Of a DNA stretch of 64,000 nucleotides, positions 1 to 64,000 are shown in pieces (the first letter of the stretch is position 1; the number at the start of each line of letters is the position of its first letter). Made by a program: the position numbers and the translations under genes. This stretch comes from an uncultured Acholeplasmatales bacterium (GTDB lineage Bacteria; Bacillota_I; Bacilli_A; ML615J-28; CAG-698), in contig CALEGD010000065.1 in the NCBI GenBank assembly GCA_937877075.1, positions 13,906 through 77,905 of the forward strand. The letters run 5' to 3'. The notes under the pieces were generated by a model that worked only from the letters and a program-made list of their open reading frames with translations, did no database searches and was not told the origin of the DNA.

Positions 1-1298
1 ACAATAAAATCATATTGAATTGGAGCAATGATATTACCTTGAAGCCCAATGATTCCATACTTTTCCTTTACTTCCACAATAGCATATCCATCAGCTGTTA
101 ATCCTATTCCATCGTAATTAAAGTCAATTATTGTATTTCCTATGAAATCTATAACCCCATACTTTTGACTTTTTTGAACAACTAATTTCCCATTAAATAT
201 AGCACCTAGAAAGTTTTCGCAAACAAAATTCAACATTTGCCCTTTATTATTTAATAAAGTTAAGTTATTATCAACGTATTTTCCAAGATAAACATCAAGA
301 TTAAATACATCTATATAAACATTAATCTCTTGTCCTTCTTCTTTTGCCATCGAAATTACAACATTACCACTTTCATTTATCACATAATAGTTTTTATCAT
401 CGCTAGCAGTGAACATTTCAAAATATAGATCGTCCAAAGCAAATCCACTATTGATAATTTCTACTTCATTATATTTTGTTAACGTAGTGCTAGAACCTTC
501 TTTATCAAGGATTGAATATTCACCATCTTTATTTACTATAAAACAATTTTTGGTTCTTTGGATAGAATCATAATCAGTAAAAACAACTTTACCATTTTTA
601 TCTATCACTTTATAATTATTTCCGCTTGTTGTATTCACAACAACAATTGCATATCCCTGATAAAATGATTCTGCATAATCATAGTTATTTCCAATTATTA
701 ATTCACCTTTTTTATTAATGAAACCATATTTTCCATCTAAATTAATAACCGCCAAGCCCTCATTAAAATCACGTACACTATTGTAATTCTTTTCAATTGT
801 TAGTTTTCCGGATTCATCAATATATCCATATTTTGTTCCGGACTTTACAATAGCTAATCCTTCAGAAAAGTTAGAAATAGAGTCATAAACAGCATCCGCT
901 AATAATTCGCCCTCACGGGATAAAAGTCCATATTTTCCATTCTTTCTAAATACAACCAATCCGCTTTTTTCATCGATTCGCAGAAATTCATAGCCTTCAG
1001 TTGTGATTTGTTTCCCACTTTTATCGATCATTTTATATTTAGATCCGCTTTTTACAATCGTAATACCGTAATAAAAACTATCGGCGTCATCATAAACGAA
1101 ATCAATTACTGTTTCACCATTTTTATTAATAAAACCATATTTCCCATCTAATTCAACTGCTGCCAAGCCCTCTTGAAATAATTCATTTGGGGAATATTGA
1201 TATTCAGGCGCTTTCTTATACAAACTAAAAAAGGTTATTATGCCTCCTATTAATACGATTAAAATAGATCCTAATATGATAATTAATTTTTTCTTCAT
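1..1298 (-). CDS. WG-repeat (KWG) membrane-anchored protein, 3' end cut by window edge
   Basis: ATG at 1296-1298 preceded by GAGGGTG RBS. N-terminal hydrophobic anchor MKKKLIIILGSILIVLIGGIITFF, then recurring units DGKYGFINKNGE / GKYGYIDESGK / KYGVIDFIGN typical of WG beta-repeats. The frame stays open through position 1. Confidence 0.6.
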   Translation of the reverse strand, partial: MKKKLIIILGSILIVLIGGIITFFSLYKKAPEYQYSPNELFQEGLAAVELDGKYGFINKNGETVIDFVYDDADSFYYGITIVKSGSKYKMIDKSGKQITTEGYEFLRIDEKSGLVVFRKNGKYGLLSREGELLADAVYDSISNFSEGLAIVKSGTKYGYIDESGKLTIEKNYNSVRDFNEGLAVINLDGKYGFINKKGELIIGNNYDYAESFYQGYAIVVVNTTSGNNYKVIDKNGKVVFTDYDSIQRTKNCFIVNKDGEYSILDKEGSSTTLTKYNEVEIINSGFALDDLYFEMFTASDDKNYYVINESGNVVISMAKEEGQEINVYIDVFNLDVYLGKYVDNNLTLLNNKGQMLNFVCENFLGAIFNGKLVVQKSQKYGVIDFIGNTIIDFNYDGIGLTADGYAIVEVKEKYGIIGLQGNIIAPIQYDFI

Positions 1299-1713
1299 CT
1301 TTTCACCCTCACAATATTTTATATTTAGATTATATATTCTTTTGGTATTTCTGTCAAATATAAAAAACAATATTATCCTGAAGGAAAATTCTGAATTCGA
1401 CTTCCTCCATCTTAGTTAAAGTTTCCTGATCATAAAAATAAACTTTGAAATTAGTTTCTTTCTTACACCCTGTAAGATAAAGCAAAAAAATTAAATTTAA
1501 AAAATAAAAAGAATTAACTTTCCTTTTTAATCATAATACCCCATTTTTTTCTTAATACTATTATATAGTTTAAAAAAATCGAATAATTGTATTACAATCA
1601 TAAATTATAATAATTTAATTTAAAATGCAACCAAAAATCAATCATTAATAATAATGAAAATTTAAAATGTTTTCGAAGCTTTTGATGCTTGTCTTTAACC
1701 AAATCACCTTAAA

Positions 1714-2508
1714 TTAGTTTTTCATCCTTTTTAAATAAAGCCTAAAAGTAAATATAAAAATTATTAAAAAATATAGGCCACCGATGAGCATATAAAGATA
1801 ATAATTTAAATTACTTTGTTCGGAGCTCATTGTTGCTTCATTCATCATCGCTTTAATTGGCCAAAAATTTGGAAGAATCCCTAAGAGATATTGCTTTGCA
1901 TTCTTAAAGATATTTAATAAGGATAAAACCGGAAGCATGATGAAAATTGCCCCTCCCTTTACAAAAGCAAAGCCTTCGATCTTATTCTTGGAATAAGTAC
2001 CCAATAGTAAAGCTACCGTCGGAACAAAGAAACTGTTAACTATTGCAAAGATTAATGTTTTTCCCCAACTGAGATTATCCAAAAGATGGATTGAATATTC
2101 GCCTAAAATAATAACATACTGTTCATTTGCGAATAATTTTAAGCCGCCAAGCAAGATTATATTGCTGAGGATTGATAATAAGAAAGCGTAGATTATCTTG
2201 AAGAAGGTATAACCCTTAATCGAGACTGGAGTAACCGCGATACTAAGAATTGTGTTTTCATCTTTATTTTCAATTAAGGAAAAACCTAGCAAAACACCGG
2301 AAATATATGATCCCATTACCAAAGCTAAAGCCAGAGAAATTAATAAAACAACTCTTGAGGCTGTTTCTCCTGCTGATTTAATAGTCTCCGGTATCAGAAA
2401 TGCTAATATTCCTAACATCATAAATGGATAAATAATCATAAAGAGATTCATTGAATCTTTAAAAATTGTTTTAAATTCGTATTTCAATAAATTTAGATAT
2501 TTTTTCAT
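1714..2508 (-). CDS. ABC-2 type transporter permease
   Basis: 264-aa polytopic membrane protein with 6 hydrophobic spans, immediately downstream of and co-oriented with the ABC ATPase and a second permease. Confidence 0.55.
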   Translation of the reverse strand: MKKYLNLLKYEFKTIFKDSMNLFMIIYPFMMLGILAFLIPETIKSAGETASRVVLLISLALALVMGSYISGVLLGFSLIENKDENTILSIAVTPVSIKGYTFFKIIYAFLLSILSNIILLGGLKLFANEQYVIILGEYSIHLLDNLSWGKTLIFAIVNSFFVPTVALLLGTYSKNKIEGFAFVKGGAIFIMLPVLSLLNIFKNAKQYLLGILPNFWPIKAMMNEATMSSEQSNLNYYLYMLIGGLYFLIIFIFTFRLYLKRMKN

Positions 2509-2512
2509 CTGC

Positions 2513-3268
2513 TCACCCTGCTATTGCATATTCCTTAAACTTTTTATTTACATAAAACAAGAAAATTCCAAATCCTAAAAAGAGAAGATAGAAAAATGCA
2601 ATTAGTTCCGATAGAAAATCCATATCGGTAAAGGGGCTTTGGAGAAGGGTTTGAGCAGCATGGGTCGGTGAGATTAAAAGATAGATATCCATCCTTTTAG
2701 GTATTATTTCAAAAACAGAAAGAATGGTCGGTAGAAAAAAGAGAAGTGCATAAGCGGCATAAATTCCGAGCATTTGACCAAAGTCACGACTATTGAGAAT
2801 AATAACAAATCCAAGTGCGGCATGACTAGAAACAATTAAAATAATATAGACAAATAACAAAAATAGGTTAATTTTCAGTTGATGAACAAAAATTACAGTT
2901 AGTACAATTACAATTGTTGAGGCAAGACTCAAGACTATCGAAGCTAGCACCTTTGAAAATAAAATATCCTGAACCTTAACCGGTAAAACCAATTGTGACT
3001 TTATTGAACCTTCCTGTTTCTCAAAGTAAAAGGAAGCGGCCAAATAAATAATACTCATCATTCCAGCATCAGCTACTAATAACATCGGGATTAGACCCAT
3101 CACTTCCTCTATTGGAGAAAAACCGATAATCAAAACCCAAATCAAAGAAACAAATATTGAAATTGGAAGAATTTTATTCTTATTTAGTCTGGCCAATTCA
3201 CCTCTTACCAGCTTCAATAGATTATTCATAGAATCCCTCTTTTGTAACAATGATAAAAATCTCTTCAA
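2513..3268 (-). CDS. ABC-2 type transporter permease
   Basis: 251-aa polytopic membrane protein. Its start overlaps the end of the upstream ATPase gene by 47 nt. Confidence 0.55.
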   Translation of the reverse strand: MKRFLSLLQKRDSMNNLLKLVRGELARLNKNKILPISIFVSLIWVLIIGFSPIEEVMGLIPMLLVADAGMMSIIYLAASFYFEKQEGSIKSQLVLPVKVQDILFSKVLASIVLSLASTIVIVLTVIFVHQLKINLFLLFVYIILIVSSHAALGFVIILNSRDFGQMLGIYAAYALLFFLPTILSVFEIIPKRMDIYLLISPTHAAQTLLQSPFTDMDFLSELIAFFYLLFLGFGIFLFYVNKKFKEYAIAG

Positions 3269-4088
3269 GGGAAGTCTCGCCGGTATGGAGAGTTTCTATT
3301 TTATGGTTTTTAATTAATTCTAAAAACTCTTGATTATTTCCTAAATCATCAAGTTCAAAATATTGACTCTTTTGTTTGTCTTGTTCAAGATATTCAACCT
3401 TTACTTCCTTTTTACCATATTTAAGTTTAAGATCCCGAGGTTTGGCTTTTTCGCTGATATTGCCGGAAGTAATAAAGATTACTTCATCACATAATTCTTC
3501 TACATCTCCCATCAAATGCGTGGTGATAAAGACTGTACCACCGGCATTCTTAAAATCTAAAATCAAGTCCTTTATGATTCTGGCATTAACCGGATCCAGT
3601 CCATTGGTCGGTTCGTCCAGAAACAAAACTTCTGGTTGATTTATCAAAGACCTGGCGAAGTTTAATCTTACCTTCATTCCTTTTGAAAAAGTTCGAACTT
3701 CCTGATTAATTGCATCTTCCAGATTAATCTTTTTTAAAAGACTGATTAGATCAATGCTATTTTTATAGAAACTAGAAAAATACTTCAAATTCTCTAAGGC
3801 CGTAAGTTTACCAAAATGAATCGGCGATTCAAAGCAGACTCCGATTTCTTCATAAAATGATTTGTCATAAACAGCTAGATCCTTTCCTTTATAGAGAATT
3901 TTACCCCGATAATCATTTAACAGTTTAATCAAAATCTTCATCGTTGTTGACTTGCCGGATCCACTTGGACCAAGCAAACCGATAATCTTTCCTTTTTCAA
4001 CTGAAAAATTCAATCCATCTAAAATGTACTTTTCAGTCTTCGGATACTTAAAAGATAAATCTTTAATCTCATAAATCTTTTCGCTCAT
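3222..4088 (-). CDS. ABC transporter ATP-binding protein (ABC-2/bacitracin-type exporter family)
   Basis: Walker A GLLGPSGSGKST, signature variant FSKGMKVRL, Walker B VLFLDEPTNGLD, H-loop ITTHLM. Confidence 0.85.
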   Translation of the reverse strand: MSEKIYEIKDLSFKYPKTEKYILDGLNFSVEKGKIIGLLGPSGSGKSTTMKILIKLLNDYRGKILYKGKDLAVYDKSFYEEIGVCFESPIHFGKLTALENLKYFSSFYKNSIDLISLLKKINLEDAINQEVRTFSKGMKVRLNFARSLINQPEVLFLDEPTNGLDPVNARIIKDLILDFKNAGGTVFITTHLMGDVEELCDEVIFITSGNISEKAKPRDLKLKYGKKEVKVEYLEQDKQKSQYFELDDLGNNQEFLELIKNHKIETLHTGETSLEEIFIIVTKEGFYE

Positions 4089-4413
4089 CTTTCCATTCCT
4101 TTCAAAAGAGTATAAAAATCTTCTACTTTGATTCTTGATCTGACTAGAATATTTAGATATTTCATTTTAAGATAATAGATTGTAATTACCAAGAGCTAAC
4201 CGATGAAACTGTGTTCAACAGAAAATCTTTCTCGGTCAAACTTTTAAAAGTAAAAGTAATCGGATATTACTAAAGTCTTCTCCAGATTATTCTCAACTTT
4301 CTTTTGAACTCTTAATGCAGCCAATATTATTCTCCGGTCACATTATATCATATATTCATCTATCAACAAAATAAAAACTCATTAATTAACAATGAGTTTT
4401 TCCGAATTTAGTA

Positions 4414-5436
4414 CTAAATGTTTATTATTTGTTTTGCTTGATAGGATTTCATGGCTTTATCCATAACTTGAATAACAGCTAATGCTAATCTTTTATCTTC
4501 ATCATCCGCAACACCGTTATTTAAATGATCTGCAAGTAAATCATAAAAACGATAATGTTGACCCCTAAGTAAAGGTATATCTTCTTCTTCATTCGGTGAA
4601 GTTTTAAAGATACTTCTTAAACCTGAATTTTGATATAGATCTTCCGCTTTCACATTAACCGAATCAGGGTTATCATATCCGTACTTAACATAGCTTGCTT
4701 TAGTACCGACTAAATGAAATCTTGGTCTTGCTTCACGTTCAAACATTTCCGCCCCAATAAAAGCAACCAAATTATCATAATACAAGATTAATTCAAAATG
4801 ATCATCGGCAACCGAGGCTTCACGTTCATAAAAAAGATTTAAAAACACACTATTAGGAAGTCCAAATAATGAAATTACATGATGTGTCAAGTGAGGGGCT
4901 AGATCGTAAAATAATCCTGACATTGTAGTAACTTTAAAGCGCCAGTTATCGCCAATTTCTGGTCGATAACGATCGAACCTTACTGAAAAGGTTAATAACT
5001 TTCCAAAATCACGAGTTTTCATTAATTCTTTGATTGTAAGAATATCGCCATCATATTTCCTATTATGAAATACTCTTAAAATCAGATTTTTTTCTTCCGC
5101 CAATTTAAATAATTCTTTTGCTTCTTCATATGTCTCCACAAAAGGTTTCTCACAGACTACATGTTTACCTTTTAAAAGAGCTTGCTTTGAATAAGAATAA
5201 TGAGTGTCATTAGAGGCTGTAATTACAACCAAATCAATATTATCATCATTCAATATTTCATTATAATCGAAAACAATCCTCGCACTCGGACAAATAGCTT
5301 TTAAATCCATTTGATTTTTTTCATTTCTTGTTTGAACTAACTTCACATTATAACTTGGGTGATTAAAAAATGCCGGTAAATGAAATTGACGACCAGACAT
5401 ACCATAACCAACTAAAGCAATATTAAATTTTTTCAT
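4414..5436 (-). CDS. Gfo/Idh/MocA family NAD(P)-dependent oxidoreductase
   Basis: N-terminal Rossmann motif IALVGYGMSGRQFHLPA and conserved EKP motif (VVCEKPFVET). 340 aa, the typical size. Confidence 0.8.
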   Translation of the reverse strand: MKKFNIALVGYGMSGRQFHLPAFFNHPSYNVKLVQTRNEKNQMDLKAICPSARIVFDYNEILNDDNIDLVVITASNDTHYSYSKQALLKGKHVVCEKPFVETYEEAKELFKLAEEKNLILRVFHNRKYDGDILTIKELMKTRDFGKLLTFSVRFDRYRPEIGDNWRFKVTTMSGLFYDLAPHLTHHVISLFGLPNSVFLNLFYEREASVADDHFELILYYDNLVAFIGAEMFEREARPRFHLVGTKASYVKYGYDNPDSVNVKAEDLYQNSGLRSIFKTSPNEEEDIPLLRGQHYRFYDLLADHLNNGVADDEDKRLALAVIQVMDKAMKSYQAKQIINI

Positions 5437-5810
5437 ATAACTATCTTCATCTTTCTTCTTTTTTTACAATCTGAATAAATTATAACATTTGAACTATTAA
5501 ATATCAATCATTACACAATAAATGGGAAAGTCAAATCTTATTTCTTTTAGCGCATCTACATTAAACTGGTGGTATTTAATAAGAGTATCTATATAATTGA
5601 AGAAGCCTATTTTAAAATTGATTACCTTTTTATCTATAAAGAATGCTTATGCAAATATCATTTTCTTTTATGCACTAAATTTGACACCATAAAATGATTA
5701 AAATATAATAAGATCAATCCGATATCGGTGTTGAGTAAAATCTCGGACTACGGAATCAAATATAGCGTGGTAATAACTTTAATGTTCTAGATAAAGCGAG
5801 GTAGAAAATC

Positions 5811-6992
5811 ATGAATCAAACAAAAAATATTAAATGGAGAACCTTTATAAAGGATGTCTTTATGTGCTCATTAGGTTCTTATGGCGGACCTGAAGCACAT
5901 TATGGCGTTTTTTCATCGATCTTAGTAGAAAAAAAGAAATATCTTTCTGAAGAAGAGCTTACTGAAATGCTTGGATTATTTGGCCTTGTACCAGGACCAA
6001 GTAGTACACAAACAATAACAGCTATTGGTTATTATGTTGGTGGCCCTATTCTTGCGATACTGGCGTTTTTGGTTTGGACTTTTCCCGCCATTGTAATTAT
6101 GGGTTTATTTGGTGTTTTCTTTTATCAAGTAAACTCCATAGATTCCTGGAAACCGGCCTTGACTTTTTTACCGACCGTCGCTGTTGCTTTTATCATTTAT
6201 GCTGGCTTTACTTTATCTAGAAAAGTTTTGAAAAATCGATTTGATTTTTTCTTATTTGCAATAATGTTGACACTAGGTTTGCTTTTAGTAAGATATTCTA
6301 TGTGGATTGTTCCTTTGCTCTTAATAATTGGGGGGCTATCAGTTTTATTAAAACAAAGCAAAATAAAATCGAAAAAGAAGATACAATATACACCTAGATG
6401 GTGGCTATTAATTATTGTCATAGGATTAGCATTATTTAATGAAGGGTTAAGAACTTGGATATCTGCACCATGGGTTACCTTATATACATCGTTTTATCGG
6501 TATGGTTATTCAGTCATCGGCGGTGGCCAAATTGTGATACCTTTAATGATTCAAGATCTTGTACAATCACAATCACTGATTTCACTCAATGATTTCCTTT
6601 CAGGCTATGCGATAGATCAAGCCGTACCTGGACCTTTGTTTAGTTTTGCTGCATTTGTATCAGCACGCGCATATTCAGGATCTGGTTTTTCTTTTATTGC
6701 TGGTATAATTGGGGCAATTAGCATCTTTTTACCGGGAACATTATTAGTATTTTTTATATTTCCTTTATGGAAATCAATGAGAGACCTTGCATTTATGAAA
6801 CATTTTTTATCCGGAGTTTCGGTAACAGCAGCAAGTTTAATAACTATGACCGCCATTACTCAAACGATTATTCTACCATTAAATTGGAGTGTTTTAGGAG
6901 TACTTATATTAAGTATAATGCTATTATTCTCAAAAAAAGTTCCTGCACCTCTGATTGTAGTCATCATGGTTATTGCTGGTTTTATTATATAA
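5811..6992 (+). CDS. chrA: chromate transporter (CHR family, two-domain ChrA)
   Basis: 393-aa protein with duplicated CHR halves. GGPEAHYGVF and LVPGPSSTQT motifs in half 1, GGGQIVIPL and VPGPLFSFAAF in half 2. About 10-12 TM segments. Confidence 0.7.
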   Translation: MNQTKNIKWRTFIKDVFMCSLGSYGGPEAHYGVFSSILVEKKKYLSEEELTEMLGLFGLVPGPSSTQTITAIGYYVGGPILAILAFLVWTFPAIVIMGLFGVFFYQVNSIDSWKPALTFLPTVAVAFIIYAGFTLSRKVLKNRFDFFLFAIMLTLGLLLVRYSMWIVPLLLIIGGLSVLLKQSKIKSKKKIQYTPRWWLLIIVIGLALFNEGLRTWISAPWVTLYTSFYRYGYSVIGGGQIVIPLMIQDLVQSQSLISLNDFLSGYAIDQAVPGPLFSFAAFVSARAYSGSGFSFIAGIIGAISIFLPGTLLVFFIFPLWKSMRDLAFMKHFLSGVSVTAASLITMTAITQTIILPLNWSVLGVLILSIMLLFSKKVPAPLIVVIMVIAGFII

Positions 6993-7233
6993 TAAAAGCA
7001 TTCAATAAAAAAAGGTTAACAATGTTTAAATTAATTTAGAATTAACTTAATAGTTAAAAACAAAAAAGGATCCTATTTCGCAAGATTTAAGGTCTCTTTT
7101 ATTATATTATCTGATTAATATTTATCCTAAACCTTCCTCAAAGCATTCAAAAGACAATTATTCTATACTTTTCCTTTACTTCTGAAAATAGCAGATTCTT
7201 CAGCTATTATCAACAGTCCGGCCTTTAAGACCA

Positions 7234-7989
7234 TTATTTTTTAATTGATCTTGTAGCAAAAAAAGTAGGAATTCTTAAATCCTCTAATCTACCTTCTCCG
7301 TTTGTGTCTTCGTAAATATCTGTTAAGATAAACCCTGCTTTTAACTGACCGCCTAACTGTTCTTCTAATGTATGGGAAAATTGAATTCCGTCATCTGATG
7401 CTAATGCTTGTTGCATTTGTTCTTCATTTTTCAGGGGGTTATAGGGGAGCTTGTTTGAAATAGTTATTTCGTCATTTGTAACATAGTTAAAACCATTATC
7501 GAAGCCACCAACAAAAATACCTCCTCTTTTTAGGATGCGATAACATTCTTTAAAAATGCCCTCTACTTCTTCGACATAACAATTTGCAACCGGATGAAAA
7601 ATAATATCAAATGTTTCATCCTCAAAAGGGAGTTTGTTTGTCATATCAAAATGTAGAGTCTGTATCTCATATCCAGCTTCTTTAGCAAAAACAATTTCAC
7701 TTTCTAATTGTTTTTTTGAAAAATCTAATACCGAACACTCTGCTTTTAAAGCAGCAAAAATAGGCATTTGTTGGGCACCTCCGGATGCTAATCCTAAAAC
7801 CTTTAATCCCTCTAATGAAGATGGAAACCATTCATGTGGCATCGGTTTTGTAGGAGTAAGTAAAACATCCCAGATTCCCTTTTGAGCTTTATGAAAAGTA
7901 TCAATACTGATTGGTTTTCCCCAGACCCAGCCTTCTTCTACCCACCTATCAATTGTTTTAGAATTTACTTCTGTATATTTTTCCTTCAT
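7234..7989 (-). CDS. class I SAM-dependent methyltransferase
   Basis: Motif I VLGLASGGAQQ, acidic residue after beta-2 (LDFSKKQ), motif post-I FDIIFHP, Methyltransf_11-like RILKRGGIF. Confidence 0.7.
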   Translation of the reverse strand: MKEKYTEVNSKTIDRWVEEGWVWGKPISIDTFHKAQKGIWDVLLTPTKPMPHEWFPSSLEGLKVLGLASGGAQQMPIFAALKAECSVLDFSKKQLESEIVFAKEAGYEIQTLHFDMTNKLPFEDETFDIIFHPVANCYVEEVEGIFKECYRILKRGGIFVGGFDNGFNYVTNDEITISNKLPYNPLKNEEQMQQALASDDGIQFSHTLEEQLGGQLKAGFILTDIYEDTNGEGRLEDLRIPTFFATRSIKK

Positions 7990-8161
7990 TTATAGCTATC
8001 TCCTATACTACTAAGAACATTATATCAATATACTTATATTAATGAAAGGCATAAAACTTTTTATTTTATACCTCTACTATTTTTGATTATGAAAAGGATA
8101 TGGTAATAAAAGACCTCTTATAATGCAAACACAATTAGGAGGTCTTCTTTCTTTATATTTT

Positions 8162-9085
8162 TTATACTTTACTATTTAGGTTCATAAAGGCCAGAACCTC
8201 ATCTTTATCAGGTAAAGAGGGAATCGCACCATTTTTCTGAATGGTGAGTGCCCCAACCGCATTGGCAATTTTGATAGACTTTCTAATATCTAGTCCAGAG
8301 TCGATAGAGGCCGCGAGGCTTCCAGTAAATGAATCACCGGCTCCAGTTGTGTCAACAACCGGAACCTTGTAGCCTGGTAGATGAATTTCCTTATTGAGAT
8401 TTACAAAGAGGCAGCCTTTATCTCCAAGGGTTACGACTACTGTTTTGACACCGGCATTACATAAAAGACGAGCTCCCTTTACATAATCTTTCATGCTACT
8501 TAACTTCATACCGGTTAGGAGTTGTAACTCAGTTTCATTTGGAGTTAGAATAGAAACAGCTTTTAAAACCTTATCACTCAATGACCTTGCTGGAGCAGGA
8601 TTGAGGATAAATATTTTTTTATGAAGTTGGCAAAGTTCTGCTAGTTTCTCTGTAATCTCTTCACGTAATTCCAATTGGGTTAAAACAATATCAACTTCTT
8701 TGATGCAATCTTCCAAAGTCATGAGGTCAGCTACTGAATATTCATAATTAGCACCCGGAACAATAATGATCCGATTTTGGCCATTTTCTTCTAAAGTAAT
8801 TGACCCAATTCCAGTTGAAGCATTATTTGTTTTTTTGATGTTTTTAATATCAATACCAGCATTTTTCATGATGTTGATGAATGTTTCGCCATAGGAATCA
8901 TTTCCTACCATTCCAGCCATAATAACTTCAGCACCCATCCTCCTAGCGGCTACTGCCTGATTAGCACCTTTACCACCGGGATAATTTTTATAAGATATGC
9001 CAGTAATAGTTTCTCCGGCTTGGGGTGCTTGTGGAGTTCTTGTAACACAATCCATCATAAAGGAACCGACAACGAGAATGCTCAT
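8162..9085 (-). CDS. rbsK: ribokinase (PfkB family carbohydrate kinase)
   Basis: PfkB signature 1 GGKGANQAVAAARMG and signature 2 DTTGAGDSFTGSLAA. 307 aa. Confidence 0.8.
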   Translation of the reverse strand: MSILVVGSFMMDCVTRTPQAPQAGETITGISYKNYPGGKGANQAVAARRMGAEVIMAGMVGNDSYGETFINIMKNAGIDIKNIKKTNNASTGIGSITLEENGQNRIIIVPGANYEYSVADLMTLEDCIKEVDIVLTQLELREEITEKLAELCQLHKKIFILNPAPARSLSDKVLKAVSILTPNETELQLLTGMKLSSMKDYVKGARLLCNAGVKTVVVTLGDKGCLFVNLNKEIHLPGYKVPVVDTTGAGDSFTGSLAASIDSGLDIRKSIKIANAVGALTIQKNGAIPSLPDKDEVLAFMNLNSKV

Positions 9086-9675
9086 TCTTTACCTCCGGAT
9101 TTCTTGCCTAGACTACCACCTGGGTGATAGAGATTGAAATCTTGTTTTGAAAAGTTTCGTAATTTAGAAAGGGTTAAAGCTAGAGCATCACCAACTACTA
9201 AGGTGATGGTAGAGGAGGCGGAAGGTGCAAAACCAAGTTCGCCAATTTCCCTTTCACAATCATAAGCCAGAGAAATATCACAATTTAAAGCTAAACTTGA
9301 TTTATGGTTACCAGTTAAGGAAATCATCTTACAGCCAATTTGTTTTAAACTTGGAAGAAGGTTTAAGACTTCAAGGGTTTCTCCACTATTTGAAATCAAA
9401 ATTACGACATCCTCCCTACCAACCATACCCAGATCACCATGAACTCCTTCTGTAGAATGCATGAAAAATGAAGGTGTCCCGGTAGAGGCAAGGGTAGCTG
9501 CAATCTTTTTACCAATATGACCAGATTTACCGACCCCGGTAATAACGACTTTTCCACGGCTATTCTGGATAGCATTAATAGCTTGTACTATTTCTTCTCC
9601 AAAGCTATTTAATGTTTTTTCAATAGCTGCTACTTCTTCACTCATATATCTTTTAAAGGTTTCTAATTCTTTCAT
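9082..9675 (-). CDS. SIS-domain sugar-phosphate isomerase (single SIS; KpsF/GutQ or GmhA-like)
   Basis: VVITGVGKSGHIGKKIAATLASTG and ISNSGET motifs. Overlaps the ribokinase start by 4 nt (operon). Confidence 0.7.
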   Translation of the reverse strand: MKELETFKRYMSEEVAAIEKTLNSFGEEIVQAINAIQNSRGKVVITGVGKSGHIGKKIAATLASTGTPSFFMHSTEGVHGDLGMVGREDVVILISNSGETLEVLNLLPSLKQIGCKMISLTGNHKSSLALNCDISLAYDCEREIGELGFAPSASSTITLVVGDALALTLSKLRNFSKQDFNLYHPGGSLGKKSGGKE

Positions 9676-9704
9676 ACATTTCTCCTTAAATCTAGAATCA
9701 TCTA

Positions 9705-11042
9705 TTAGAATCTTAACATTTTTTGTAAATTACCATTGAGAGTATCAAATGAGAATTTCTTGTTACAGATTTCATAATTCTTATTTACATAATTATTATA
9801 CTTTTCTTGATCAGATAAGACTTCCAGTAAATCTCGGGCGGCTTTTTTTACCGCTTCCTGAGGAATAATTCTTAATGGTTTAACATCATAATATTTACTA
9901 CCTAAAAGGCATAGTTTAAGACCTAGTTTTTTAATATCATTCTTATAGACAGGATATTCAAAAATTGTCAACGGCTTTTTCACAAGTGAAGCTTCTAGAA
10001 TATGATTTCCCCAACCTTCCAAGATTGAGCTGACAATAACAGCATCCGAAAGATAATAGGCATCCATATATGAATACTTTTTTTCTGGTTCTTCTTGTCT
10101 TTTGTTTCCAATAATACGATTGATATAAGTATTATTAATATTTTTCATCTTCTTGTTCAGTTCCGAAAAATAATCACTACCTAAGGAGTCATCAATACCG
10201 GAAAGTAGGAGATGAAATTTTGAATCTTCAGATAATACTTTACCATTATAAAGACTTCTTCCCACATATTCCGTTTTCAAAGCTTCCAACTCCGCAATAA
10301 AATCAACACTGAATTCAATCGTTTTTCGAGGTGCAATCCGGCTAGGATTGAAAATGATTATATCATTCTCCGCCGTTCCGATATAGTTGCGGATTTCATT
10401 AATTATCTTCTCATCTTTTTGGAGATAGTTATTAAAATTAATGGCCTTATAAAGGACATCGGAGTAGAGTCCTCTACGCTTTAATAGTTCCCTTCTCGCA
10501 AGATTACTGATGACATAATGCTTGATATTGAAAAGGTCTGGGAGTAGATAATTATCCAAAATCTCTTTTACAAACTCTACAACCGGATGTGAATACAATT
10601 CTCTTTCCCAATAGATATCACTATTAACACAAATAAATTTGATCTTCTTATTCTTTTTGGCATAATTAGTAAAGGCAATACTTGCCGGTAGATTCCAACC
10701 GAGACTTAAGATATTGGCTACAAATATGCATTCAATTTTCTTCTCTTTTACTATTTTATCCAAGCTTTTCTCTATATTATCCGCCCGTTTGAAAATTAGG
10801 TCTTTCAATTCATCGGGACGAGAATAATCATTGAAGGAAAGATAACAATTTTGATTAATCTTCAAATTGAGCTCATCATGAAAATGGATACCATCAATAT
10901 GATAATTCTGTTCACTTTGAGCCGAGCCGGTAATATAAATTACCTGATGACCCAGTTTTGTTAAGCATTCATACCATTTCTGCATCTCTAAGGAGACGCC
11001 GTCCGTATCGTTAATTCTATAGTGGGCGAGGGCAATATTCAT
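9705..11042 (-). CDS. GT-B fold, GT4-like retaining glycosyltransferase (or GT4-fold phosphorylase), copy 1
   Basis: 445 aa. C-terminal EX7E motif EGWGNHILEA. The N-terminus MNIALAHYRINDTDGVSLEM is nearly identical in pattern to the paralog at 32056-33405 (MMKILLAHFRVGETDGVSLEM). Confidence 0.5.
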   Translation of the reverse strand: MNIALAHYRINDTDGVSLEMQKWYECLTKLGHQVIYITGSAQSEQNYHIDGIHFHDELNLKINQNCYLSFNDYSRPDELKDLIFKRADNIEKSLDKIVKEKKIECIFVANILSLGWNLPASIAFTNYAKKNKKIKFICVNSDIYWERELYSHPVVEFVKEILDNYLLPDLFNIKHYVISNLARRELLKRRGLYSDVLYKAINFNNYLQKDEKIINEIRNYIGTAENDIIIFNPSRIAPRKTIEFSVDFIAELEALKTEYVGRSLYNGKVLSEDSKFHLLLSGIDDSLGSDYFSELNKKMKNINNTYINRIIGNKRQEEPEKKYSYMDAYYLSDAVIVSSILEGWGNHILEASLVKKPLTIFEYPVYKNDIKKLGLKLCLLGSKYYDVKPLRIIPQEAVKKAARDLLEVLSDQEKYNNYVNKNYEICNKKFSFDTLNGNLQKMLRF

Positions 11043-12739
11043 GATTTTACCCTCGTTTTCAACCTATCCTTGAAAATTAAATAGACGGAAACAGTCCACA
11101 TATAGGCACTATCATCATAACCGATTCGTTGAATTGCATCATAGTTTTCATATATTCCGGATTTGTCGATTTCAATTAAATTGACATAGCGAGTGGCAAT
11201 TTTTTCCGCAAGTTTGAAATAACCGGCATTAACTAATCCGTCATAAATACAAAATACCGGAGGGGCCCAAACTGGGCCGCGCCAATAAGCATTAGGTTTA
11301 ATGGCGTCACCTTTTCGGTGATCGTAATATTCACTGGTTACGCATTCGGTTGCCAGCGAGCTTTCCAAAAGAAAATGATTTTCTTTACTGATTTCGGAAG
11401 CTAGAGCTTCAAAGATAGCCGTTGGCAGTAGTTTCCCAAGCATGATTGGCACCATCTTAATTAAAGAGGTTGTCTTGTATGGTTTTTCTTCCGCATCAAG
11501 ACAATTAAATTCGCCATCATTAAACATATGCTTTGCCATATTCTTAAGAATTTGATGAGCCTGATTTTGGAAGTTTTCTGCTTCTTTTTGGAAACCTAAT
11601 TTTAAAGCTATTTTATTGAGACAGAAATAAAGGTAAACCATATAAGAATTCAAATCAGGAGTATAAGCAGGCATTCCGCGGTCAAAGCAGGTGGCGTTAT
11701 CCCAACCGCTATCAAAAGGGTGGCGATAGAAGTAGAGTCCTGTATTACCTTTATTCTTTTCCCAATAATTTGCTAGTTTTTCAAGTCTTGGATATAAATA
11801 TTGTAAATCCTTCAGGAGGAATATTTCTTCATCATTCATTAATTTCAGAATGAAGAAACCATGAATTGGCGGTTTTGTAAACCAATCGACTTGAATGAAA
11901 GGATTAACGGCATCAAGAAGACGCCCGTCTTCTTTCTGTAAATCAAAGAACAACAAAATATTATCCCTAGCTAAGCTCTTATTACTTTTCGATAAAGCTA
12001 GAGCATTAAAACAATTGTCCCATGACCAGACATTATTCATTAACTTTTTGGAAATAGCCGTTGCATTACGGGTTAGGTGACCACATTTAGAATATTCGCC
12101 ACTCCAAAGGATATAAGTGGCAAGTTCATGAACCGCTTCGACCGGTTGATAGCAATCTTTGAATTTTTCAAAATCTTGCCGGATTTGTTCCTTTTCAAAA
12201 AGTTCTCCTTCAGGTTCCTTTTGTACAAATCTTTGCCAAGCAGAAATAACAAAATCCGAGGTTTCTTCACAGGTAATGAAGAAGCGACGCAGTTCTGGGC
12301 GATGCTTTAAAAAACCTTCTTTCAATGTTAATTTAATATCATAAAAGGTAATTGGCAAATAGCCGCGGGCATAATCAGCCCCGACTTCAATATTAACCCA
12401 CTTTGACTCATCTGAATCGTGTTCCAAAACCAGACCCATATTTTTTGTTTTAATTTGTAAACTTGAAAAGTGAGAGAAATAAATCTCTACATAACCGAAG
12501 TTACTTTCAAAACGGAGGCATTCAGGGGTGCAAACAGTCTGATAACTGATGAAGGTTCCTTCAGAATCGGTAGGAATAAATCTTAAAATATGGTCGGAAA
12601 CCTTTTTCCTGCCTGTCCCCCATTCTGGTCTGATCAAACTACGCAGCCAGATTCCGTTGCCAAGAATCGATTCATCCTTTTGGATAGCGAGATATGACCC
12701 TGGGTACGAAAACGGTACTTTTACAATATCAATATTCAT
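11039..12739 (-). CDS. (alpha/alpha)6-barrel glycoside hydrolase, GH63/GH100-like (glucosyl-/mannosylglycerate hydrolase or neutral-invertase type)
   Basis: 566 aa, no signal peptide. Motifs RHPFDSGWDNATCFDRG and WRGPVWAPPV resemble the GH63/GH37-clan catalytic region. Start overlaps GT4-like copy 1 by 4 nt. Confidence 0.5.
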   Translation of the reverse strand: MNIDIVKVPFSYPGSYLAIQKDESILGNGIWLRSLIRPEWGTGRKKVSDHILRFIPTDSEGTFISYQTVCTPECLRFESNFGYVEIYFSHFSSLQIKTKNMGLVLEHDSDESKWVNIEVGADYARGYLPITFYDIKLTLKEGFLKHRPELRRFFITCEETSDFVISAWQRFVQKEPEGELFEKEQIRQDFEKFKDCYQPVEAVHELATYILWSGEYSKCGHLTRNATAISKKLMNNVWSWDNCFNALALSKSNKSLARDNILLFFDLQKEDGRLLDAVNPFIQVDWFTKPPIHGFFILKLMNDEEIFLLKDLQYLYPRLEKLANYWEKNKGNTGLYFYRHPFDSGWDNATCFDRGMPAYTPDLNSYMVYLYFCLNKIALKLGFQKEAENFQNQAHQILKNMAKHMFNDGEFNCLDAEEKPYKTTSLIKMVPIMLGKLLPTAIFEALASEISKENHFLLESSLATECVTSEYYDHRKGDAIKPNAYWRGPVWAPPVFCIYDGLVNAGYFKLAEKIATRYVNLIEIDKSGIYENYDAIQRIGYDDSAYMWTVSVYLIFKDRLKTRVKS

Positions 12740-12772
12740 AATTTTCTCCTCGATTTTTTATTCTTTTTAGAT

Positions 12773-12809
12773 TTGATTTTTTAATGATTTTATGGTAAAA
12801 TATTATAAT
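12773..12809 (+). promoter_or_regulatory. sigma-70-type promoter for the enolase-superfamily gene
   Basis: -35 TTGATT (12773-12778), 17-nt spacer, extended -10 TGgTAAAAT (12793-12801), a second TATAAT at 12804-12809. AGGA RBS at 12814-12817, 11 nt before the ATG at 12829. Confidence 0.4.
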
Positions 12810-12828
12810 TTAAAGGATGTGATACTAA

Positions 12829-13953
12829 ATGAAGATAAAACAAATTAACCCAATTGCAATTGAATTACCATTGCAAGAAACAATTTATACATCTTTCGGA
12901 AAAATGTCGACCAGAAAACATTTAATTATCGAAGTCGCGACTGAGGATGGAATCTTTGGTTATGGTGAAGTATGGACAAATTTTCCATACTATAACACCG
13001 AAGATAAACTCAGTTTATTTCAAAATTATCTGATTCCCTTACTGAAAGGTTTTGAATTTAATACTCCTGACGAAGTTTACCAAGAGATGAAAAACAAAAT
13101 CCTTAATACCGGTGCCGGAAAACAATGGGGTGCTTATGGACATTTGAAACAAGCCATCAGCGGTATCGATATGGCAATTTGGGACATATATTCAAAAAGC
13201 CTAAATAAACCTTTATATCAAGTTTTAAGAAATGATTCAAAACCAATACCAATTAAGGCTTATGCTAGTGGTCTCGGACCAAATAATGTCACAAGGACTA
13301 CTACTAACGCTCTAGATAAGGGCTTTAAAATGTTTAAACTTAAAGTTGGTTTTTCTTTGGAAAAGGATTTAGAAAATCTTCAAGAAATCAGAAAAGTTAT
13401 CGGTGATTCACCACTCTTTCTTGATGCAAATCAAGGTTTTCAAGATGCGGAAACTGCTATTTTTCATCTCATGAAATATTCACCTTACTCATTTGAATTT
13501 ATCGAAGAACCGGTTTTAGCTCACGATTTCTTTGGTTTAAAGAAAGTAAGGGATGCAGGCTTTAAAATTTCAGGAGGCGAAAACAATTATAGTCTCTTGG
13601 AATTTAAAAACCTTCATCATCTGAATTGTCTTGATATTTATCAACCGGATATCGGAAAATGTGGTGGGGTCTCAACAATGAGAGAAATAGTTAATTATCT
13701 TGAAGAAAATGAATTAGCTTTTGCACCGCATATGTTTTCTACAATAATTGGGCAAACCGCAACACTTCACTTCTTAACAGCCCATCACGGACTCTTTATG
13801 GAAGTCGACGGAAATGATAATCCGGCCTTACACTCTTTGGCTTTAAGGACTTCATTTGATTTTAAAGATGGAATCTTTTACTGTAATGATCAGATCAATG
13901 GTATTGGAGTTGATCTAGACTTCGATTATTTAAATAAATACAAAATCAATTAA
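12829..13953 (+). CDS. enolase-superfamily enzyme (mandelate racemase/muconate lactonizing enzyme family)
   Basis: FKLKVG (KxK motif), LFLDANQGF and EFIEEP metal-ligand motifs, C-terminal barrel residues. The only plus-strand gene inside the minus-strand sugar locus. Confidence 0.7.
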   Translation: MKIKQINPIAIELPLQETIYTSFGKMSTRKHLIIEVATEDGIFGYGEVWTNFPYYNTEDKLSLFQNYLIPLLKGFEFNTPDEVYQEMKNKILNTGAGKQWGAYGHLKQAISGIDMAIWDIYSKSLNKPLYQVLRNDSKPIPIKAYASGLGPNNVTRTTTNALDKGFKMFKLKVGFSLEKDLENLQEIRKVIGDSPLFLDANQGFQDAETAIFHLMKYSPYSFEFIEEPVLAHDFFGLKKVRDAGFKISGGENNYSLLEFKNLHHLNCLDIYQPDIGKCGGVSTMREIVNYLEENELAFAPHMFSTIIGQTATLHFLTAHHGLFMEVDGNDNPALHSLALRTSFDFKDGIFYCNDQINGIGVDLDFDYLNKYKIN

Positions 13954-13968
13954 TTTAAAACCTAAGTC

Positions 13969-14002
13969 AAGAGGAAGCAATCTAATGATTGTTTCCTCTT
14001 TT
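13969..14002 (+). terminator. rho-independent terminator after the enolase-family gene (convergent junction)
   Basis: 14-bp arms AAGAGGAAGCAATC / GATTGTTTCCTCTT with one mismatch, TAAT loop, followed by TTTTA. Confidence 0.5.
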
Positions 14003-14019
14003 ACTTAGTTTATTTTTAA

Positions 14020-17000
14020 TTAAGCAGTTCTTCTACTCTTGATAACAAAGAATACAACAGTTCCGGCAGTTAATACGGCAATTGCACTAAGGATGATTGC
14101 GATCAATGAATTCGATTGAAGTTCTACATTAATAGTAAATACTTGAGTAATGTCTTCAAAAGCATCAGCGGAAATAGTGACTGTTATTTCATAGGCACCA
14201 GCTTTTTCCCCAACAAATTTACCATTTGTGAGTTCAACTTCTTGATTATCAAATTTAACCTGATAATTTAGAGTATATTCAGTTTCGCTAAAATCTTTAG
14301 AATCAATATTTACATAACTCGTAAGATCAATTTCTGAGCCTTTTTTAACTTCAACTTCTTTGTCTTCTGCAGTAATAACAGGCACTTCTTTCACAACAAT
14401 ATTAATTACTTTTTCAACAGTTTCAAAACTGCTATCATCAGCATTAATAGTAATTGTAAAGGTGAAGGTTCCGGCTGCGGCAGGAATCGTCATCTCAGTA
14501 ACTGTAACATCGACTTGTCCGTTTTTCACAGTATAAGTAACAGTATACTCATCAGTTTGATAAGAGTTTCCAACGATTGTAAATAAGTCATTAAGATTAA
14601 TAACTGTTAATGAACTATCTTTTGAATAATTAACAGTATCATTAGAAACAGTAATACTTGGAGCAACTTTTACTAATGTTAGAGAAACAGTTTCTTCTAC
14701 AGAAGTAAATTCACCTTCATTTGCAGGAACAACGCTTGCTTTTACAAGATAGGTTCCGGCATTTGCTTCTAGTAATGAACCTTCTAGATTAACTGGGTTA
14801 CCGTTTAGGGTAACAGTATAGAGAACTTCCGCATCTTCAAATGAACCCTTAGAAACGTTGAATAAAGAAGAAATATCAAATGTTTCACCGTTAATATTGG
14901 CTTCTACGGCATCAGAATCTACTTCAATGCTTGGAGCAGTTTCTGCAGTAACCAGAATTGTAAAGGTCTTTACAACATCAAGGAAGGCATCTTCATTAAC
15001 CGGTTTTAAAGTTACAGTAATTTCATAATCACCGGCAAAGAGGATGGCGTTATCCACTAGCGGAAGATTAGAAGTAATTATCACTGTATAAAGATCAGCA
15101 AAAGCACCATCATTGATTGAAAAGAAATCTCTTACATCAATACTGTCAATTTCTCCATAGATTAATTTTCCAGCACTGTTTTCCGCAATTACGGTAGGAA
15201 CATCAACAACCGTAAATGTCAGAGTAATTGTATATGTTTCAAAAACAGCTTCTGTACTTTCGATAGTGAAAATAATGGTTTTAGTGCCTGCCGTATAGGC
15301 ATAGTTTTTAAGATCACTGATGGAAGCAGTTCCGTCATGAGCTGTAATATTGTATTCTGTTTCTTCATATCCGTTTGCAAGAACATTCAGTAAACTTGTA
15401 AGATCAAAGACACCAGCATTTCCATAAATAGTGTGAACATCACTATCCAGTGTTACTTCCGGCACAACAATATGCATTTCTTCAGGAAGTTGTTCCGGCT
15501 GAACACTATTAAGACTTATCACCGCTTCTCCATTAGCAGAAAGGCGATTTTGGACAGTTTGGGTTACACCATTGATGGTTACATCCGTAAGATAATGAGA
15601 ATACTGAACTGAACCTACGGATGATGCCGATGAGTTAACCGAAGCATCATTAACGAAGGCACCATTATTATCCATACCTAAAACTGCGACTGATTCTTCT
15701 AAACCACGGTATTCAACTGCAAAAGCAGTACCGTATTTTGCCTCATTATAGCTTGGACTTGGGTCAATAGAAGTGTTCACAATGAAAGCATTGACATTGT
15801 CAATCAAATTAGAAAGATCAATATTCGGGAAATTAGTTTCATTATAATAATTACGAATATAATCCAAATAGAAAGGGGCTTTCGCTAGAGAACTGATATC
15901 GCCGACGAAAACTACAAAAGTTTCACCGCTTTGGATATAAACTTCATTAGTTGGAGTAATTTCAGTAAATGAACGTTCGACCTCGGTATTTACAAATGTT
16001 GCTAAGGTTGTCACATAATTAGTCTCACGGTTAATGAAACCATCGGTAAAAGCACCGTCTAAAACAATGTAATCATAACGTTTGATAACAACATCTGATA
16101 AGGCAAGTGGTTTATTGGTATTATTATAGATTTCAATAAAATCAGCCCTTTTACTTCTGATTGCATTTGCTTCAGTAATAATAAGTTTTTGGGGAACTTG
16201 TTCTGGCATAGTTACTGAAACTGTATTTGGAGCTTCAACATTGCCGATTGTTCCGACATTACCGATTAAGTCTTGAGCAGAAATATAATAATAGAGTTGT
16301 TCTACTTTTACATTATCTAAAGTAATGGTATAAAGATTGTTTTCACCAGGAATTAGATTTACTCTATTATATTCAGCGTTTCCGATTGCTTTATAGAATA
16401 AAGCCGGAACATTGTCCGTTGATAGTTCTACATTGTCAACAATCTCGACAGAGAAACTAACACTGTCTCCATAGGCCGGACTTTCAGTAACTACTAAATT
16501 TGAAAGTGTCGGAGCAATGGAGTCAACCATAGCGGTTAAAACGACAGTCTTAGTAAATGTTTCAAAATCAGCACTTGAGAAAGTGACTGTGATGGTATAT
16601 TCACCTTCACCGTTTATTGTATAATTTCCGTCAACAACAGGAGTATCAAGTTCGTCTCCTTTTCTTGCGGTAAGAGCAAAATCAAATTCACTCCGATAAA
16701 AACCACCTTCATTTATTTTTAATAAGTTCTTTAAATCAATGGTTTTTACATCTTCCGATGTTTGAAGACCGATAATAGAATCAGCAACCTCAATATTGGG
16801 AAGTTCTTTTTCAATACCAAAATTGATTCCGACTTCACGATCGGCAGTTACTCTGGACTGAACGGTCAGAACTTCTTCACCAAACTGGACATCTACAAAA
16901 TAAGCAGAGTAATGAACTGATGTAACACCTGCAGTCGCAGAAAATGCATTATTGGTTGACTTGTCGGTAAGCGCAGCGCTTCCGTCATTATTCATACCAA

Positions 17001-17967
17001 CAACAGCTTTTGTGATTTCAGCTTCTTCATATTTTACAGTCCAGAGAGTTCCGTATGCTGTATCTTTATAACTGGCACTCGGATCTGGGATGAGGGCAGA
17101 ATCAGCTGAATAGGGGTCAGAAACAGCTAGGAACATCTTTGTGTTTGCATAAGTAACGATATCTTCGCTATTTACTCCGAAAGGTCCAACTCTGCTGGCA
17201 GTATATTGAGCGGCCAGATATTCAAAGTTGAAAGATGCTGCCGTATCGGCAAGTCCACCTTGTTCAGTAGAAACTGCGGCGGTTTTTCCAATAAATACAA
17301 CAAAAACTTCACCAGGTTGAATTTGAACTTCATTTTCAGAAGTAATTCTTTCCTTAGTTTTGCCATCAGGTGCACTTAAAGCCATCAGAGCTTCGCCTCT
17401 AAAGGTCGTATCATCAACTACTAAGACTCCTTCTTGAACTATATATTCATGAACAGTAATAGCTAGTTTTGATAAGTCAATTGGAGTTACACCGTTATTT
17501 TTAAGTTCAATAAAATCATATCTTCTTCCATTGACAGCATTTGCTTCCGTCACCATAATCTGTGGTGCAAGATAATCTGCCTTTGGAGCTACACTAATCC
17601 GATGAGGATTACTTGACTCACCACTTAAAAGAGTTTCTGTGGCGGTGACTACTTCAAGATAGTAATAAATGTAAGGGACAACAGCAACATTCCCAGAAAG
17701 AATTGCAGTATAATTCCCTTCTGTTTCCATAACCATATCGAGTTCGTTGAACTTAGTGCTCTTGCCATAAGTATTGTAATAAACTTTTGCCGAAATGACT
17801 TCTCCTTCAACTAAGGCATTAAACTCAATATCAGTAGCATATTCAGCATTTGTAACAACTGTATGTGTCAGTTGTTCCGCCGCCGAAAGACGGACATTTT
17901 TAGATGCTGCCAGAGCGAAGGTCAGCAACATCACTAAGATAACCGAAATTGTTAGTTTCTTCTTCAT
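14020..17967 (-). CDS. very large surface protein with two lamin-tail domains (LTD) and Ig-like repeats, C-terminal TM anchor
   Basis: 1315 aa. N-terminal signal peptide. LTD-like segments IMVTEANAVNGRRYDFIELKNNGVTPIDLSKLAI and LIITEANAIRSKRADFIEIYNNTNKPLALSDVVIKRY. C-terminus LIAIILSAIAVLTAGTVVFFVIKSRRTA. Last gene of the long minus operon. Confidence 0.6.
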   Translation of the reverse strand: MKKKLTISVILVMLLTFALAASKNVRLSAAEQLTHTVVTNAEYATDIEFNALVEGEVISAKVYYNTYGKSTKFNELDMVMETEGNYTAILSGNVAVVPYIYYYLEVVTATETLLSGESSNPHRISVAPKADYLAPQIMVTEANAVNGRRYDFIELKNNGVTPIDLSKLAITVHEYIVQEGVLVVDDTTFRGEALMALSAPDGKTKERITSENEVQIQPGEVFVVFIGKTAAVSTEQGGLADTAASFNFEYLAAQYTASRVGPFGVNSEDIVTYANTKMFLAVSDPYSADSALIPDPSASYKDTAYGTLWTVKYEEAEITKAVVGMNNDGSAALTDKSTNNAFSATAGVTSVHYSAYFVDVQFGEEVLTVQSRVTADREVGINFGIEKELPNIEVADSIIGLQTSEDVKTIDLKNLLKINEGGFYRSEFDFALTARKGDELDTPVVDGNYTINGEGEYTITVTFSSADFETFTKTVVLTAMVDSIAPTLSNLVVTESPAYGDSVSFSVEIVDNVELSTDNVPALFYKAIGNAEYNRVNLIPGENNLYTITLDNVKVEQLYYYISAQDLIGNVGTIGNVEAPNTVSVTMPEQVPQKLIITEANAIRSKRADFIEIYNNTNKPLALSDVVIKRYDYIVLDGAFTDGFINRETNYVTTLATFVNTEVERSFTEITPTNEVYIQSGETFVVFVGDISSLAKAPFYLDYIRNYYNETNFPNIDLSNLIDNVNAFIVNTSIDPSPSYNEAKYGTAFAVEYRGLEESVAVLGMDNNGAFVNDASVNSSASSVGSVQYSHYLTDVTINGVTQTVQNRLSANGEAVISLNSVQPEQLPEEMHIVVPEVTLDSDVHTIYGNAGVFDLTSLLNVLANGYEETEYNITAHDGTASISDLKNYAYTAGTKTIIFTIESTEAVFETYTITLTFTVVDVPTVIAENSAGKLIYGEIDSIDVRDFFSINDGAFADLYTVIITSNLPLVDNAILFAGDYEITVTLKPVNEDAFLDVVKTFTILVTAETAPSIEVDSDAVEANINGETFDISSLFNVSKGSFEDAEVLYTVTLNGNPVNLEGSLLEANAGTYLVKASVVPANEGEFTSVEETVSLTLVKVAPSITVSNDTVNYSKDSSLTVINLNDLFTIVGNSYQTDEYTVTYTVKNGQVDVTVTEMTIPAAAGTFTFTITINADDSSFETVEKVINIVVKEVPVITAEDKEVEVKKGSEIDLTSYVNIDSKDFSETEYTLNYQVKFDNQEVELTNGKFVGEKAGAYEITVTISADAFEDITQVFTINVELQSNSLIAIILSAIAVLTAGTVVFFVIKSRRTA

Positions 17968-17982
17968 GTTTTCTCCTTTTTC

Positions 17983-20751
17983 CTATTTTTTTAGCCAGAT
18001 AAATTGGTAAGGTTTCAATTCATAAGTTGTAGTGGTAATTTTTTCTTCGGTAATCAGATCAATTCCCTCTCCAACTGGAATTCCAACATTCTTATCTGTC
18101 ATATTTACAACAAAAATAATTTCTTCATCATTGGATTTCCTTCTTAGGGCAAAGACAGATTTACCATAATCCAAAACTTCTTGATAACTAAAAGGATTAA
18201 ACGCACTGTGTTCAGCCCTTTTTTCAAGTAAAGACAATAGTCCATTAAAGACTTTATTTCTTAAAGTAGAGTCATCATTTAACTCTGAAACTACAGTATC
18301 AACATCTAATTTTTCACGATTAATCCGCCGATTGATTTGGGATTCTTCCATTCCCTTGATATCACTACGGCTTCCAAGCAAACTATGAATATAGATTCCC
18401 GGAACTCCGGCTAAGGAGAAGAGTACGGAATGAACCGCAAGGAATTTTTTTGTTTTTAAATCTAAATCATCATCGGGCATCGTTATCGCATCGAGATAAT
18501 TGATATTTAGTTCATAAGGGGCAATTGATTTATCCGGCATATTCCGGTAGCCGATTTTTCCGCCTTGCCTTAAAGTATGGTCAACTAAGACCTGCATCTC
18601 TTTTTGACTTAAGATTTTCTCAACCGGACGTACACCGATACCATCATGAGATGATAGGAAGTTAAAGAAAGTGGTTGTTTCCATTTTGTTATCTAAAGCT
18701 TTTGCCCAAGCAGTCAGATGAGTTGTATCTTGACTTAAGAGAGAATACATAGTTAGTGGTGGTAGGGGAAACTGATAAACTAGCGTCGCCTCATCCTTTC
18801 CATTTCCAAAATAAGAAATATTATCTTCATGAGGAACATTAGTTTCAGTAATCAATTTTATATCAAAGCAAGAATCTAGAACTTTTCGCATAATCTTCAC
18901 GATTTTATGGGTTTGTTCTAAATGCATGCATCTTGTTCCGATTTCCTTCCAAAGTAAACCGATGGCATCTAAACGAATGAAACGGGAACCTTTGCTCGCA
19001 TAAAACAGGAGAACATCCAATATTTCTAATAATACTTTGGGATTCCTGAAATTCAAATCAACCTGATCTTCACTGAAAGTAGTCCAAAGATGCTTCATTC
19101 CGTCTTTATGTTTAAATTGATGGAGTAAAGGCAAAGCTCTTGGCCTGGTGACATTGCTGTAATCAGCATTGGGATCAGCATCAATAAAGAAATCTTTATA
19201 TTCTTCTTCTCCGGCCAAATATCCCTTCATATAATTGCTGCTTTTAGAAACATGATTAACAACAGCATCAAGCATCAAGTTAAAACCCTCTTCCTTAATG
19301 GAAGTAACATCATCCCAATCACCCAGTTCTTCTCTTACTTTTCGGTAATCAATTATTGAAAAACCATCATCGGAAGTATAGGGGTAGATGGGAAGGAAAT
19401 GAACTCCTTTAATTTTGTCTTTTAGAAATTTGTTAGCAAAATTTCTAAAGGTGGATAAGGGTTTTTCCGAATCTTTTACCAAACTGTCCCCATAAGTGAT
19501 TAAGATATTATCTTTTTCAGTTAATGGGGTTTCGCCAAGCGGTTCATCACCACGATACTTCTCGACCAATTCTTTAATCTTCTGATAAGTATTTTGGTAA
19601 TCCTCAGGATAAAGGTCTTTAAGATAATCATAAACCGTATCTTCCTCAATCCTTTGTTCAGTTTCAGAATCAAAGAAACCAATTTCGCTATCTTCAAATT
19701 CAAGATAAACTTCAGTTCCGCTTCTTAAATCCTTAAAGTCATAGGTAACCACTTTAGTTTCTTTTCCGCCAATTTCTAGAATTAAGATAATGTAAGAACC
19801 TTGTGGTTCTAAATAATTAATTTTAGTTTTAATAAAGGTCTTTTTTGTCGGTTTAAGATGGACTTTAATATTTTCCGGACGAATTCCTAGTTTTACAATT
19901 TTGCCTAAATATCTTTCAAGGGCGCGAAGGTGATTTTCTCCGAGCGGAACTTTTAACCCCTCACCAATGGCAAATAATTTATCTTTGTCCTTTTCGATTT
20001 TTACGTCAAAGAAGTTTGTTGGGGGAGAACCGACGAAACTAGCAACAAAGACCGTTTTACTACGATGATAAACCTCACTAGGGGTTCCGATTTGTTCGAT
20101 ATGACCATTATTAAGGATGACAATCTTATCAGCTAAACTCATTGCTTCACTTTGATCATGAGTAACAAAGATCGAAGTCGAATTGATTTTTTCATGAATC
20201 TTCTTCAATTCTGTCCGCATTGAAACTCTAAGTTTGGCATCAAGACTACTTAATGGTTCATCCATCAAGAATAGTTTCGGTTTTACGGCCATTGCTCTGG
20301 CAACGGCTATTCTTTGTCTTTGACCGCCGGAAAGTTGGGAAGGATAGCGTTTTAAGAAAGGAATTAATTCACAGCTTTCCGCAACATCCAGAACAATTTT
20401 TTCAATTTCATTTTTATCTAATTTCCTTAATTTTAAAGGATAAGCAATATTATCATAGACACTCATATGAGGCCAGACGGCATAACTCTGAAAAATCATT
20501 GATACTCCGCGTTCTTTCGGAAGGAGGTTGATGATGGATTTGCCTTCAAGCTTGATATCTCCACCGGTAACTTCTTCTAAACCAGCAATCATTCTTATAA
20601 TTGTGGTTTTACCGCATCCGGAAGGACCGAGAAAGACAACAAACTCGCCTTTATCAATTTCCAGGTTAATCTTCTTAACGATCATCGGGCCTTTTTTTGA
20701 ATATTTCTTCTCTAAATTTTCTAGTTTTAAAAACTTCATTATATACCTCAT
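17983..20751 (-). CDS. fusion protein: MalK/UgpC-type sugar ABC transporter ATPase + sucrose-phosphorylase-like GH13 (subfamily-18-type) phosphorylase
   Basis: Residues 1-~240: Walker A GPSGCGKTT, Q-loop, LSGGQRQR, Walker B LFLMDEPLSSLD, H-loop VTHDQ. Residues ~240-360: MalK-like regulatory C-domain. Residues ~370-922: ITYGDSL, FLPIYPYTSDDGFSIIDY, GDWDDV, LMLDAVVNHVS, FIRLDAIGLLWKE, QTHKIVK, as in sucrose phosphorylases. One uninterrupted 922-codon frame. Confidence 0.85.
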   Translation of the reverse strand: MRYIMKFLKLENLEKKYSKKGPMIVKKINLEIDKGEFVVFLGPSGCGKTTIIRMIAGLEEVTGGDIKLEGKSIINLLPKERGVSMIFQSYAVWPHMSVYDNIAYPLKLRKLDKNEIEKIVLDVAESCELIPFLKRYPSQLSGGQRQRIAVARAMAVKPKLFLMDEPLSSLDAKLRVSMRTELKKIHEKINSTSIFVTHDQSEAMSLADKIVILNNGHIEQIGTPSEVYHRSKTVFVASFVGSPPTNFFDVKIEKDKDKLFAIGEGLKVPLGENHLRALERYLGKIVKLGIRPENIKVHLKPTKKTFIKTKINYLEPQGSYIILILEIGGKETKVVTYDFKDLRSGTEVYLEFEDSEIGFFDSETEQRIEEDTVYDYLKDLYPEDYQNTYQKIKELVEKYRGDEPLGETPLTEKDNILITYGDSLVKDSEKPLSTFRNFANKFLKDKIKGVHFLPIYPYTSDDGFSIIDYRKVREELGDWDDVTSIKEEGFNLMLDAVVNHVSKSSNYMKGYLAGEEEYKDFFIDADPNADYSNVTRPRALPLLHQFKHKDGMKHLWTTFSEDQVDLNFRNPKVLLEILDVLLFYASKGSRFIRLDAIGLLWKEIGTRCMHLEQTHKIVKIMRKVLDSCFDIKLITETNVPHEDNISYFGNGKDEATLVYQFPLPPLTMYSLLSQDTTHLTAWAKALDNKMETTTFFNFLSSHDGIGVRPVEKILSQKEMQVLVDHTLRQGGKIGYRNMPDKSIAPYELNINYLDAITMPDDDLDLKTKKFLAVHSVLFSLAGVPGIYIHSLLGSRSDIKGMEESQINRRINREKLDVDTVVSELNDDSTLRNKVFNGLLSLLEKRAEHSAFNPFSYQEVLDYGKSVFALRRKSNDEEIIFVVNMTDKNVGIPVGEGIDLITEEKITTTTYELKPYQFIWLKK

Positions 20752-20754
20752 TTC

Positions 20755-21834
20755 TTATTGCACAGTTGAAGATCCCCACATTTGTCCGATGTATTTACGC
20801 ATTACGAAAGTAAAGACAAGGGCAGGAATAATGAGAATGATGCTTCCAGCTGCTGCAAATTGAATATCACTGGTCCCGGAACCGATTGCTTTATAAACCG
20901 CTAAAGCCAAGGTGCTATTCCTATTAGTTAGTATCAAGGCTGTAATCGTGTCATTCCATGCTGTCGAGAAAGCATACATAGAACTTGCAGCAATTGCCGG
21001 GAATGTTAAAGGCAAAGTAATACGTATAAAGGTTTGAAACTTATTTGCCCCAAAAACACATGACGCTTCTTCAAGGTCAGTATTAATCCCTCTGAAAATT
21101 CCACTTGTGATCCAGGTGGTAAGGGCAATATTAGGAATAGAATAGACAATAGCAAGCCCAATTAAAGTATCATAAAGATTGAACCGAATCAGGAGTACAG
21201 CCATTGGCAATGAGATTGCAACAATGGGGAACATGCGGACAAAGAGTAAAGACATACTGACCTTTTCCTTGCCTTTGAAATGGTAGCGCGCAATCGCATA
21301 ACCGGCGCTGCTGCCTAAAGTGACAGATATTAGTATCGTAAGAATCGCGACCAGGATACTATTGATCAGCGACTGTACTCCGTTTTCGGTCAAGTTAAAG
21401 AAAGATTTAAAATTATACCATAAATTCTTATTATATTTGAATACTCTTTCTCCTTCTGCTCTGGTGGTTTCAAAATCACTTAGCAGGTCATCACCGGATT
21501 TAGTGACCGAAAGATATCTTTCAAAATACTCTTCGATTTCCAAACTATTTCTGGAAGAAAAAGCTGGTTCAAAACTATCCCCCTCTTTTACAAGAATTCG
21601 ATATTTGCCATAATTCTCATCATCAAGATTATCAATATAACTGACCTTTACTTCAACCGAAATCTTTGGAATTAAACTCATTGGAAAATGAGTTATTTCA
21701 TTTGCGGAGGAAAAAGCTACAGTTACAAAATATAGTAGGGGGACGATTATCATCAAGACTACCGAAGCGATAAATAAGGTAATCAAGGTGTTAAGTGGAG
21801 TTATCTTCTTAAATTTTTTTAAATTTTTATTCAT
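20755..21834 (-). CDS. carbohydrate ABC transporter permease (MalG/UgpE-like)
   Basis: EAA-loop EASCVFGANKFQTFIRITLPL. 6 TM segments, with a long periplasmic loop after TM1. Confidence 0.8.
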   Translation of the reverse strand: MNKNLKKFKKITPLNTLITLFIASVVLMIIVPLLYFVTVAFSSANEITHFPMSLIPKISVEVKVSYIDNLDDENYGKYRILVKEGDSFEPAFSSRNSLEIEEYFERYLSVTKSGDDLLSDFETTRAEGERVFKYNKNLWYNFKSFFNLTENGVQSLINSILVAILTILISVTLGSSAGYAIARYHFKGKEKVSMSLLFVRMFPIVAISLPMAVLLIRFNLYDTLIGLAIVYSIPNIALTTWITSGIFRGINTDLEEASCVFGANKFQTFIRITLPLTFPAIAASSMYAFSTAWNDTITALILTNRNSTLALAVYKAIGSGTSDIQFAAAGSIILIIPALVFTFVMRKYIGQMWGSSTVQ

Positions 21835-22759
21835 TTTTATCCACTTCCATTACACTATTTTTCTTGGCAACCTTGTAATAAATTACCGAGGTGATAAAGA
21901 TTATCACCGATACGATAATACTCATTGCATAAGCCATTTTTTCTGCATTAGGAGCATTGGGAACAAATTCAACATAGTAAGCAATTCTTTCGACCATAAA
22001 AGGCAAGGAATTATAACCCATAACCATTACTACTAAGACCCATAATTGGGTTGCAGCAATCATCCGAAGCAATAGGGAAGTAATAATTGAAGGTTTCAGG
22101 ATTGGGATAACAATATCCTTAAGGATTTGCCATCTAGAAGCTCCAAAAACAGCACCGGCTTCCTTGACCTCTTTGTTTAGGTTTTGTAAACCTGCCAAAA
22201 GAATAATCACTATTGAAGGAAGGACCGTCCAGGTATCAATTGTAACCAGCATCAAAATTGCGTAAAAGCCTTCAGTTTCCAGCCAAGCAATTGTATTTTG
22301 AGTTACATTTAATTGCATTAAAATCGAATTAATCCAACCTGTTTCTCGTAGTCCGGTTTTCCAAATGATAGCAACGGCAGTTGGGGTAATTGCCATCGGA
22401 ATCATAACAATAAAGAGGAGCGCTTTACGGAAGCGAAATTTCATATTCAAAATTAAAGCTAAAACGAGAGCAATGACATATTGAATAATGATTGAAATTA
22501 CCACAAAAAGTCCGGTATTAAAGATCGCAACTCCAAAATCACCATCAATAAAAATCATCTTATAATTATTTAAAGTTAATTGCCCTGAACTGGTAGTAAA
22601 ACTTTCATAAATACCCATTAAGACCGGTAAAAGCCAAAACAGCAAATAAAAGAGTACTGCCGGAGCAAGTAAAATTAATGGAATATATTTTTTATTGATA
22701 TGACTTTTTCTCTTTTTATCATTTATTTTTATTTCATTAGTATTAATCATCTTCACCAT
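21827..22759 (-). CDS. carbohydrate ABC transporter permease (MalF/UgpA-like)
   Basis: EAA-loop KEAGAVFGASRWQILKDIVIPIL. 6 TM segments. Overlaps neighbouring genes by 8 nt. Confidence 0.8.
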   Translation of the reverse strand: MVKMINTNEIKINDKKRKSHINKKYIPLILLAPAVLFYLLFWLLPVLMGIYESFTTSSGQLTLNNYKMIFIDGDFGVAIFNTGLFVVISIIIQYVIALVLALILNMKFRFRKALLFIVMIPMAITPTAVAIIWKTGLRETGWINSILMQLNVTQNTIAWLETEGFYAILMLVTIDTWTVLPSIVIILLAGLQNLNKEVKEAGAVFGASRWQILKDIVIPILKPSIITSLLLRMIAATQLWVLVVMVMGYNSLPFMVERIAYYVEFVPNAPNAEKMAYAMSIIVSVIIFITSVIYYKVAKKNSVMEVDKNE

Positions 22760-22761
22760 CC

Positions 22762-23856
22762 TTACGGTTTAACCTTTTCAGCTAAACCGAAGTAATACAT
22801 TTTATCCATATCCATCGGCATTCGATCCTCAACAGATGGTATCGAAAAACTTAAATGCGGTTCTGTCTGATACCAATAAGCGGTTGAGGTATAATCATCA
22901 TTGCGTTGATTATTATGACCGATTTCAATAGTTACTTTAATTTCCTTCTTAAAGGTAATCGGATCTTGAATATGGTAGCGGTAATAAGTAGTCCGACCTT
23001 TCCAATTATCTTTTTCTGCTAGAATTATTCCGTGAAAAGGTGCATTATACTCTTCCTTGGGACAATAAGCAGTGTTGAAATAATCTTCCATACCGGTGCC
23101 ATGTATTCGGGGCGGGAAAGGCTCGCCATCAATAAATATCATATCATCGCCTTCTCCAATCCAATCATGTTGACTATCGGTACTGGTATTAAAAATATTA
23201 ATATTACATCCACAATAATGTCCCGCCCCTTTGGCATAAAGAATGACATGGTTATCGCTTCCGGTAGTGTTATATTGTTCTCCACCGAGAAAATCAAGCT
23301 TATTCTTATAACTACTTAAAGGAGGAACCTCACGCGAATGATTACGATTAAACTCAGCATGAAAATATAGCGTCTCTTTTTCTAAAACTTCCGGTTTTTC
23401 ATAATCAATATAAAAATAGATATTACAGAGACTTCTACATTCGGAATGAATTACAATCCGGATACGTTTTCTAAAGGGCATCGGCCACCAAGAATTAAAA
23501 CCTCTGCCGTTTTGAGGAGACATTTGTAAGGGCTGGGAAACAAAGTTTTTGGTTATACCATGTCCCATTCCGAAAAAATCACCGACGGGAACAAGAACAC
23601 TTGGCTCTTGTTCGTCGTCGTAATATATTTTTAATAAAATTTTTCGATAATAAAATTCTTCATTGCCATGATTACGCATCGTCATCCAGATATGATTAAT
23701 AATTCCCGGTCCTTCAATATCAGCAATTGTCAACTCTTCACCAGGATTAACATAAATGTAATCAGCATTACCTCCAGTTTTGTCGTAACTGCTAACCCGA
23801 TGCCTTGTAGAGTTTTTTCGCAAGTAGATATTGGATAGATTAGATAGTCCGTTCAT
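22762..23856 (-). CDS. DUF2961 / glycoside hydrolase family 172-like protein
   Basis: N-terminal SSYDKTGGNADYIYVNPGEELTIADIEGPGIINHIWMT matches the DUF2961 consensus (difructose-dianhydride / alpha-arabinofuranosidase family). Cytoplasmic, no signal peptide. Confidence 0.65.
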   Translation of the reverse strand: MNGLSNLSNIYLRKNSTRHRVSSYDKTGGNADYIYVNPGEELTIADIEGPGIINHIWMTMRNHGNEEFYYRKILLKIYYDDEQEPSVLVPVGDFFGMGHGITKNFVSQPLQMSPQNGRGFNSWWPMPFRKRIRIVIHSECRSLCNIYFYIDYEKPEVLEKETLYFHAEFNRNHSREVPPLSSYKNKLDFLGGEQYNTTGSDNHVILYAKGAGHYCGCNINIFNTSTDSQHDWIGEGDDMIFIDGEPFPPRIHGTGMEDYFNTAYCPKEEYNAPFHGIILAEKDNWKGRTTYYRYHIQDPITFKKEIKVTIEIGHNNQRNDDYTSTAYWYQTEPHLSFSIPSVEDRMPMDMDKMYYFGLAEKVKP

Positions 23857-25231
23857 TTCTACGCCTTAACTTTCTGATTAAGAAGAAGCTAAAGCCTCCT
23901 AAAACAAGCGCTCCACCTACGGAAATGGCAATTGTCCAAATCGGATTCATTGGAACATCGATGTTCATCTGAAATTGTGTGATCTGTGGTTCAAATTCAT
24001 CATTAAGAGAAATGACCTTGGCGGTAACTTGATACTCGCCATTCTTTAAACTAACAATCCCGTCTTCATCTGTGATGATCTTCCCGTCCTTTTCGAATTC
24101 ATAAGTTACTATAAATTGACTTTTAGTATAAGCTGAGTTTGAAACCGAAAGAACATTATTCATATTAATTACTCGATCCTTATTATCATAATTACTGATA
24201 TAGATTGAGGTATTAGCTTTGACTTTAGGTAAAGCTTTCTTAATATGTAAGATCAGATTTCTACTGGTCACAGGGGTAAAAGCGCCCTGAATTTTCGGAT
24301 TCACTTTTACAACCACACTATAGGTTCCAGGAACTGGTGAAATCAAACCATCGAAAACTTGCCAATTTTCATATTCGCCTTCATCATTTATCTTTTTCAC
24401 AATTAAACTGGCTGCATATTCATTTGGAACATAAGCATTACCATAAATATTAAAATATTCGGATAAATCAATATATTGGGTGCCGTTGTAGATATAAGCA
24501 GTATGTTCGTCTTCAATAACGGTTTTTCCGGTTTCATTTTCATACTCAAATACCACTTGTGGCCGTTCTTTTTGAACAATGATGGTCATTGGTACACTTA
24601 CTACATCCGGAAAACTTCCGTCAACCGAATGAATTGTAATTGTTAGAGTATAAACACCAGAAATAGCCTTAATATAATAACCAAATATTTCTACAACTCT
24701 ACCTGGGTATTTCGCATCAAAACTTAGATAATATTCATCATCATTAAAACTATTGCCAAGCACTTTATACATAATTCTTAAATCAACGAAACCTTGATTT
24801 TTCTGGATACTGATGGTTCTGACATTATGCATTGCTTCTTCATTGGCAAAACTTGGAGCTATTGCTCTTAAGGTGAAGTTTATCGTTTTCATAATTGGAG
24901 GACCAATACTAATCTTATTTCCGACGATAAGAATTACAAATGTATAATCACCGGGAACAAAATCAATCACGAGATCATTATGTTCTACAACTTCTTGATT
25001 TCTGGTTACGGTATAAGCAACTGTCAGATCATCCAAGCTATAGGTGCCAGGGTTGATTGAATAAAGAGTTTTTAAATCAAATGTCTTTTGACCTTTTTCT
25101 TTAATAATTTCTTGGTTTTCAAGGGACTCAATTGTCGGTGCCGTACTGGCATAAACATTGATTTTAGCGATTCCTAGGATAGTTAGGCAAATAAGCATAA
25201 AACCTATGATTTTTTTACTCATTTTGATCAC
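23840..25231 (-). CDS. surface protein with Ig-like repeats, signal peptide and C-terminal TM anchor
   Basis: 463 aa. N-terminal signal sequence. C-terminus IAISVGGALVLGGFSFFLIRKLRRRNERTI. Tightly overlapped (17 nt) with both neighbours. Confidence 0.5.
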   Translation of the reverse strand: MIKMSKKIIGFMLICLTILGIAKINVYASTAPTIESLENQEIIKEKGQKTFDLKTLYSINPGTYSLDDLTVAYTVTRNQEVVEHNDLVIDFVPGDYTFVILIVGNKISIGPPIMKTINFTLRAIAPSFANEEAMHNVRTISIQKNQGFVDLRIMYKVLGNSFNDDEYYLSFDAKYPGRVVEIFGYYIKAISGVYTLTITIHSVDGSFPDVVSVPMTIIVQKERPQVVFEYENETGKTVIEDEHTAYIYNGTQYIDLSEYFNIYGNAYVPNEYAASLIVKKINDEGEYENWQVFDGLISPVPGTYSVVVKVNPKIQGAFTPVTSRNLILHIKKALPKVKANTSIYISNYDNKDRVINMNNVLSVSNSAYTKSQFIVTYEFEKDGKIITDEDGIVSLKNGEYQVTAKVISLNDEFEPQITQFQMNIDVPMNPIWTIAISVGGALVLGGFSFFLIRKLRRRNERTI

Positions 25232-28200
25232 CTTTCAATGAAACAGCTTTCTTCTTTCTTAATAGGATAAAGGAAACTCCACCAGCAAGCAGTAAACTTC
25301 CTCCGACAATTAGTCCAATTTGAAGACTGGATAAACCGGTAGTTTCAACTTTTCCGGTACGGAAGGTATAAAGATCGGAAATATGTTTTCCGCCATTGGC
25401 ATCGGTCACCACGACATAATAAGAATATTCTTGATCAGGCATAAGGTTATTCCAATCAATTGAGGCCAGATCACCGCTTTTTACATTTTCAACTTTTCCT
25501 AAAGATTCACTCATTCTATAATTGACGAAGAAAGCATCGGTAGCAACTCGTTTGATTTGAGGAATTAGTTCCCATTCGTATACAAAACTATTAGTATTTA
25601 CATCCATTGATTGATACGCCGAACCAGATCCATTTCCGTTTTGAGCTAATCCATCTCCTTGAAGACCTTCAAAATCCATATGGTTAAGACCGCGATACAC
25701 ATCGTAATAACCGGGGTCTCCTTCGGTAAGGCCTTTGAGTTCATTCAAGTATTCAAGCCATGGTGAGACTGTAATGACATTAACCTCTCCATTTGTAACA
25801 TCAAATTCAAAGAGACGCATAAAGCCATCGCCACCCTCATATTTCGAAGCGGTATTTTTTGAACCTTGATAGTCAGCAAGTAACTGCCAAACTTTTCTAT
25901 CAGGAGTTCCATCACCGTCATCATCAATTTCATCTACTCTACTGGCACTTCCGTGAAGATGTCCGCTTAATACCATTTTTACATTTGGATTTGGCTTAAC
26001 GACTTTATTAAAAATTTCTTCACCAATGGCGGTTTGAACACCGGTTGTTCCTAAATATTCATGGAAGTTAAGGATAACAATTCGGCTGGGATTTTCAGAA
26101 ATGACTTTATTCATCCAGTCAATTTCAGGTTGATAGATACCCCATCCCATATAAACCATCATAAAATCTAAGCCATTGACAGATATCAAATCATAATGAC
26201 CGCGGTTATTTTGATAGGATTCGCCATAATAAGATTTGTCTTTATAACGGTCTTCACCAAAGTATTCTCCAAAAACAGAATAATCTTCTTGAGAGAAATT
26301 GACATCATGGTTACCGGCTAAAAGACCATAAGGTACACGGGCATTTTCTAAAAGCTGATAATATTGATCAATGACATCCCATTGATAAGCTTCATATTGT
26401 CTGTTTACTAAGTCACCTGTTACAAAAAGATATTCAATATTTAATTTGTCTTTATTTTTAATCAGCCAATTATGTTGAAGTTCCATAATTATATGATCTT
26501 CATCATCATAGGCGTTTCTTTGAGCATAGTATTGGGGGTCAGAAATCCAAGCAAAAGTAAACTTTTCTGAATCCGGTGCTTCTATTTCATCCTGAACCAG
26601 AATATTTACTTCATTACTCTTTGGATCAACAAAGAATTCAATCGTAACATCGGCTTCAAGAAGAAAATCATCTTCACCGGCAATCGCAAAATCAAGCGGT
26701 TTCCATTCTTCTTCAATAATATTCCAAGCATAGAGTGTTACTTTTCTGCCTACTAATGATTTTCCGTACCAACGAACATTTACAATACTATTTCTGGGTA
26801 TATCTTTATCGATAGTAACGGCAAAACGATGATAGGGAAGTTGATATGACTGGGTATCAAAATAATCGCCATCAAGACTCTTGATTTGATTATATTGTTC
26901 AGCGGTGAATTCAACCTCACCGGGAAAGACAACATATAGTGGCGGTTCCATCTCGACACTATTATAATAACCTTTGAAGATTTCTCTGTTTTCGGCACTA
27001 TAACGATAGCCTTGGAAGAATTCCACAGTTAAATCATCATTTGATGGGTCAGTTACCCTTACATTAAGTTTGGCGTCAACTCCATCAATTTCATCAGGAC
27101 TTTCAAATACCGGACGATGAGGATTCTCATCTTCAGTTCTGAAAGTAATGGTTTTTGTTTTTTTATTTCCTACCTTATCTACAATTGTGACTTCAAGTGT
27201 GTGTAGTCCGGGATCAAGATTGCCGCTAGTTGTATAATAAGGAATACCAACCCTATTACCGTCTAGATAACCATATCTTTCTTTAACGCCACTGCCAGCC
27301 TCTTCAATTTCTGGTGCCAGGTTTAAGATTCCCTTTAAGATTTCACCGTCTGCAAAGGTGAAATTGAAATCAGGATTTGTGTTATCAACAAAGAAATTAA
27401 TTGTCTTTGTTTCTTTGCCATTGGTAGCTGATAAAGTATGAAGACCTTCACTTAAACTTGTCGTATCGATTCTGTAAGAGACAGTGTCGATCGATTCTTC
27501 AGGAATATCAAATTTGAAGAAGACCTGTCTAGTATCGGAGGCATTACTGTCACTGAGACGGTAAATTTCATCACGCATCAGTTCAGAGTATTTTCCACTA
27601 TTGACAGGATTAACATCATAGAGAATGGTTCCATCAGGCATAATTAAGCGCGCATCTCTAAAAGAATAGTCGTCACGGTTTAAATTTAAACCTGCCTCAT
27701 CAAGAATAGCCTGATTAGCCTTCATAGCTACGGTATCACCGTAGATAAAGTCTCTCCTCGCTTCCGCCATTTTCTCGGCATCATTGGCTGCTTTTGCTGC
27801 TTGATAACGTTCGATAGCGTCATTAAATAGACTAGGATCATAAATCGAAGTATAGCGGTTTCCGGCATGAAGTCCGACTAAGCCTCCCTCAGGATATCCT
27901 TCTGATGGTAAAATCATATCAAGTGGTATTTGGACAGTATAAGTTAGCCAACGGCCACTGATATCAAATTGGAATAGGGTTCTAAAACTATTAACGCCCT
28001 CACCGTACTTGGAGTTTTTAACGGTAACTCCATTCCTGAAGTTAAAATCGGTTTCAAAAACCTCATAAACAAACAAAGCATATCTTTGACTGTCCGGTTG
28101 AGTCGGGAGGAGATTTCCGTCTAAGGATAGACTTAGACTAGTCAGAGGTTCGGTTCTGGATGTTGCGGAAATCTTCAGGCTTCCGCCGACATATTGGCCT

Positions 28201-29690
28201 TCATCGATACTTAAGGAAAGATCACTTAAATCAAGTGGTTCTTCATAAGGAATAATGTTTAAGACATACCAGTCCGTAGAAGTAGATTTTCCAACAATGT
28301 CTTTCGCAATAATCCTAAACTCAATCTTTCCTTTTCGGATGAAGTTACCAAAATCAAGATAAGCACAATAAAATGATGTCTCACCATCTCTAAGGAAGGA
28401 TTGTAGGGTAGGATATTTAGAAGTATAAGTATCAGAACTAACATTGAATTCAATATAAACAGTATTAATGATGGTGTCATCGGTAACACTTACCCAGATT
28501 TCATGATCAAGACCGTCGGATTCAACCGAGTAGATGTTGACATTTTTATGGGAATAGTTGATGACAGGAACTTCTAAATCTTCCGGCATATCAACTGTGG
28601 CACTTGGAATTTGATAATCTAAAACAATTCCGGGATTGCCATAAACAGTATTGGCATTAACTTTTTGCATTCTTTTGCCGCCATCGGTTGGATAACGGAA
28701 GAGAATTGACATATCGGAAGAAACATCGGTGTTATTCTTCGAATCATTATTAGTATTGTAATATGCTTCTACAACCAGTTCACCGGTATTGGTGTAAATC
28801 CCCCAACCCCGATGCTGACCGCTATTCGGTTGACCGGCAAAGTGAGTATAAGAGAGATTGGGTTCATCACCCTCAGCAACAAGTTCCACACCTTTATCTA
28901 GGTTCCAGTGGGTTTTAGGATTTTCCTTTGTACCGTAGAAATATTCTTGCATCTCACGTGCCGGAAGTGCAGATTTGTTTTGCCAATCATTGGTATTTAC
29001 CCAAATGATAATGGTACTTTTTGGTTGAATAATCAGATTCCGGTTTTCCGGATTTCTTAAAGCATATTCAGTAGGTCTTAAACTCGGACTAGTCATATAA
29101 CGTAGTTCATAACCTGAAAAATCAATTGGCGCATCCGAGTTATTATATATTTCCACAAATTCATAACGGTCACCATTGCCGATTCCTTTTGCAGAGGTCG
29201 AAACCACAAGTTCAGTAATCAAAAGATAGGGGACATTATTATAATCATAAGCATCTCCATAATATTGATCACATTCAATGATGTTCACCTGGGACTTGGC
29301 AATATTGTTTGAACTGTCTTTTGCTTCAATGTAATAAAAAACTTTATCGGTAAAAAACTTTTTATTTTCTTTATTGGTTCCGAATTGTACATAAGTATCA
29401 ATCTTTGCGGAAAAAGTATCGGAGTCATTTTCGCGTGCAAGTATCACTTTCTGATAAGGGAGATTTTCATCTACCCGAAAATAAGCTACTACCGGGTCCT
29501 TAGATGAAAGACCCGAATCATCAGTAACAATTGCTGATAAGGTCAAATATCTGTCAGTTATCTTTAATTTCGGTTGGGCCTGAACAAGGATGGAAGGAGC
29601 AGTTAAATCTTCTCCTTCTCCGTAAACCTTGTTATTTCCAAACATAAATGTAAATGTCAGAATAAATATAATAATCAAAAATTTCTTCAT
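25215..29690 (-). CDS. giant surface protein: N-terminal lamin-tail domain + C-terminal calcineurin-like metallophosphoesterase, C-terminal TM anchor
   Basis: 1491 aa. LTD segment LLITELVVSTSAKGIGNGDRYEFVEIYNNSDAPIDFSGYELRY. Metallophosphoesterase motifs FAWISDPQYY, VTGDLVNR, LAGNHD, NFHEY, SGHLHGS. C-terminus LIVGGSLLLAGGVSFILLRKKK. Confidence 0.75.
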   Translation of the reverse strand: MKKFLIIIFILTFTFMFGNNKVYGEGEDLTAPSILVQAQPKLKITDRYLTLSAIVTDDSGLSSKDPVVAYFRVDENLPYQKVILARENDSDTFSAKIDTYVQFGTNKENKKFFTDKVFYYIEAKDSSNNIAKSQVNIIECDQYYGDAYDYNNVPYLLITELVVSTSAKGIGNGDRYEFVEIYNNSDAPIDFSGYELRYMTSPSLRPTEYALRNPENRNLIIQPKSTIIIWVNTNDWQNKSALPAREMQEYFYGTKENPKTHWNLDKGVELVAEGDEPNLSYTHFAGQPNSGQHRGWGIYTNTGELVVEAYYNTNNDSKNNTDVSSDMSILFRYPTDGGKRMQKVNANTVYGNPGIVLDYQIPSATVDMPEDLEVPVINYSHKNVNIYSVESDGLDHEIWVSVTDDTIINTVYIEFNVSSDTYTSKYPTLQSFLRDGETSFYCAYLDFGNFIRKGKIEFRIIAKDIVGKSTSTDWYVLNIIPYEEPLDLSDLSLSIDEGQYVGGSLKISATSRTEPLTSLSLSLDGNLLPTQPDSQRYALFVYEVFETDFNFRNGVTVKNSKYGEGVNSFRTLFQFDISGRWLTYTVQIPLDMILPSEGYPEGGLVGLHAGNRYTSIYDPSLFNDAIERYQAAKAANDAEKMAEARRDFIYGDTVAMKANQAILDEAGLNLNRDDYSFRDARLIMPDGTILYDVNPVNSGKYSELMRDEIYRLSDSNASDTRQVFFKFDIPEESIDTVSYRIDTTSLSEGLHTLSATNGKETKTINFFVDNTNPDFNFTFADGEILKGILNLAPEIEEAGSGVKERYGYLDGNRVGIPYYTTSGNLDPGLHTLEVTIVDKVGNKKTKTITFRTEDENPHRPVFESPDEIDGVDAKLNVRVTDPSNDDLTVEFFQGYRYSAENREIFKGYYNSVEMEPPLYVVFPGEVEFTAEQYNQIKSLDGDYFDTQSYQLPYHRFAVTIDKDIPRNSIVNVRWYGKSLVGRKVTLYAWNIIEEEWKPLDFAIAGEDDFLLEADVTIEFFVDPKSNEVNILVQDEIEAPDSEKFTFAWISDPQYYAQRNAYDDEDHIIMELQHNWLIKNKDKLNIEYLFVTGDLVNRQYEAYQWDVIDQYYQLLENARVPYGLLAGNHDVNFSQEDYSVFGEYFGEDRYKDKSYYGESYQNNRGHYDLISVNGLDFMMVYMGWGIYQPEIDWMNKVISENPSRIVILNFHEYLGTTGVQTAIGEEIFNKVVKPNPNVKMVLSGHLHGSASRVDEIDDDGDGTPDRKVWQLLADYQGSKNTASKYEGGDGFMRLFEFDVTNGEVNVITVSPWLEYLNELKGLTEGDPGYYDVYRGLNHMDFEGLQGDGLAQNGNGSGSAYQSMDVNTNSFVYEWELIPQIKRVATDAFFVNYRMSESLGKVENVKSGDLASIDWNNLMPDQEYSYYVVVTDANGGKHISDLYTFRTGKVETTGLSSLQIGLIVGGSLLLAGGVSFILLRKKKAVSLKGDQNE

Positions 29691-29719
29691 TCTAGCTCCT
29701 TTTCGCTATTTAGCTAATC

Positions 29720-31042
29720 TCACATTCCTTCTTGGGGAAAAGTTTTTAATAAACCTAAGACTTGACTCTTAGCAATCGGAATCTGTCTTAAATAGTCATC
29801 TTTAGATTTTAAAAGAATTTTTTCAAATAATGTTTCATAAACTCCTTTAACAGCTCTCCAGTCAGTATAATCGGCTGAAGGCACGCCGCTAATAATACCG
29901 TTTTCAATTACATCAATACCCATCAACATAATCTTTTCGGAGGTTGTTCTTGCAGTTTCAGGGACCGCTTTCACTTCTTCGATTACTTCTTCTATCGTAC
30001 TGATGATACCACCAAGACCGGTACAATATTTATAGTTGACAGATTTTCTAGTCATATAATCAATGAACTTTAAAGCAGTTGCTTTGTTTGGTGCGCCGTC
30101 TAAAACGCCTAAGCCCCAAGCACCGATAATTGAACCACGTCCGGCATCACCTTTCGGAGGAGCAGCAATTACAAAATTATCTGGTTTATATTTTAAAATT
30201 TCTCCGGCTTGAGTCATATGTTGGAAAGAAAGCCAAGCAGTTTCATCTTTCATTTTATCAACAGCGGTACTATAGTTCTTCTGTTCATTAACGAAAACTT
30301 CATCAATGGCCATTTGTAGCATTAATTCATAAGCTTGCTTCATATTTTCACTGTCGACATCAACAAAATCCGCACCATATGCTAGTCCCATTCCCCCCAT
30401 AATGTAGATGAGGTTATAACCGGCTTGAGAAGGAAACATTGTTTTAGTTCCGACACCAATATTACCGTTGGCACCGTTTTTAATATTGTAAGCCCACTCT
30501 GCAAACTGTTCCCAAGTTAAATCATCAACATTAGCTCCTTCAGGTAAGAACGCCAAAGCTTTTTTATTTGCAACAGTTAAATAAGCATCAGAAGATACCG
30601 GAACAAAATAACGAGTATCACCAACATTAGTTACAGATGTAAAATGATTGTCTTTATCAATTGTTCTATCGGAGTAAGCAACATCAGCAGTGATATCTTG
30701 AACATAACCTTTAGTAACAAAGGTCGGCATTTCACCACTGTGAACAATGGCGATATCAGTTACATATTCTCCAGAATCCTGTTCTGTTTTAATCTTTTTA
30801 ATTCCATCAGTAGCACTAACTACGTCAAGGGTAACACGTACATTGAATTCTTTTTCGAATTCAGCAACAATTTTATCACGAACAAATACCTGTTCCCAGT
30901 TTGTTCCATAATTACCTACACTAACTATTTTCAATTCTTCAGTCGTCTTATCACATCCGACTAAAGCAAAGAAACTTAAAAATAATAGCATTATAGATAA
31001 TAGTGAAAATTTTTTGTTTCTCATAAAAGTCTCCTTTTCCAT
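29720..31042 (-). CDS. ABC transporter extracellular solute-binding lipoprotein (family 1, sugar)
   Basis: Signal peptide with lipobox FALVGC. 440 aa. First gene of the transporter operon. Confidence 0.7.
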   Translation of the reverse strand: MEKETFMRNKKFSLLSIMLLFLSFFALVGCDKTTEELKIVSVGNYGTNWEQVFVRDKIVAEFEKEFNVRVTLDVVSATDGIKKIKTEQDSGEYVTDIAIVHSGEMPTFVTKGYVQDITADVAYSDRTIDKDNHFTSVTNVGDTRYFVPVSSDAYLTVANKKALAFLPEGANVDDLTWEQFAEWAYNIKNGANGNIGVGTKTMFPSQAGYNLIYIMGGMGLAYGADFVDVDSENMKQAYELMLQMAIDEVFVNEQKNYSTAVDKMKDETAWLSFQHMTQAGEILKYKPDNFVIAAPPKGDAGRGSIIGAWGLGVLDGAPNKATALKFIDYMTRKSVNYKYCTGLGGIISTIEEVIEEVKAVPETARTTSEKIMLMGIDVIENGIISGVPSADYTDWRAVKGVYETLFEKILLKSKDDYLRQIPIAKSQVLGLLKTFPQEGM

Positions 31043-31168
31043 ACTTTTGTATTACGCTTTCATTATATCGTTTTTGGGGCTGGTAAAACAATTGAGGATT
31101 TCCGAATTTTAATGCACAAATTAAGAATTTCTCGTTTTTCATGTATAATTTTGTCAATATTTAGTTAT

Positions 31169-31212
31169 AAAAAAACACGGAACTATTCCCTTAGAACTTC
31201 CGTGTTTTTATT
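31169..31212 (-). terminator. rho-independent terminator overlapping the AraC-family gene stop codon (bidirectional hairpin)
   Basis: Arms ACACGGAA / TTCCGTGT (31175-31182, 31198-31205) flanked by an A6 run and a T-run. The AraC stop codon (31183-31185) lies in the loop. Confidence 0.5.
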
Positions 31213-32040
31213 ATTTTGATTATTAAAACTCTCGCGATACTCGGTTGGCGAGATTCCAAAGTCTTTCTTAAAGATGCGACTAAAATAGAGTTTATTCTCA
31301 TAACCAATCATAAAGGCAATTTCTGCGACCTTTAAATTGGTGTTTCTTAATAACTCCTGACTGTATTTTAGTTTTTTCTCCCTGAGATACTGCAAAGGGG
31401 TTAGGTTATAAAGTTCTTTGAATTTCTCGTAAAAATAATATTTCGAGATATATAAGTCTTTTAAAATGTCATCCAGTTGCCGGATTTTACAGAAATCACG
31501 GTCAATAGCGTTTTTGATTGATTCACAAATACTGATTAAGTCACTGTTAATGATGAATTTATTTTGATAGAGTTTCTTCACCATCGAGACTAAGATCCCA
31601 GCATAATAAATGGGTAGGTCTGTTTCATAATTATTTTTATTTTGCATTTCACTTACAACATCCGCAAAATAATTCTCGAATTTTAAAGCGTAGACATTGG
31701 TTGAGATAACCGGGGGGAGGCTAGGATCAATAATATTTGTTGGTTTAGACTTATCCAAATCTTTAATAGCAACAAAATAAAGTTTGAATTCCTCATTTTC
31801 ATAAGCTATTTCTTGATGGACATCATTAGGCTTATAGACAATAATATCACCATATTGAACATTATATTTATTATCATTGATGATGACTTGTCCGCGACCT
31901 TTCATAATAAACAAAATCTCACTGAATAAATGCGAATGTTTCTTCTTTTTCCAATCGCTAACATTATAAACAATCCCGGAATAAATAATAGAATAAATAG
32001 GTTGTTTAAAAAGCGACCAATGAGATTTTTCAGTTTTCAT
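31183..32040 (-). CDS. AraC/XylS family transcriptional regulator (cupin sensor + HTH)
   Basis: C-terminal HTH LKVAEIAFMIGYENKLYFSRIFKKDFGISPTEYR. N-terminal cupin-like region. 285 aa. Confidence 0.8.
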   Translation of the reverse strand: MKTEKSHWSLFKQPIYSIIYSGIVYNVSDWKKKKHSHLFSEILFIMKGRGQVIINDNKYNVQYGDIIVYKPNDVHQEIAYENEEFKLYFVAIKDLDKSKPTNIIDPSLPPVISTNVYALKFENYFADVVSEMQNKNNYETDLPIYYAGILVSMVKKLYQNKFIINSDLISICESIKNAIDRDFCKIRQLDDILKDLYISKYYFYEKFKELYNLTPLQYLREKKLKYSQELLRNTNLKVAEIAFMIGYENKLYFSRIFKKDFGISPTEYRESFNNQNNKNTEVLRE

Positions 32041-32055
32041 ATTCTTAACCTTTCT

Positions 32056-33405
32056 TTAACATCTAGTCAAGGCTTTATTTAAGATCACATCTAAGGCTTG
32101 ATAGGAGAAATATTTCTTTCCAATTAAAAAGTTTGTCTCAACAATTTTTTCATATTTCTCTTTATCAAATAACAAATCCATCATTCCCCTTGCACATTTT
32201 CTGACAATATCTTTGTCAAGCGATAATAAAGGTTTTGTCTTATAATATTTACTTCCTAAGGAAACACCTTCTATTCCATAGTCTTTAAGGTCCTTTAAAA
32301 AGACAGGATATTCATAATACAAAATAGGTTTTCTGGCAAACATCGCTTCCAATAATTGATTTCCCCAACCTTCCAAAATTGAAGGATAAGTCACGAAATC
32401 AGAAATCGTATAACTGTCCCATAAACTGTATTGTTTAGAGGAAGCATAACTCCTGGAATGACCAACAAAAGCATTTATATGCTTAAAACTAATATTTTCT
32501 TCATTAAGTTTTTGTTGGAGTTTCTGGAAATAACCGCTTCCTAATGATTCATCAAGTCCGGCTAAAACAAAATGAATCTTGCTTTTATCCGTCCAAATAC
32601 GTCCATCATATAGAGTTTTCCCAATATATTCACTTTTTATTTCATTCATTTCCTTAATGGTTAAAATTGCAAATTCAATCGCTTTCCGCTCGCTAATCCT
32701 TGTTGCTTGAAGAGCAATGATATCATTTGGTCCGGCACCGGTTTTTTCTCTTAAATCACGATTAAATTCATCAATTTTCCAAGATTCAACTTCAAAATCA
32801 AAGACATTAGGAACAACAATGGCATCAATATTCTTACGGATTTTAACCTCTTCCTGAGCAATTTTATTAATTACGACATGACGAATATTATCTCCTACAG
32901 GCATAAAATAATTTTCAAGAATCTCATTAACAAACTTACATACCGGATTGCTATATAAAGGTCTCTCCCAATAGAAGTCATGATTATGAGCAAGAAACTG
33001 AACATCTTTCAATTCATGTGCTACCTCGGTAAAAGCAATTCCCGTCGGAAGATGCCAACCTAGACTCCAAATATTATTTGGAATAACCAGATCAATTTTA
33101 TTTCGGAGTATAATTTCTCTTAACTGTTCTTTAATTTTATCCGCATAAGCAAATATTTCTGCTTTTAAAGTCTCCTCATTGGAATAATCAGTTAATTCTT
33201 TATAACAATTATCTACAAATTTCTTATTAGTTTTTCCTAAATAATGCATTTCCGGAATAACGAAATCTGTCTGTTCACTTTTATTTCCGGATAAGTAAAA
33301 ACATGTATGTCCATTTTTTTCAAGTATATATTTCCATTTATCCATTTCCAAAGAAACGCCGTCAGTTTCTCCGACCCGGAAATGTGCCAATAATATTTTC
33401 ATCAT
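32056..33405 (-). CDS. GT-B fold, GT4-like glycosyltransferase (or GT4-fold phosphorylase), copy 2 (paralog of 9705-11042)
   Basis: 449 aa. EX7E motif EGWGNQLLEA. The N-terminus and many internal blocks (NILSLGW / NNIWSLGW, FHLLLSGIDDSLGS / HFVLAGLDESLGS) are shared with copy 1. Confidence 0.5.
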   Translation of the reverse strand: MMKILLAHFRVGETDGVSLEMDKWKYILEKNGHTCFYLSGNKSEQTDFVIPEMHYLGKTNKKFVDNCYKELTDYSNEETLKAEIFAYADKIKEQLREIILRNKIDLVIPNNIWSLGWHLPTGIAFTEVAHELKDVQFLAHNHDFYWERPLYSNPVCKFVNEILENYFMPVGDNIRHVVINKIAQEEVKIRKNIDAIVVPNVFDFEVESWKIDEFNRDLREKTGAGPNDIIALQATRISERKAIEFAILTIKEMNEIKSEYIGKTLYDGRIWTDKSKIHFVLAGLDESLGSGYFQKLQQKLNEENISFKHINAFVGHSRSYASSKQYSLWDSYTISDFVTYPSILEGWGNQLLEAMFARKPILYYEYPVFLKDLKDYGIEGVSLGSKYYKTKPLLSLDKDIVRKCARGMMDLLFDKEKYEKIVETNFLIGKKYFSYQALDVILNKALTRC

Positions 33406-33512
33406 TTTCCTCCATTTTTCGTATTCAAATTAATGATAATATAGTTAGTTGTCCTTTTCAAGTTCATCCAAACAAAAAAGGAAATCGTGTATAAATTTCC
33501 TTATTTTGTGTA

Positions 33513-34268
33513 TTATTTACTTTTTTGGAAGAGCCAGTCATAAAGTTCTGGCATTTGAAAGGCATTTCTCCAACTGTCATGACCAACATGAGGAAATTCC
33601 GAGTGCCTGACATCCACCGCACTAACTCTTCTTAGGGCTTCAACCATTCTTCTTGAAGAAGTGGGGTGGACAACATTATCATCAAGTCCATGAAAAGCAT
33701 AAAGAGGAACATTCTTAATCAATTCAGCTTTAGTGGGATCGCCTCCGCCACAAATTGCAACGGCAGCAGCAAACAAATCAGGATACTTTGTAATGACATA
33801 ATAGGTAGCAAATCCACCCATTGATAGACCTGATGCATAAATCCGCTTTTTATCTACAGAATATTCATCGATTATTTCCGATAATAAAGCCAAAGTCAAC
33901 TGCATGGGAATCGTTTCTAACTCTTCATCAAAATTGAATTCACCCTTAGCCCAGACTTCCGGAGAGCTTCCGACCCATTGCAGATCACTAGGACATTGAG
34001 GAGCTAAAATAATACATTCATCTTTATACGGAGAAACAAGAATTTGTTTCATGAATATTTCCGCACCATTTACATCAGAAATTTGAGCATAATTATCATT
34101 TCCTCTTCTTCCGGCTCCATGAAAAAACAAGATTAAACGACAGTTTTTCTCCTGATAACCCTTTGGTAAATATAGTCTGTAAGGAAGACTAATATCCCCA
34201 GAAATACCAGAATTCTCATATACCCATTTCTCCATTAATTTATCTAAATCTACTTTTTGATAATCCAT
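33513..34268 (-). CDS. alpha/beta-hydrolase fold esterase (phospholipase/carboxylesterase-like)
   Basis: Nucleophile elbow GLSMGGF. HGxxD-type histidine region FHGLDDNVV. 251 aa, cytoplasmic. Confidence 0.65.
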   Translation of the reverse strand: MDYQKVDLDKLMEKWVYENSGISGDISLPYRLYLPKGYQEKNCRLILFFHGAGRRGNDNYAQISDVNGAEIFMKQILVSPYKDECIILAPQCPSDLQWVGSSPEVWAKGEFNFDEELETIPMQLTLALLSEIIDEYSVDKKRIYASGLSMGGFATYYVITKYPDLFAAAVAICGGGDPTKAELIKNVPLYAFHGLDDNVVHPTSSRRMVEALRRVSAVDVRHSEFPHVGHDSWRNAFQMPELYDWLFQKSK

Positions 34269-34775
34269 AATCTTCTCCTTTTAAAATTACAATAAATATG
34301 ATTTATTATTCTGAATACTAGATAATAATACAAAAACTTCATTTAGTGAAAAATATCCACACTACAAAATTTATAAAATCCTAAACGTAAATTTAAACAA
34401 TAGATATTTTACATATTTGATTGATAGTTTTCAAAAAAATAACATTTAATATTATACCAAATTCCAGATAAAAAAGAAAGTGCAACGATAATAAGCCTAT
34501 CCTTTATTCATATATATGAGTTAAGACAAAAGGAAAGTATTCCATTAATCGATGCTATCGCGCTTCCTTTCGGAATCATAATACTAAAATAAAAGAGTTA
34601 AAAAAGAAAAATTTAAAAGATAAATAAAAAGGTTTTAATAATAAAATTTAAAATTTCTATTTTGTAATTAATTGAAATTTTAATTTATAATTGACAAAAT
34701 CACAAGTGTTCAGTTGATATTATAGTATAATTATGATATAATAGCATTAGAATATTGCTATGAAGGAGTGGAATT

Positions 34776-35045
34776 ATGAATATTAGACCATCTGCTGATA
34801 TTAGACAAAAATATAATGAAATTTCAAATTTATGTAAAAAAACCGCAAAACCTGTTTTTCTAACAAAGAATGGAACAGGGGATTTAGTTGTTATGGATAT
34901 TGAAACATATAACAGAAGGGAACTTTTATTAAAGCTCCGTGAAGAATTGTTGACGGTTGAAGAGGATCGCATTGCCGGAAGACTAGGTTCTAGTGTTGAT
35001 GATCTTAATACATATTTAAACAATATTATCAAAGAGGCTAAATAA
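34776..35045 (+). CDS. type II antitoxin, Phd/YefM family
   Basis: 89 aa. N-terminal ...KPVFLTKNGTGDLVVMDIETY typical of Phd/YefM. Its stop overlaps the toxin start (ATAATG). Confidence 0.75.
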   Translation: MNIRPSADIRQKYNEISNLCKKTAKPVFLTKNGTGDLVVMDIETYNRRELLLKLREELLTVEEDRIAGRLGSSVDDLNTYLNNIIKEAK

Positions 35046-35347
35046 TGTATCGGATAATCATTTCCGAGAAGGCCAAAAAAATGATTTCCGAATGCATTGC
35101 TTTTATGGCTAATGTAGATAAAGATGCTGCAATCAAAACGAAAGACTCAATAATCAATGGAATTAATTCTTTAAATATGTTTCCTGAAAGATTTCCTTTT
35201 TTAAATGTTGATTATATTCCGAAAAATAAGTATCATAAAATGTTTATTGAAAAGTGGTATCTTGTTTTATACCAAAAAAAAGATAATCATATTTATATTG
35301 ATTATATTTTAGATTGCAGGCAAGACTATCGCTTTTTAGTTGAATAG
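35045..35347 (+). CDS. type II toxin, RelE/ParE family
   Basis: 100 aa. N-terminal MYRIIISEKAKKMI and YRLVYQKKDN-like core typical of RelE/ParE. Translationally coupled to the antitoxin. Confidence 0.7.
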   Translation: MYRIIISEKAKKMISECIAFMANVDKDAAIKTKDSIINGINSLNMFPERFPFLNVDYIPKNKYHKMFIEKWYLVLYQKKDNHIYIDYILDCRQDYRFLVE

Positions 35348-35531
35348 TAATATGAACACTTTTTTTAGTGCGCTAAAATTTAAGAGTAATCAACACACAT
35401 CTTAAAAATAAAGAAAAGCCGATTGTATCAGACTAAGTCTAACTAAGATTGGCTTTTTTCTTTGTTTTGAGCTGTTTAAAATATATTTATTTATAGCTCC
35501 ATTCATTCTTATCAAAACATCATAATCAATC

Positions 35532-36395
35532 TTAATCCAAGATAAGAACTTTAGGGGTTTCAGTGATTGTAAAAGTGGAGCTATTGATACGATAGGTATT
35601 TGAAGCATTGCCTTCAATCTGAAGGGGATTTGTGAAAAACAGTTCACTAACACCTTTTACTTTAACTCCTAAAATACTAAGTATCTCAATATCAATTTCT
35701 ATTTTAGAAAAGTCATTAATTTTGCTGGAAACAAAGAAATCACTGTCTTTAGGAACAATCAAATTGATGATGACATTATTCCTTTTAGTTGTTTCATTAT
35801 GCAAAATATAAGCCGGGCTTCCATCTATCCCTTGAGGAGGAAAAAAAGTATAACTTACTCCATCACGCATAAATCTTAATTTATTGAAACTAATCGCCGA
35901 AACAATTTTCCCTTCAACAATCCGAAAGGGTATTTTCAAAGAAATATAAGTGAAGCTTTGAGGGTTTTTCAATACATTTTCTTCTTCGACTCGCTCTTCA
36001 AGCATATGAAAATTAAAACTCTGCTGCATAATGTACTTTTCAACATAACGTATTGATTCATCATAAATCAATAGCCGATCCATAAACTCAATAATTGAAT
36101 AATTGTTTGATGCAAACTGCACTTCGCGAAATAATTCAGCTCTTTTATTTGCATCTTCATTTGCTTGGGAAATCGTTCGGTTGTGTTTGAAAATCAACAA
36201 ACTAAATACACTGCTCGAACAAAAGGAAGCAAAAGCAACAAATAAGGTTGCAACTCGAATTCCAATCACATTAAAAGCCTTCTCCATATAATCGCCAAAT
36301 AAAAGTATTAAAACAGCCACACCAAAAACAAAGGTACTGATGATTATCATGATAGTAAGGATATTATATTTGCTATTTTTCATATTCTTCTCCAA
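35532..36395 (-). CDS. membrane-anchored protein of unknown function (2 N-terminal TM + extracytoplasmic domain)
   Basis: 287 aa. Two hydrophobic helices in the first 70 residues. No recognisable motif. Confidence 0.35.
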   Translation of the reverse strand: MEKNMKNSKYNILTIMIIISTFVFGVAVLILLFGDYMEKAFNVIGIRVATLFVAFASFCSSSVFSLLIFKHNRTISQANEDANKRAELFREVQFASNNYSIIEFMDRLLIYDESIRYVEKYIMQQSFNFHMLEERVEEENVLKNPQSFTYISLKIPFRIVEGKIVSAISFNKLRFMRDGVSYTFFPPQGIDGSPAYILHNETTKRNNVIINLIVPKDSDFFVSSKINDFSKIEIDIEILSILGVKVKGVSELFFTNPLQIEGNASNTYRINSSTFTITETPKVLILD

Positions 36396-36760
36396 AAATA
36401 ATTATAAAGTTAACTTTTTAAATTAAAACAAAGGCATTATTCTTCCTTTTTCCAATATACAAGATGCAATATATCATTAGCAGCAATGAAAGCAAAAACA
36501 TAAATGGCGATTATGAAAAACATCATAAAAGTAAAAACAAGGCCAAAAATCGTAATTAGACTTATAATGATAATAATTATATTATACAAATTAAACTAAT
36601 TCGATGAAAGCCACTTTTTTCAACAAAGTTTATATTATCCTTAAACATTTTAATCACTCATAATAATTATAATTTAAAATAATAAAAATCATTGATATTT
36701 TGTGATACTTTAACAAAGTTAACTAAAATATGCAAATTAAGAATCTAATAAGTTAAGAAC

Positions 36761-37132
36761 TTAACTTTTTATAACAATCCATACAATAAGTCCTATTAGG
36801 CAGAGCCATAAAGTTATAATTGGAATTGCTAAATACCATTTGTGTGGTTTTCCTTCCTTCCAAACTTCTTTTGCTTCTTCTTCAAATGAATCCCACACTT
36901 CCTGTGAAATCATCTTCATTGTAATCCAAACCATAATCGGTAAAAAAATTAAATCATCCAAATACCCTAAAACAGGTATAAAATCTGGAATTAGATCAAC
37001 TGGTGATAAAGCATAGGCAACTGTTATAGCGGCCACAATCTTTGCGTACCAAGGTGTCTTCGATGACTTCATGGCTATATAAACTTGTGCTGACTTAATT
37101 TTTAATACTTTCATTTTCTCTTTAATAGACAC
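36761..37132 (-). CDS. DUF1232 (YkvA-like) membrane protein
   Basis: YALSPVDLIPDFIPVLGYLDDLIFLPIMVW matches the DUF1232 core. GTG start. Confidence 0.65.
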   Translation of the reverse strand: MSIKEKMKVLKIKSAQVYIAMKSSKTPWYAKIVAAITVAYALSPVDLIPDFIPVLGYLDDLIFLPIMVWITMKMISQEVWDSFEEEAKEVWKEGKPHKWYLAIPIITLWLCLIGLIVWIVIKS

Positions 37133-37404
37133 TTTATCACCACCGATAAATTACAATATATCGCTCTGTTAAATTTTTTAGTTATCGCCAATAATATAAT
37201 TTTTGAAATCTGATATTACTTTTTCTAATTCAGAGTATAATTTTTCGAACATTATCAATGATGCTTATTTATAAAAATTAAAGTATGTTCTTATTCCATA
37301 TGTATCAATTAAATATCTAGTAAATGCACTATTTGTGTTTAATAGACAAATTGGAATATATCGCTCGACTTATATTTTCTAATTTTATCTTTCTAGAAAT
37401 ACGA

Positions 37405-37808
37405 TTAGTTATTTTGTCCGACTTTACTGTAATCAATATTTGTTTTTTTAATAGACACATAGTTTGTATTTGTTTTAGCATTTTCCAAATAAATATAATT
37501 ATTTACGAAATAGAAGATTGTAGGATCACCATTGTTTGTATTAACATAAACAATCAAACTTGCATTCATTATTTTATCATTTATATTAGAATCAGTAATT
37601 TTATATTTAACATCCAAATGCTGATAAAATTTACTTTCAAATTCCCAGACATAGGACTGACTGAGCTATGGAAGTGTTACAGCCTGCACTTTCAATGTTT
37701 TCTATTTCAAAGCCAGCTGCTTCGTATAAAGACATACCTTCTTTTTTACATGCTGTCAATCCAAACATAACAATAAAGATAATTAAAAACACAACAATCC
37801 TTTTCATT
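37405..37808 (-). pseudogene. frameshifted lipoprotein gene (signal-peptide piece 37640-37808 + body 37405-37617)
   Basis: GAGGAGG RBS then MKRIVVFLIIFIVMFGLTACKKEG... (lipobox LTAC) ending at TGA after 56 codons. The adjacent 70-aa ORF continues in another frame. A ~45-nt GC-rich segment lies at the junction. Confidence 0.5.
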
Positions 37809-37886
37809 TGATACCTCCTCTATAAATTATCTAAATTCCTATTAGTTAGACAAATTGGAATATCGTTCCATTAATACTAGATTATA

Positions 37887-38348
37887 TTAACCAATCATAA
37901 GATCCATCTCGATAACTTTAATACCTTTGCCCCTAAAATATTTTATATATTCAGCCTTCTTTATATTTGAGTTTTCTATTAGAAAATGAAATGATTTTTT
38001 AATTCCACCTATTGTGTAAATTGTCGTATCAAAAGATCCATAGTAAGTATTTATCTTAATTTTTTTAATTTCTTTAACATTGAAAAAATACACTGATTTT
38101 CTTTTATAAAAATAGATTTTTTCATCACATATTTTTATAGCTACATTCGGTTGGAAGAATAAATGAATTGAAAATATAATAAGGATACTAGAAGAAAGTA
38201 AAATTATTAGATTATAAAATATTATATTATTACCAAATAATTTTGACATCGAAAAAAATATACTCGATGAAATAAGAATGATAGCCGGAATAATCAAAAA
38301 TAGAATTTGTTTTTTTGAATTTATTGCAATGTATTCATTATGAACCAT
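37887..38348 (-). CDS. small membrane protein of unknown function
   Basis: 153 aa. Two N-terminal TM helices. Confidence 0.35.
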   Translation of the reverse strand: MVHNEYIAINSKKQILFLIIPAIILISSSIFFSMSKLFGNNIIFYNLIILLSSSILIIFSIHLFFQPNVAIKICDEKIYFYKRKSVYFFNVKEIKKIKINTYYGSFDTTIYTIGGIKKSFHFLIENSNIKKAEYIKYFRGKGIKVIEMDLMIG

Positions 38349-38960
38349 AAACTTTCTCCGTTCTAAGCTTTATTATATATTAATGATAAATTGCTATTAA
38401 TCCCGCGACAAATTGGAAGTTATCAAACTATACATGATTCAACTTTTTCTCTTCTTCTTGTTATGTAAAAAATTACAATAGATTATTTCAACTATTTCTT
38501 TACTAGTAACATCTCTATAAAGGACAACAGCAAAAATACTAGCGTTTTAATAAAGCTAACTTTGCATCTTTTTCTAACAAACGGTCATTGTCTCATTCTG
38601 GTCGCAAAAATATATTTTTCAGCAGTACTTTTAGTACAAATATTTGAACCAAAATTACCATTAATGAATCCGTCATACAAGAATTGTGCTAACCAAATAT
38701 ATGCACCTTGTTCAAGGTTTCTTTCGTAAACTCCAGTAATTCCTACTTTACTAACCATAAAGTTAGTTTGATACGTAAGTAGTCCAAGATCATTTAACTC
38801 ATACAAACACTAAAACTCATTTTTAACGATAAAAACAACTCCTTGGAAATGAAACATCTCATTGTTTTTAAACACTTTATTTAAACTAATCATTTATTTA
38901 ACCCTTCTTTTTATTTTAAGTACTTAATAATACTAGTACTTATTTACAATTACAATGTTC

Positions 38961-39275
38961 TTATACATTCTCTAGAGTAAACATTAAACTTGATAGCCAC
39001 ATTCCAGATCGATATTTGAAAATTACTTTATCTTTTTCTCTAATTAACTCATCTGTATACCTATTGTATTCATAATCCTTAATCATTATATCAACTACTT
39101 TTTCAAACATTTTCGAAGCTTCGGAGTAATTTACTATTGTTAACATATCATTTTTCACTATTGTCCAACCAGGTCCTTTATACATTGCATTAATATTTCT
39201 AATGTCTTTATCATTAATATTCATACTTTTTGAAACATTAACCCCGCTACCCTCCATATGAATTATATAACCCAT
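38961..39275 (-). CDS. hypothetical protein (candidate immunity-like small protein)
   Basis: 104-aa ORF with coding-like composition. 20 nt downstream of the 169-aa ORF, same strand. Confidence 0.3.
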   Translation of the reverse strand: MGYIIHMEGSGVNVSKSMNINDKDIRNINAMYKGPGWTIVKNDMLTIVNYSEASKMFEKVVDIMIKDYEYNRYTDELIREKDKVIFKYRSGMWLSSLMFTLENV

Positions 39276-39295
39276 GTATTTACTCCTTTCACTTA

Positions 39296-39805
39296 TTAAA
39301 ACATTGGTCCAATTACATTTGTAAAATGACCATCTATCAATCCTCTTAAACCATCAATGATTTCATTCGTAGAAACCAAGTAGTCATCATAATCCACTTG
39401 TAGTAATGCTACTGATTTATGTTGATTTAGTTGTAACCTAACATTAAATCCATCCCTCATAACAATATTATCTAATATAAAATTCATTGCTTGGTTATAA
39501 TTAGAATTATTAATCTTTTTTTGATTTTTCACATCATAAACATAAAAAGGATCACCATCAACAGCAGGATTCAAATCTCTAATTTCAAGTAACTTTCCAT
39601 CAATGCTAAAGAATATTTCATAAAATGCTTTATATCTATTGCTGTGCACATTTTCTCTGAAATACACATACAGTAAACTATTAATACCAGTTTTTAATTC
39701 AGAGAACTCCCTAAAAGAATTATCAATAAATGTCATCCTACCTTCACTTAATGCTATTTGATCCATCATGACTGAATGACTCGCATACCACTTAAACCTA
39801 TCCAT
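39296..39805 (-). CDS. hypothetical protein
   Basis: 169-aa ORF. No recognisable motif. Confidence 0.3.
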   Translation of the reverse strand: MDRFKWYASHSVMMDQIALSEGRMTFIDNSFREFSELKTGINSLLYVYFRENVHSNRYKAFYEIFFSIDGKLLEIRDLNPAVDGDPFYVYDVKNQKKINNSNYNQAMNFILDNIVMRDGFNVRLQLNQHKSVALLQVDYDDYLVSTNEIIDGLRGLIDGHFTNVIGPMF

Positions 39806-41074
39806 ATACTATTTTCCGCCTTTCTTATTGTAAAATCTAAAACCTATTATTTTCCCTAATTAATTCATTGAACATCGACATTTAATCTTCTTAAATCTAT
39901 AATAGTACTATAAATTACTATTTAATGAGCTATCATCTCATTAAAATTATATCATTATTTAATCAATAAAACTACTTAGTTTTTTTATTATGAAAATTAT
40001 GGAGGAACCAAAAATAAAACATCTTTATTTTACTGAGTTTTTTATAAGTAAAAGAAACCCGTTTCCATATCACAAATTAATTGACTAAAACGCTAGAGGC
40101 TGCTGAAAAAGAATACTGTTTTTGGCATCAATGTTGAAAACCCAAAAATAAAACCGGAATGTGAACACAACAGTTCAAATATTCCGGTTTTTATATTTTA
40201 AAAATAGTGTAACCAAGATAATCAGTTTGTTTTCTTGGCTTTTTCTTCCCCTATTGTTATTATTCTTTAATGGGCATTGCCTTCTCGAAAATGTCTTTTA
40301 TGTATTGTTTCGTTTGTTTGGGTATGCTTTTATTTTAAGCAAATATTTCTTTATCTAGATTCTCTGCTGTACAATTGAGCATTTTCTTAAATTGAAACAT
40401 ATCTAAGAAACCCTGAAGATGTTTTATTGTCAATTATATTTTAACTTGTAATTTAAGATATGCAAGTACAAAGTGAATTTTTTTGCCATTAATGGCATTT
40501 TATTTCAGTTTCCGACATCTAAAAGTAGTGAACACTCATTTAAAAGTGGTTTATTTCAATTTAGATAGTTTTTCATACTAGGTCAAATTTTAAATGAATT
40601 GCATTTTCGTATGGAAGTATATAGGAAGTTCCATCTTGAAAAAAGGACTTAAGAAAGTACGATCCATTTCCATCCTCTATTGGTTAAACCATTACCGGAT
40701 TAAGTGGATAGATTGCTTTGAGTTTATATGTTTCACTATCATACATTGGATAAACAAACGTATTATCATTTAATAATGGTAGTGAGATAGTTTTATATAA
40801 GAACTGATAAGGAATCATTAATGGGTTAGGTCTATATTTCAAAAGAAAAGCGATGGGTCCAGTCTTTTCTGTCTGTTCGCTATAATGGTGTTTTAAGGGA
40901 TCTACAATAATATCCATGCATAATAAAACGACCTGTAGCTCCACATGAGCAATTACAAGTCGAAAAACCTATTGAATAATAAGTTGTTAATCAGACATAT
41001 TGATTATTGTATATTCCGGTCAAAAAAAAACAACCATATTTATTAGATATAGTTGCTTTTTTGATTCTTATTTT

Positions 41075-44000
41075 TTAGAATCCATAAATGATGCTTGAAT
41101 AATTTCTCCACACATTTGTATTCTTATACGTGAATAAGCTAGATGTCGGAACATAGATCGTTAGTGAATAAGTATTATCCAAAGCATATGAATCTAGGGT
41201 TGGAGGAGTTGTGTTATATAGTCTTAAGCTGAAGTTGTTACAATAACTAAATGCAAAGGCATCTATTCTAGTAACATTATTCAAAATTACTTGGTTAAGT
41301 AAGGCACAATCATAGAAAGCACCATAGGCTATAGCTCCGCCATTCACAGTGACTTTTCTTAGTCCACTAGGTAAATAGAAAGTGGCAATCATGCCAACAT
41401 GATTTCTTTGCCTTGCACCAATACTACCCTGGTATTGTTCAGTACCAAATAGATATCCTAAAAGCATTGCCGTTTCTCTGTTCTTCCCTAAGAAGGGCAA
41501 ATTAACCTCAGTTAAACTGTTACAGCCACTAAATATATAATCCGATATATTATTAACAGAGTTTGGAATATTTACCGATTTTAAAGATGAACATCCCATA
41601 AAAGCATACTCTTCGATATCTGTTAGACTTGACGGCATCGCAATCGAAATTAAGTTGTTGCAATCTTTAAAGGCATATTTTCCAATAGTCAATACACCAT
41701 CAGGAATGTTATAAGTAGTATCTGTTCTTCCTATTGGATATAATATTAGCTTTGTGCCAGATTTGTCATATAAGATGCCATCGATACTTGAAAAGTAATT
41801 ATTTCCGGAAGCTACAACAATCTCTGCTATATTTCTATAATTTCTAAAGGAATACTCTGTGATTGTAGTTACTCCAGATAATAATTCAACTCTAATAACC
41901 CTATTATTAAAGGCATAATGATCGATACTGCTTACAGTCGAGGGGATAGTAATGTCAGTTGAATTACCAGTGTATTGGATGAGTTTGCCATTTTGAATAG
42001 CAAATCCATTACTATTAATAATTGTTTTTGAAAATATTGAAAAAGAATAACTTACCCAGCCTGTTGCTGACTTATAGCTTGATAATTGTAGCGAAGGCAC
42101 ATAAAATCTACGACCACTGCCATTATTCGTAAAAGCACCTGTTCCTAATACGGGTGGAGTTGTACCATTAAGAAAAACAGTGGCCAAGTCAGTACAATTA
42201 CTGAAGGCATTATCACCGATACTACTGATACTTGACGGTACAGTTATTGATAATAAGCTACTACAACCAGCAAATGCATTATTGCTGATAGTCGTAATGC
42301 CATTAGGAATAACGATACTATTCAAATTGCTACAACCACTAAAAGCGTAACTACCGATATTAGTCACATTTTTGATGGTTATTTCATTAATCATTACGCA
42401 ATTTGAGAAAGCGCCATAATTAAGAGAATTACCAGTTATATTTACTTTAACCAAACCACTTGGTATATAATATTTAATTGAAGAACCATTATATACTTGT
42501 GTTGCTTCAGTTGAGCCAGAATAACTAGTTGTTCCAAAAATATATCCAAATAGCGCACTTGCGTTTGTTGCTTCTTTACTCTCACCAACAAATGGTAAAG
42601 TCATTTCTTCTAAACCACTGCAACCACTAAAGGCATTACTACTAATGCTTACAACATTTGCAGGAATATTGATTGAATTTAAACTAGTACAGCCATTAAA
42701 TGCATAAGAGCCGATTCTGTTTAAACCATCGCTTAGAGCAATAGCTGTTAGGCCAGTACATCCAGAAAACAGATAATCGCTTAATGCAATAACACCGGAA
42801 GGAATTTCCAATACCGATAATTTTCTACAGCCAGCAAATGCATAAGAGCCAATACTTGTTAGATTTGCAGGAAGTGCTATAAATTCAAGTTCTAGGCAAT
42901 CGTTAAAAGCATAATTTCCGATGCTTTGAAGTTGACTATCTTCTTCAAAAACTACACTTTCTAAATTACTGCAACCCTTAAATGCATAATCATCAATCTT
43001 GGTAATTGAAGCAGGGATGGTTACACTAGTGAGATGATAATCAAAGGCATATGCGCCTATTTGTGTTACTGAGTCTGGAATCGTCACTTCATTTAAAGAT
43101 CCATGATATTGAATCAATCTACCATCTTGAATGGCAAAACCATTTTCATCAATTATTGATTCAGAATAGATATTACTTAAATAATTTTTCCAGTTATCTG
43201 CTCCTTGATAGGATGATAAACTTTCTAAGGGAACATATAACTTTACGCTTAAATTGCTTTCGAAAGCGCCATACTCTAATACTGGAGGAGTAAGTGGCTT
43301 CAGTATAACTGTTCTGAGATTATCAGAAAACTTGAAAGCATAATAACCAATATTTGTAACATTTGTTGGGATAATTATTGACTCAAGTCCATCACAATTA
43401 GAGAAAGCATAATCATCGATAATACTTAGTTCGCTATTAGGGTCAAAATAAACATTTCTTAGATTAGTATTGCCGTTGAAAGCATATTGACCAATCTTGG
43501 TTACAGTTGTTGGAATAACTATCGATTCTAAATCCAGGCAGCCATAAAAGGCATAATTTCCAATCAGTTCAAGTTGACTGTTTTCTAAAAATTCTACATT
43601 ACTTAGATTAATACAGTCCCTAAAAGCATTATTATCAAGTTCTATCACCGTATCCGGTATAGTAATATTTTCTAAACTGTCTCTAAAAGCATAGGCTCCA
43701 ATTTTCGAAACAGCATTAGGGATAGTAATATCGACTAAATCACCAAGATATTGAACGAGCAATCCCTCTTGGATTGCAAAGCCATTCTCATCAATGATTG
43801 CTTGCGAATGAATTATGTTTTTATAATTACTCCAAGGGTATTTTGCTTGGTAACTTTGTAATGCTTTTGCAGGCACATAGATTTTTAAACCAATATTGTT
43901 ATTTTTAAAAGCCTCAATCATCTCCGGAGGGGTAGGATTATTGCTGTAAACATATGTTAGATCAAGGCATTTATCAAAGGCAGCTCTTCCAATATTTGTA

Positions 44001-47000
44001 GTTGTTTGGGGGATTGTAATTGACATTAGTTTATTACAATTATAAAAAGCAGCTTCGCCGATATTTTCCATATTGTTAATAACAATTTCTTCAATCATTG
44101 AACAATTATAAAACGCACCGTAGTTTAGTTTGCTTCCAGTAATTTCTACCTTCTTTATACTTTGGGGAATATAATAGGAAGTACTTGAATCACTAGAATA
44201 ATATTGGGCGATATTGATAGCATTTGGATAAGAATATTTTCCAAATATATAACCAAATAAAGCAGAAGGACCCGTAGCATCTAAAGATGCCCCAACAAAA
44301 GGCAGTGTTAAATCAATAAGATTACCACAACTACTTAAAGCATTTTGGCCTATTGTTTCGACGGAGTCAGGTATTATTAAAGAACTTAAACCAAGACAAT
44401 TATTAAAAGCATTATTTCCAATACTAGTTAGACTTTCTGGTAATTGAATTGAAGTAAGACTAGTGCAGCCATTAAATGTATACTCGCCAATGCTAGTTAC
44501 ACCGGAAGGGATGGTTAGTGTGACGAGGCTAATACAATTAGAAAATAAACTGTCTTCTAATTTTTCTAATTGCGAATTTTCTTCAAGATTTGTATTTACA
44601 AGATTACTACAATACGCAAATGCAAAGTCACCTAGATACCAAAGCTTATTGTTTTCCTCAAAACTTACAGTTTCTAATTTACTACAACCAGAAAAAGCAT
44701 TATCATAAATAATCATTACTTCTTCAGGAATATTTATTGAAATTAGATTGCTGCAATTTGCGAGAGCAGAATAATAAATACCGATGGTTTCAGGCTTCAA
44801 AGTAGCGGACTCTAAGGTTTTACCAACAGTCCCCATGAGCCAATTACCTAAATATTTTAAGTTATTATCATAAATTTCATAGATGATTTTATTGGAGTTA
44901 TAAAAAGCATTCTGACTAATGCTAGTAACTCCATCAGGAATACTAATTGATTCCAGATTTGTACAGTAAGAAAATACATTATCACCGAGATAGTTTAATT
45001 TACTATTTTCACTTATGATAACAGTAACTAATTTGGAGCAACCAGAGAATGTAGAACCATAGAGAGAAGTTATACCATCGGGGATGGTAATTGATAAAAG
45101 ACTTGTACAATTTTCAAAGGCATTAAAGCCGATAGTTATTAGCTCACTATCTTCTGCCATGTTTACATTTTGTAGTTTGCTGCAACTAGCAAATGCGGAA
45201 TCGCCTATATTTACCACTGATTTTGGAATCGTAATTGAGACAAGATTATTACAATTATAAAATGCTTTTTCGCCAATACTAGTTAATTCTGTAGGAATTG
45301 TAATTGAAGTTAAAGTAGAACAATTATAAAAAGCTCCATAATTAATTGATCCACCAGTGATGACAACATTGCGTAAATTTGCTGGAATGTAATAGGTCAT
45401 TTTAGAATAGCTTGCATAAAATTGGTCAGTAGTGATACTTCCAGTATAGAAGGTTTGGCCAAAAATATATCCAAATAGCCTCTCACTAGCCTGAGTTGTT
45501 TTTCCAGCGCCAACAAAAGGTAGTACCATTTCCGTTAAGCCACTACAACCAGCAAAGGCTCCATCGCCAATTTTGCTTACTTTATCAGAGATATTTACAG
45601 AAGTAAGGTTCTTACAACCATAAAAAGCATTGCTTGCTATTTGGCCATCTTTAATAGTAACCTTCTTTAATGATGAAGGAACATAATTTGCATTAGTACC
45701 ATAACTAGTTGCACCAAAGATAAAACCAAAATGATTGTTACTGCTACTAATGCTTTCACCAACAAAAGGTAAGGTTATTTCTTCTAAGCTAGTACATCCA
45801 GAGAAGGCCCCACTACCAATACTCAGCACAGTGTCAGGAATAACAACTGAAGTGATATTACTGCAATTAGCGAAGGCATTATCATAGATACCAATAGTAT
45901 TATATTTAAAATTTATATTTGTAATAGTAGTGTTTACAGTGTCTATTAACCAGTTTCCTAAATATTTTAAGTTTCCGTCATAGACCTGATACTCCAATTT
46001 GCTATTATTAAACGCATCACGCCCAATTGAAGTTACGCTTTCTGGCATATTTAGTGAAGTCAAACTAGTACAGTTATAGAATGCCTTATCACCGATACTA
46101 GTAACTTCAGGAAGAGTAATCGAGTTCAAATTTCTGCAATTAGAGAAAGCTCCATATTTTATTTCGCCACCGGTGATTGTAACCTTTGTTAATTTCGAAG
46201 GTAAATTAAAGATTACCTTACCAGTTTCTGAATAATACTGCTCTACTGCTATACTTCCAGTAAAGGAAGTGTTCCCAAAGATGTTTCCGAATAAGGCTAA
46301 GTCTGGGGAAGCATTAATTCTAGTGCCGACAAAAGGCAGCGTCATTTCTGTTAAGTTTTCGCAACCTCTAAAGGCATTTCTGCCGATACTTGTTACACTA
46401 TCAGGAATAACCACAGTTGTTAGATTGTTGCAGCCAGAAAATGCCGATTCTGGTATCGTAGTCCCGCCGGTAACAGTCATTGTTTTTATTTTAGAACAGA
46501 TATTTGAACCAAATAAATTAGCTGCAGTCGTATACAAATAAGGTACTGTAATAGCTTCGATACTATTACAATTATAAAGAATAGAATTCCCCATTTTAGT
46601 TATACTATCAGGAAATACAATCTCCTCAATACTGATACAAAACGCAAAGGCGTAATCTTCTACTTCTGTAACTGACATTAAATTTACAGTCTTAATATTT
46701 ATACAATTGAAAAACGCACCATAATTTACTATTCCACCTGTAATCGTAACTGTATCCAATCCGGAAGGAATATAATAGGTTGCATTATAACTTTGGGGAT
46801 AAGCTGGGTTATAGTAATAGAATTGTTTCGCTGAATAACTACCTTCATAGTATGTTGTCCCAAAAATATAACCAAATAAAGAATTGGTTTGGGAGGTAAT
46901 TTTTCCACTTCCAATAAAAGGTAATGTCATTTCGGTCAAGCCACGACACCCGCTAAAGGCTGAACTGCCGATGCTTGTAACGCTATCAGGAATCACTAGT

Positions 47001-49624
47001 TTAGATAAACCAATACATCCTGAAAAAGCATTAGCACCGATAATTTTCAAACTACTATTGAAGATTACAGATTTTAGACCTGTACATCCCATAAATGTCG
47101 AGTCACCAAGACTGCTTAAATTATCTGGTAATCTAACTGACGTTAAGGAAGAGCAACCCATAAAAGCTGAGTCGCCGATTAGAGTTATGCTATTAGGCAT
47201 ATTTATAGTAGTAAGAATAGCACAATTTCTAAACGCATAGGCCTTAATTTCAGTAACATTTGAAGGTATTCTATAAGAACCAGTTTTACCTGCAGGATAA
47301 TGTATTAAGCTCGTTTCAGATTTATTAAATAGCACTCCGTTAATATCGGTATAGTTTTCATTTTCTTTATCTACATTGATATTTAATAAATTAGTACAAT
47401 TATAAAATGTATTCTCATCAATATTACTAACAGTATCCGGGATAGTAATTAATTCTAAACTTGAACAATTATAAAAACTTCCTGGTTTTAAGTCTCCACC
47501 TGTTATAGTGACAGTAGTTAAACTCAAAGGAAGATAATAAATTGTATATTTGTGCGAATAATATTGGCTTGCCATATAACTGCCTTCAAAGAAGGAATTG
47601 CCAAATAGATAACCAAATAAGGCATCGCTTTCGACTGCATCAATACTAGCCCCAATAAATGGTAAAGTAATTTCAGTTAAAGCTGTACAACTAGCGAAAG
47701 TATTCTTTCCAATTGTTTGTACAGAATCAGGAATGACAATAGAGGTTAGTTTCTTACAATTCCAAAAGGCATTATCACCGATATAAACGATACTTGATGG
47801 TAAGCTTATACTTTCAATATCGGTATTCATAAAGCCATTATGATCTATACCAATAACCGGTTTTCCACTATAAAATTCAGGAATAACTATATTTTTAGAT
47901 TCTTCATTCCCCGCAGATACATAATATACATCATCTACAAGAATGTAATTCAAACCAAAGGTTGCTTGTTCATCACTAAACCATTTCGCATAGAATACTT
48001 TATCGCCTTTGCTGTCTTGAGGAATAGAGAATATTGCCTGACCTTCAAAATCAATATTATCATACCAACCAGCAAAAGTATTAGTACCCTTGGTGGGATC
48101 TCTCAACTCTATTTCGTCGTCAACATTATAAGATTCAGGATTAAATTGATCATTTAGACCACCATTAAGATTATAGGTAATGGAATATTCTTTTGGTGTC
48201 CATTTTGCCTGCAAGTTTAGAGCGTGAGAAGGCATATTAAATGTATATTCCATCTCAGTTGAAAGTAAATATTCACCATCATACCAACCAAGAAAAGAAT
48301 ATTCGTCTTTTAAATTGCTATCAGTTGTAGTTTCAGCAATAACAGTAACTGGGGAATCAAAATCAAAACTTGCATTTGTTCCACCATTGTTGAAACTAAT
48401 TTCTCCAGAGCGTTCATTGTTTTTTGTAAGAGTTACTTCATACTCATTTATTGTATATACTGCCTTGAGGTTTGCGTTTTCGGTATTATGCCAGAAAGAT
48501 AAACCTCTTCCTTCCTCATCAGTATATTGAATTTCATTTTGATACCATCCTGTAAAGGTATGTCCTTCTTTCCTTGGCACAGGCAATTCATATGCATCAT
48601 TATATCTGATGGCCTTTGTTGCTTGACTTACATTTCCGCCATCAGGGTCTAAAGTAATGTTGTATTCATTTGCGATAGGACTAACCTTTATCTTCAATCC
48701 ATCCCTAGCTAGGAATTCAGAAGGTTCTTCTATAATTTGATATGAACCCGAAGCTAAATAAGCCCATTTAAAATCAGAATAGCCTAAGTTTGCTTTGTAT
48801 TCAAACTCTGGAACACTTAAATAGCTATCGGTTGCATAGTGATGAGTTATGATAAACTCACCATTCTGATCATAATAAGAAACTAAGAAAGTGCTTTTTT
48901 GTTCTATCGTTAATCTAATACTTTTAGATTCTTCTGGCAGAAAAATATAATAAACTTTTCTTTGTCCAGGACTTATTTCTATTACAGTATTAGAAACTTG
49001 ATTTTTCCCATCTTTATCTTCACATAAATCCCATCTCCTAGAAGAACTGATATAGTCTGCTAAACTGATAGATTTAGTATTATATGGAACTCTTAAATAT
49101 AACTCATCCGAGAAATTTGATACATTTAAGATTTTTACCATTCCATTTGATATTGACAGATTCGAAGCGATGTAAGATTTGCTTTCTTGAGTAAAGTAAT
49201 CTTTATCTTCTGAATAAAAAGGTACTTGTTCGCCACTGCCTCCATTTCCAGTTTTGTAAATCTGAGTCATTCCCATCATGCTAAAGGTAAGGACGCCATC
49301 CTTAACTGTGCCACTCATGAGTTCTTCTTCTTCGCCAAACACTTCAGAATAGAGGGTTATTTTATCTCCATTTAATTCAAATCTACCTCCCATTCCGTCA
49401 TTGTCGGTCCACTTGTTTCCACTTTTAAGTTCAAACCAAGATTCTTCATTTTTGAATTCGCCATCATATTGATAATATTTTCCAGAAATGCCTCCTCCTT
49501 GACATCCCGCTATCGGAAAGATTAACAAAGTAGCGATCAGAAAGAAGAATAGTTTAATAAACTTTCTCTTAACTGATTTCTTCACGATTTTCTTCTCCTT
49601 TAATTTTAGAAATTGTAAAAACAA
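41075..49624 (-). CDS. giant surface lipoprotein: 3 Listeria-Bacteroides repeats followed by dozens of BspA-type leucine-rich repeats
   Basis: 2849 aa. Lipobox IAGCQGGG. Repeats ending ...GHTFTGWY / FLGWY / FAGWY. Recurring LRR unit IPDSVTSIGxxAFxGCxxLTxITLP with super-repeats of ~110 aa and FAIQxGxLxQYxG modules. Confidence 0.8.
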   Translation of the reverse strand: MFLQFLKLKEKKIVKKSVKRKFIKLFFFLIATLLIFPIAGCQGGGISGKYYQYDGEFKNEESWFELKSGNKWTDNDGMGGRFELNGDKITLYSEVFGEEEELMSGTVKDGVLTFSMMGMTQIYKTGNGGSGEQVPFYSEDKDYFTQESKSYIASNLSISNGMVKILNVSNFSDELYLRVPYNTKSISLADYISSSRRWDLCEDKDGKNQVSNTVIEISPGQRKVYYIFLPEESKSIRLTIEQKSTFLVSYYDQNGEFIITHHYATDSYLSVPEFEYKANLGYSDFKWAYLASGSYQIIEEPSEFLARDGLKIKVSPIANEYNITLDPDGGNVSQATKAIRYNDAYELPVPRKEGHTFTGWYQNEIQYTDEEGRGLSFWHNTENANLKAVYTINEYEVTLTKNNERSGEISFNNGGTNASFDFDSPVTVIAETTTDSNLKDEYSFLGWYDGEYLLSTEMEYTFNMPSHALNLQAKWTPKEYSITYNLNGGLNDQFNPESYNVDDEIELRDPTKGTNTFAGWYDNIDFEGQAIFSIPQDSKGDKVFYAKWFSDEQATFGLNYILVDDVYYVSAGNEESKNIVIPEFYSGKPVIGIDHNGFMNTDIESISLPSSIVYIGDNAFWNCKKLTSIVIPDSVQTIGKNTFASCTALTEITLPFIGASIDAVESDALFGYLFGNSFFEGSYMASQYYSHKYTIYYLPLSLTTVTITGGDLKPGSFYNCSSLELITIPDTVSNIDENTFYNCTNLLNINVDKENENYTDINGVLFNKSETSLIHYPAGKTGSYRIPSNVTEIKAYAFRNCAILTTINMPNSITLIGDSAFMGCSSLTSVRLPDNLSSLGDSTFMGCTGLKSVIFNSSLKIIGANAFSGCIGLSKLVIPDSVTSIGSSAFSGCRGLTEMTLPFIGSGKITSQTNSLFGYIFGTTYYEGSYSAKQFYYYNPAYPQSYNATYYIPSGLDTVTITGGIVNYGAFFNCINIKTVNLMSVTEVEDYAFAFCISIEEIVFPDSITKMGNSILYNCNSIEAITVPYLYTTAANLFGSNICSKIKTMTVTGGTTIPESAFSGCNNLTTVVIPDSVTSIGRNAFRGCENLTEMTLPFVGTRINASPDLALFGNIFGNTSFTGSIAVEQYYSETGKVIFNLPSKLTKVTITGGEIKYGAFSNCRNLNSITLPEVTSIGDKAFYNCTSLTSLNMPESVTSIGRDAFNNSKLEYQVYDGNLKYLGNWLIDTVNTTITNINFKYNTIGIYDNAFANCSNITSVVIPDTVLSIGSGAFSGCTSLEEITLPFVGESISSSNNHFGFIFGATSYGTNANYVPSSLKKVTIKDGQIASNAFYGCKNLTSVNISDKVSKIGDGAFAGCSGLTEMVLPFVGAGKTTQASERLFGYIFGQTFYTGSITTDQFYASYSKMTYYIPANLRNVVITGGSINYGAFYNCSTLTSITIPTELTSIGEKAFYNCNNLVSITIPKSVVNIGDSAFASCSKLQNVNMAEDSELITIGFNAFENCTSLLSITIPDGITSLYGSTFSGCSKLVTVIISENSKLNYLGDNVFSYCTNLESISIPDGVTSISQNAFYNSNKIIYEIYDNNLKYLGNWLMGTVGKTLESATLKPETIGIYYSALANCSNLISINIPEEVMIIYDNAFSGCSKLETVSFEENNKLWYLGDFAFAYCSNLVNTNLEENSQLEKLEDSLFSNCISLVTLTIPSGVTSIGEYTFNGCTSLTSIQLPESLTSIGNNAFNNCLGLSSLIIPDSVETIGQNALSSCGNLIDLTLPFVGASLDATGPSALFGYIFGKYSYPNAINIAQYYSSDSSTSYYIPQSIKKVEITGSKLNYGAFYNCSMIEEIVINNMENIGEAAFYNCNKLMSITIPQTTTNIGRAAFDKCLDLTYVYSNNPTPPEMIEAFKNNNIGLKIYVPAKALQSYQAKYPWSNYKNIIHSQAIIDENGFAIQEGLLVQYLGDLVDITIPNAVSKIGAYAFRDSLENITIPDTVIELDNNAFRDCINLSNVEFLENSQLELIGNYAFYGCLDLESIVIPTTVTKIGQYAFNGNTNLRNVYFDPNSELSIIDDYAFSNCDGLESIIIPTNVTNIGYYAFKFSDNLRTVILKPLTPPVLEYGAFESNLSVKLYVPLESLSSYQGADNWKNYLSNIYSESIIDENGFAIQDGRLIQYHGSLNEVTIPDSVTQIGAYAFDYHLTSVTIPASITKIDDYAFKGCSNLESVVFEEDSQLQSIGNYAFNDCLELEFIALPANLTSIGSYAFAGCRKLSVLEIPSGVIALSDYLFSGCTGLTAIALSDGLNRIGSYAFNGCTSLNSINIPANVVSISSNAFSGCSGLEEMTLPFVGESKEATNASALFGYIFGTTSYSGSTEATQVYNGSSIKYYIPSGLVKVNITGNSLNYGAFSNCVMINEITIKNVTNIGSYAFSGCSNLNSIVIPNGITTISNNAFAGCSSLLSITVPSSISSIGDNAFSNCTDLATVFLNGTTPPVLGTGAFTNNGSGRRFYVPSLQLSSYKSATGWVSYSFSIFSKTIINSNGFAIQNGKLIQYTGNSTDITIPSTVSSIDHYAFNNRVIRVELLSGVTTITEYSFRNYRNIAEIVVASGNNYFSSIDGILYDKSGTKLILYPIGRTDTTYNIPDGVLTIGKYAFKDCNNLISIAMPSSLTDIEEYAFMGCSSLKSVNIPNSVNNISDYIFSGCNSLTEVNLPFLGKNRETAMLLGYLFGTEQYQGSIGARQRNHVGMIATFYLPSGLRKVTVNGGAIAYGAFYDCALLNQVILNNVTRIDAFAFSYCNNFSLRLYNTTPPTLDSYALDNTYSLTIYVPTSSLFTYKNTNVWRNYSSIIYGF

Positions 49625-49995
49625 CTATTATTATACCATATCGTGTATTGGAAATTAAAGGAATATTTTAGCGAATTATGTCGAATGTTGTACTATAGTA
49701 ACAAAAAAATCAGAACTGTACTCTTCCCTGATTAGTTCATAATTAACCTAGCTCCTACTTGGTTATAAAGAGACAATGTTCTATAATTTATAATACTGAA
49801 GTTTAGTGAGGTTTTTATGAAAAATTACTGCTTGTTTCGCACTTTTATCGGATTAATCCCTCTTTAATTGCCATAGGTTTTGCATTAGGTTTTTAGTTGA
49901 GGGGATTTCTGCTTATCAAACACGAGCAATTCTTTTTGGAATTGCTTCTTTTTAGATGGATGTATAGGTCTATTAATCTGTATTTATATTATTAA

Positions 49996-50030
49996 AAAAT
50001 CAAAAGGGTTAAGTTTTCCTTAGCCCTTTT
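49996..50030. terminator. bidirectional rho-independent terminator
   Basis: GGGTTAAG / CTTAGCCC arms with TTTTC loop, A-run upstream and T-run downstream. 300 nt past the HD gene stop. Confidence 0.4.
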
Positions 50031-50331
50031 CGCATAATAAAAGTTTATTTTAATTTTTGTTCCAAACGCATACTATTCTTTCTGATTAGTTTTGAAATAA
50101 AACTCCACTAATAAAGTTCAGGAAAAACAATAAATCATAATCAACCCAATCATCCAATATGCACAATAACAACAACATTAATTCAGTAATATGCATACCA
50201 TCGATATTTACTCCTGGAACTTGTTCTTTTAATGTATTTAATGCTATCTTCAGTAATTTCACTTATATTTTTAGATTCTCTTGGCCTAGGTATAAAATAC
50301 TGTTCCAATTTCTCCAACAGATTAAACAAAT

Positions 50332-50763
50332 TTATTTATCCCCTAATAAAAATAGTGCTTTTCTATATTTCTCAATTCTTTTTTCATCTTCTTCAGTAAT
50401 TTGATTAAGTCTTGTTAAATCAGAATTATGTTTTAAATCTTCAATTTTTACTCTTGTTGCTATGGTATTATTCTTCACTTTTTTTATATATTCAAAATAA
50501 GGTATGGCTTTAGAATGAGTAAGTACTTTAATCGCTTCAGTTACTTCAATAGGAAAGCCTATGTCTATTAAATCTTGAATTGTATAATTGCTATCTTCAA
50601 CAACATCATGCAATAGTGCAACACATGTCGAATATTCATCATTCATTTGTTCAGCCAAGTGGAAAGGATGGAATACATAAGGCAATCCAGATTTATCTTT
50701 TTGTTTCTTATGTGCTTCATATGCTATGATTAAAGCTTTTTTAGTTAATTCTGTGTAGACCAC
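50332..50763 (-). CDS. stand-alone HD-domain protein, small alarmone ((p)ppGpp) hydrolase-like
   Basis: 143 aa. IAYEAHKKQKDKSGLPYVFHPFHLAEQ...LLHDVVED reproduces the His..HD motifs of the SpoT/Rel hydrolase domain. Confidence 0.65.
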   Translation of the reverse strand: MVYTELTKKALIIAYEAHKKQKDKSGLPYVFHPFHLAEQMNDEYSTCVALLHDVVEDSNYTIQDLIDIGFPIEVTEAIKVLTHSKAIPYFEYIKKVKNNTIATRVKIEDLKHNSDLTRLNQITEEDEKRIEKYRKALFLLGDK

Positions 50764-51019
50764 TTTTATCTCCTTTCACTTACATAACTAAACATAAATA
50801 TTTTTATTCCCTTTCTTGATGGGTAAATAATACTTGATAATTCAATCCCTGTTCTTTCATTATTGTAAAAAAGTTAACATTGTTATGAGAAACTAAGTAT
50901 CTTATTAATTCCCTCCGTACATCAATACAATAGTGAGTGCAGCAAATATCAAAATAAATATAGCAAGTATTCTCATCATACAATTTGGGATCTCCTTCTT
51001 TACTTTTTGATCTTAGAAT

Positions 51020-51289
51020 TTAATTTAAAATCTGTTTAATGTAGTAATGAAGTACAACATAAAATTGTAGAATCATCATTATGAATAATACAAATACACT
51101 TGAACTGATATTTAATACCATTAAGAGTAAAGCAACTAATATATTGAGTATCCATATAGCAACAAAATCAATAAACCAAAACTTATTCTTTTCTGTAACT
51201 AATTTATTGGATTCACCATTTGATTTACCAATAAAAGCAAAGCATATGCTTATAGAAGTAATCCCGAAGCCAAATATAGTCAATAACAA
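51020..51289 (-). CDS. small multi-TM membrane protein; probably the 3' part of a longer gene (to 51534) interrupted at a T6 tract
   Basis: The frame is open with no stop from 51565 down to 51020. An upstream ATG at 51534 (9 nt after the HTH-DUF4097 stop) opens MYLYYLYLVGYTAKITF in the -1 frame and merges at the TTTTTT run 51495-51500. Confidence 0.4.
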   Translation of the reverse strand: MLLTIFGFGITSISICFAFIGKSNGESNKLVTEKNKFWFIDFVAIWILNILVALLLMVLNISSSVFVLFIMMILQFYVVLHYYIKQILN

Positions 51290-51542
51290 GGTGAATGGTA
51301 AGTTAGAGATTACTAATGGTACTTCAGGATTAACTTTTATAAGCCCAACCGTGGTTGCAATTAAAACTACTAATGATGGTACAACAGAAAAGACATATCT
51401 CCATTTATGCCCTTCGATTCTTTCTATCTCAACAAGTTCAGTTTGAAAGGGTAAAAGAACTAGTAAATATATTAGCCCTGTAAAAAAGTAATTTTCGCTG
51501 TATATCCTACAAGATATAGATAATATAAGTACATAATATAAT

Positions 51543-52832
51543 TTATATAGATTTTTCCCCTCGATTTAAAATTTTAATTACACCCTTTTTCTTGATTTGC
51601 TCTATAGAACTTTCAACTACTCTTCCTATTGTTACTTGACCATTAGAATCGATTACAATTGAAGCTTTTTGAACTTTAACTCCAGTTGCCTCAATATCAC
51701 CGCTTCCTTTAATAATAATATCTAATTTTTTACAATATCCATTTTTCAGATTAATATTACCATTTCCAGAAATACGTAAGTTTGCTTCACCTTCACCACT
51801 TATATTATGAAGTGTTATATCTCCAGATCCATTTATATTTGCGTTAGTTGAAACCAAATTTTTAACATCAATATCACCTGATCCATTTATTGATGCATCC
51901 AATTTATTAACATTTTCCCACTCTATATTTCCTGAACCATTAATTAATAAATTACCTGTTTCGGTATTTTTTGCTTTTATTAAACCAGATCCATTTATTG
52001 ATGAGATGCATGATTCAAAATTATTCATCTTAATAATTCCTGATCCATTTATCATTAATTTGCCATTTTCAAAATAACTTATCTCAGATATCAACTCTCC
52101 ACTACCATTTACTTTTACTAGCGCAGTTTTACCTGTTTCACATGGTAATTCAACAACTATACTATTTTTTTGATATGATGTATTATTATATCCCTCTTTA
52201 TTATCAAATCTAATAATTAGTTTCTCTTCTTGAACTTTTATATCCAACATTTTAATAAATCGTGTTTCGCCATTTGCATGAACTCTACATTTATTATCTT
52301 TTGATTGAATAATCTCACACTTATTTAAAAGCACTTCAATATCCAAACTATCAATATAATCAAACTCATAGTTTTTTGATTCTTTTGAAAAATCAATATT
52401 ACTATCTACATCATCTAAAACCAATAACCTTATCTCCCCTTGTCCAACATTAATAACTAAGTTATTAGATAATTCCGCTGTACTACCATCTTTAAATTTT
52501 ATTCCGGAACCATCGATAGAATCTACAATTTTTGAAGAATAACAAGCTTTGTTTTGATATTGATGTACTAATTCCATACTCTCATAAATCTTAGGAAATG
52601 AAATATCATTTTTTAAATTATTCTTTTTAATACCAAATAAATAATCAATCTCCACATTAAAAATAGTAGCAATCGTTGGAATTAGTGTAATATCAGGATA
52701 ACTTTGATCGTTTTCCCATTTTGATACTGCTTGTCCTGTAACTCCAAGTCGTTCAGCAAGCTCCCCTTGAGTCATATTTTTCTTAGTACGTAAGTCGTGA
52801 AGTCTTTTTCCAAATCCATCAAAACCAAACAT
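51543..52832 (-). CDS. XRE-family HTH fused to DUF4097 (beta-helical putative-adhesin) repeats
   Basis: N-terminal LRTKKNMTQGELAERLGVTGQAVSKWENDQSYP. C-terminal repeated INGSGDI / ISGNGNI / IKGSGDI beta-strand units. Confidence 0.7.
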   Translation of the reverse strand: MFGFDGFGKRLHDLRTKKNMTQGELAERLGVTGQAVSKWENDQSYPDITLIPTIATIFNVEIDYLFGIKKNNLKNDISFPKIYESMELVHQYQNKACYSSKIVDSIDGSGIKFKDGSTAELSNNLVINVGQGEIRLLVLDDVDSNIDFSKESKNYEFDYIDSLDIEVLLNKCEIIQSKDNKCRVHANGETRFIKMLDIKVQEEKLIIRFDNKEGYNNTSYQKNSIVVELPCETGKTALVKVNGSGELISEISYFENGKLMINGSGIIKMNNFESCISSINGSGLIKAKNTETGNLLINGSGNIEWENVNKLDASINGSGDIDVKNLVSTNANINGSGDITLHNISGEGEANLRISGNGNINLKNGYCKKLDIIIKGSGDIEATGVKVQKASIVIDSNGQVTIGRVVESSIEQIKKKGVIKILNRGEKSI

Positions 52833-53251
52833 AATTAACCTCCTATGTTTTTATTAATTATATCATTACTAATGTAAAAAACAAACAACCATTAGTTGAA
52901 TTCTACTAATGGTGTATAATTTGAGGATATATTTAGATTTAATATGTAAAATTACTGACAAAATGGTGCCACTGGCCGGAGTTGTTAAAAATCAAAAGTG
53001 GGACAAAAACGTCAAATTCTAGGCGAAATTTAGCCTAAAAGTGGGGTTTTTAAGAAAAAAAGGCGATTGTAATTCTTATTTTCCTTTAAATTCTTAATAT
53101 TTTTGATGTTTTTACGGTCTTTCCCACCAATTTCCCACTAAAGTCTATTAATAAGAGTTAGATTCAACAAAATATTTTCTAAGTAATATTGCATTATCTC
53201 TTCTTATGAAAATTTTTAAAAACATCTTATAAAACAAAAATAATTGAATTA

Positions 53252-53328
53252 CAGAGTATAGCTCAGTTTAGTAGAGCGCTTGATTTGGAATCAAGAAGTC
53301 GTGGGTTCAAATCCTTCTACTCTGACCA
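53252..53328 (+). tRNA. tRNA, probably Pro (anticodon UGG), with encoded CCA
   Basis: Cloverleaf by hand. Acceptor CAGAGTA/TACTCTG, D-arm GCTC-AGTTTAGTA-GAGC, anticodon arm CTTGA-TTTGGAA-TCAAG, T-arm GTGGG-TTCAAAT-CCTTC (one U-U mismatch), discriminator A + CCA. D-loop and T-loop match Firmicute tRNA-Pro(UGG), but position 37 is A, not G. Confidence 0.6.
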
Positions 53329-53495
53329 AATAACTATTTTATATTAATAAATTTTAAAAATGTATGTTTTTCAATGACATCTACCTCTTCTTTTGTAATT
53401 TAGTGAACAAGTATATACTTATCTTCTTGTTTATAAATTAAGTTGGAGGAGGGTTAATTTTTGTTGTATTTATTTATATTATATTAGTATAAAAT

Positions 53496-53711
53496 TTGAA
53501 TTTATTGAAAGGAGGGCATATTATGACATCAACAATAAAAGAAAACTTTACTAATAATATTATGTTTTTAGAAATATATAAAAATTACATGCATTTCTAT
53601 GACATCAATCAAGTAAAATTTTTGGGTTTTGCTATAGATGTAGTGACTAGTGAAAAAGTTTTTACTATTAGATCTATTAAATGTAATTATAAATATTTAA
53701 GTAGAATTTAA
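53496..53711 (+). CDS. small hypothetical protein
   Basis: 71-aa ORF preceded by GGAGGG RBS (aaggagggcatattATG) and followed by a strong terminator. Confidence 0.3.
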   Translation: MNLLKGGHIMTSTIKENFTNNIMFLEIYKNYMHFYDINQVKFLGFAIDVVTSEKVFTIRSIKCNYKYLSRI

Positions 53712-53780
53712 ATTATAATTCTTTAAGAAGAGATTTCTCTCAAAAAAATTTATTATATTCCCACTAAAATAGCATAAATA

Positions 53781-53817
53781 ACATTGTCATACCATTCATT
53801 ATGACAATGTTTTTTTG
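53781..53817 (+). terminator. rho-independent terminator
   Basis: Perfect 10-bp inverted repeat ACATTGTCAT / ATGACAATGT with 10-nt loop, followed by TTTTTTT. Confidence 0.65.
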
Positions 53818-53826
53818 TAATGTAAT

Positions 53827-53944
53827 TCGTCAGGCAGTCCTCGTCTTGCCCACCCGTCCTTTTTGACTAGTCCGAGCTGACATCTGACTGACTGGTCCTT
53901 GACCTGGACAGACAAGACGTCATTGACTTGCAGAAGCGTGTCAG
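53827..53944 (+). repeat. GC-rich GTC/GAC-word intergenic repeat, copy A
   Basis: Contains ..GAGCTGACATCTGACTGACTGGTCC..GACAGACAAGACGTCATTGAC.. and aligns to copy C over ~90 bp. GC content far above flanks. Confidence 0.6.
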
Positions 53945-54148
53945 ATTAATCTTACCTTTTTCTTCAGTTGCAACCAATTTATAACTCATTATCATTAAAT
54001 CTATCATGATAATGATATGTGTCTCTAATAGACAAGTTTAGGTTAGACTTAATCTTGTATTATTTGTTTAAAATTAGTAATGTTAGAATTTAAGAGATTT
54101 TTAAATCAATATCAAGTTCGAACATATTGTTTACAGACATGATTTTTT

Positions 54149-54415
54149 CTACTTCATCGAATGGTAAATACTTTTTTCAATTTTTACTATGTTCCACGTT
54201 TTGTTAAACTCTTTTTCAAAATACTCATCAAATAAAATTTGTGATTGCCCATAAGATTTCTTGCGAATATCATCAGATTTGAAGATTATACCTATACTTT
54301 TTCCTTTTTCATCATAAACTAAATAACCAGACTTTATACGTCCACTCTCTGAATAGGTAAATACTCCTTTTCTTCCTTGACGATTTACAATTTTATTCTC
54401 AATGAAAATTTTCAT
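54149..54415 (-). CDS. hypothetical small protein
   Basis: 88-aa ORF. Lys-rich. Confidence 0.3.
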   Translation of the reverse strand: MKIFIENKIVNRQGRKGVFTYSESGRIKSGYLVYDEKGKSIGIIFKSDDIRKKSYGQSQILFDEYFEKEFNKTWNIVKIEKSIYHSMK

Positions 54416-54655
54416 ACTATAAACCTTTCTTGTTATGCATCTTTGTTATATCTATAAATTTTAAAATATTTTTTATACCTATTTAATTTTGTTGTTTTAT
54501 TATCATTTCACTATTAATATTTTATAATTTAAAATAAAATTTTAAACCTAAAATATAAATGCAAAGCAAACTTTGCAAATTATCTTGACAACTAATTTCT
54601 ATTATGATATTCTATTATTGCAAAGTAAACTTTGCAATAATTACAAGGTGATATA

Positions 54656-54871
54656 ATGAAGAATAAAATTGCAGAATTAAGAAAAGAACGTAAAATATCG
54701 CAAACTGATCTAGCAGATGCAGTATTCGTTTCAAGACAAACAATTACCTCTATTGAAATTGGAAAATACAATGCATCACTGGAACTAGCATATAAAATTG
54801 CTAAATATTTTGGTTTAACGATTGAGGAGGTATTTGATTTCAGTGAAGTTGAGGTGAAATATAATGACTGA
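54656..54871 (+). CDS. XRE/Cro-C1 family HTH transcriptional regulator
   Basis: LRKERKISQTDLADAVFVSRQTITSIEIGKYNASLELAYKIAKYFGLTIEEVF. 71 aa. Overlaps the downstream membrane-protein gene by 8 nt. Confidence 0.8.
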   Translation: MKNKIAELRKERKISQTDLADAVFVSRQTITSIEIGKYNASLELAYKIAKYFGLTIEEVFDFSEVEVKYND

Positions 54872-55316
54872 AAAAGAAAAATTATATAAAACAAAAAAGA
54901 ATATAAAAGTAATGTTATATTTAAGTATTTTCTATTTTATATTAACATTTTTTATATTTGTTGAATCATTTTTTATTAATAAAGAACAAAATTTATCTTT
55001 TGTAGGAGGTGTAGCTATTTTCTTATATGCACTTCTATCTATAACATTAGCTTTTATTGTAATCAATCTATATAGACTAAATAATCCAAAAACGATCAGA
55101 AGAAAAGCTATACGTGATTTTGATGAAAGATTATTAGAAATACATCATTCAGCCAATTCATCTACTTTTAGGGTTTTATTTATAATTAATTTAATAACAA
55201 TGATAGTTTCTATTCCTCTAAACTCATTAGATTTATTTACATATTCCATTATTTTATTGTTTATTGTACCTATAATTCATACCTTAATTAAAGTAATTCT
55301 CAAAAAACGTTTGTAA
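54864..55316 (+). CDS. 4-TM membrane protein (partner of the small XRE regulator)
   Basis: 150 aa with four hydrophobic helices. Translationally coupled to the regulator. Confidence 0.5.
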   Translation: MTEKEKLYKTKKNIKVMLYLSIFYFILTFFIFVESFFINKEQNLSFVGGVAIFLYALLSITLAFIVINLYRLNNPKTIRRKAIRDFDERLLEIHHSANSSTFRVLFIINLITMIVSIPLNSLDLFTYSIILLFIVPIIHTLIKVILKKRL

Positions 55317-55331
55317 GAAAGGAGGAACAAA

Positions 55332-55601
55332 ATGAAATATGCAAGCAAAAAAGAGTTGTACGCAATATTCGCGATAGTTGCCATATTCTTAGTATTAGGA
55401 ATTAGTAATGGGCATAAGCTTATAGAAAGTTTAAAACCATTATTCAACTTACCAAAAATTGCTTTTGCTGGATTTCTTTCTTTTGCATTTGTTGGAATAA
55501 TAATGGCAATTGGAAATAAATTTGGTATATGGTTTGGTAAGCGTGGTGGTGCAATATTGTATTCAATTGTATTGATAATTGTTGGTTTAATTGTATTCTA
55601 A
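55332..55601 (+). CDS. small 3-TM membrane protein
   Basis: 89 aa. GGAGG RBS 6 nt upstream. Confidence 0.45.
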   Translation: MKYASKKELYAIFAIVAIFLVLGISNGHKLIESLKPLFNLPKIAFAGFLSFAFVGIIMAIGNKFGIWFGKRGGAILYSIVLIIVGLIVF

Positions 55602-55720
55602 ATCGAAGGGATTGAAATAAATTGTATATTCAACAATCTAATCCATAAAGACTAGTAAACATTGTTAGTGGTACTAGTCTTTTTTGTATGGACTTTTTTC
55701 TTTCATCAATACACACCATA

Positions 55721-55984
55721 TTATTTCAGTTTCCATAGTTTTTCTATTCTTTGAATCTTATTTTCTCTTTCAAGTTCCCTGAGAAGTCCTACAATCCAAA
55801 ATACTTGTTGTGAGGATGTTGCATTTTCATGAGTTCCCCAGTCCAATCCACATTCCCTAAAGATTTCTGCTTGCTTCATACCTTTGGAATATACACTACA
55901 TTCTTGTTTTGATTTCATATAAGAAAAAACCAAATCTTTTATTTGAAGTCTTAATTCTGTACCATCTTTTAAAAAATCTTTCAT
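55721..55984 (-). CDS. hypothetical small cytoplasmic protein
   Basis: 87-aa ORF. Confidence 0.3.
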   Translation of the reverse strand: MKDFLKDGTELRLQIKDLVFSYMKSKQECSVYSKGMKQAEIFRECGLDWGTHENATSSQQVFWIVGLLRELERENKIQRIEKLWKLK

Positions 55985-55998
55985 ATAAATTCTCCTAT

Positions 55999-56478
55999 TT
56001 ATTCCATAATACTTTTTAAATCAGCTAATTTAATTATATGTTTATACTCTCTTCCAATTTTATCAATAAAAACAAATGATAATTTTTTAGTGTTTTTAGA
56101 TACTTTTTCTAAAATTGATTTTGCCATTTCTTTACCAATAACAAAAGTATATTGGTCGCCATATAATAACTTTACCGGAAGGTTTGTAAATGGAAACTTA
56201 TCATATGGTGGATTAATTATTAAAGATTTATTTTTACTTAAATTTCTAATACCTACAAAGTCAATTGTAATAGGAATGTTTAAACTTTCATTAATTAAAA
56301 AAATTGTATAAAATATTTCTTTAGAGTTTTTTGGGTAAATTTGACCTATAATAAAATTAATCTTATATTTTGCTTTTGTATTAGCAGTAGAAATCCGAAT
56401 TGCTATAAATGCTGAAAAGAATGTTGCAATAGCTAACAATAAGTTTGAAATTGTAATTAAGATATCTCCATTTTGCAT
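55999..56478 (-). CDS. hypothetical N-terminally anchored protein
   Basis: 159 aa. One N-terminal TM helix. Confidence 0.3.
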   Translation of the reverse strand: MQNGDILITISNLLLAIATFFSAFIAIRISTANTKAKYKINFIIGQIYPKNSKEIFYTIFLINESLNIPITIDFVGIRNLSKNKSLIINPPYDKFPFTNLPVKLLYGDQYTFVIGKEMAKSILEKVSKNTKKLSFVFIDKIGREYKHIIKLADLKSIME

Positions 56479-56647
56479 AAATTATATCCTTTCTCTTTAC
56501 AAAATTACACTAAATAATCAATAAATTATCATCATTTATTCCATTAAGTATTTATTTACAAAAACCACAACAAAATGATAACACATTTTTTAAAATATTG
56601 CACCGATTTATTAGTTCATTAATAATTATTACATTTATCTATTCTAT

Positions 56648-56757
56648 CGGCTCAACATGTCGTGTCAAAGTCATCCTTGTCGACAGACAGTCCAATGACG
56701 ACGTCTTATTTCAGTCTTTGATAGGTCAGGACAGTCTTGATGTATGTCGGACTTGTC
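56648..56757 (+). repeat. GC-rich GTC/GAC-word intergenic repeat, copy B
   Basis: ..AAGTCATCCTTGTCGACAGACAGTCCAATGACGACGTC.. shares AAGTCATCC and GTCGAC with copy D, and the GACAGACA..GAC..CGTC core with copies A and C. Confidence 0.6.
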
Positions 56758-56854
56758 TATTTAATTTTGAAAAAACTTTATATTACTCAAAATAATAGTT
56801 TATTTTAGTAAATATAATAGATTATAAAAAGCATGCAATAGCCGTTATCTAGCT

Positions 56855-57208
56855 TTAAACATTAGTTAGATAGTATTGTGCGTTTTGTAAAGACATTACT
56901 ATATCATCAATATTACCATCAACTTTAGCATTTAAACAATTAACACTCACTTCCGCGATCACATGTACGAAATTAGTACTATACCAACTATTAGTTAAAT
57001 CCTCATTTCTTTTCATTTTAACATAATTATATATTCTACTAAAGTCGTGTTTAAAGACTTTATATTTGTTTCTTATATCTTCTAATTTAACATTTTCATT
57101 ATTAATAAATTCAGCTATTTGCAAAATCGCTTTTAATTCATTTAACTTATTTTCTAATATATCTTTTAATTCTTTAGCATCTAAACTTTTATAATCCATA
57201 ATCCCCAT
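56855..57208 (-). CDS. hypothetical protein (downstream partner of the kinase gene)
   Basis: 117-aa ORF. Same strand, 200 nt after the kinase gene. Confidence 0.3.
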   Translation of the reverse strand: MGIMDYKSLDAKELKDILENKLNELKAILQIAEFINNENVKLEDIRNKYKVFKHDFSRIYNYVKMKRNEDLTNSWYSTNFVHVIAEVSVNCLNAKVDGNIDDIVMSLQNAQYYLTNV

Positions 57209-57412
57209 AATCCTTCTCCCAATTATATAAATCTAATATCTTTTATATTTATTTATTCAAAATTTAATATTACTAATGCTTAAATATAGTTATTAATGAT
57301 CTTTATTTTTATAAAAATCTTCAAAAAAGGAGTGAAATACCTTTTTTCAGCCTCTTCTCTTACCTTTTTTAGTTTTTTTTATTTTCAAGGTGTTATTTTT
57401 GAATCTAATAAA

Positions 57413-58966
57413 TTAATAATCAGTTTTTCCATATAGAATATTTTTTATTTCTTGTTCTATTGCTTTATTATTTTTTAGATTTTGTGCCAAATCATTAGCA
57501 CTATACCTTATTGTTGAACATCCGTATAATATAAGCGCAGCGTGAAATTTAACGTTTATATTAATTTTGTTATTCAAAATTATCTTATATGATAATTTAC
57601 TAAAGTAATCATAATTATGAAATTTGCCATAACCAGTCGCGTCTACATAATTAGATTTAATAGATATAATTGTCTTTTCTTGTAAATTATACTCCAATTG
57701 TTCAAATATTAAATCAAAATTATTTAGTTTGTTTTCTATGATAAAGTAAGATACATTATTATTGTTAACTAAATCTATAATATATTTTTCTTCAGATTCG
57801 CCGCAAATTCCTATATGAATATTGTTTAAAATATTTATTTGATTAAAGCCATTTAATTTAATTTGAATCAACTGATTTATAGCTATTATTATCTCTTCAT
57901 AATTATTATATCTATCTTTTTTTTCATACTGTAAACATTTATTTATTATCGGTAAAATGTAATTACTTTTACCAAATGTGCCATCGCCCATAATATAATC
58001 CATTATCTTGCCCACAGAATATATATCACTCTGAATATCAACATTTTTAAAATTTTTAAACCCTTCCGGAGAAATAAATGCGTGATTATTCTTTCTTCCA
58101 GAAGATGTAATCAAACTTCTTATAATGGAACTATCTTTGCCTAAACCAAAATCTGCAATTATCAGAGAATTATTTTTTATTAATAAATTTCCTAAATGTA
58201 AATCTCTATGAATAATTCCATTCAGGGCAGCATAATTTAACAATTCTAAAATCTCTAAAATAATTTTAATTTTTCTGTTTTCAGTTAATATATTATCATT
58301 TAAATATTCAAATAAATCACATTCACATCTATCCATTAAATAAGATAAATTAGCAGCATCAAAATCGTATACTCTAAGGAATCTACTATTTGAAGATAGT
58401 TTTTCCATCATTTGATACTCATATTCAAATCTCTTCTTATTTTCTTCAGTGAGACGTTCTCGTTTTAAAGTCTTTCGTACTAAAGTATCATTCAAAATTT
58501 CAACATAACAAAAATATCCATCCCTTGTTTCATTACTATTTATTATTCTTGAATATTCTTTGTCATCAATTATAGTAAGTTCATTTCTATTTAACATAGC
58601 TTTAATCTTTTGACAGAATTCATAACATACATTATCGTTAGTAATATTCTTATTATATAAATTATATATTGCTTCAATAAATTTAATTTTGGTATCAGAA
58701 TTTACTCCTTTAAACTCATCAATCAAATTCATTTGATCATTATAATTAATGCCTACCTTTGTATAAATGTAATCTTCTAAGGAAAAATAATCGTGCCTAA
58801 AATGACTTTTTTCTAAATATTCATCTAATATTAAACCTTCATAGTAATAATTCGTCTTCGTAATCTTATTACTTGTAAAATTTTCAATTATGTAATCTAA
58901 AAATATTTGAAATGATTTTGAATCAATCATAAAATCTTCTCCTACTCTTGTGTAATTGTTTATCAT
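57413..58966 (-). CDS. eukaryotic-like Ser/Thr protein kinase domain flanked by N- and C-terminal domains of unknown function
   Basis: Central kinase core: LVRKTLKRE (beta-3 Lys), HRDLHLGNLL catalytic loop, DFGLGK, FISPEG, DIYSVGKIM. About 140 unknown residues before and ~160 after. Confidence 0.7.
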   Translation of the reverse strand: MINNYTRVGEDFMIDSKSFQIFLDYIIENFTSNKITKTNYYYEGLILDEYLEKSHFRHDYFSLEDYIYTKVGINYNDQMNLIDEFKGVNSDTKIKFIEAIYNLYNKNITNDNVCYEFCQKIKAMLNRNELTIIDDKEYSRIINSNETRDGYFCYVEILNDTLVRKTLKRERLTEENKKRFEYEYQMMEKLSSNSRFLRVYDFDAANLSYLMDRCECDLFEYLNDNILTENRKIKIILEILELLNYAALNGIIHRDLHLGNLLIKNNSLIIADFGLGKDSSIIRSLITSSGRKNNHAFISPEGFKNFKNVDIQSDIYSVGKIMDYIMGDGTFGKSNYILPIINKCLQYEKKDRYNNYEEIIIAINQLIQIKLNGFNQINILNNIHIGICGESEEKYIIDLVNNNNVSYFIIENKLNNFDLIFEQLEYNLQEKTIISIKSNYVDATGYGKFHNYDYFSKLSYKIILNNKININVKFHAALILYGCSTIRYSANDLAQNLKNNKAIEQEIKNILYGKTDY

Positions 58967-59070
58967 ATTATAAGATATATTTATATCTTAAAAAAGTAAG
59001 TAAATCCACATATTAAGTCAATTTAATTATAACATAAATAATAAAACTGTACTATATCTTTTTACGATAT

Positions 59071-59182
59071 TCGACAGTCAGTCTCTAGTCGACATCTTCT
59101 GTCGTCTGTCATTAACCGGTCAGACAGACAAAAAGACATCGTCGTTCAATTGACAATGTCTTAATTTTGTCCTATCTATGTC
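59071..59182 (+). repeat. GC-rich GTC/GAC-word intergenic repeat, copy C (longest)
   Basis: ..TAGTCGACATCTTCTGTCGTCTGTCATTAACCGGTCAGACAGACAAAAAGACATCGTCGTTCAATTGACAATGTC.. with internal inverted repeat GTCTGTC / GACAGAC. Confidence 0.6.
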
Positions 59183-59326
59183 GGAATATGAGGGTTTATC
59201 TTGGTCTCTCTTACCATCTTATTCAAGATCTTCCTTAGATATTTGCTTTGTATTCCTATAATGCTAGTATTGTTTATAATATATCATTAAAAGATTGAAG
59301 GAAATTATTTAGTTTATAAAATATAA

Positions 59327-60283
59327 TTATTTAAATTCTTTATTTACATATTTATCATATAAACATAAATCATCATTAATTTTTATTATCATTAATACAT
59401 ACAGCATAAGAAAAATCATATAATCTTCCTCATGTTGTTCAGATTCTGTACCATGAAGATAACTATTTCTTAAATCTAACCCGTTCGTAAATGTGGATTT
59501 ATTTAAATAGAAATTTAAATAATCTATTTCAGGCTTTGAAAATAATGTATCTCCATATATAATATAATCCTTTTTAAAGAGTATATCAAATTTGCATCTC
59601 GTTTCACCGGGATAATAATAATAAGAAATTACCTCGTTAAAATATAAGTCTTTTAATATTCTTATTATATCTTTGTCTATATATGATAAGTATCCTGTAT
59701 TAGAAATATTTAAAATATCATTATCGCATAGATATTGTATAGAAATCTTTTGAAATTTTTCGTACTCCTTTATATTTACATTTCTTGATATTAATGCATT
59801 ATCGAGATTTTTATATTCTTTACCTTTACCATTTTTTCTGAAATATCCAAGTAATGTTTGATCAGAGAATAATAAATACATGATTTGCTTACACTTTTCA
59901 GAATTATTGTTTAAATATACATACTTTCGTGAAATAGCACTTGGAATATCTGAAAATTGAATTGGGGATGAGAAGTTCAATAACTCTTGTGTTATTTTTT
60001 TATCCCTCACCCAAAGCCTATATTGTTTAAGGCTTTTTTCCATCTCTGGTGCTATCATTCTACATTTTTCTAAATAGGATGACTCTTCTGAAGGTATTTC
60101 TATTTGGAAATTTTTTATTTTAAATTCATTTTTTAAATAGTCTTTAAAAAACCATGATATTATTTCTTCGAAACGAATTTTTAAATTTAACAACAGCTTA
60201 TAATATGATCCCATTTGCAGAATTGCAAATCTATTTGTCATATCAAAAGCAACACCTTTTATATAGTCATTTTTAGAATACAT
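59327..60283 (-). CDS. Abi_2 (AbiD/AbiF)-like HEPN protein, probably part of a disrupted larger gene
   Basis: C-terminal LDLRNSYLHG fits the HEPN R-x4-H motif of Abi_2 proteins. The same frame is open without any start codon up to a tandem stop TAA GTA TAA at 60581-60589, then open again to 60862. Confidence 0.4.
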   Translation of the reverse strand: MYSKNDYIKGVAFDMTNRFAILQMGSYYKLLLNLKIRFEEIISWFFKDYLKNEFKIKNFQIEIPSEESSYLEKCRMIAPEMEKSLKQYRLWVRDKKITQELLNFSSPIQFSDIPSAISRKYVYLNNNSEKCKQIMYLLFSDQTLLGYFRKNGKGKEYKNLDNALISRNVNIKEYEKFQKISIQYLCDNDILNISNTGYLSYIDKDIIRILKDLYFNEVISYYYYPGETRCKFDILFKKDYIIYGDTLFSKPEIDYLNFYLNKSTFTNGLDLRNSYLHGTESEQHEEDYMIFLMLYVLMIIKINDDLCLYDKYVNKEFK

Positions 60284-60914
60284 AAAAATTTTTTCAAATA
60301 TGCCTAAATCTTCTCTTTTTGACGTATTAGAAAATCTAAAATTTTCATCAACATAATCAAAGAGATAGATAAAGTTATTAAGTAGTGTAGAGTAATCAGG
60401 GTTCTGTTCTATCCATTTTATACTATATTTAGCGATTAAAGTTAAACCATCTTTTTCCCGCTTGCTATATATTTTCCTTGCTTCAACCTGACTTTCAATA
60501 AAAATGATATTTATGCCAGTATAATACCCACTATTACTAGGGAAAAGTTTAGCCTCTAATTTTTCTGCCTTTTTTTTGCTTTATACTTAGTTATATCTGA
60601 TAATGAAAATTCTTTTATTAAGAACTAATCTTATATAATTTAAACTTGCATTTTTACTATTAATATATTCTAAAATAATAGCTTCTTTATCTACTGTGGT
60701 TAATTCTTTAGGTAAATATAGATTATTTTCACTTTTAATAACGTATTTATCTAAAATTAATTCACCTGCCTTTGGATACTTTAATAACCTTTGTTTTATT
60801 TGCTCCCCGAAAAAGTTTACTAAATTTTTAAATTTAAGTATTGATCCAATATATACATTTTTAATTTATATAAAACATGAAAATGTCTCATTACTTATTG
60901 ACTTATAAATCTTT

Positions 60915-61283
60915 TTAAATATCATCACTATTTATTTGAAAAATATAATAACCTTCTTCGGAATAAAGTTTAGTATTTTCCAACAGTTCTTTTGGATTAG
61001 CCAATTGTATAAAATCACTAGTTTCATCCATTGAAAAATTAAAAAGAGTAGATATCATTTGAGGATATTCAAAAGTAATTTCAATAGCATTCTCTCTATA
61101 ACTTTGATCAGTACATCCATATAATACAATTTTATCTGGACCCATATGTCCATAATCAAAATCCATCCACCTATAATCATTCAAATATTTGTTTATTTTT
61201 GAAATTTCAGTTTGAACATCAATTTTTTTCATTTGAAATTGTTGTAAATATATTGAATTATTATTCATAACTCCAACCTTCAT
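60915..61283 (-). CDS. hypothetical protein
   Basis: 122-aa ORF in a different frame from the downstream broken gene. Confidence 0.3.
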   Translation of the reverse strand: MKVGVMNNNSIYLQQFQMKKIDVQTEISKINKYLNDYRWMDFDYGHMGPDKIVLYGCTDQSYRENAIEITFEYPQMISTLFNFSMDETSDFIQLANPKELLENTKLYSEEGYYIFQINSDDI

Positions 61284-61536
61284 TCATTCTTATCTTTATA
61301 TGTTATATAACTTTTATTTGTTTTAGTAAAATCTATTTGGAATTAGTATTTAAACGCTAACTTGGAATTTTACGAATAATAGTAATTCTTTACAATACAA
61401 CCTAAATCTATGAGCACTATAATCCCTTGTTTTTCATATTTTCAAACAATAAGATATACTAAACTATTATTTTGTTAATTAATTCACTAAATTGGATAAC
61501 ATCCAGCGTTATTCTATCTTCTCTTATGAGTTTACC

Positions 61537-61872
61537 TTATTCACTAAAATGCTCAATGTGGTTTTTAGTTATTAAATAATAATTAAAATCTTTTTTAAAT
61601 AATTTGATACAGTACCCTTCAAGTTCACCCGGTGCACCAAAGGTTACCGTGATTTGTAATTTTGAAAACTCATCTATAAATTCAACCAAACTATCTTCTT
61701 GTTCGATTGAAATTATGTGATCACTATCTGTTGGACTATTATAATATAATATTTCAACTTTAATTACATCCTGTTTTAATTCATTAGAGTCAAACATTAA
61801 ATCTTTTGAACAACCTGACATAAACAAGATAAAACTTATAATTAATGTAAAAATAAAAATTTTTTTAAACAT
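61537..61872 (-). CDS. small lipoprotein
   Basis: 111 aa. Lipobox FMSGCSKD. Confidence 0.5.
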   Translation of the reverse strand: MFKKIFIFTLIISFILFMSGCSKDLMFDSNELKQDVIKVEILYYNSPTDSDHIISIEQEDSLVEFIDEFSKLQITVTFGAPGELEGYCIKLFKKDFNYYLITKNHIEHFSE

Positions 61873-61969
61873 AGTTTTCCCCTTTTACTTGCACTACATA
61901 TTAATAATTAATAGTTCTATAACTTGGAATTTGTCAAGCAATCGTGCAATTCCACAATTGGCAAAACAG

Positions 61970-63229
61970 TCATTTCCAAAAGGAAAAACATGCTTTACCA
62001 TGCATGGGCCCTGGCTTATCTTCTAAATGATAACTTGTAAGATTAAATGTTGATAAATCTGAATTAACAACAAAAGTATTTGTATAGTATTCAAGTACAA
62101 TTCTTTTTTCATCCTCAGTATATAAACATAAAAATTCTTTCTCATCTATTGTTTCAAAGGTATACTGTCCCTTAATGCTTTCATTCACATTTTTTGATCT
62201 ATCAGAATATTCAAATTGGAATAATTCATATGTACCATCGTCATTCATTATTAAGGTTGATTGACCTTCCTCATAGATACTATAATAATATTGACCATAT
62301 AATATTTTGCTATCTAAACATTTTGTATTAAATGTACGTTCTAAAAAATCTCCATCTCGATATTCAATTTTATAAAAATATATTTTATTCATCTCTAGTT
62401 CAATTTCTATTTGTATAAACCATGATCCTTCATATACTATTTTTTCGTTGGTGAGTTCTTGATTGTAATCATAATTTTTAATTACTATTTTAGTAAATCT
62501 TTCTTTCGAATGATAATTTGTTGTATATAAAAAGAATTGATATTTATTATTTGGTAAAAATTTATTTTTTTTAGTATAGGATTCATTAATCAAGTAAAGA
62601 TTCTTATTGGTATCACTGGATTCACTCTTATTCCACTTATAATTTACTCCACCAATCATAGCTATGGAATTATCACTCCCAGTACCATATTCACCAATAT
62701 CATAGCCAAATGCATAAGATACTATAGGAGGATGAAGATAAAACTCTGGAAGAGTACCTAGTACTTCCACACCACATAAATCATAAAAAAATGTTGAACA
62801 TCTGTTAAAAGTTTCACTTGGTCCATCATTTATTCCAAAGGATACTTTTGATGAACCATCAATGTATTCAATTGAGATACTCCAGGAACCACCATCGATA
62901 ATCCCATCTTTTTCATATTTATCTTTTAAATTGAATAACCCCATACTATAACAACCATTTATAAAAACTTTTTCTTCTTCCTCAGAAAAAGTTCTTTTCA
63001 CTTCAAGTTCTGGTTCATGTTCTTGACTAGGTAAATAGCCATTTGTTAAATATTGATTATTTACAAAATCTAATACCATATTACTTCGATATCCACCATT
63101 AAAATCTATGGTGTGATAAGAAAGTTTTACTATTTCTTTTCTATCATATTCTTTTATTCTATTACAAGATGCAAGAATAATGCCAAAAAATGAGATTAAT
63201 AAAATTAAAAAAAATTTTTTCATATTCAT
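61970..63229 (-). CDS. lipoprotein of unknown function
   Basis: 419 aa. Lipobox ILASCNR. Tyr/Asn-rich secreted domain. Confidence 0.5.
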   Translation of the reverse strand: MNMKKFFLILLISFFGIILASCNRIKEYDRKEIVKLSYHTIDFNGGYRSNMVLDFVNNQYLTNGYLPSQEHEPELEVKRTFSEEEEKVFINGCYSMGLFNLKDKYEKDGIIDGGSWSISIEYIDGSSKVSFGINDGPSETFNRCSTFFYDLCGVEVLGTLPEFYLHPPIVSYAFGYDIGEYGTGSDNSIAMIGGVNYKWNKSESSDTNKNLYLINESYTKKNKFLPNNKYQFFLYTTNYHSKERFTKIVIKNYDYNQELTNEKIVYEGSWFIQIEIELEMNKIYFYKIEYRDGDFLERTFNTKCLDSKILYGQYYYSIYEEGQSTLIMNDDGTYELFQFEYSDRSKNVNESIKGQYTFETIDEKEFLCLYTEDEKRIVLEYYTNTFVVNSDLSTFNLTSYHLEDKPGPMHGKACFSFWK

Positions 63230-63440
63230 TCCTTCCTAGTAGTATAACAACTACCTACCCCAATTTTTTGGACACATATTATTACAGTGCATATTATTAA
63301 TTTCTTATTTCGATAACTTACAATTTATCGAGCGATCATTTTATTAAAGTATATCATAATATTTTAAATAATACTACCATATTTTGTTATATTATATTCA
63401 GTTCCCATGTTTATTATCATGTCTATTCATTATAAATATC

Positions 63441-63527
63441 ACTTCACGCATCATCCGCCAAGTCATCCAATCTTCATTAAGTCATTTGTCGACCTCTTCT
63501 GTCGTCAGTCATTGACAGATCGTGTAT
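63441..63527 (+). repeat. GC-rich GTC/GAC-word intergenic repeat, copy D (internally deleted version of C)
   Basis: ..AAGTCATCC..TTTGTCGACCTCTTCTGTCGTCAGTCATTGACAGATCG.. matches copy C 25/27 over GTCGACMTCTTCTGTCGTCWGTCATT, then skips two internal segments. Confidence 0.6.
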
Positions 63528-63588
63528 CAACATACAAAAAAACCTCAAATGGTTATTGTCCCACTTGAGAGAAGTTTTAGAAATATAA

Positions 63589-63954
63589 TCATTTGGAATT
63601 AATAAGAGGTAGATATTGATCAATTGATAATGTCTTTTCTACTCCTTTATTGAACAAAGTTATTCGCCAGATATCATCTTGTAATATAGGTAAATAAAAC
63701 ATATGTCCAGTTTGAAGTGAAGCTTGAATATAACACTTTTTAAGTTCTTCTATCTTAGAAATATTCATGTTTTTGACAAAGGCAAATTCTGATGATTGAT
63801 TCAAACTTTTTACCTCAAAGATGTGGATCCTTACAAACATATCCTTCATAATAAAATCGAGATACGAAGAATGTATACCATCTAAATGGTATTCAAATAT
63901 AACAGTTGATTCTGGAACATAGTTCTTTCCCGAAAGAAATATTTCTTTTTTCAC
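63589..63954 (-). CDS. hypothetical protein
   Basis: 121-aa ORF. Confidence 0.3.
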   Translation of the reverse strand: MKKEIFLSGKNYVPESTVIFEYHLDGIHSSYLDFIMKDMFVRIHIFEVKSLNQSSEFAFVKNMNISKIEELKKCYIQASLQTGHMFYLPILQDDIWRITLFNKGVEKTLSIDQYLPLINSK

Positions 63955-64000
63955 TTATGACTATATCTTTTTAAACTTCACCAAACGGATTGATTGAACC

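Follow-up and report, generated by a model that had tools for sequence, protein, structure and literature searches.

We identified four GC-rich intergenic patches, here called A to D, in a tRNA-bounded island of the window (the whole 64,000-nt stretch of DNA analysed), each of them a dense cluster of the trinucleotides GTC and GAC. Our leading, tentative interpretation (probability roughly 0.3) is that each patch gathers copies of a short protein-binding word and would act, at the level of DNA, as an intergenic boundary or regulatory site, through putative binding and a presumed effect on transcription. The patches and their settings are as follows:
53827-53944, no strand assigned: patch A, 118 bp, 54% GC, 17 GTC/GAC words; flanked by convergent ORFs, with a bidirectional terminator 15 nt away
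56648-56757, no strand assigned: patch B, 110 bp, 46% GC, 17 words; a 117-aa gene on its upstream side and the 159-aa/87-aa genes downstream of it
59071-59192, no strand assigned: patch C, 41% GC, 17 words; downstream of a PDC-S56 fragment and upstream of Stk2
63441-63527, no strand assigned: patch D, 87 bp, 44% GC, 8 words; the terminator of a 121-aa ORF on one side and the promoter region of a 419-aa lipoprotein gene on the other

The original prediction described GC-rich elements built from GTC/GAC words, and both the composition bumps and the word content were borne out: GC content in the patches is 41-54% versus 24.1% in the remaining island, and their word counts compare with 2-4 expected from composition (mononucleotide shuffles gave 4.0, 3.2, 2.7 and 2.1 words for A to D, sd about 1.6), an enrichment of 4.5- to 5.2-fold over base composition. 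Across the window these words average 1.28 per 100 nt (sd 1.43), and the maximum outside the patches is 7 per 100 nt (positions 1-53328 of the window) or 8 per 100 nt across 208 kb from other low-GC loci. Patch C had been ended at 59182; its final word, TATGTCGGA, extends to 59185. Within the patches almost every G is followed by W and then C, while GTT (1 occurrence in 427 nt of patch sequence), GAA and GC-containing words are depleted. The word itself is GWC, frequently TGWC(A), with a weak bias at the flanking positions. Both orientations occur in each patch (36 GTC to 23 GAC, pooled on the plus strand), a pattern more in keeping with recognition of double-stranded DNA than with an RNA motif read on a single strand. 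Short dyads are numerous (for example, GTCGAC, GACGTC and GACnGTC), as are short tandem or alternating runs of words (GACAGACAGTC, GACTGACTG, GTCGTC and GACGACGTC). Word-to-word spacing peaks at 3-4 nt and displays no helical or other periodicity. As originally described, all four patches are intergenic and lie kilobases apart (A-B 2.8 kb, B-C 2.4 kb and C-D 4.4 kb), and no ORF was found to be consistent across them.

All four were also proposed to form one repeat family, a view that survives only in part. Pairwise alignments were compared with a null that shuffles sequence while preserving GTC/GAC words. Under this test the C-D pair (plus strand) was alone in being significant (p<=0.002); B was marginal to C (p=0.02) and to D (p=0.046), and A could not be aligned with any other patch once word content was controlled (p>0.18 against each). 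Similarly, nhmmer recovered C-D at E=3e-4, B-C at E=1.1 and nothing for A. The 'family of four' reflects shared word composition more than alignable homology. Several motifs that had been reported as common proved to have narrower distributions: the 'shared core' GTCGACMTCTTCTGTCGTCWGTCATT is restricted to C and D, the motif GACAGACAA..GAC..GTC..ATTGAC to A and C, and the inverted repeat GTCTGTC/GACAGAC to C. Of the two palindromes, GTCGAC is present in B, C and D but absent from A, with three further occurrences elsewhere in the window, while GACGTC is found in A and B only.

The sole clearly homologous segment is a core shared by C and D in direct orientation (ungapped score 44 versus a null of 15, sd 2):
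59080-59116, plus strand: C side of the core (AGTCTCTAGTCGACATCTTCTGTCGTCTGTCATTAAC), 31/37 identical to 63480-63516
63480-63516, plus strand: D side of the core (AGTCATTTGTCGACCTCTTCTGTCGTCAGTCATTGAC), same 37-nt C-D alignment

This core includes a near-identical 26-nt part (24/26) with unrelated sequence on both sides, and holds an imperfect 7-bp dyad, GTCGACA-5-TGTCGTC. All six mismatches fall among the 19 non-word positions and none among the 18 word positions (hypergeometric p about 0.01). D had been described as C with two internal deletions; instead, the two share only the 37-nt core and a weak 14-nt stretch, and the left 40 nt of D, the left end of C and the hairpin of C are without counterpart in the partner. 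When the alignment is extended outside the core, three of C's words are missing in D, so D may be decaying. Simulated neutral divergence of C to an equal alignment score, in a model that ignores indels, left 4-5 words (maximum 12, 300 runs), and A and B keep 17 words each despite being unalignable to C. Word density is retained where alignability is lost.

The original prediction that the patches separate gene modules in a tRNA-linked island was confirmed. The island is small (11.4 kb), low in GC (24%), anti-phage and decaying, with gene decay evident as a truncated PDC-S56 gene and small ORF fragments. Its boundaries and modules are:
53252-53328, plus strand: tRNA-Pro(UGG), left boundary of the low-GC island
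about 0.7 kb past the window end (L001:1200-1285): tRNA-Leu, right boundary
57413-58966, minus strand: Stk2-type defence kinase of the B-C module (PADLOC Stk2 E=6.9e-53; Pfam Pkinase)
59327-60283, minus strand: C-terminal half of a PDC-S56 candidate defence protein, C-D module (PADLOC E=3e-111)
61914-63385, minus strand: promoter-gene-terminator unit of the 419-aa lipoprotein

The PADLOC match covers positions 58-498 of 500 in the Stk2 profile, and the true start of this gene is probably 58930, which is preceded by a ribosome-binding site. For PDC-S56 the match is limited to profile positions 332-644 of 649. At the DNA level the lipoprotein unit is 94.6-95% identical to loci of other Bacilli MAGs; these loci lie in three or more different contexts, all without a patch, and the homology of the unit ends 55 nt before D. 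Together, the Stk2 kinase, the truncated PDC-S56 and the mobile lipoprotein gene are independently acquired modules. The island's XRE regulator has its own palindromic operators, which are unrelated to the patches.

Relative to transcription signals, each of the four patches either has a terminator-like hairpin within 0-30 nt or overlaps a promoter-like site, and the placement varies among them. The relevant elements are:
53780-53811, no strand assigned: bidirectional terminator-like hairpin, 15 nt from A
56641-56668, minus strand: sigma-70-like match TTGACA-16-TAGAAT (11/12), at the downstream end of B, towards the 159-aa gene
59133-59162, minus strand: intrinsic-terminator-like hairpin and U-run inside C
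63543-63570, minus strand: terminator-like hairpin of the 121-aa ORF, 15 nt from D

The promoter-like site is the best sigma-70-like match in the island, as judged by consensus match only. A hairpin with a U-run inside the patch is found in C only; A and D each lie 15 nt from a separate terminator, and B has none. The claim that each patch sits at the 5' side of a minus-strand gene block did not stand, as A is located between convergent ORFs and adjoins the bidirectional terminator. Neither did the suggestion of shared regulatory leaders, which fails for A because there is no downstream minus-strand gene and is at odds with the differing terminator and promoter positions among patches.

It is quite unlikely that the patches act as RNA, whether as 3'-UTR or intergenic elements or as small RNAs (such as a sponge that binds a GAC/GUC-recognising protein, or a terminator or stabiliser of upstream minus-strand genes). 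In favour of this reading, structured RNA classically shows up as GC-rich islands in AT-rich intergenic sequence, A, C and D each fold at a lower energy as the minus strand than as the plus strand, and A would fall in the 3' UTR of an 88-aa gene, ahead of the terminator at 53780-53811. Patch C folds better than dinucleotide shuffles (z -3.3 on the plus strand and -4.7 on the minus strand), a signal that stems from the intrinsic-terminator hairpin within it, which is more stable as minus-strand RNA because of G.U pairs. However, with RNA-parameter folding A, B and D do no better than shuffles on either strand (z +0.2 to -1.3), no secondary structure is common to the four barely alignable copies, and D sits between a terminator and the promoter-like site that follows. 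No Rfam 15 covariance model overlapped a patch even at E<=10, and the sole match at gathering score was tRNA-Pro; the proposed structured sRNA family is not supported by these matches and folds. Sponge RNAs with many GGA motifs, CsrB/RsmZ among them, offer a parallel in that trinucleotide copy number would matter rather than alignable sequence, but the patches carry both complementary words, GUC and GAC, instead of a single oriented motif, and no stem-loop presentation of the motif was seen.

That the patches are site-specific recombination or tandem-accretion junctions or scars (att-like or cassette sites), where modules inserted into a tRNA-flanked island, with C and D as the presumed attL/attR-like ends of the 4.4-kb module between them, is an unlikely reading. 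It draws on the position of the patches exactly at the boundaries of unrelated modules between tRNA-Pro and tRNA-Leu, on the direct orientation, conserved core, dyad and unrelated flanks of C and D, and on module turnover as shown by the lipoprotein unit, which recurs in other genomes. In this last case, however, the mobile unit stops short of D and is patch-free elsewhere. The absence of a nearby integrase noted in the original prediction was confirmed, with no recombinase domain in 15 island ORFs or 10 further window ORFs (Pfam), and an integrase-like peptide beside tRNA-Leu has no Pfam match. A and B lack the C/D core, and known arm-type site arrays are much sparser than the roughly 17 words per 110 bp seen here. 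CIME/ICE accretion att sites at tRNA genes likewise have direct repeats that separate integrase-less, tRNA-adjacent blocks, and C and D resemble them in having a short common core with unrelated arms; the core here is not tRNA-derived, however, occurs in two of four patches and is accompanied by neither integrase nor excisionase among the ORFs scanned. The patches contain no tRNA fragments and the island no tRNA-derived repeat, the best match to tRNA-Pro/tRNA-Leu being 14 nt within the Stk2 gene. Integron attC sites are comparable in being non-coding, about 60-140 bp long, in direct orientation and 3' of gene cassettes, in an array that they split into modules, but the earlier attC-like proposal did not hold: GTTRRRY is absent in or within 20 nt of every patch, RYYYAAC occurs once (in B), a shared imperfect hairpin of attC type was not seen in RNA-parameter folds of the four patches, no integron integrase is present among the ORFs scanned, and the modules here are multigene with their own promoters and terminators.

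A further possibility, also improbable, is cryptically simple DNA with no function: tracts of the (GWC)n or (GWCW)n kind that are prone to slippage or template switching, or the decaying remnant of a longer GC-rich non-coding region brought in with the island. The short word runs with their 3-4-nt spacing peak, the poor alignability, the eroded appearance of D and the character of the island as a gene graveyard are consistent with this, as is the failure to find copies elsewhere: the other 53 kb of the window contain neither copies nor word-dense patches, all four lying within 10 kb, and searches beyond the window, which have weak sensitivity for diverged copies, found none. Against it, Tandem Repeats Finder detected no array in any of the four patches, and slippage would be inefficient in runs of only 2-3 units. 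Furthermore, four separate patches hold their GC content amid 24%-GC DNA, and in the simulation, which leaves out indels, neutral substitution would erase most words before alignability was lost. REP/BIME elements, MITEs and yeast mitochondrial GC clusters are also short GC-rich non-coding pieces in AT-rich intergenic DNA. Unlike these, the patches are not dispersed within the window and lack terminal inverted repeats (longest terminal inverted match 4-6 nt), a strong palindromic fold or a palindromic unit common to all four, and the original MITE/REP-like suggestion gained no support.

In our preferred reading of protein-bound word clusters, each patch would be a DNA-level cis element made of the strand-symmetric word GWC/TGWC(A), in which the number of words would be kept and not their exact positions. 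A putative DNA-binding protein, probably oligomerising, would occupy the clusters, and occupied clusters might then serve as an insulator, roadblock or operator array between defence modules that may be toxic and that joined the tRNA-Pro/tRNA-Leu island separately. In favour of this reading are the word enrichment beyond base composition, the occurrence of both orientations in every patch, the lack of a consistent ORF, of Rfam matches and, in A, B and D, of a fold signal, the restriction of the C-D core mismatches to non-word positions, the word density kept where alignability is lost, the intergenic position at module junctions near terminator- or promoter-like sites, and the absence of comparable patches in the other 53 kb of the window. 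Close parallels are the heptad arrays (WATCACW) bound by omega repressor upstream of several pSM19035 promoters and the iteron clusters in SaPI and P4 origins, which likewise occur as multiple patches, each about 70-120 bp long and separated by kilobases within a single mobile element, with one short word repeated many times in both orientations at intergenic or promoter-proximal sites. Those arrays, however, consist of contiguous or regular words of 6-8 bp whose binder is encoded nearby, in contrast to the irregularly spaced 3-bp word (at most 4-5 bp) of the patches. Ordinary sequence-specific recognition needs a word longer than 3 bp, the words lack periodic spacing and no candidate binder was found; placement relative to promoters and terminators also varies, A has no downstream gene, and D has fewer words than C outside the core, all of which count against this reading. 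More speculatively, and with a low probability, GWC-word clusters could constitute a class of cis-acting element not described before, a boundary or 'landing pad' for defence modules in Acholeplasma-like Bacilli, recognised by a recombinase or an oligomerising DNA-binding protein whose gene would lie elsewhere in the genome. Selection would then act on word number rather than on sequence, and the clusters would serve to insulate modules and also to guide their exchange.

At present the patches are a curiosity and not yet a discovery: with four copies from a single strain, and no sequence differences among the metagenome contigs in which they occur, the finding cannot be generalised. If functional, they would be elements defined by motif density, and not by sequence conservation, that organise the defence island of a poorly known uncultured lineage, and they could be relevant to the transcriptional separation of small defence modules, or to the exchange of such modules in the absence of an integron.

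Four intergenic patches, A to D, that are rich in the trinucleotides GTC and GAC (hereafter words) lie in a low-GC part of the window, whose uncultured source is a member of the Bacilli or Acholeplasmatales-like; among species representatives, the closest relative of the window's 429-aa XRE-DUF2807 protein comes from Acholeplasmatales bacterium DTU067 (63% identity). The DNA is also present in contigs of two metagenomes (ENA ERZ27283064 and JGI 3300038318), which are 100% identical to the window except that L002, the JGI contig, lacks 41 bp and carries 449 nt of foreign sequence at one end and that contig L051 contains a run of N. The GC content of the window is 31.7%, with 33% in positions 1–53328 versus 24.1% from the tRNA-Pro gene to the window end (53329–64000). 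Contig L001, which runs 1.9 kb past the window, adds a tRNA-Leu gene followed by an ABC-transporter ATPase, and because the two tRNA genes flank the low-GC DNA, the patches sit in an island of ~11.4 kb between them.

Features of the island; expected word numbers are from mononucleotide shuffles
53252–53328, tRNA-Pro(UGG) gene, from which low-GC DNA extends to the window end
53827–53944, patch A: GC 54%, 17 GTC/GAC words, 4.0 expected
56648–56757, patch B: GC 46%, 17 words, 3.2 expected
57413–58966, minus strand, Stk2-type anti-phage kinase (PADLOC, E = 7e-53, full-length match)
59071–59192, patch C: GC 41%, 17 words, 2.7 expected
59327–60283, PDC-S56 candidate defence protein (PADLOC), C-terminal half only
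63441–63527, patch D: GC 44%, 8 words, 2.1 expected
~0.7 kb past position 64000, tRNA-Leu gene, seen in L001
Other genes: two lipoproteins; an XRE regulator and two small membrane proteins; several small ORFs without assigned function

One source labels a 121-aa island ORF as a 'type III restriction enzyme', and an 87-aa ORF at 55721–55984 is winged-helix-like. Neither the island ORFs nor ten additional ORFs of the window yielded a recombinase domain, and a candidate integrase pseudogene adjoining tRNA-Leu was dropped as Pfam support was absent. The overall impression is of a defence island in decay, with no integrase. At a distance of 3.6 kb from it, a single 2,849-aa ORF on the minus strand (41075–49624) encodes a giant protein. 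Farther away, two paralogous genes (9705–11042 and 32056–33405) inside a sugar-transport and glycosidase region match a mannosylglucosylglycerate synthase model with 356 and 457 bits, below its cut-off of 640, and may point to a pathway for a compatible solute or a glycoside in this Acholeplasma-like organism.

The original prediction had described four GC bumps as copies of a ~100-bp repeat family, and the bumps are present where it placed them. Shuffles of A, B and C (sd ~1.6 words) never exceeded 12 words. Across the window the mean is 1.28 words per 100 nt (sd 1.43), and the densest 100 nt hold seven words in its first 53 kb and eight in 208 kb of low-GC sequence retrieved from other organisms. 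Relative to base composition, GTC is enriched 5.2-fold and GAC 4.5-fold in the patches, while GTT, GAA and GC-dinucleotide words are nearly missing. Preference for a longer form of the word, roughly T-G-W-C-A, is weak; both orientations occur in each patch (36 GTC and 23 GAC on the pooled plus strand) and word-to-word spacing is irregular. Helical phasing was rejected, with no 10–11-bp or other periodicity once the gap distribution was controlled, and Tandem Repeats Finder reports no tandem arrays in the patches. As a compositional feature the patches are genuine and statistically extreme, and they belong to no known family. A separate repeat at 51804–52052, made of at least four in-frame 54-nt copies (period 54) within the 429-aa XRE-DUF2807 gene and encoding a repeated ...INGSG... 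motif, is coding rather than a non-coding element.

Alignability was assessed against a null model in which words and the remaining single bases were shuffled as tokens, thereby keeping word content. Under this model C and D are clearly alignable in direct orientation (score 44 versus a null of 18, sd 3; P ≤ 0.002), B–C (P = 0.02) and B–D (P = 0.046) are marginal across 12 tests and A aligns with none of B, C or D (P > 0.18). Results from nhmmer were concordant (C–D, E = 3e-4; B–C, E = 1.1; A without a match). The proposed four-copy family therefore stands for C and D, which are homologous, and overstates homology for B, which is marginal, and for A, which is unalignable. Its 'shared core' is restricted to C and D (59080–59116 and 63480–63516) as an ungapped 37-nt block with 31/37 identical positions, including an inner 26-nt stretch with 24/26. 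All six differences fall outside words, and D lacks three of C's words just past the core. Of the other features thought to unite the copies, the inverted repeat GTCTGTC/GACAGAC is found only in C and the palindrome GTCGAC occurs three more times outside the patches. A mosaic of exchanged left and right arms among A–D (such as TCGWCAGNCAGTC, which A, B and C share) was initially taken for recombination; this reading was dropped because the ungapped scores of 16–21 are at chance level (95th percentile 19).

Each identity proposed for the patches was then compared with the sequence. Small proteins are ruled out by stop codons in all six frames of A and the lack of a common frame, in agreement with the original prediction that coding potential is not consistent. 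For a structured sRNA family, no Rfam model matches the patches even at E ≤ 10, and folding z-scores (plus, minus strand) are unremarkable for A (+0.17, −0.76), B (−0.56, −0.23) and D (−0.70, −1.34). Only C stands out (−3.3, −4.7), because of a hairpin at 59162–59133 followed by a U-run; this resembles an intrinsic terminator 3′ of the PDC-S56 fragment, the minus strand being stronger through G·U pairs, and there is no shared fold. The suggested attC-like sites lack GTTRRRY cores, a MITE/REP-like element is disfavoured by terminal inverted matches of only 4–6 nt and the island contains no tRNA-derived repeats that would identify the patches as tRNA remnants. The nearest analogues are arrays of short binding words in behaviour (for example, omega-repressor heptads and satellite-origin iterons) and integron attC arrays in layout, but the patches fail each testable defining feature of those families. 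The words partly resemble the Spo0A 0A box (TGTCGAA), MetJ boxes (AGACGTC), the TGTC half-sites of Tn3-family res and the GTC site of T7 primase, but each of these covers only some words, and the protein that would recognise it is either missing from this lineage or implausible there.

Read along the minus strand, on which most island genes are encoded, every patch lies 62–204 nt past a stop codon, and its relation to transcription signals differs from patch to patch. Patch A lies between convergent ORFs, with a bidirectional terminator 15 nt later and no gene downstream; B bears at its downstream end the island's best sigma-70-like match (TTGACA-16-TAGAAT); C starts with the terminator hairpin; and D lies 15 nt past a separate terminator, ahead of the lipoprotein gene's promoter-like sites. 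Given this variation, 'shared regulatory leader', as once suggested, is a poor description and 'intergenic spacer at module junctions' suits the patches better. An 18-bp palindrome, AAGATATATTTATATCTT, adjoins a TATAAT box at 58972–58989, just upstream of the Stk2 gene, whose start is probably the ATG at 58930 (MIDSKSF..., preceded by AGGAGAAG) and not the first ATG at 58966; Stk2 homologues are ~489 aa long. Two copies of TGCAAAGNAAACTTTGCA (54560–54577 and 54618–54637) lie on either side of TTGACA-17-TATTCT, the promoter-like site of the operon that encodes the XRE regulator (54656–55601), and are probably the regulator's own operators, unrelated to GTC/GAC words.

Searches for further copies returned none. 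The C/D core pattern had no match in genome-contig or viral-contig collections, nor did two patterns built from B and C among viral contigs, and seven matches of a degenerate B/C pattern in metagenome contigs were attributed to chance as none was word-dense. The metagenome collection did not return the JGI contig carrying B and C and evidently lacks that sample, so its negative is weak. With blastn (word size 11; C, then A, B and D together), only chance matches of 19–22 nt were obtained against phages and nothing against plasmids. A search of each patch against 0.64 Mb of retrieved loci with nhmmer gave nothing besides C–D, and a word-density scan of all retrieved loci found no patch in the 208 kb from other organisms. 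Public collections were searched by exact patterns or blastn only, and patterns derived from two patches fail to match the other two; diverged members would thus escape, and the lack of other copies is weak evidence.

No patch was seen at the homologous loci of other genomes that were compared. Clustering at 90% identity groups the 419-aa lipoprotein with members from other MAGs, and its promoter–gene–terminator unit (61914–63385; terminator hairpin GGAATTGCACGATTGCTTGACAAATTCC) is 94.6–95% identical at the DNA level to loci of other Bacilli MAGs that lie in at least three unrelated contexts, including Bacilli bacterium GCA_023228965.1, a locus (L049) neighbouring an IS3-like transposase and another (L052) close to a fragment of a recombinase. 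None of these loci has a word-dense patch. The unit behaves like a mobile element of one gene whose homology has sharp limits, and since homology stops 55 nt before D, D lies outside it and forms part of either the island scaffold or another module. Among Stk2 homologues, the closest (44% identity, L030) lacks an upstream patch, and relatives of the flanking 429-aa regulator (four loci, L039–L042, at 75–76% identity, and that of DTU067, L005, at 63%) show no synteny, tRNA or patch. The remaining island proteins are singletons at 90% identity, same-strain copies aside, and the same-strain contigs (L001, L002, L038 and L051) are identical across the patches, leaving no variation to analyse. In L002, unrelated ABC-transporter sequence (L002:1–449) joins the island at 61602, inside a 111-aa lipoprotein gene, through either a strain rearrangement or a chimeric assembly; the 41 bp missing from this contig (55663–55703) are part of an inverted repeat, GACTAGTA...TACTAGTC, between convergent genes.

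Most informative is that the patches keep their word density even though sequence similarity is lost. Random substitutions were introduced into C until its local alignment to the starting sequence scored only as high as those of A or B; it then kept 4–5 words on average and at most 12 in 300 runs, versus 17 each in A and B, whether C's own or the island's composition was used; the simulation contained no indels, which could scramble alignment yet spare words. Density without similarity, together with strand symmetry, the lack of an RNA-fold signal and intergenic placement, favours DNA-level clusters of a short word that a protein would bind and that would act as boundary or regulatory sites between modules, a tentative reading to which we assign a probability of roughly 0.3. 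It is weakened by the shortness of the word and by its irregular spacing, and no binder was identified; the three words missing from D beyond the core argue against word retention. The leading rival, at a somewhat lower probability, is that the patches are cryptically simple or decaying DNA. Slightly less probable are recombination or accretion junctions: the unrelated arms around the C/D core and the location of patches at module boundaries are consistent with them, but A and B are without that core and no recombinase was found among the ORFs inspected. RNA elements are the least likely.

With only four patches, all in one strain, our confidence is low in the proposal that clusters of a putative protein-binding word may act as boundary or regulatory sites between the modules of this island.

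Follow-up and report, generated by a model that had tools for sequence, protein, structure and literature searches.

The kinase gene and its surroundings

The window (the whole stretch of 64,000 nucleotides analysed here) carries a gene for a Stk2-like Ser/Thr kinase within a very low-GC stretch (0.21-0.28), with a decayed defence-candidate gene on its upstream side and a short ORF of the same orientation on its downstream side (Table 1). The ORF list contained the kinase ORF as a sequence-only reading of the same DNA had described it. Within this ORF, the true start is likely the second ATG (M13), giving a protein of 505 aa, since an AGGAG ribosome-binding site lies 8 nt upstream of it, the N-termini of homologues align to M13 in the family alignment and no Shine-Dalgarno sequence precedes the first ATG, which instead overlaps a TATAAT-like box. 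The gene thus has a good ribosome-binding site and a promoter-like -10 box. By homology search, an identical protein was found only in metagenome-derived records, where it was recovered from independent assemblies.

Table 1. Features of the kinase locus and of the rest of the window, in window coordinates.
Feature	Position	Strand	Details
Stk2-like Ser/Thr kinase ORF	57413..58966	-	517 aa maximal; probable 505 aa from ATG 58930
Ribosome-binding site AGGAG	58939..58943	-	8 nt upstream of second ATG (58930)
Clade-specific N-terminal domain (residues ~13-136)	58559..58930	-	mixed alpha/beta; AF2 pLDDT 88.6
Hanks-type kinase core (residues ~137-366)	57869..58558	-	Gly-loop DGYFCYV, K165, E183, HRDLHLGN, DFG, SPE, DxxSxG, R352
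C-terminal all-alpha domain (residues 367-517)	57416..57868	-	nine helices, ARM/HEAT-like; AF2 pLDDT 94.4, pTM 0.88
117-aa ORF	56855..57208	-	204-nt spacer to the kinase
RNA hairpin, terminator-like core 59162..59133	59109..59191	-	dG -30.7 kcal/mol, z = -4.85
GC-richer intergenic element	59100..59200	-	holds the strong hairpin
47-nt repeat, copy beside the kinase	59075..59121		overlaps the GC-richer element
47-nt repeat, other copy	63475..63521		79-84% identity; upstream of a 419-aa lipoprotein gene
318-aa ORF	59327..60283		intact; C-terminal half of PDC-S56
Reconstructed PDC-S56 gene	59327..60814	-	two in-frame stop codons
tRNA-Pro(TGG)	53252..53328	+	beside the start of the very low-GC stretch
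HTH_3 + DUF2807 protein	51543..52832	-	54-nt periodic repeat
BspA-type leucine-rich-repeat surface protein	41075..49624	-	2,849 aa; Listeria-Bacteroides repeats

On its upstream side, the kinase is preceded by the strong hairpin, which sits between it and the neighbouring gene. On its downstream side, the spacer before the 117-aa ORF holds a weak hairpin with a T-run after it; this hairpin was statistically indistinguishable from shuffled sequences (z = -0.6). Together, the strong upstream hairpin and the weak downstream hairpin with its T-run suggest that the kinase forms a separate transcription unit, which the upstream hairpin probably insulates. Given the low score of the downstream hairpin, we base the monocistronic reading mostly on the spacing, on the ribosome-binding site that the 117-aa ORF has of its own and on the lack of conservation of the pair.

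The neighbour beyond the strong hairpin is an intact 318-aa ORF that matches the C-terminal half of the PADLOC candidate PDC-S56. The sequence upstream of it continues in frame through two stop codons, and the gene reconstructed in this way matches profile positions 151-644 of 649 with 523 bits, about the first 150 positions being missing. Because of the in-frame stops and of a reconstruction that begins at profile position 151, we consider this gene to be a pseudogene devoid of its 5' end. The C-terminus of the remnant has an RNSYLH motif (Rx4H, HEPN-like) and a weak match to DUF4209. A HEPN/Abi-like gene had been proposed at this place: a defence candidate with an HEPN-like motif is indeed there, but as the 3' part of a pseudogenised PDC-S56.

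The kinase had also been placed in an accessory island bounded by two repeat copies. The island is compatible with what we found, as the very low-GC stretch begins beside a tRNA-Pro, which fits a tRNA-adjacent island; within the window, neither an integrase nor an att duplication was found, and Rfam matches were to tRNA only. The boundaries were not supported: by repeat search, BLAST and MAFFT, the two 47-nt repeats are the only clear pair and do not flank the kinase on both sides, and the block at 56640-56790 could not be aligned by BLAST. The repeat copy nearer to the kinase overlaps the GC-richer intergenic element, which could act as a terminator or insulator, or represent a small mobile repeat.

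Kinase core, flanking domains and relation to Stk2

The kinase motifs named in the sequence-only reading are all present in the middle of the protein, at LVRKTLK 162-168 (with K165), HRDLHLGNLL 253-262, DFG 272-274, SPE 299-301 and DIYSVG 314-319, and Pfam Pkinase matches residues 159-332 (E=1e-19). In an alignment of 39 family members, K165, E183, H253/R254/D255, N260, D272/F273/G274, P300, D314/S317/G319 and R352 are invariant, and the Gly-loop of the window kinase is degenerate. Judged by these residues, the alignment shows a complete catalytic core of Hanks type. Its nearest PDB structures are those of Stk1, StkP and PknB (E about 1e-32). A Pfam search found no PASTA domain in the protein, and no membrane segment was found either; since its most hydrophobic 19-residue window reaches a mean Kyte-Doolittle value of only 1.38, we take the protein to be cytoplasmic. 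The kinase is thus, as had been proposed, not a wall sensor of the PknB type.

The family alignment also revealed that the lysine of the catalytic loop (HRDLKxxN) is absent from both clades of Stk2 described below, being replaced by His in one (the sister clade) and by Ser or another residue in the other (the canonical clade). A missing catalytic-loop lysine is unusual among Hanks-type Ser/Thr kinases and may be tied to the regulation or the substrate selection of the family. As the canonical clade has Ser or another residue at this position, the His of the window kinase is in itself no argument for inactivity.

Then, we compared the protein with models of defence systems. The PADLOC Stk2 model (PDLC02375) aligned residues 63-511 with profile positions 58-498 of 500 (E=6.9e-53, 178 bits) and was the sole full-length family match, whereas the models of other defence kinases (PD-T4-6, MAD6 and MkoA) covered the kinase core only, with far lower scores. 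By homology search, the protein belongs to a family of ~489-505 aa proteins of Bacillota with 30-44% identity, its closest relative (47% identity) being in a Candidatus Izemoplasmatales MAG. Alignment of the family shows that Stk2-type proteins, as grouped by their sequences, fall into two clades, one large (canonical) and one rare (sister), that have the kinase and the C-terminal tail in common and differ completely in their N-terminal domain. The canonical clade comprises at least 615 clusters, with Macrococcus, Mammaliicoccus sciuri and Lactococcus among its members, and has the loop HRD(L/I)SxxN and a normal GxGGF glycine loop, while the sister clade, to which the window kinase belongs, has the catalytic loop HRDLH(L/I/P)GN and a degenerate glycine loop. 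Sister-clade proteins scored 178-198 bits against the Stk2 model and canonical proteins 443-713 bits, with the same end-to-end layout, so that the window kinase reaches roughly one quarter to less than half of the canonical values. By BLASTP, a canonical-clade protein of Mammaliicoccus sciuri was 33% identical to the window protein over residues 165-511 (E=1e-38).

These comparisons place the window gene, as far as homology can tell, as a divergent relative of Stk2, which varies a defence system already known rather than founding a new one. The link to the experimentally tested Stk2 of Staphylococcus epidermidis RP62a is made by the name of the PADLOC model and by the Staphylococcaceae members of the canonical clade, with the Macrococcus and Mammaliicoccus proteins as its nearest stand-ins. 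Like that Stk2, the window gene encodes one cytoplasmic protein, about 500 aa long, whose central Hanks kinase is intact but for the catalytic-loop Lys and whose C-terminal helical domain, including the NYD...RY region, is homologous; the profile match is nearly full-length, there is no conserved partner gene and the context is accessory, mobile and defence-related. Unlike Stk2, it has HRDLHLGN in place of HRD(L/I)SxxN as catalytic loop, and DGYFCYV in place of GxGGF as Gly-loop. Among the family features compared, the one that it lacks is an N-terminal non-catalytic domain homologous to that of Stk2: its own, of about 125 aa, has no detectable homology.

Both regions that flank the kinase core are conserved family-wide in the alignment and are therefore family-defining domains. 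The C-terminal one carries the conserved motifs ATGYG...NYD...RY and is common to the sister and canonical clades in our alignments. It had no significant fold match in the PDB (Foldseek best E=0.31, TM about 0.5), and its weak Foldseek matches were all ARM/HEAT-type alpha-solenoids (CAND1, ZYG11B, importins and TOG domains). The N-terminal domain had no fold match in the PDB (Foldseek best E=0.24, TM 0.25), and neither flank matched PDB sequences by sequence profile better than E=0.26; PDB searches found no solved structure covering either of them. When N-termini of the sister clade were compared with those of canonical Stk2 by hhalign, homology was not detected (probability 5%, only the last 29 columns being aligned).

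An exhaustive search of 1.84 billion representative proteins with a profile of the N-terminal domain gave 52 matches, nearly all located N-terminally in ~490-505-aa proteins or in short apparent fragments. The 10 matches that we inspected all align with the sister clade, with HRDLH in each one that reaches the catalytic loop. On this sampling of sequences, the domain appears exclusive to the sister clade, and the window protein would be a Stk2 chassis (kinase and helical tail) carrying a clade-specific N-terminal domain. The flanks had been described as free of recognisable motifs and the architecture as one that could not be placed. The first statement still applies to the N-terminal domain, for which we obtained no fold or PDB-profile match, but not to the C-terminal one, which is ARM/HEAT-like and shared with Stk2; the second has to be abandoned, as kinase and C-terminal domain are the Stk2 architecture and only the N-terminal domain is left unplaced.

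Other kinases resemble the window protein over a shorter part. The cores of PD-T4-6, a single-gene kinase defence of E. coli, and of MAD6, the kinase of MADS, align with it (E=1e-22 to 1e-6), but these matches are confined to about residues 156-334 and neither flanking domain is in common. Against the NCBIfam model of MAD6, the protein scored 52 bits for a cut-off of 460, and against that of the PASTA kinases (PknB_PASTA_kin) 57 bits for a cut-off of 450. In contrast to the window protein, the PASTA kinases Stk1, PknB and StkP are encoded by conserved housekeeping genes and contain PASTA repeats as well as a TM segment. PHROG 4972, a phage-encoded family of 501 positions and unknown function, aligns by its positions 147-499 with residues 160-511, while its N-terminal 146 positions are unmatched; this match shows that phages or prophages carry Stk2-type genes as well. 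In the phage collection searched, no relative of the kinase was found among the phage records, and plasmid matches covered the kinase core only (31-33% of the protein).

Genomic context of relatives

For the context of relatives, we took the six genes closest to each homologue, clustered them and annotated the clusters that recurred. Large serine recombinases (12 loci) and Schlafen/AlbA_2 proteins (10 loci) recur in both clades. Around canonical genes, we found the type I restriction subunit HsdR directly downstream (11 loci), HsdS (10 loci), HsdM (7 loci), cytosine methylases of the C5-MTase type (5 loci) and Shedu SduA_C (4 loci), and around sister-clade genes SIR2-domain proteins (SIR2_2) of about 1,050 aa (4 loci) and HNH nucleases (3 loci). 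Given these recurrent defence genes and recombinases, the family resides in defence islands and mobile elements. The relatives are thus indeed found in defence islands, and the flanking domains match no housekeeping family; the opposite of either result would have spoken against the defence role put forward in the sequence-only reading. That proposal of a kinase acting as an abortive-infection effector against phages is instead strengthened, with Stk2 as best match, relatives in defence and mobile contexts and a decayed defence candidate next to the gene.

In the canonical clade, hsdR lies directly 3' of the kinase at L039, L047, L049, L058, L060, L061, L062, L064, L069, L071 and L077, most of these loci having hsdS and hsdM upstream of the kinase. 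This arrangement recalls PrrC and RloC, which are embedded in type I R-M operons, and hints that Stk2 may be functionally linked to type I R-M, for example as a back-up once R-M has been neutralised. In the sister clade, four Lachnospiraceae loci (L013, L014, L015 and L019) have the kinase followed by Schlafen/AlbA_2 and then by SIR2_2; an HNH nuclease is directly upstream in three of the four and serine recombinases recur upstream, so that the whole looks like a mobile multi-defence cassette. Shortened or fragmented sister-clade kinases, called at 189-338 aa, were present in Virgibacillus soli (two copies, L035 and L036) and Cohnella soli (L034), and such copies in several genomes suggest that the gene frequently decays in this clade.

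Proposed function and alternatives

Few abortive-infection systems are based on a kinase, Stk2 being one of them. It consists of a single gene (PMC6532042). In S. epidermidis, the kinase is activated by the phage protein PacK and goes on to phosphorylate many host proteins; death of the infected cell precedes phage release (PMC6532042, PMC9146914, PMC13276650). In view of the nearly full-length match to Stk2, the invariant catalytic residues, the absence of TM and PASTA segments, the absence of a conserved neighbour and the defence context, we consider it likely that the window gene encodes a standalone cytoplasmic abortive-infection kinase, from a rare sister clade of the Stk2 family. If it works like the Stk2 of S. 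epidermidis, the kinase would be kept inactive up to the moment when a phage protein produced in the infected cell engages one of the non-catalytic domains; once activated, it would phosphorylate many essential host proteins, and growth would stop or the cell would die before phage progeny could be released. One of the non-catalytic domains would then mediate sensing or auto-inhibition.

Since the N-terminal domain shows no sequence relationship to its counterpart in canonical Stk2, the trigger in the sister clade may be other than PacK, and regulation may likewise differ. A broader version of this idea is that the Stk2 family is modular, combining a chassis of kinase and alpha-solenoid with interchangeable N-terminal domains, and that the domain of the sister clade is an alternative sensor or regulatory module with a trigger differing from PacK; we put this forward tentatively, regarding it as possible but rather doubtful. 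If the swap of N-terminal domains is real, kinase-based abortive infection would have a second class of specificity. The Stk2 characterised in the literature that we found comes only from staphylococci, and no solved structure was found for the non-catalytic domains. With the kinase and tail in common and different N-terminal domains, the two clades offer a natural domain swap by which the phage-sensing part could be sought. As regards annotation of genomes, the window gene is an ordinary defence-finder match rather than a new system that cannot be placed.

The closeness of the 117-aa ORF, in the same orientation and 204 nt away, raises the alternative of a two-gene module in which its product would be a regulator, substrate or antitoxin of the kinase. 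The co-orientation noted in the sequence-only reading is correct, and the pair is preserved on contigs L001 and L002, both of which have the identical kinase protein and the same gene order. Against this, the 117-aa protein is an ORFan, as no homologue other than itself was found in 5.8 billion clusters and no family match in four family libraries, and among the 82 kinase loci searched by tblastn neither this ORF nor any other window neighbour lies near the kinase at any of the 80 homologous loci other than L001 and L002. The co-occurrence in defence islands of relatives that the module predicted is therefore not observed (0/80), the spacer with its hairpin, T-run and separate ribosome-binding site argues against a joint unit, and Stk2 itself works as one gene (PMC6532042). 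We thus regard a two-gene module as highly improbable. The JGI name "oligoendopeptidase F" given to the 117-aa ORF looks spurious, the ORF being only 117 aa long and having no family match.

Another explanation would be a signalling kinase that regulates the physiology of the host, or the mobile element that carries it, and plays no part in abortive infection. It would agree with the proximity of the core to Stk1, StkP and PknB in the PDB and with the absence of a relative from the phage records searched, but such housekeeping kinases typically have the TM or PASTA sensor that the window protein lacks, the distribution of the family is sporadic and accessory, its neighbours are defence genes and recombinases and the only full-length family match is to Stk2, so that we give this explanation little chance. 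The decay of the neighbouring defence gene indicates that the window locus may be under relaxed selection, and the kinase could be a relic of a defence locus in decay, intact in appearance but no longer functional. The PDC-S56 pseudogene next to it, the shortening of the kinase elsewhere (for example in both Virgibacillus soli copies and in the Cohnella soli copy) and the extreme AT-richness of the locus speak for such a relic; the ORF is nevertheless full-length, with all invariant catalytic residues and both flanking domains, it has a good ribosome-binding site and a promoter-like -10 box, and the identical protein recurs in independent metagenome assemblies, which makes a silent relic improbable. 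An abortive-infection kinase of the Stk2 family is the reading that we favour.

Elsewhere, the window contains genes for sugar utilisation and for surface proteins. The BspA-type surface protein accounts for most of the direct-repeat families of the window, and a periodic repeat is also present in the gene for the HTH_3 and DUF2807 protein.
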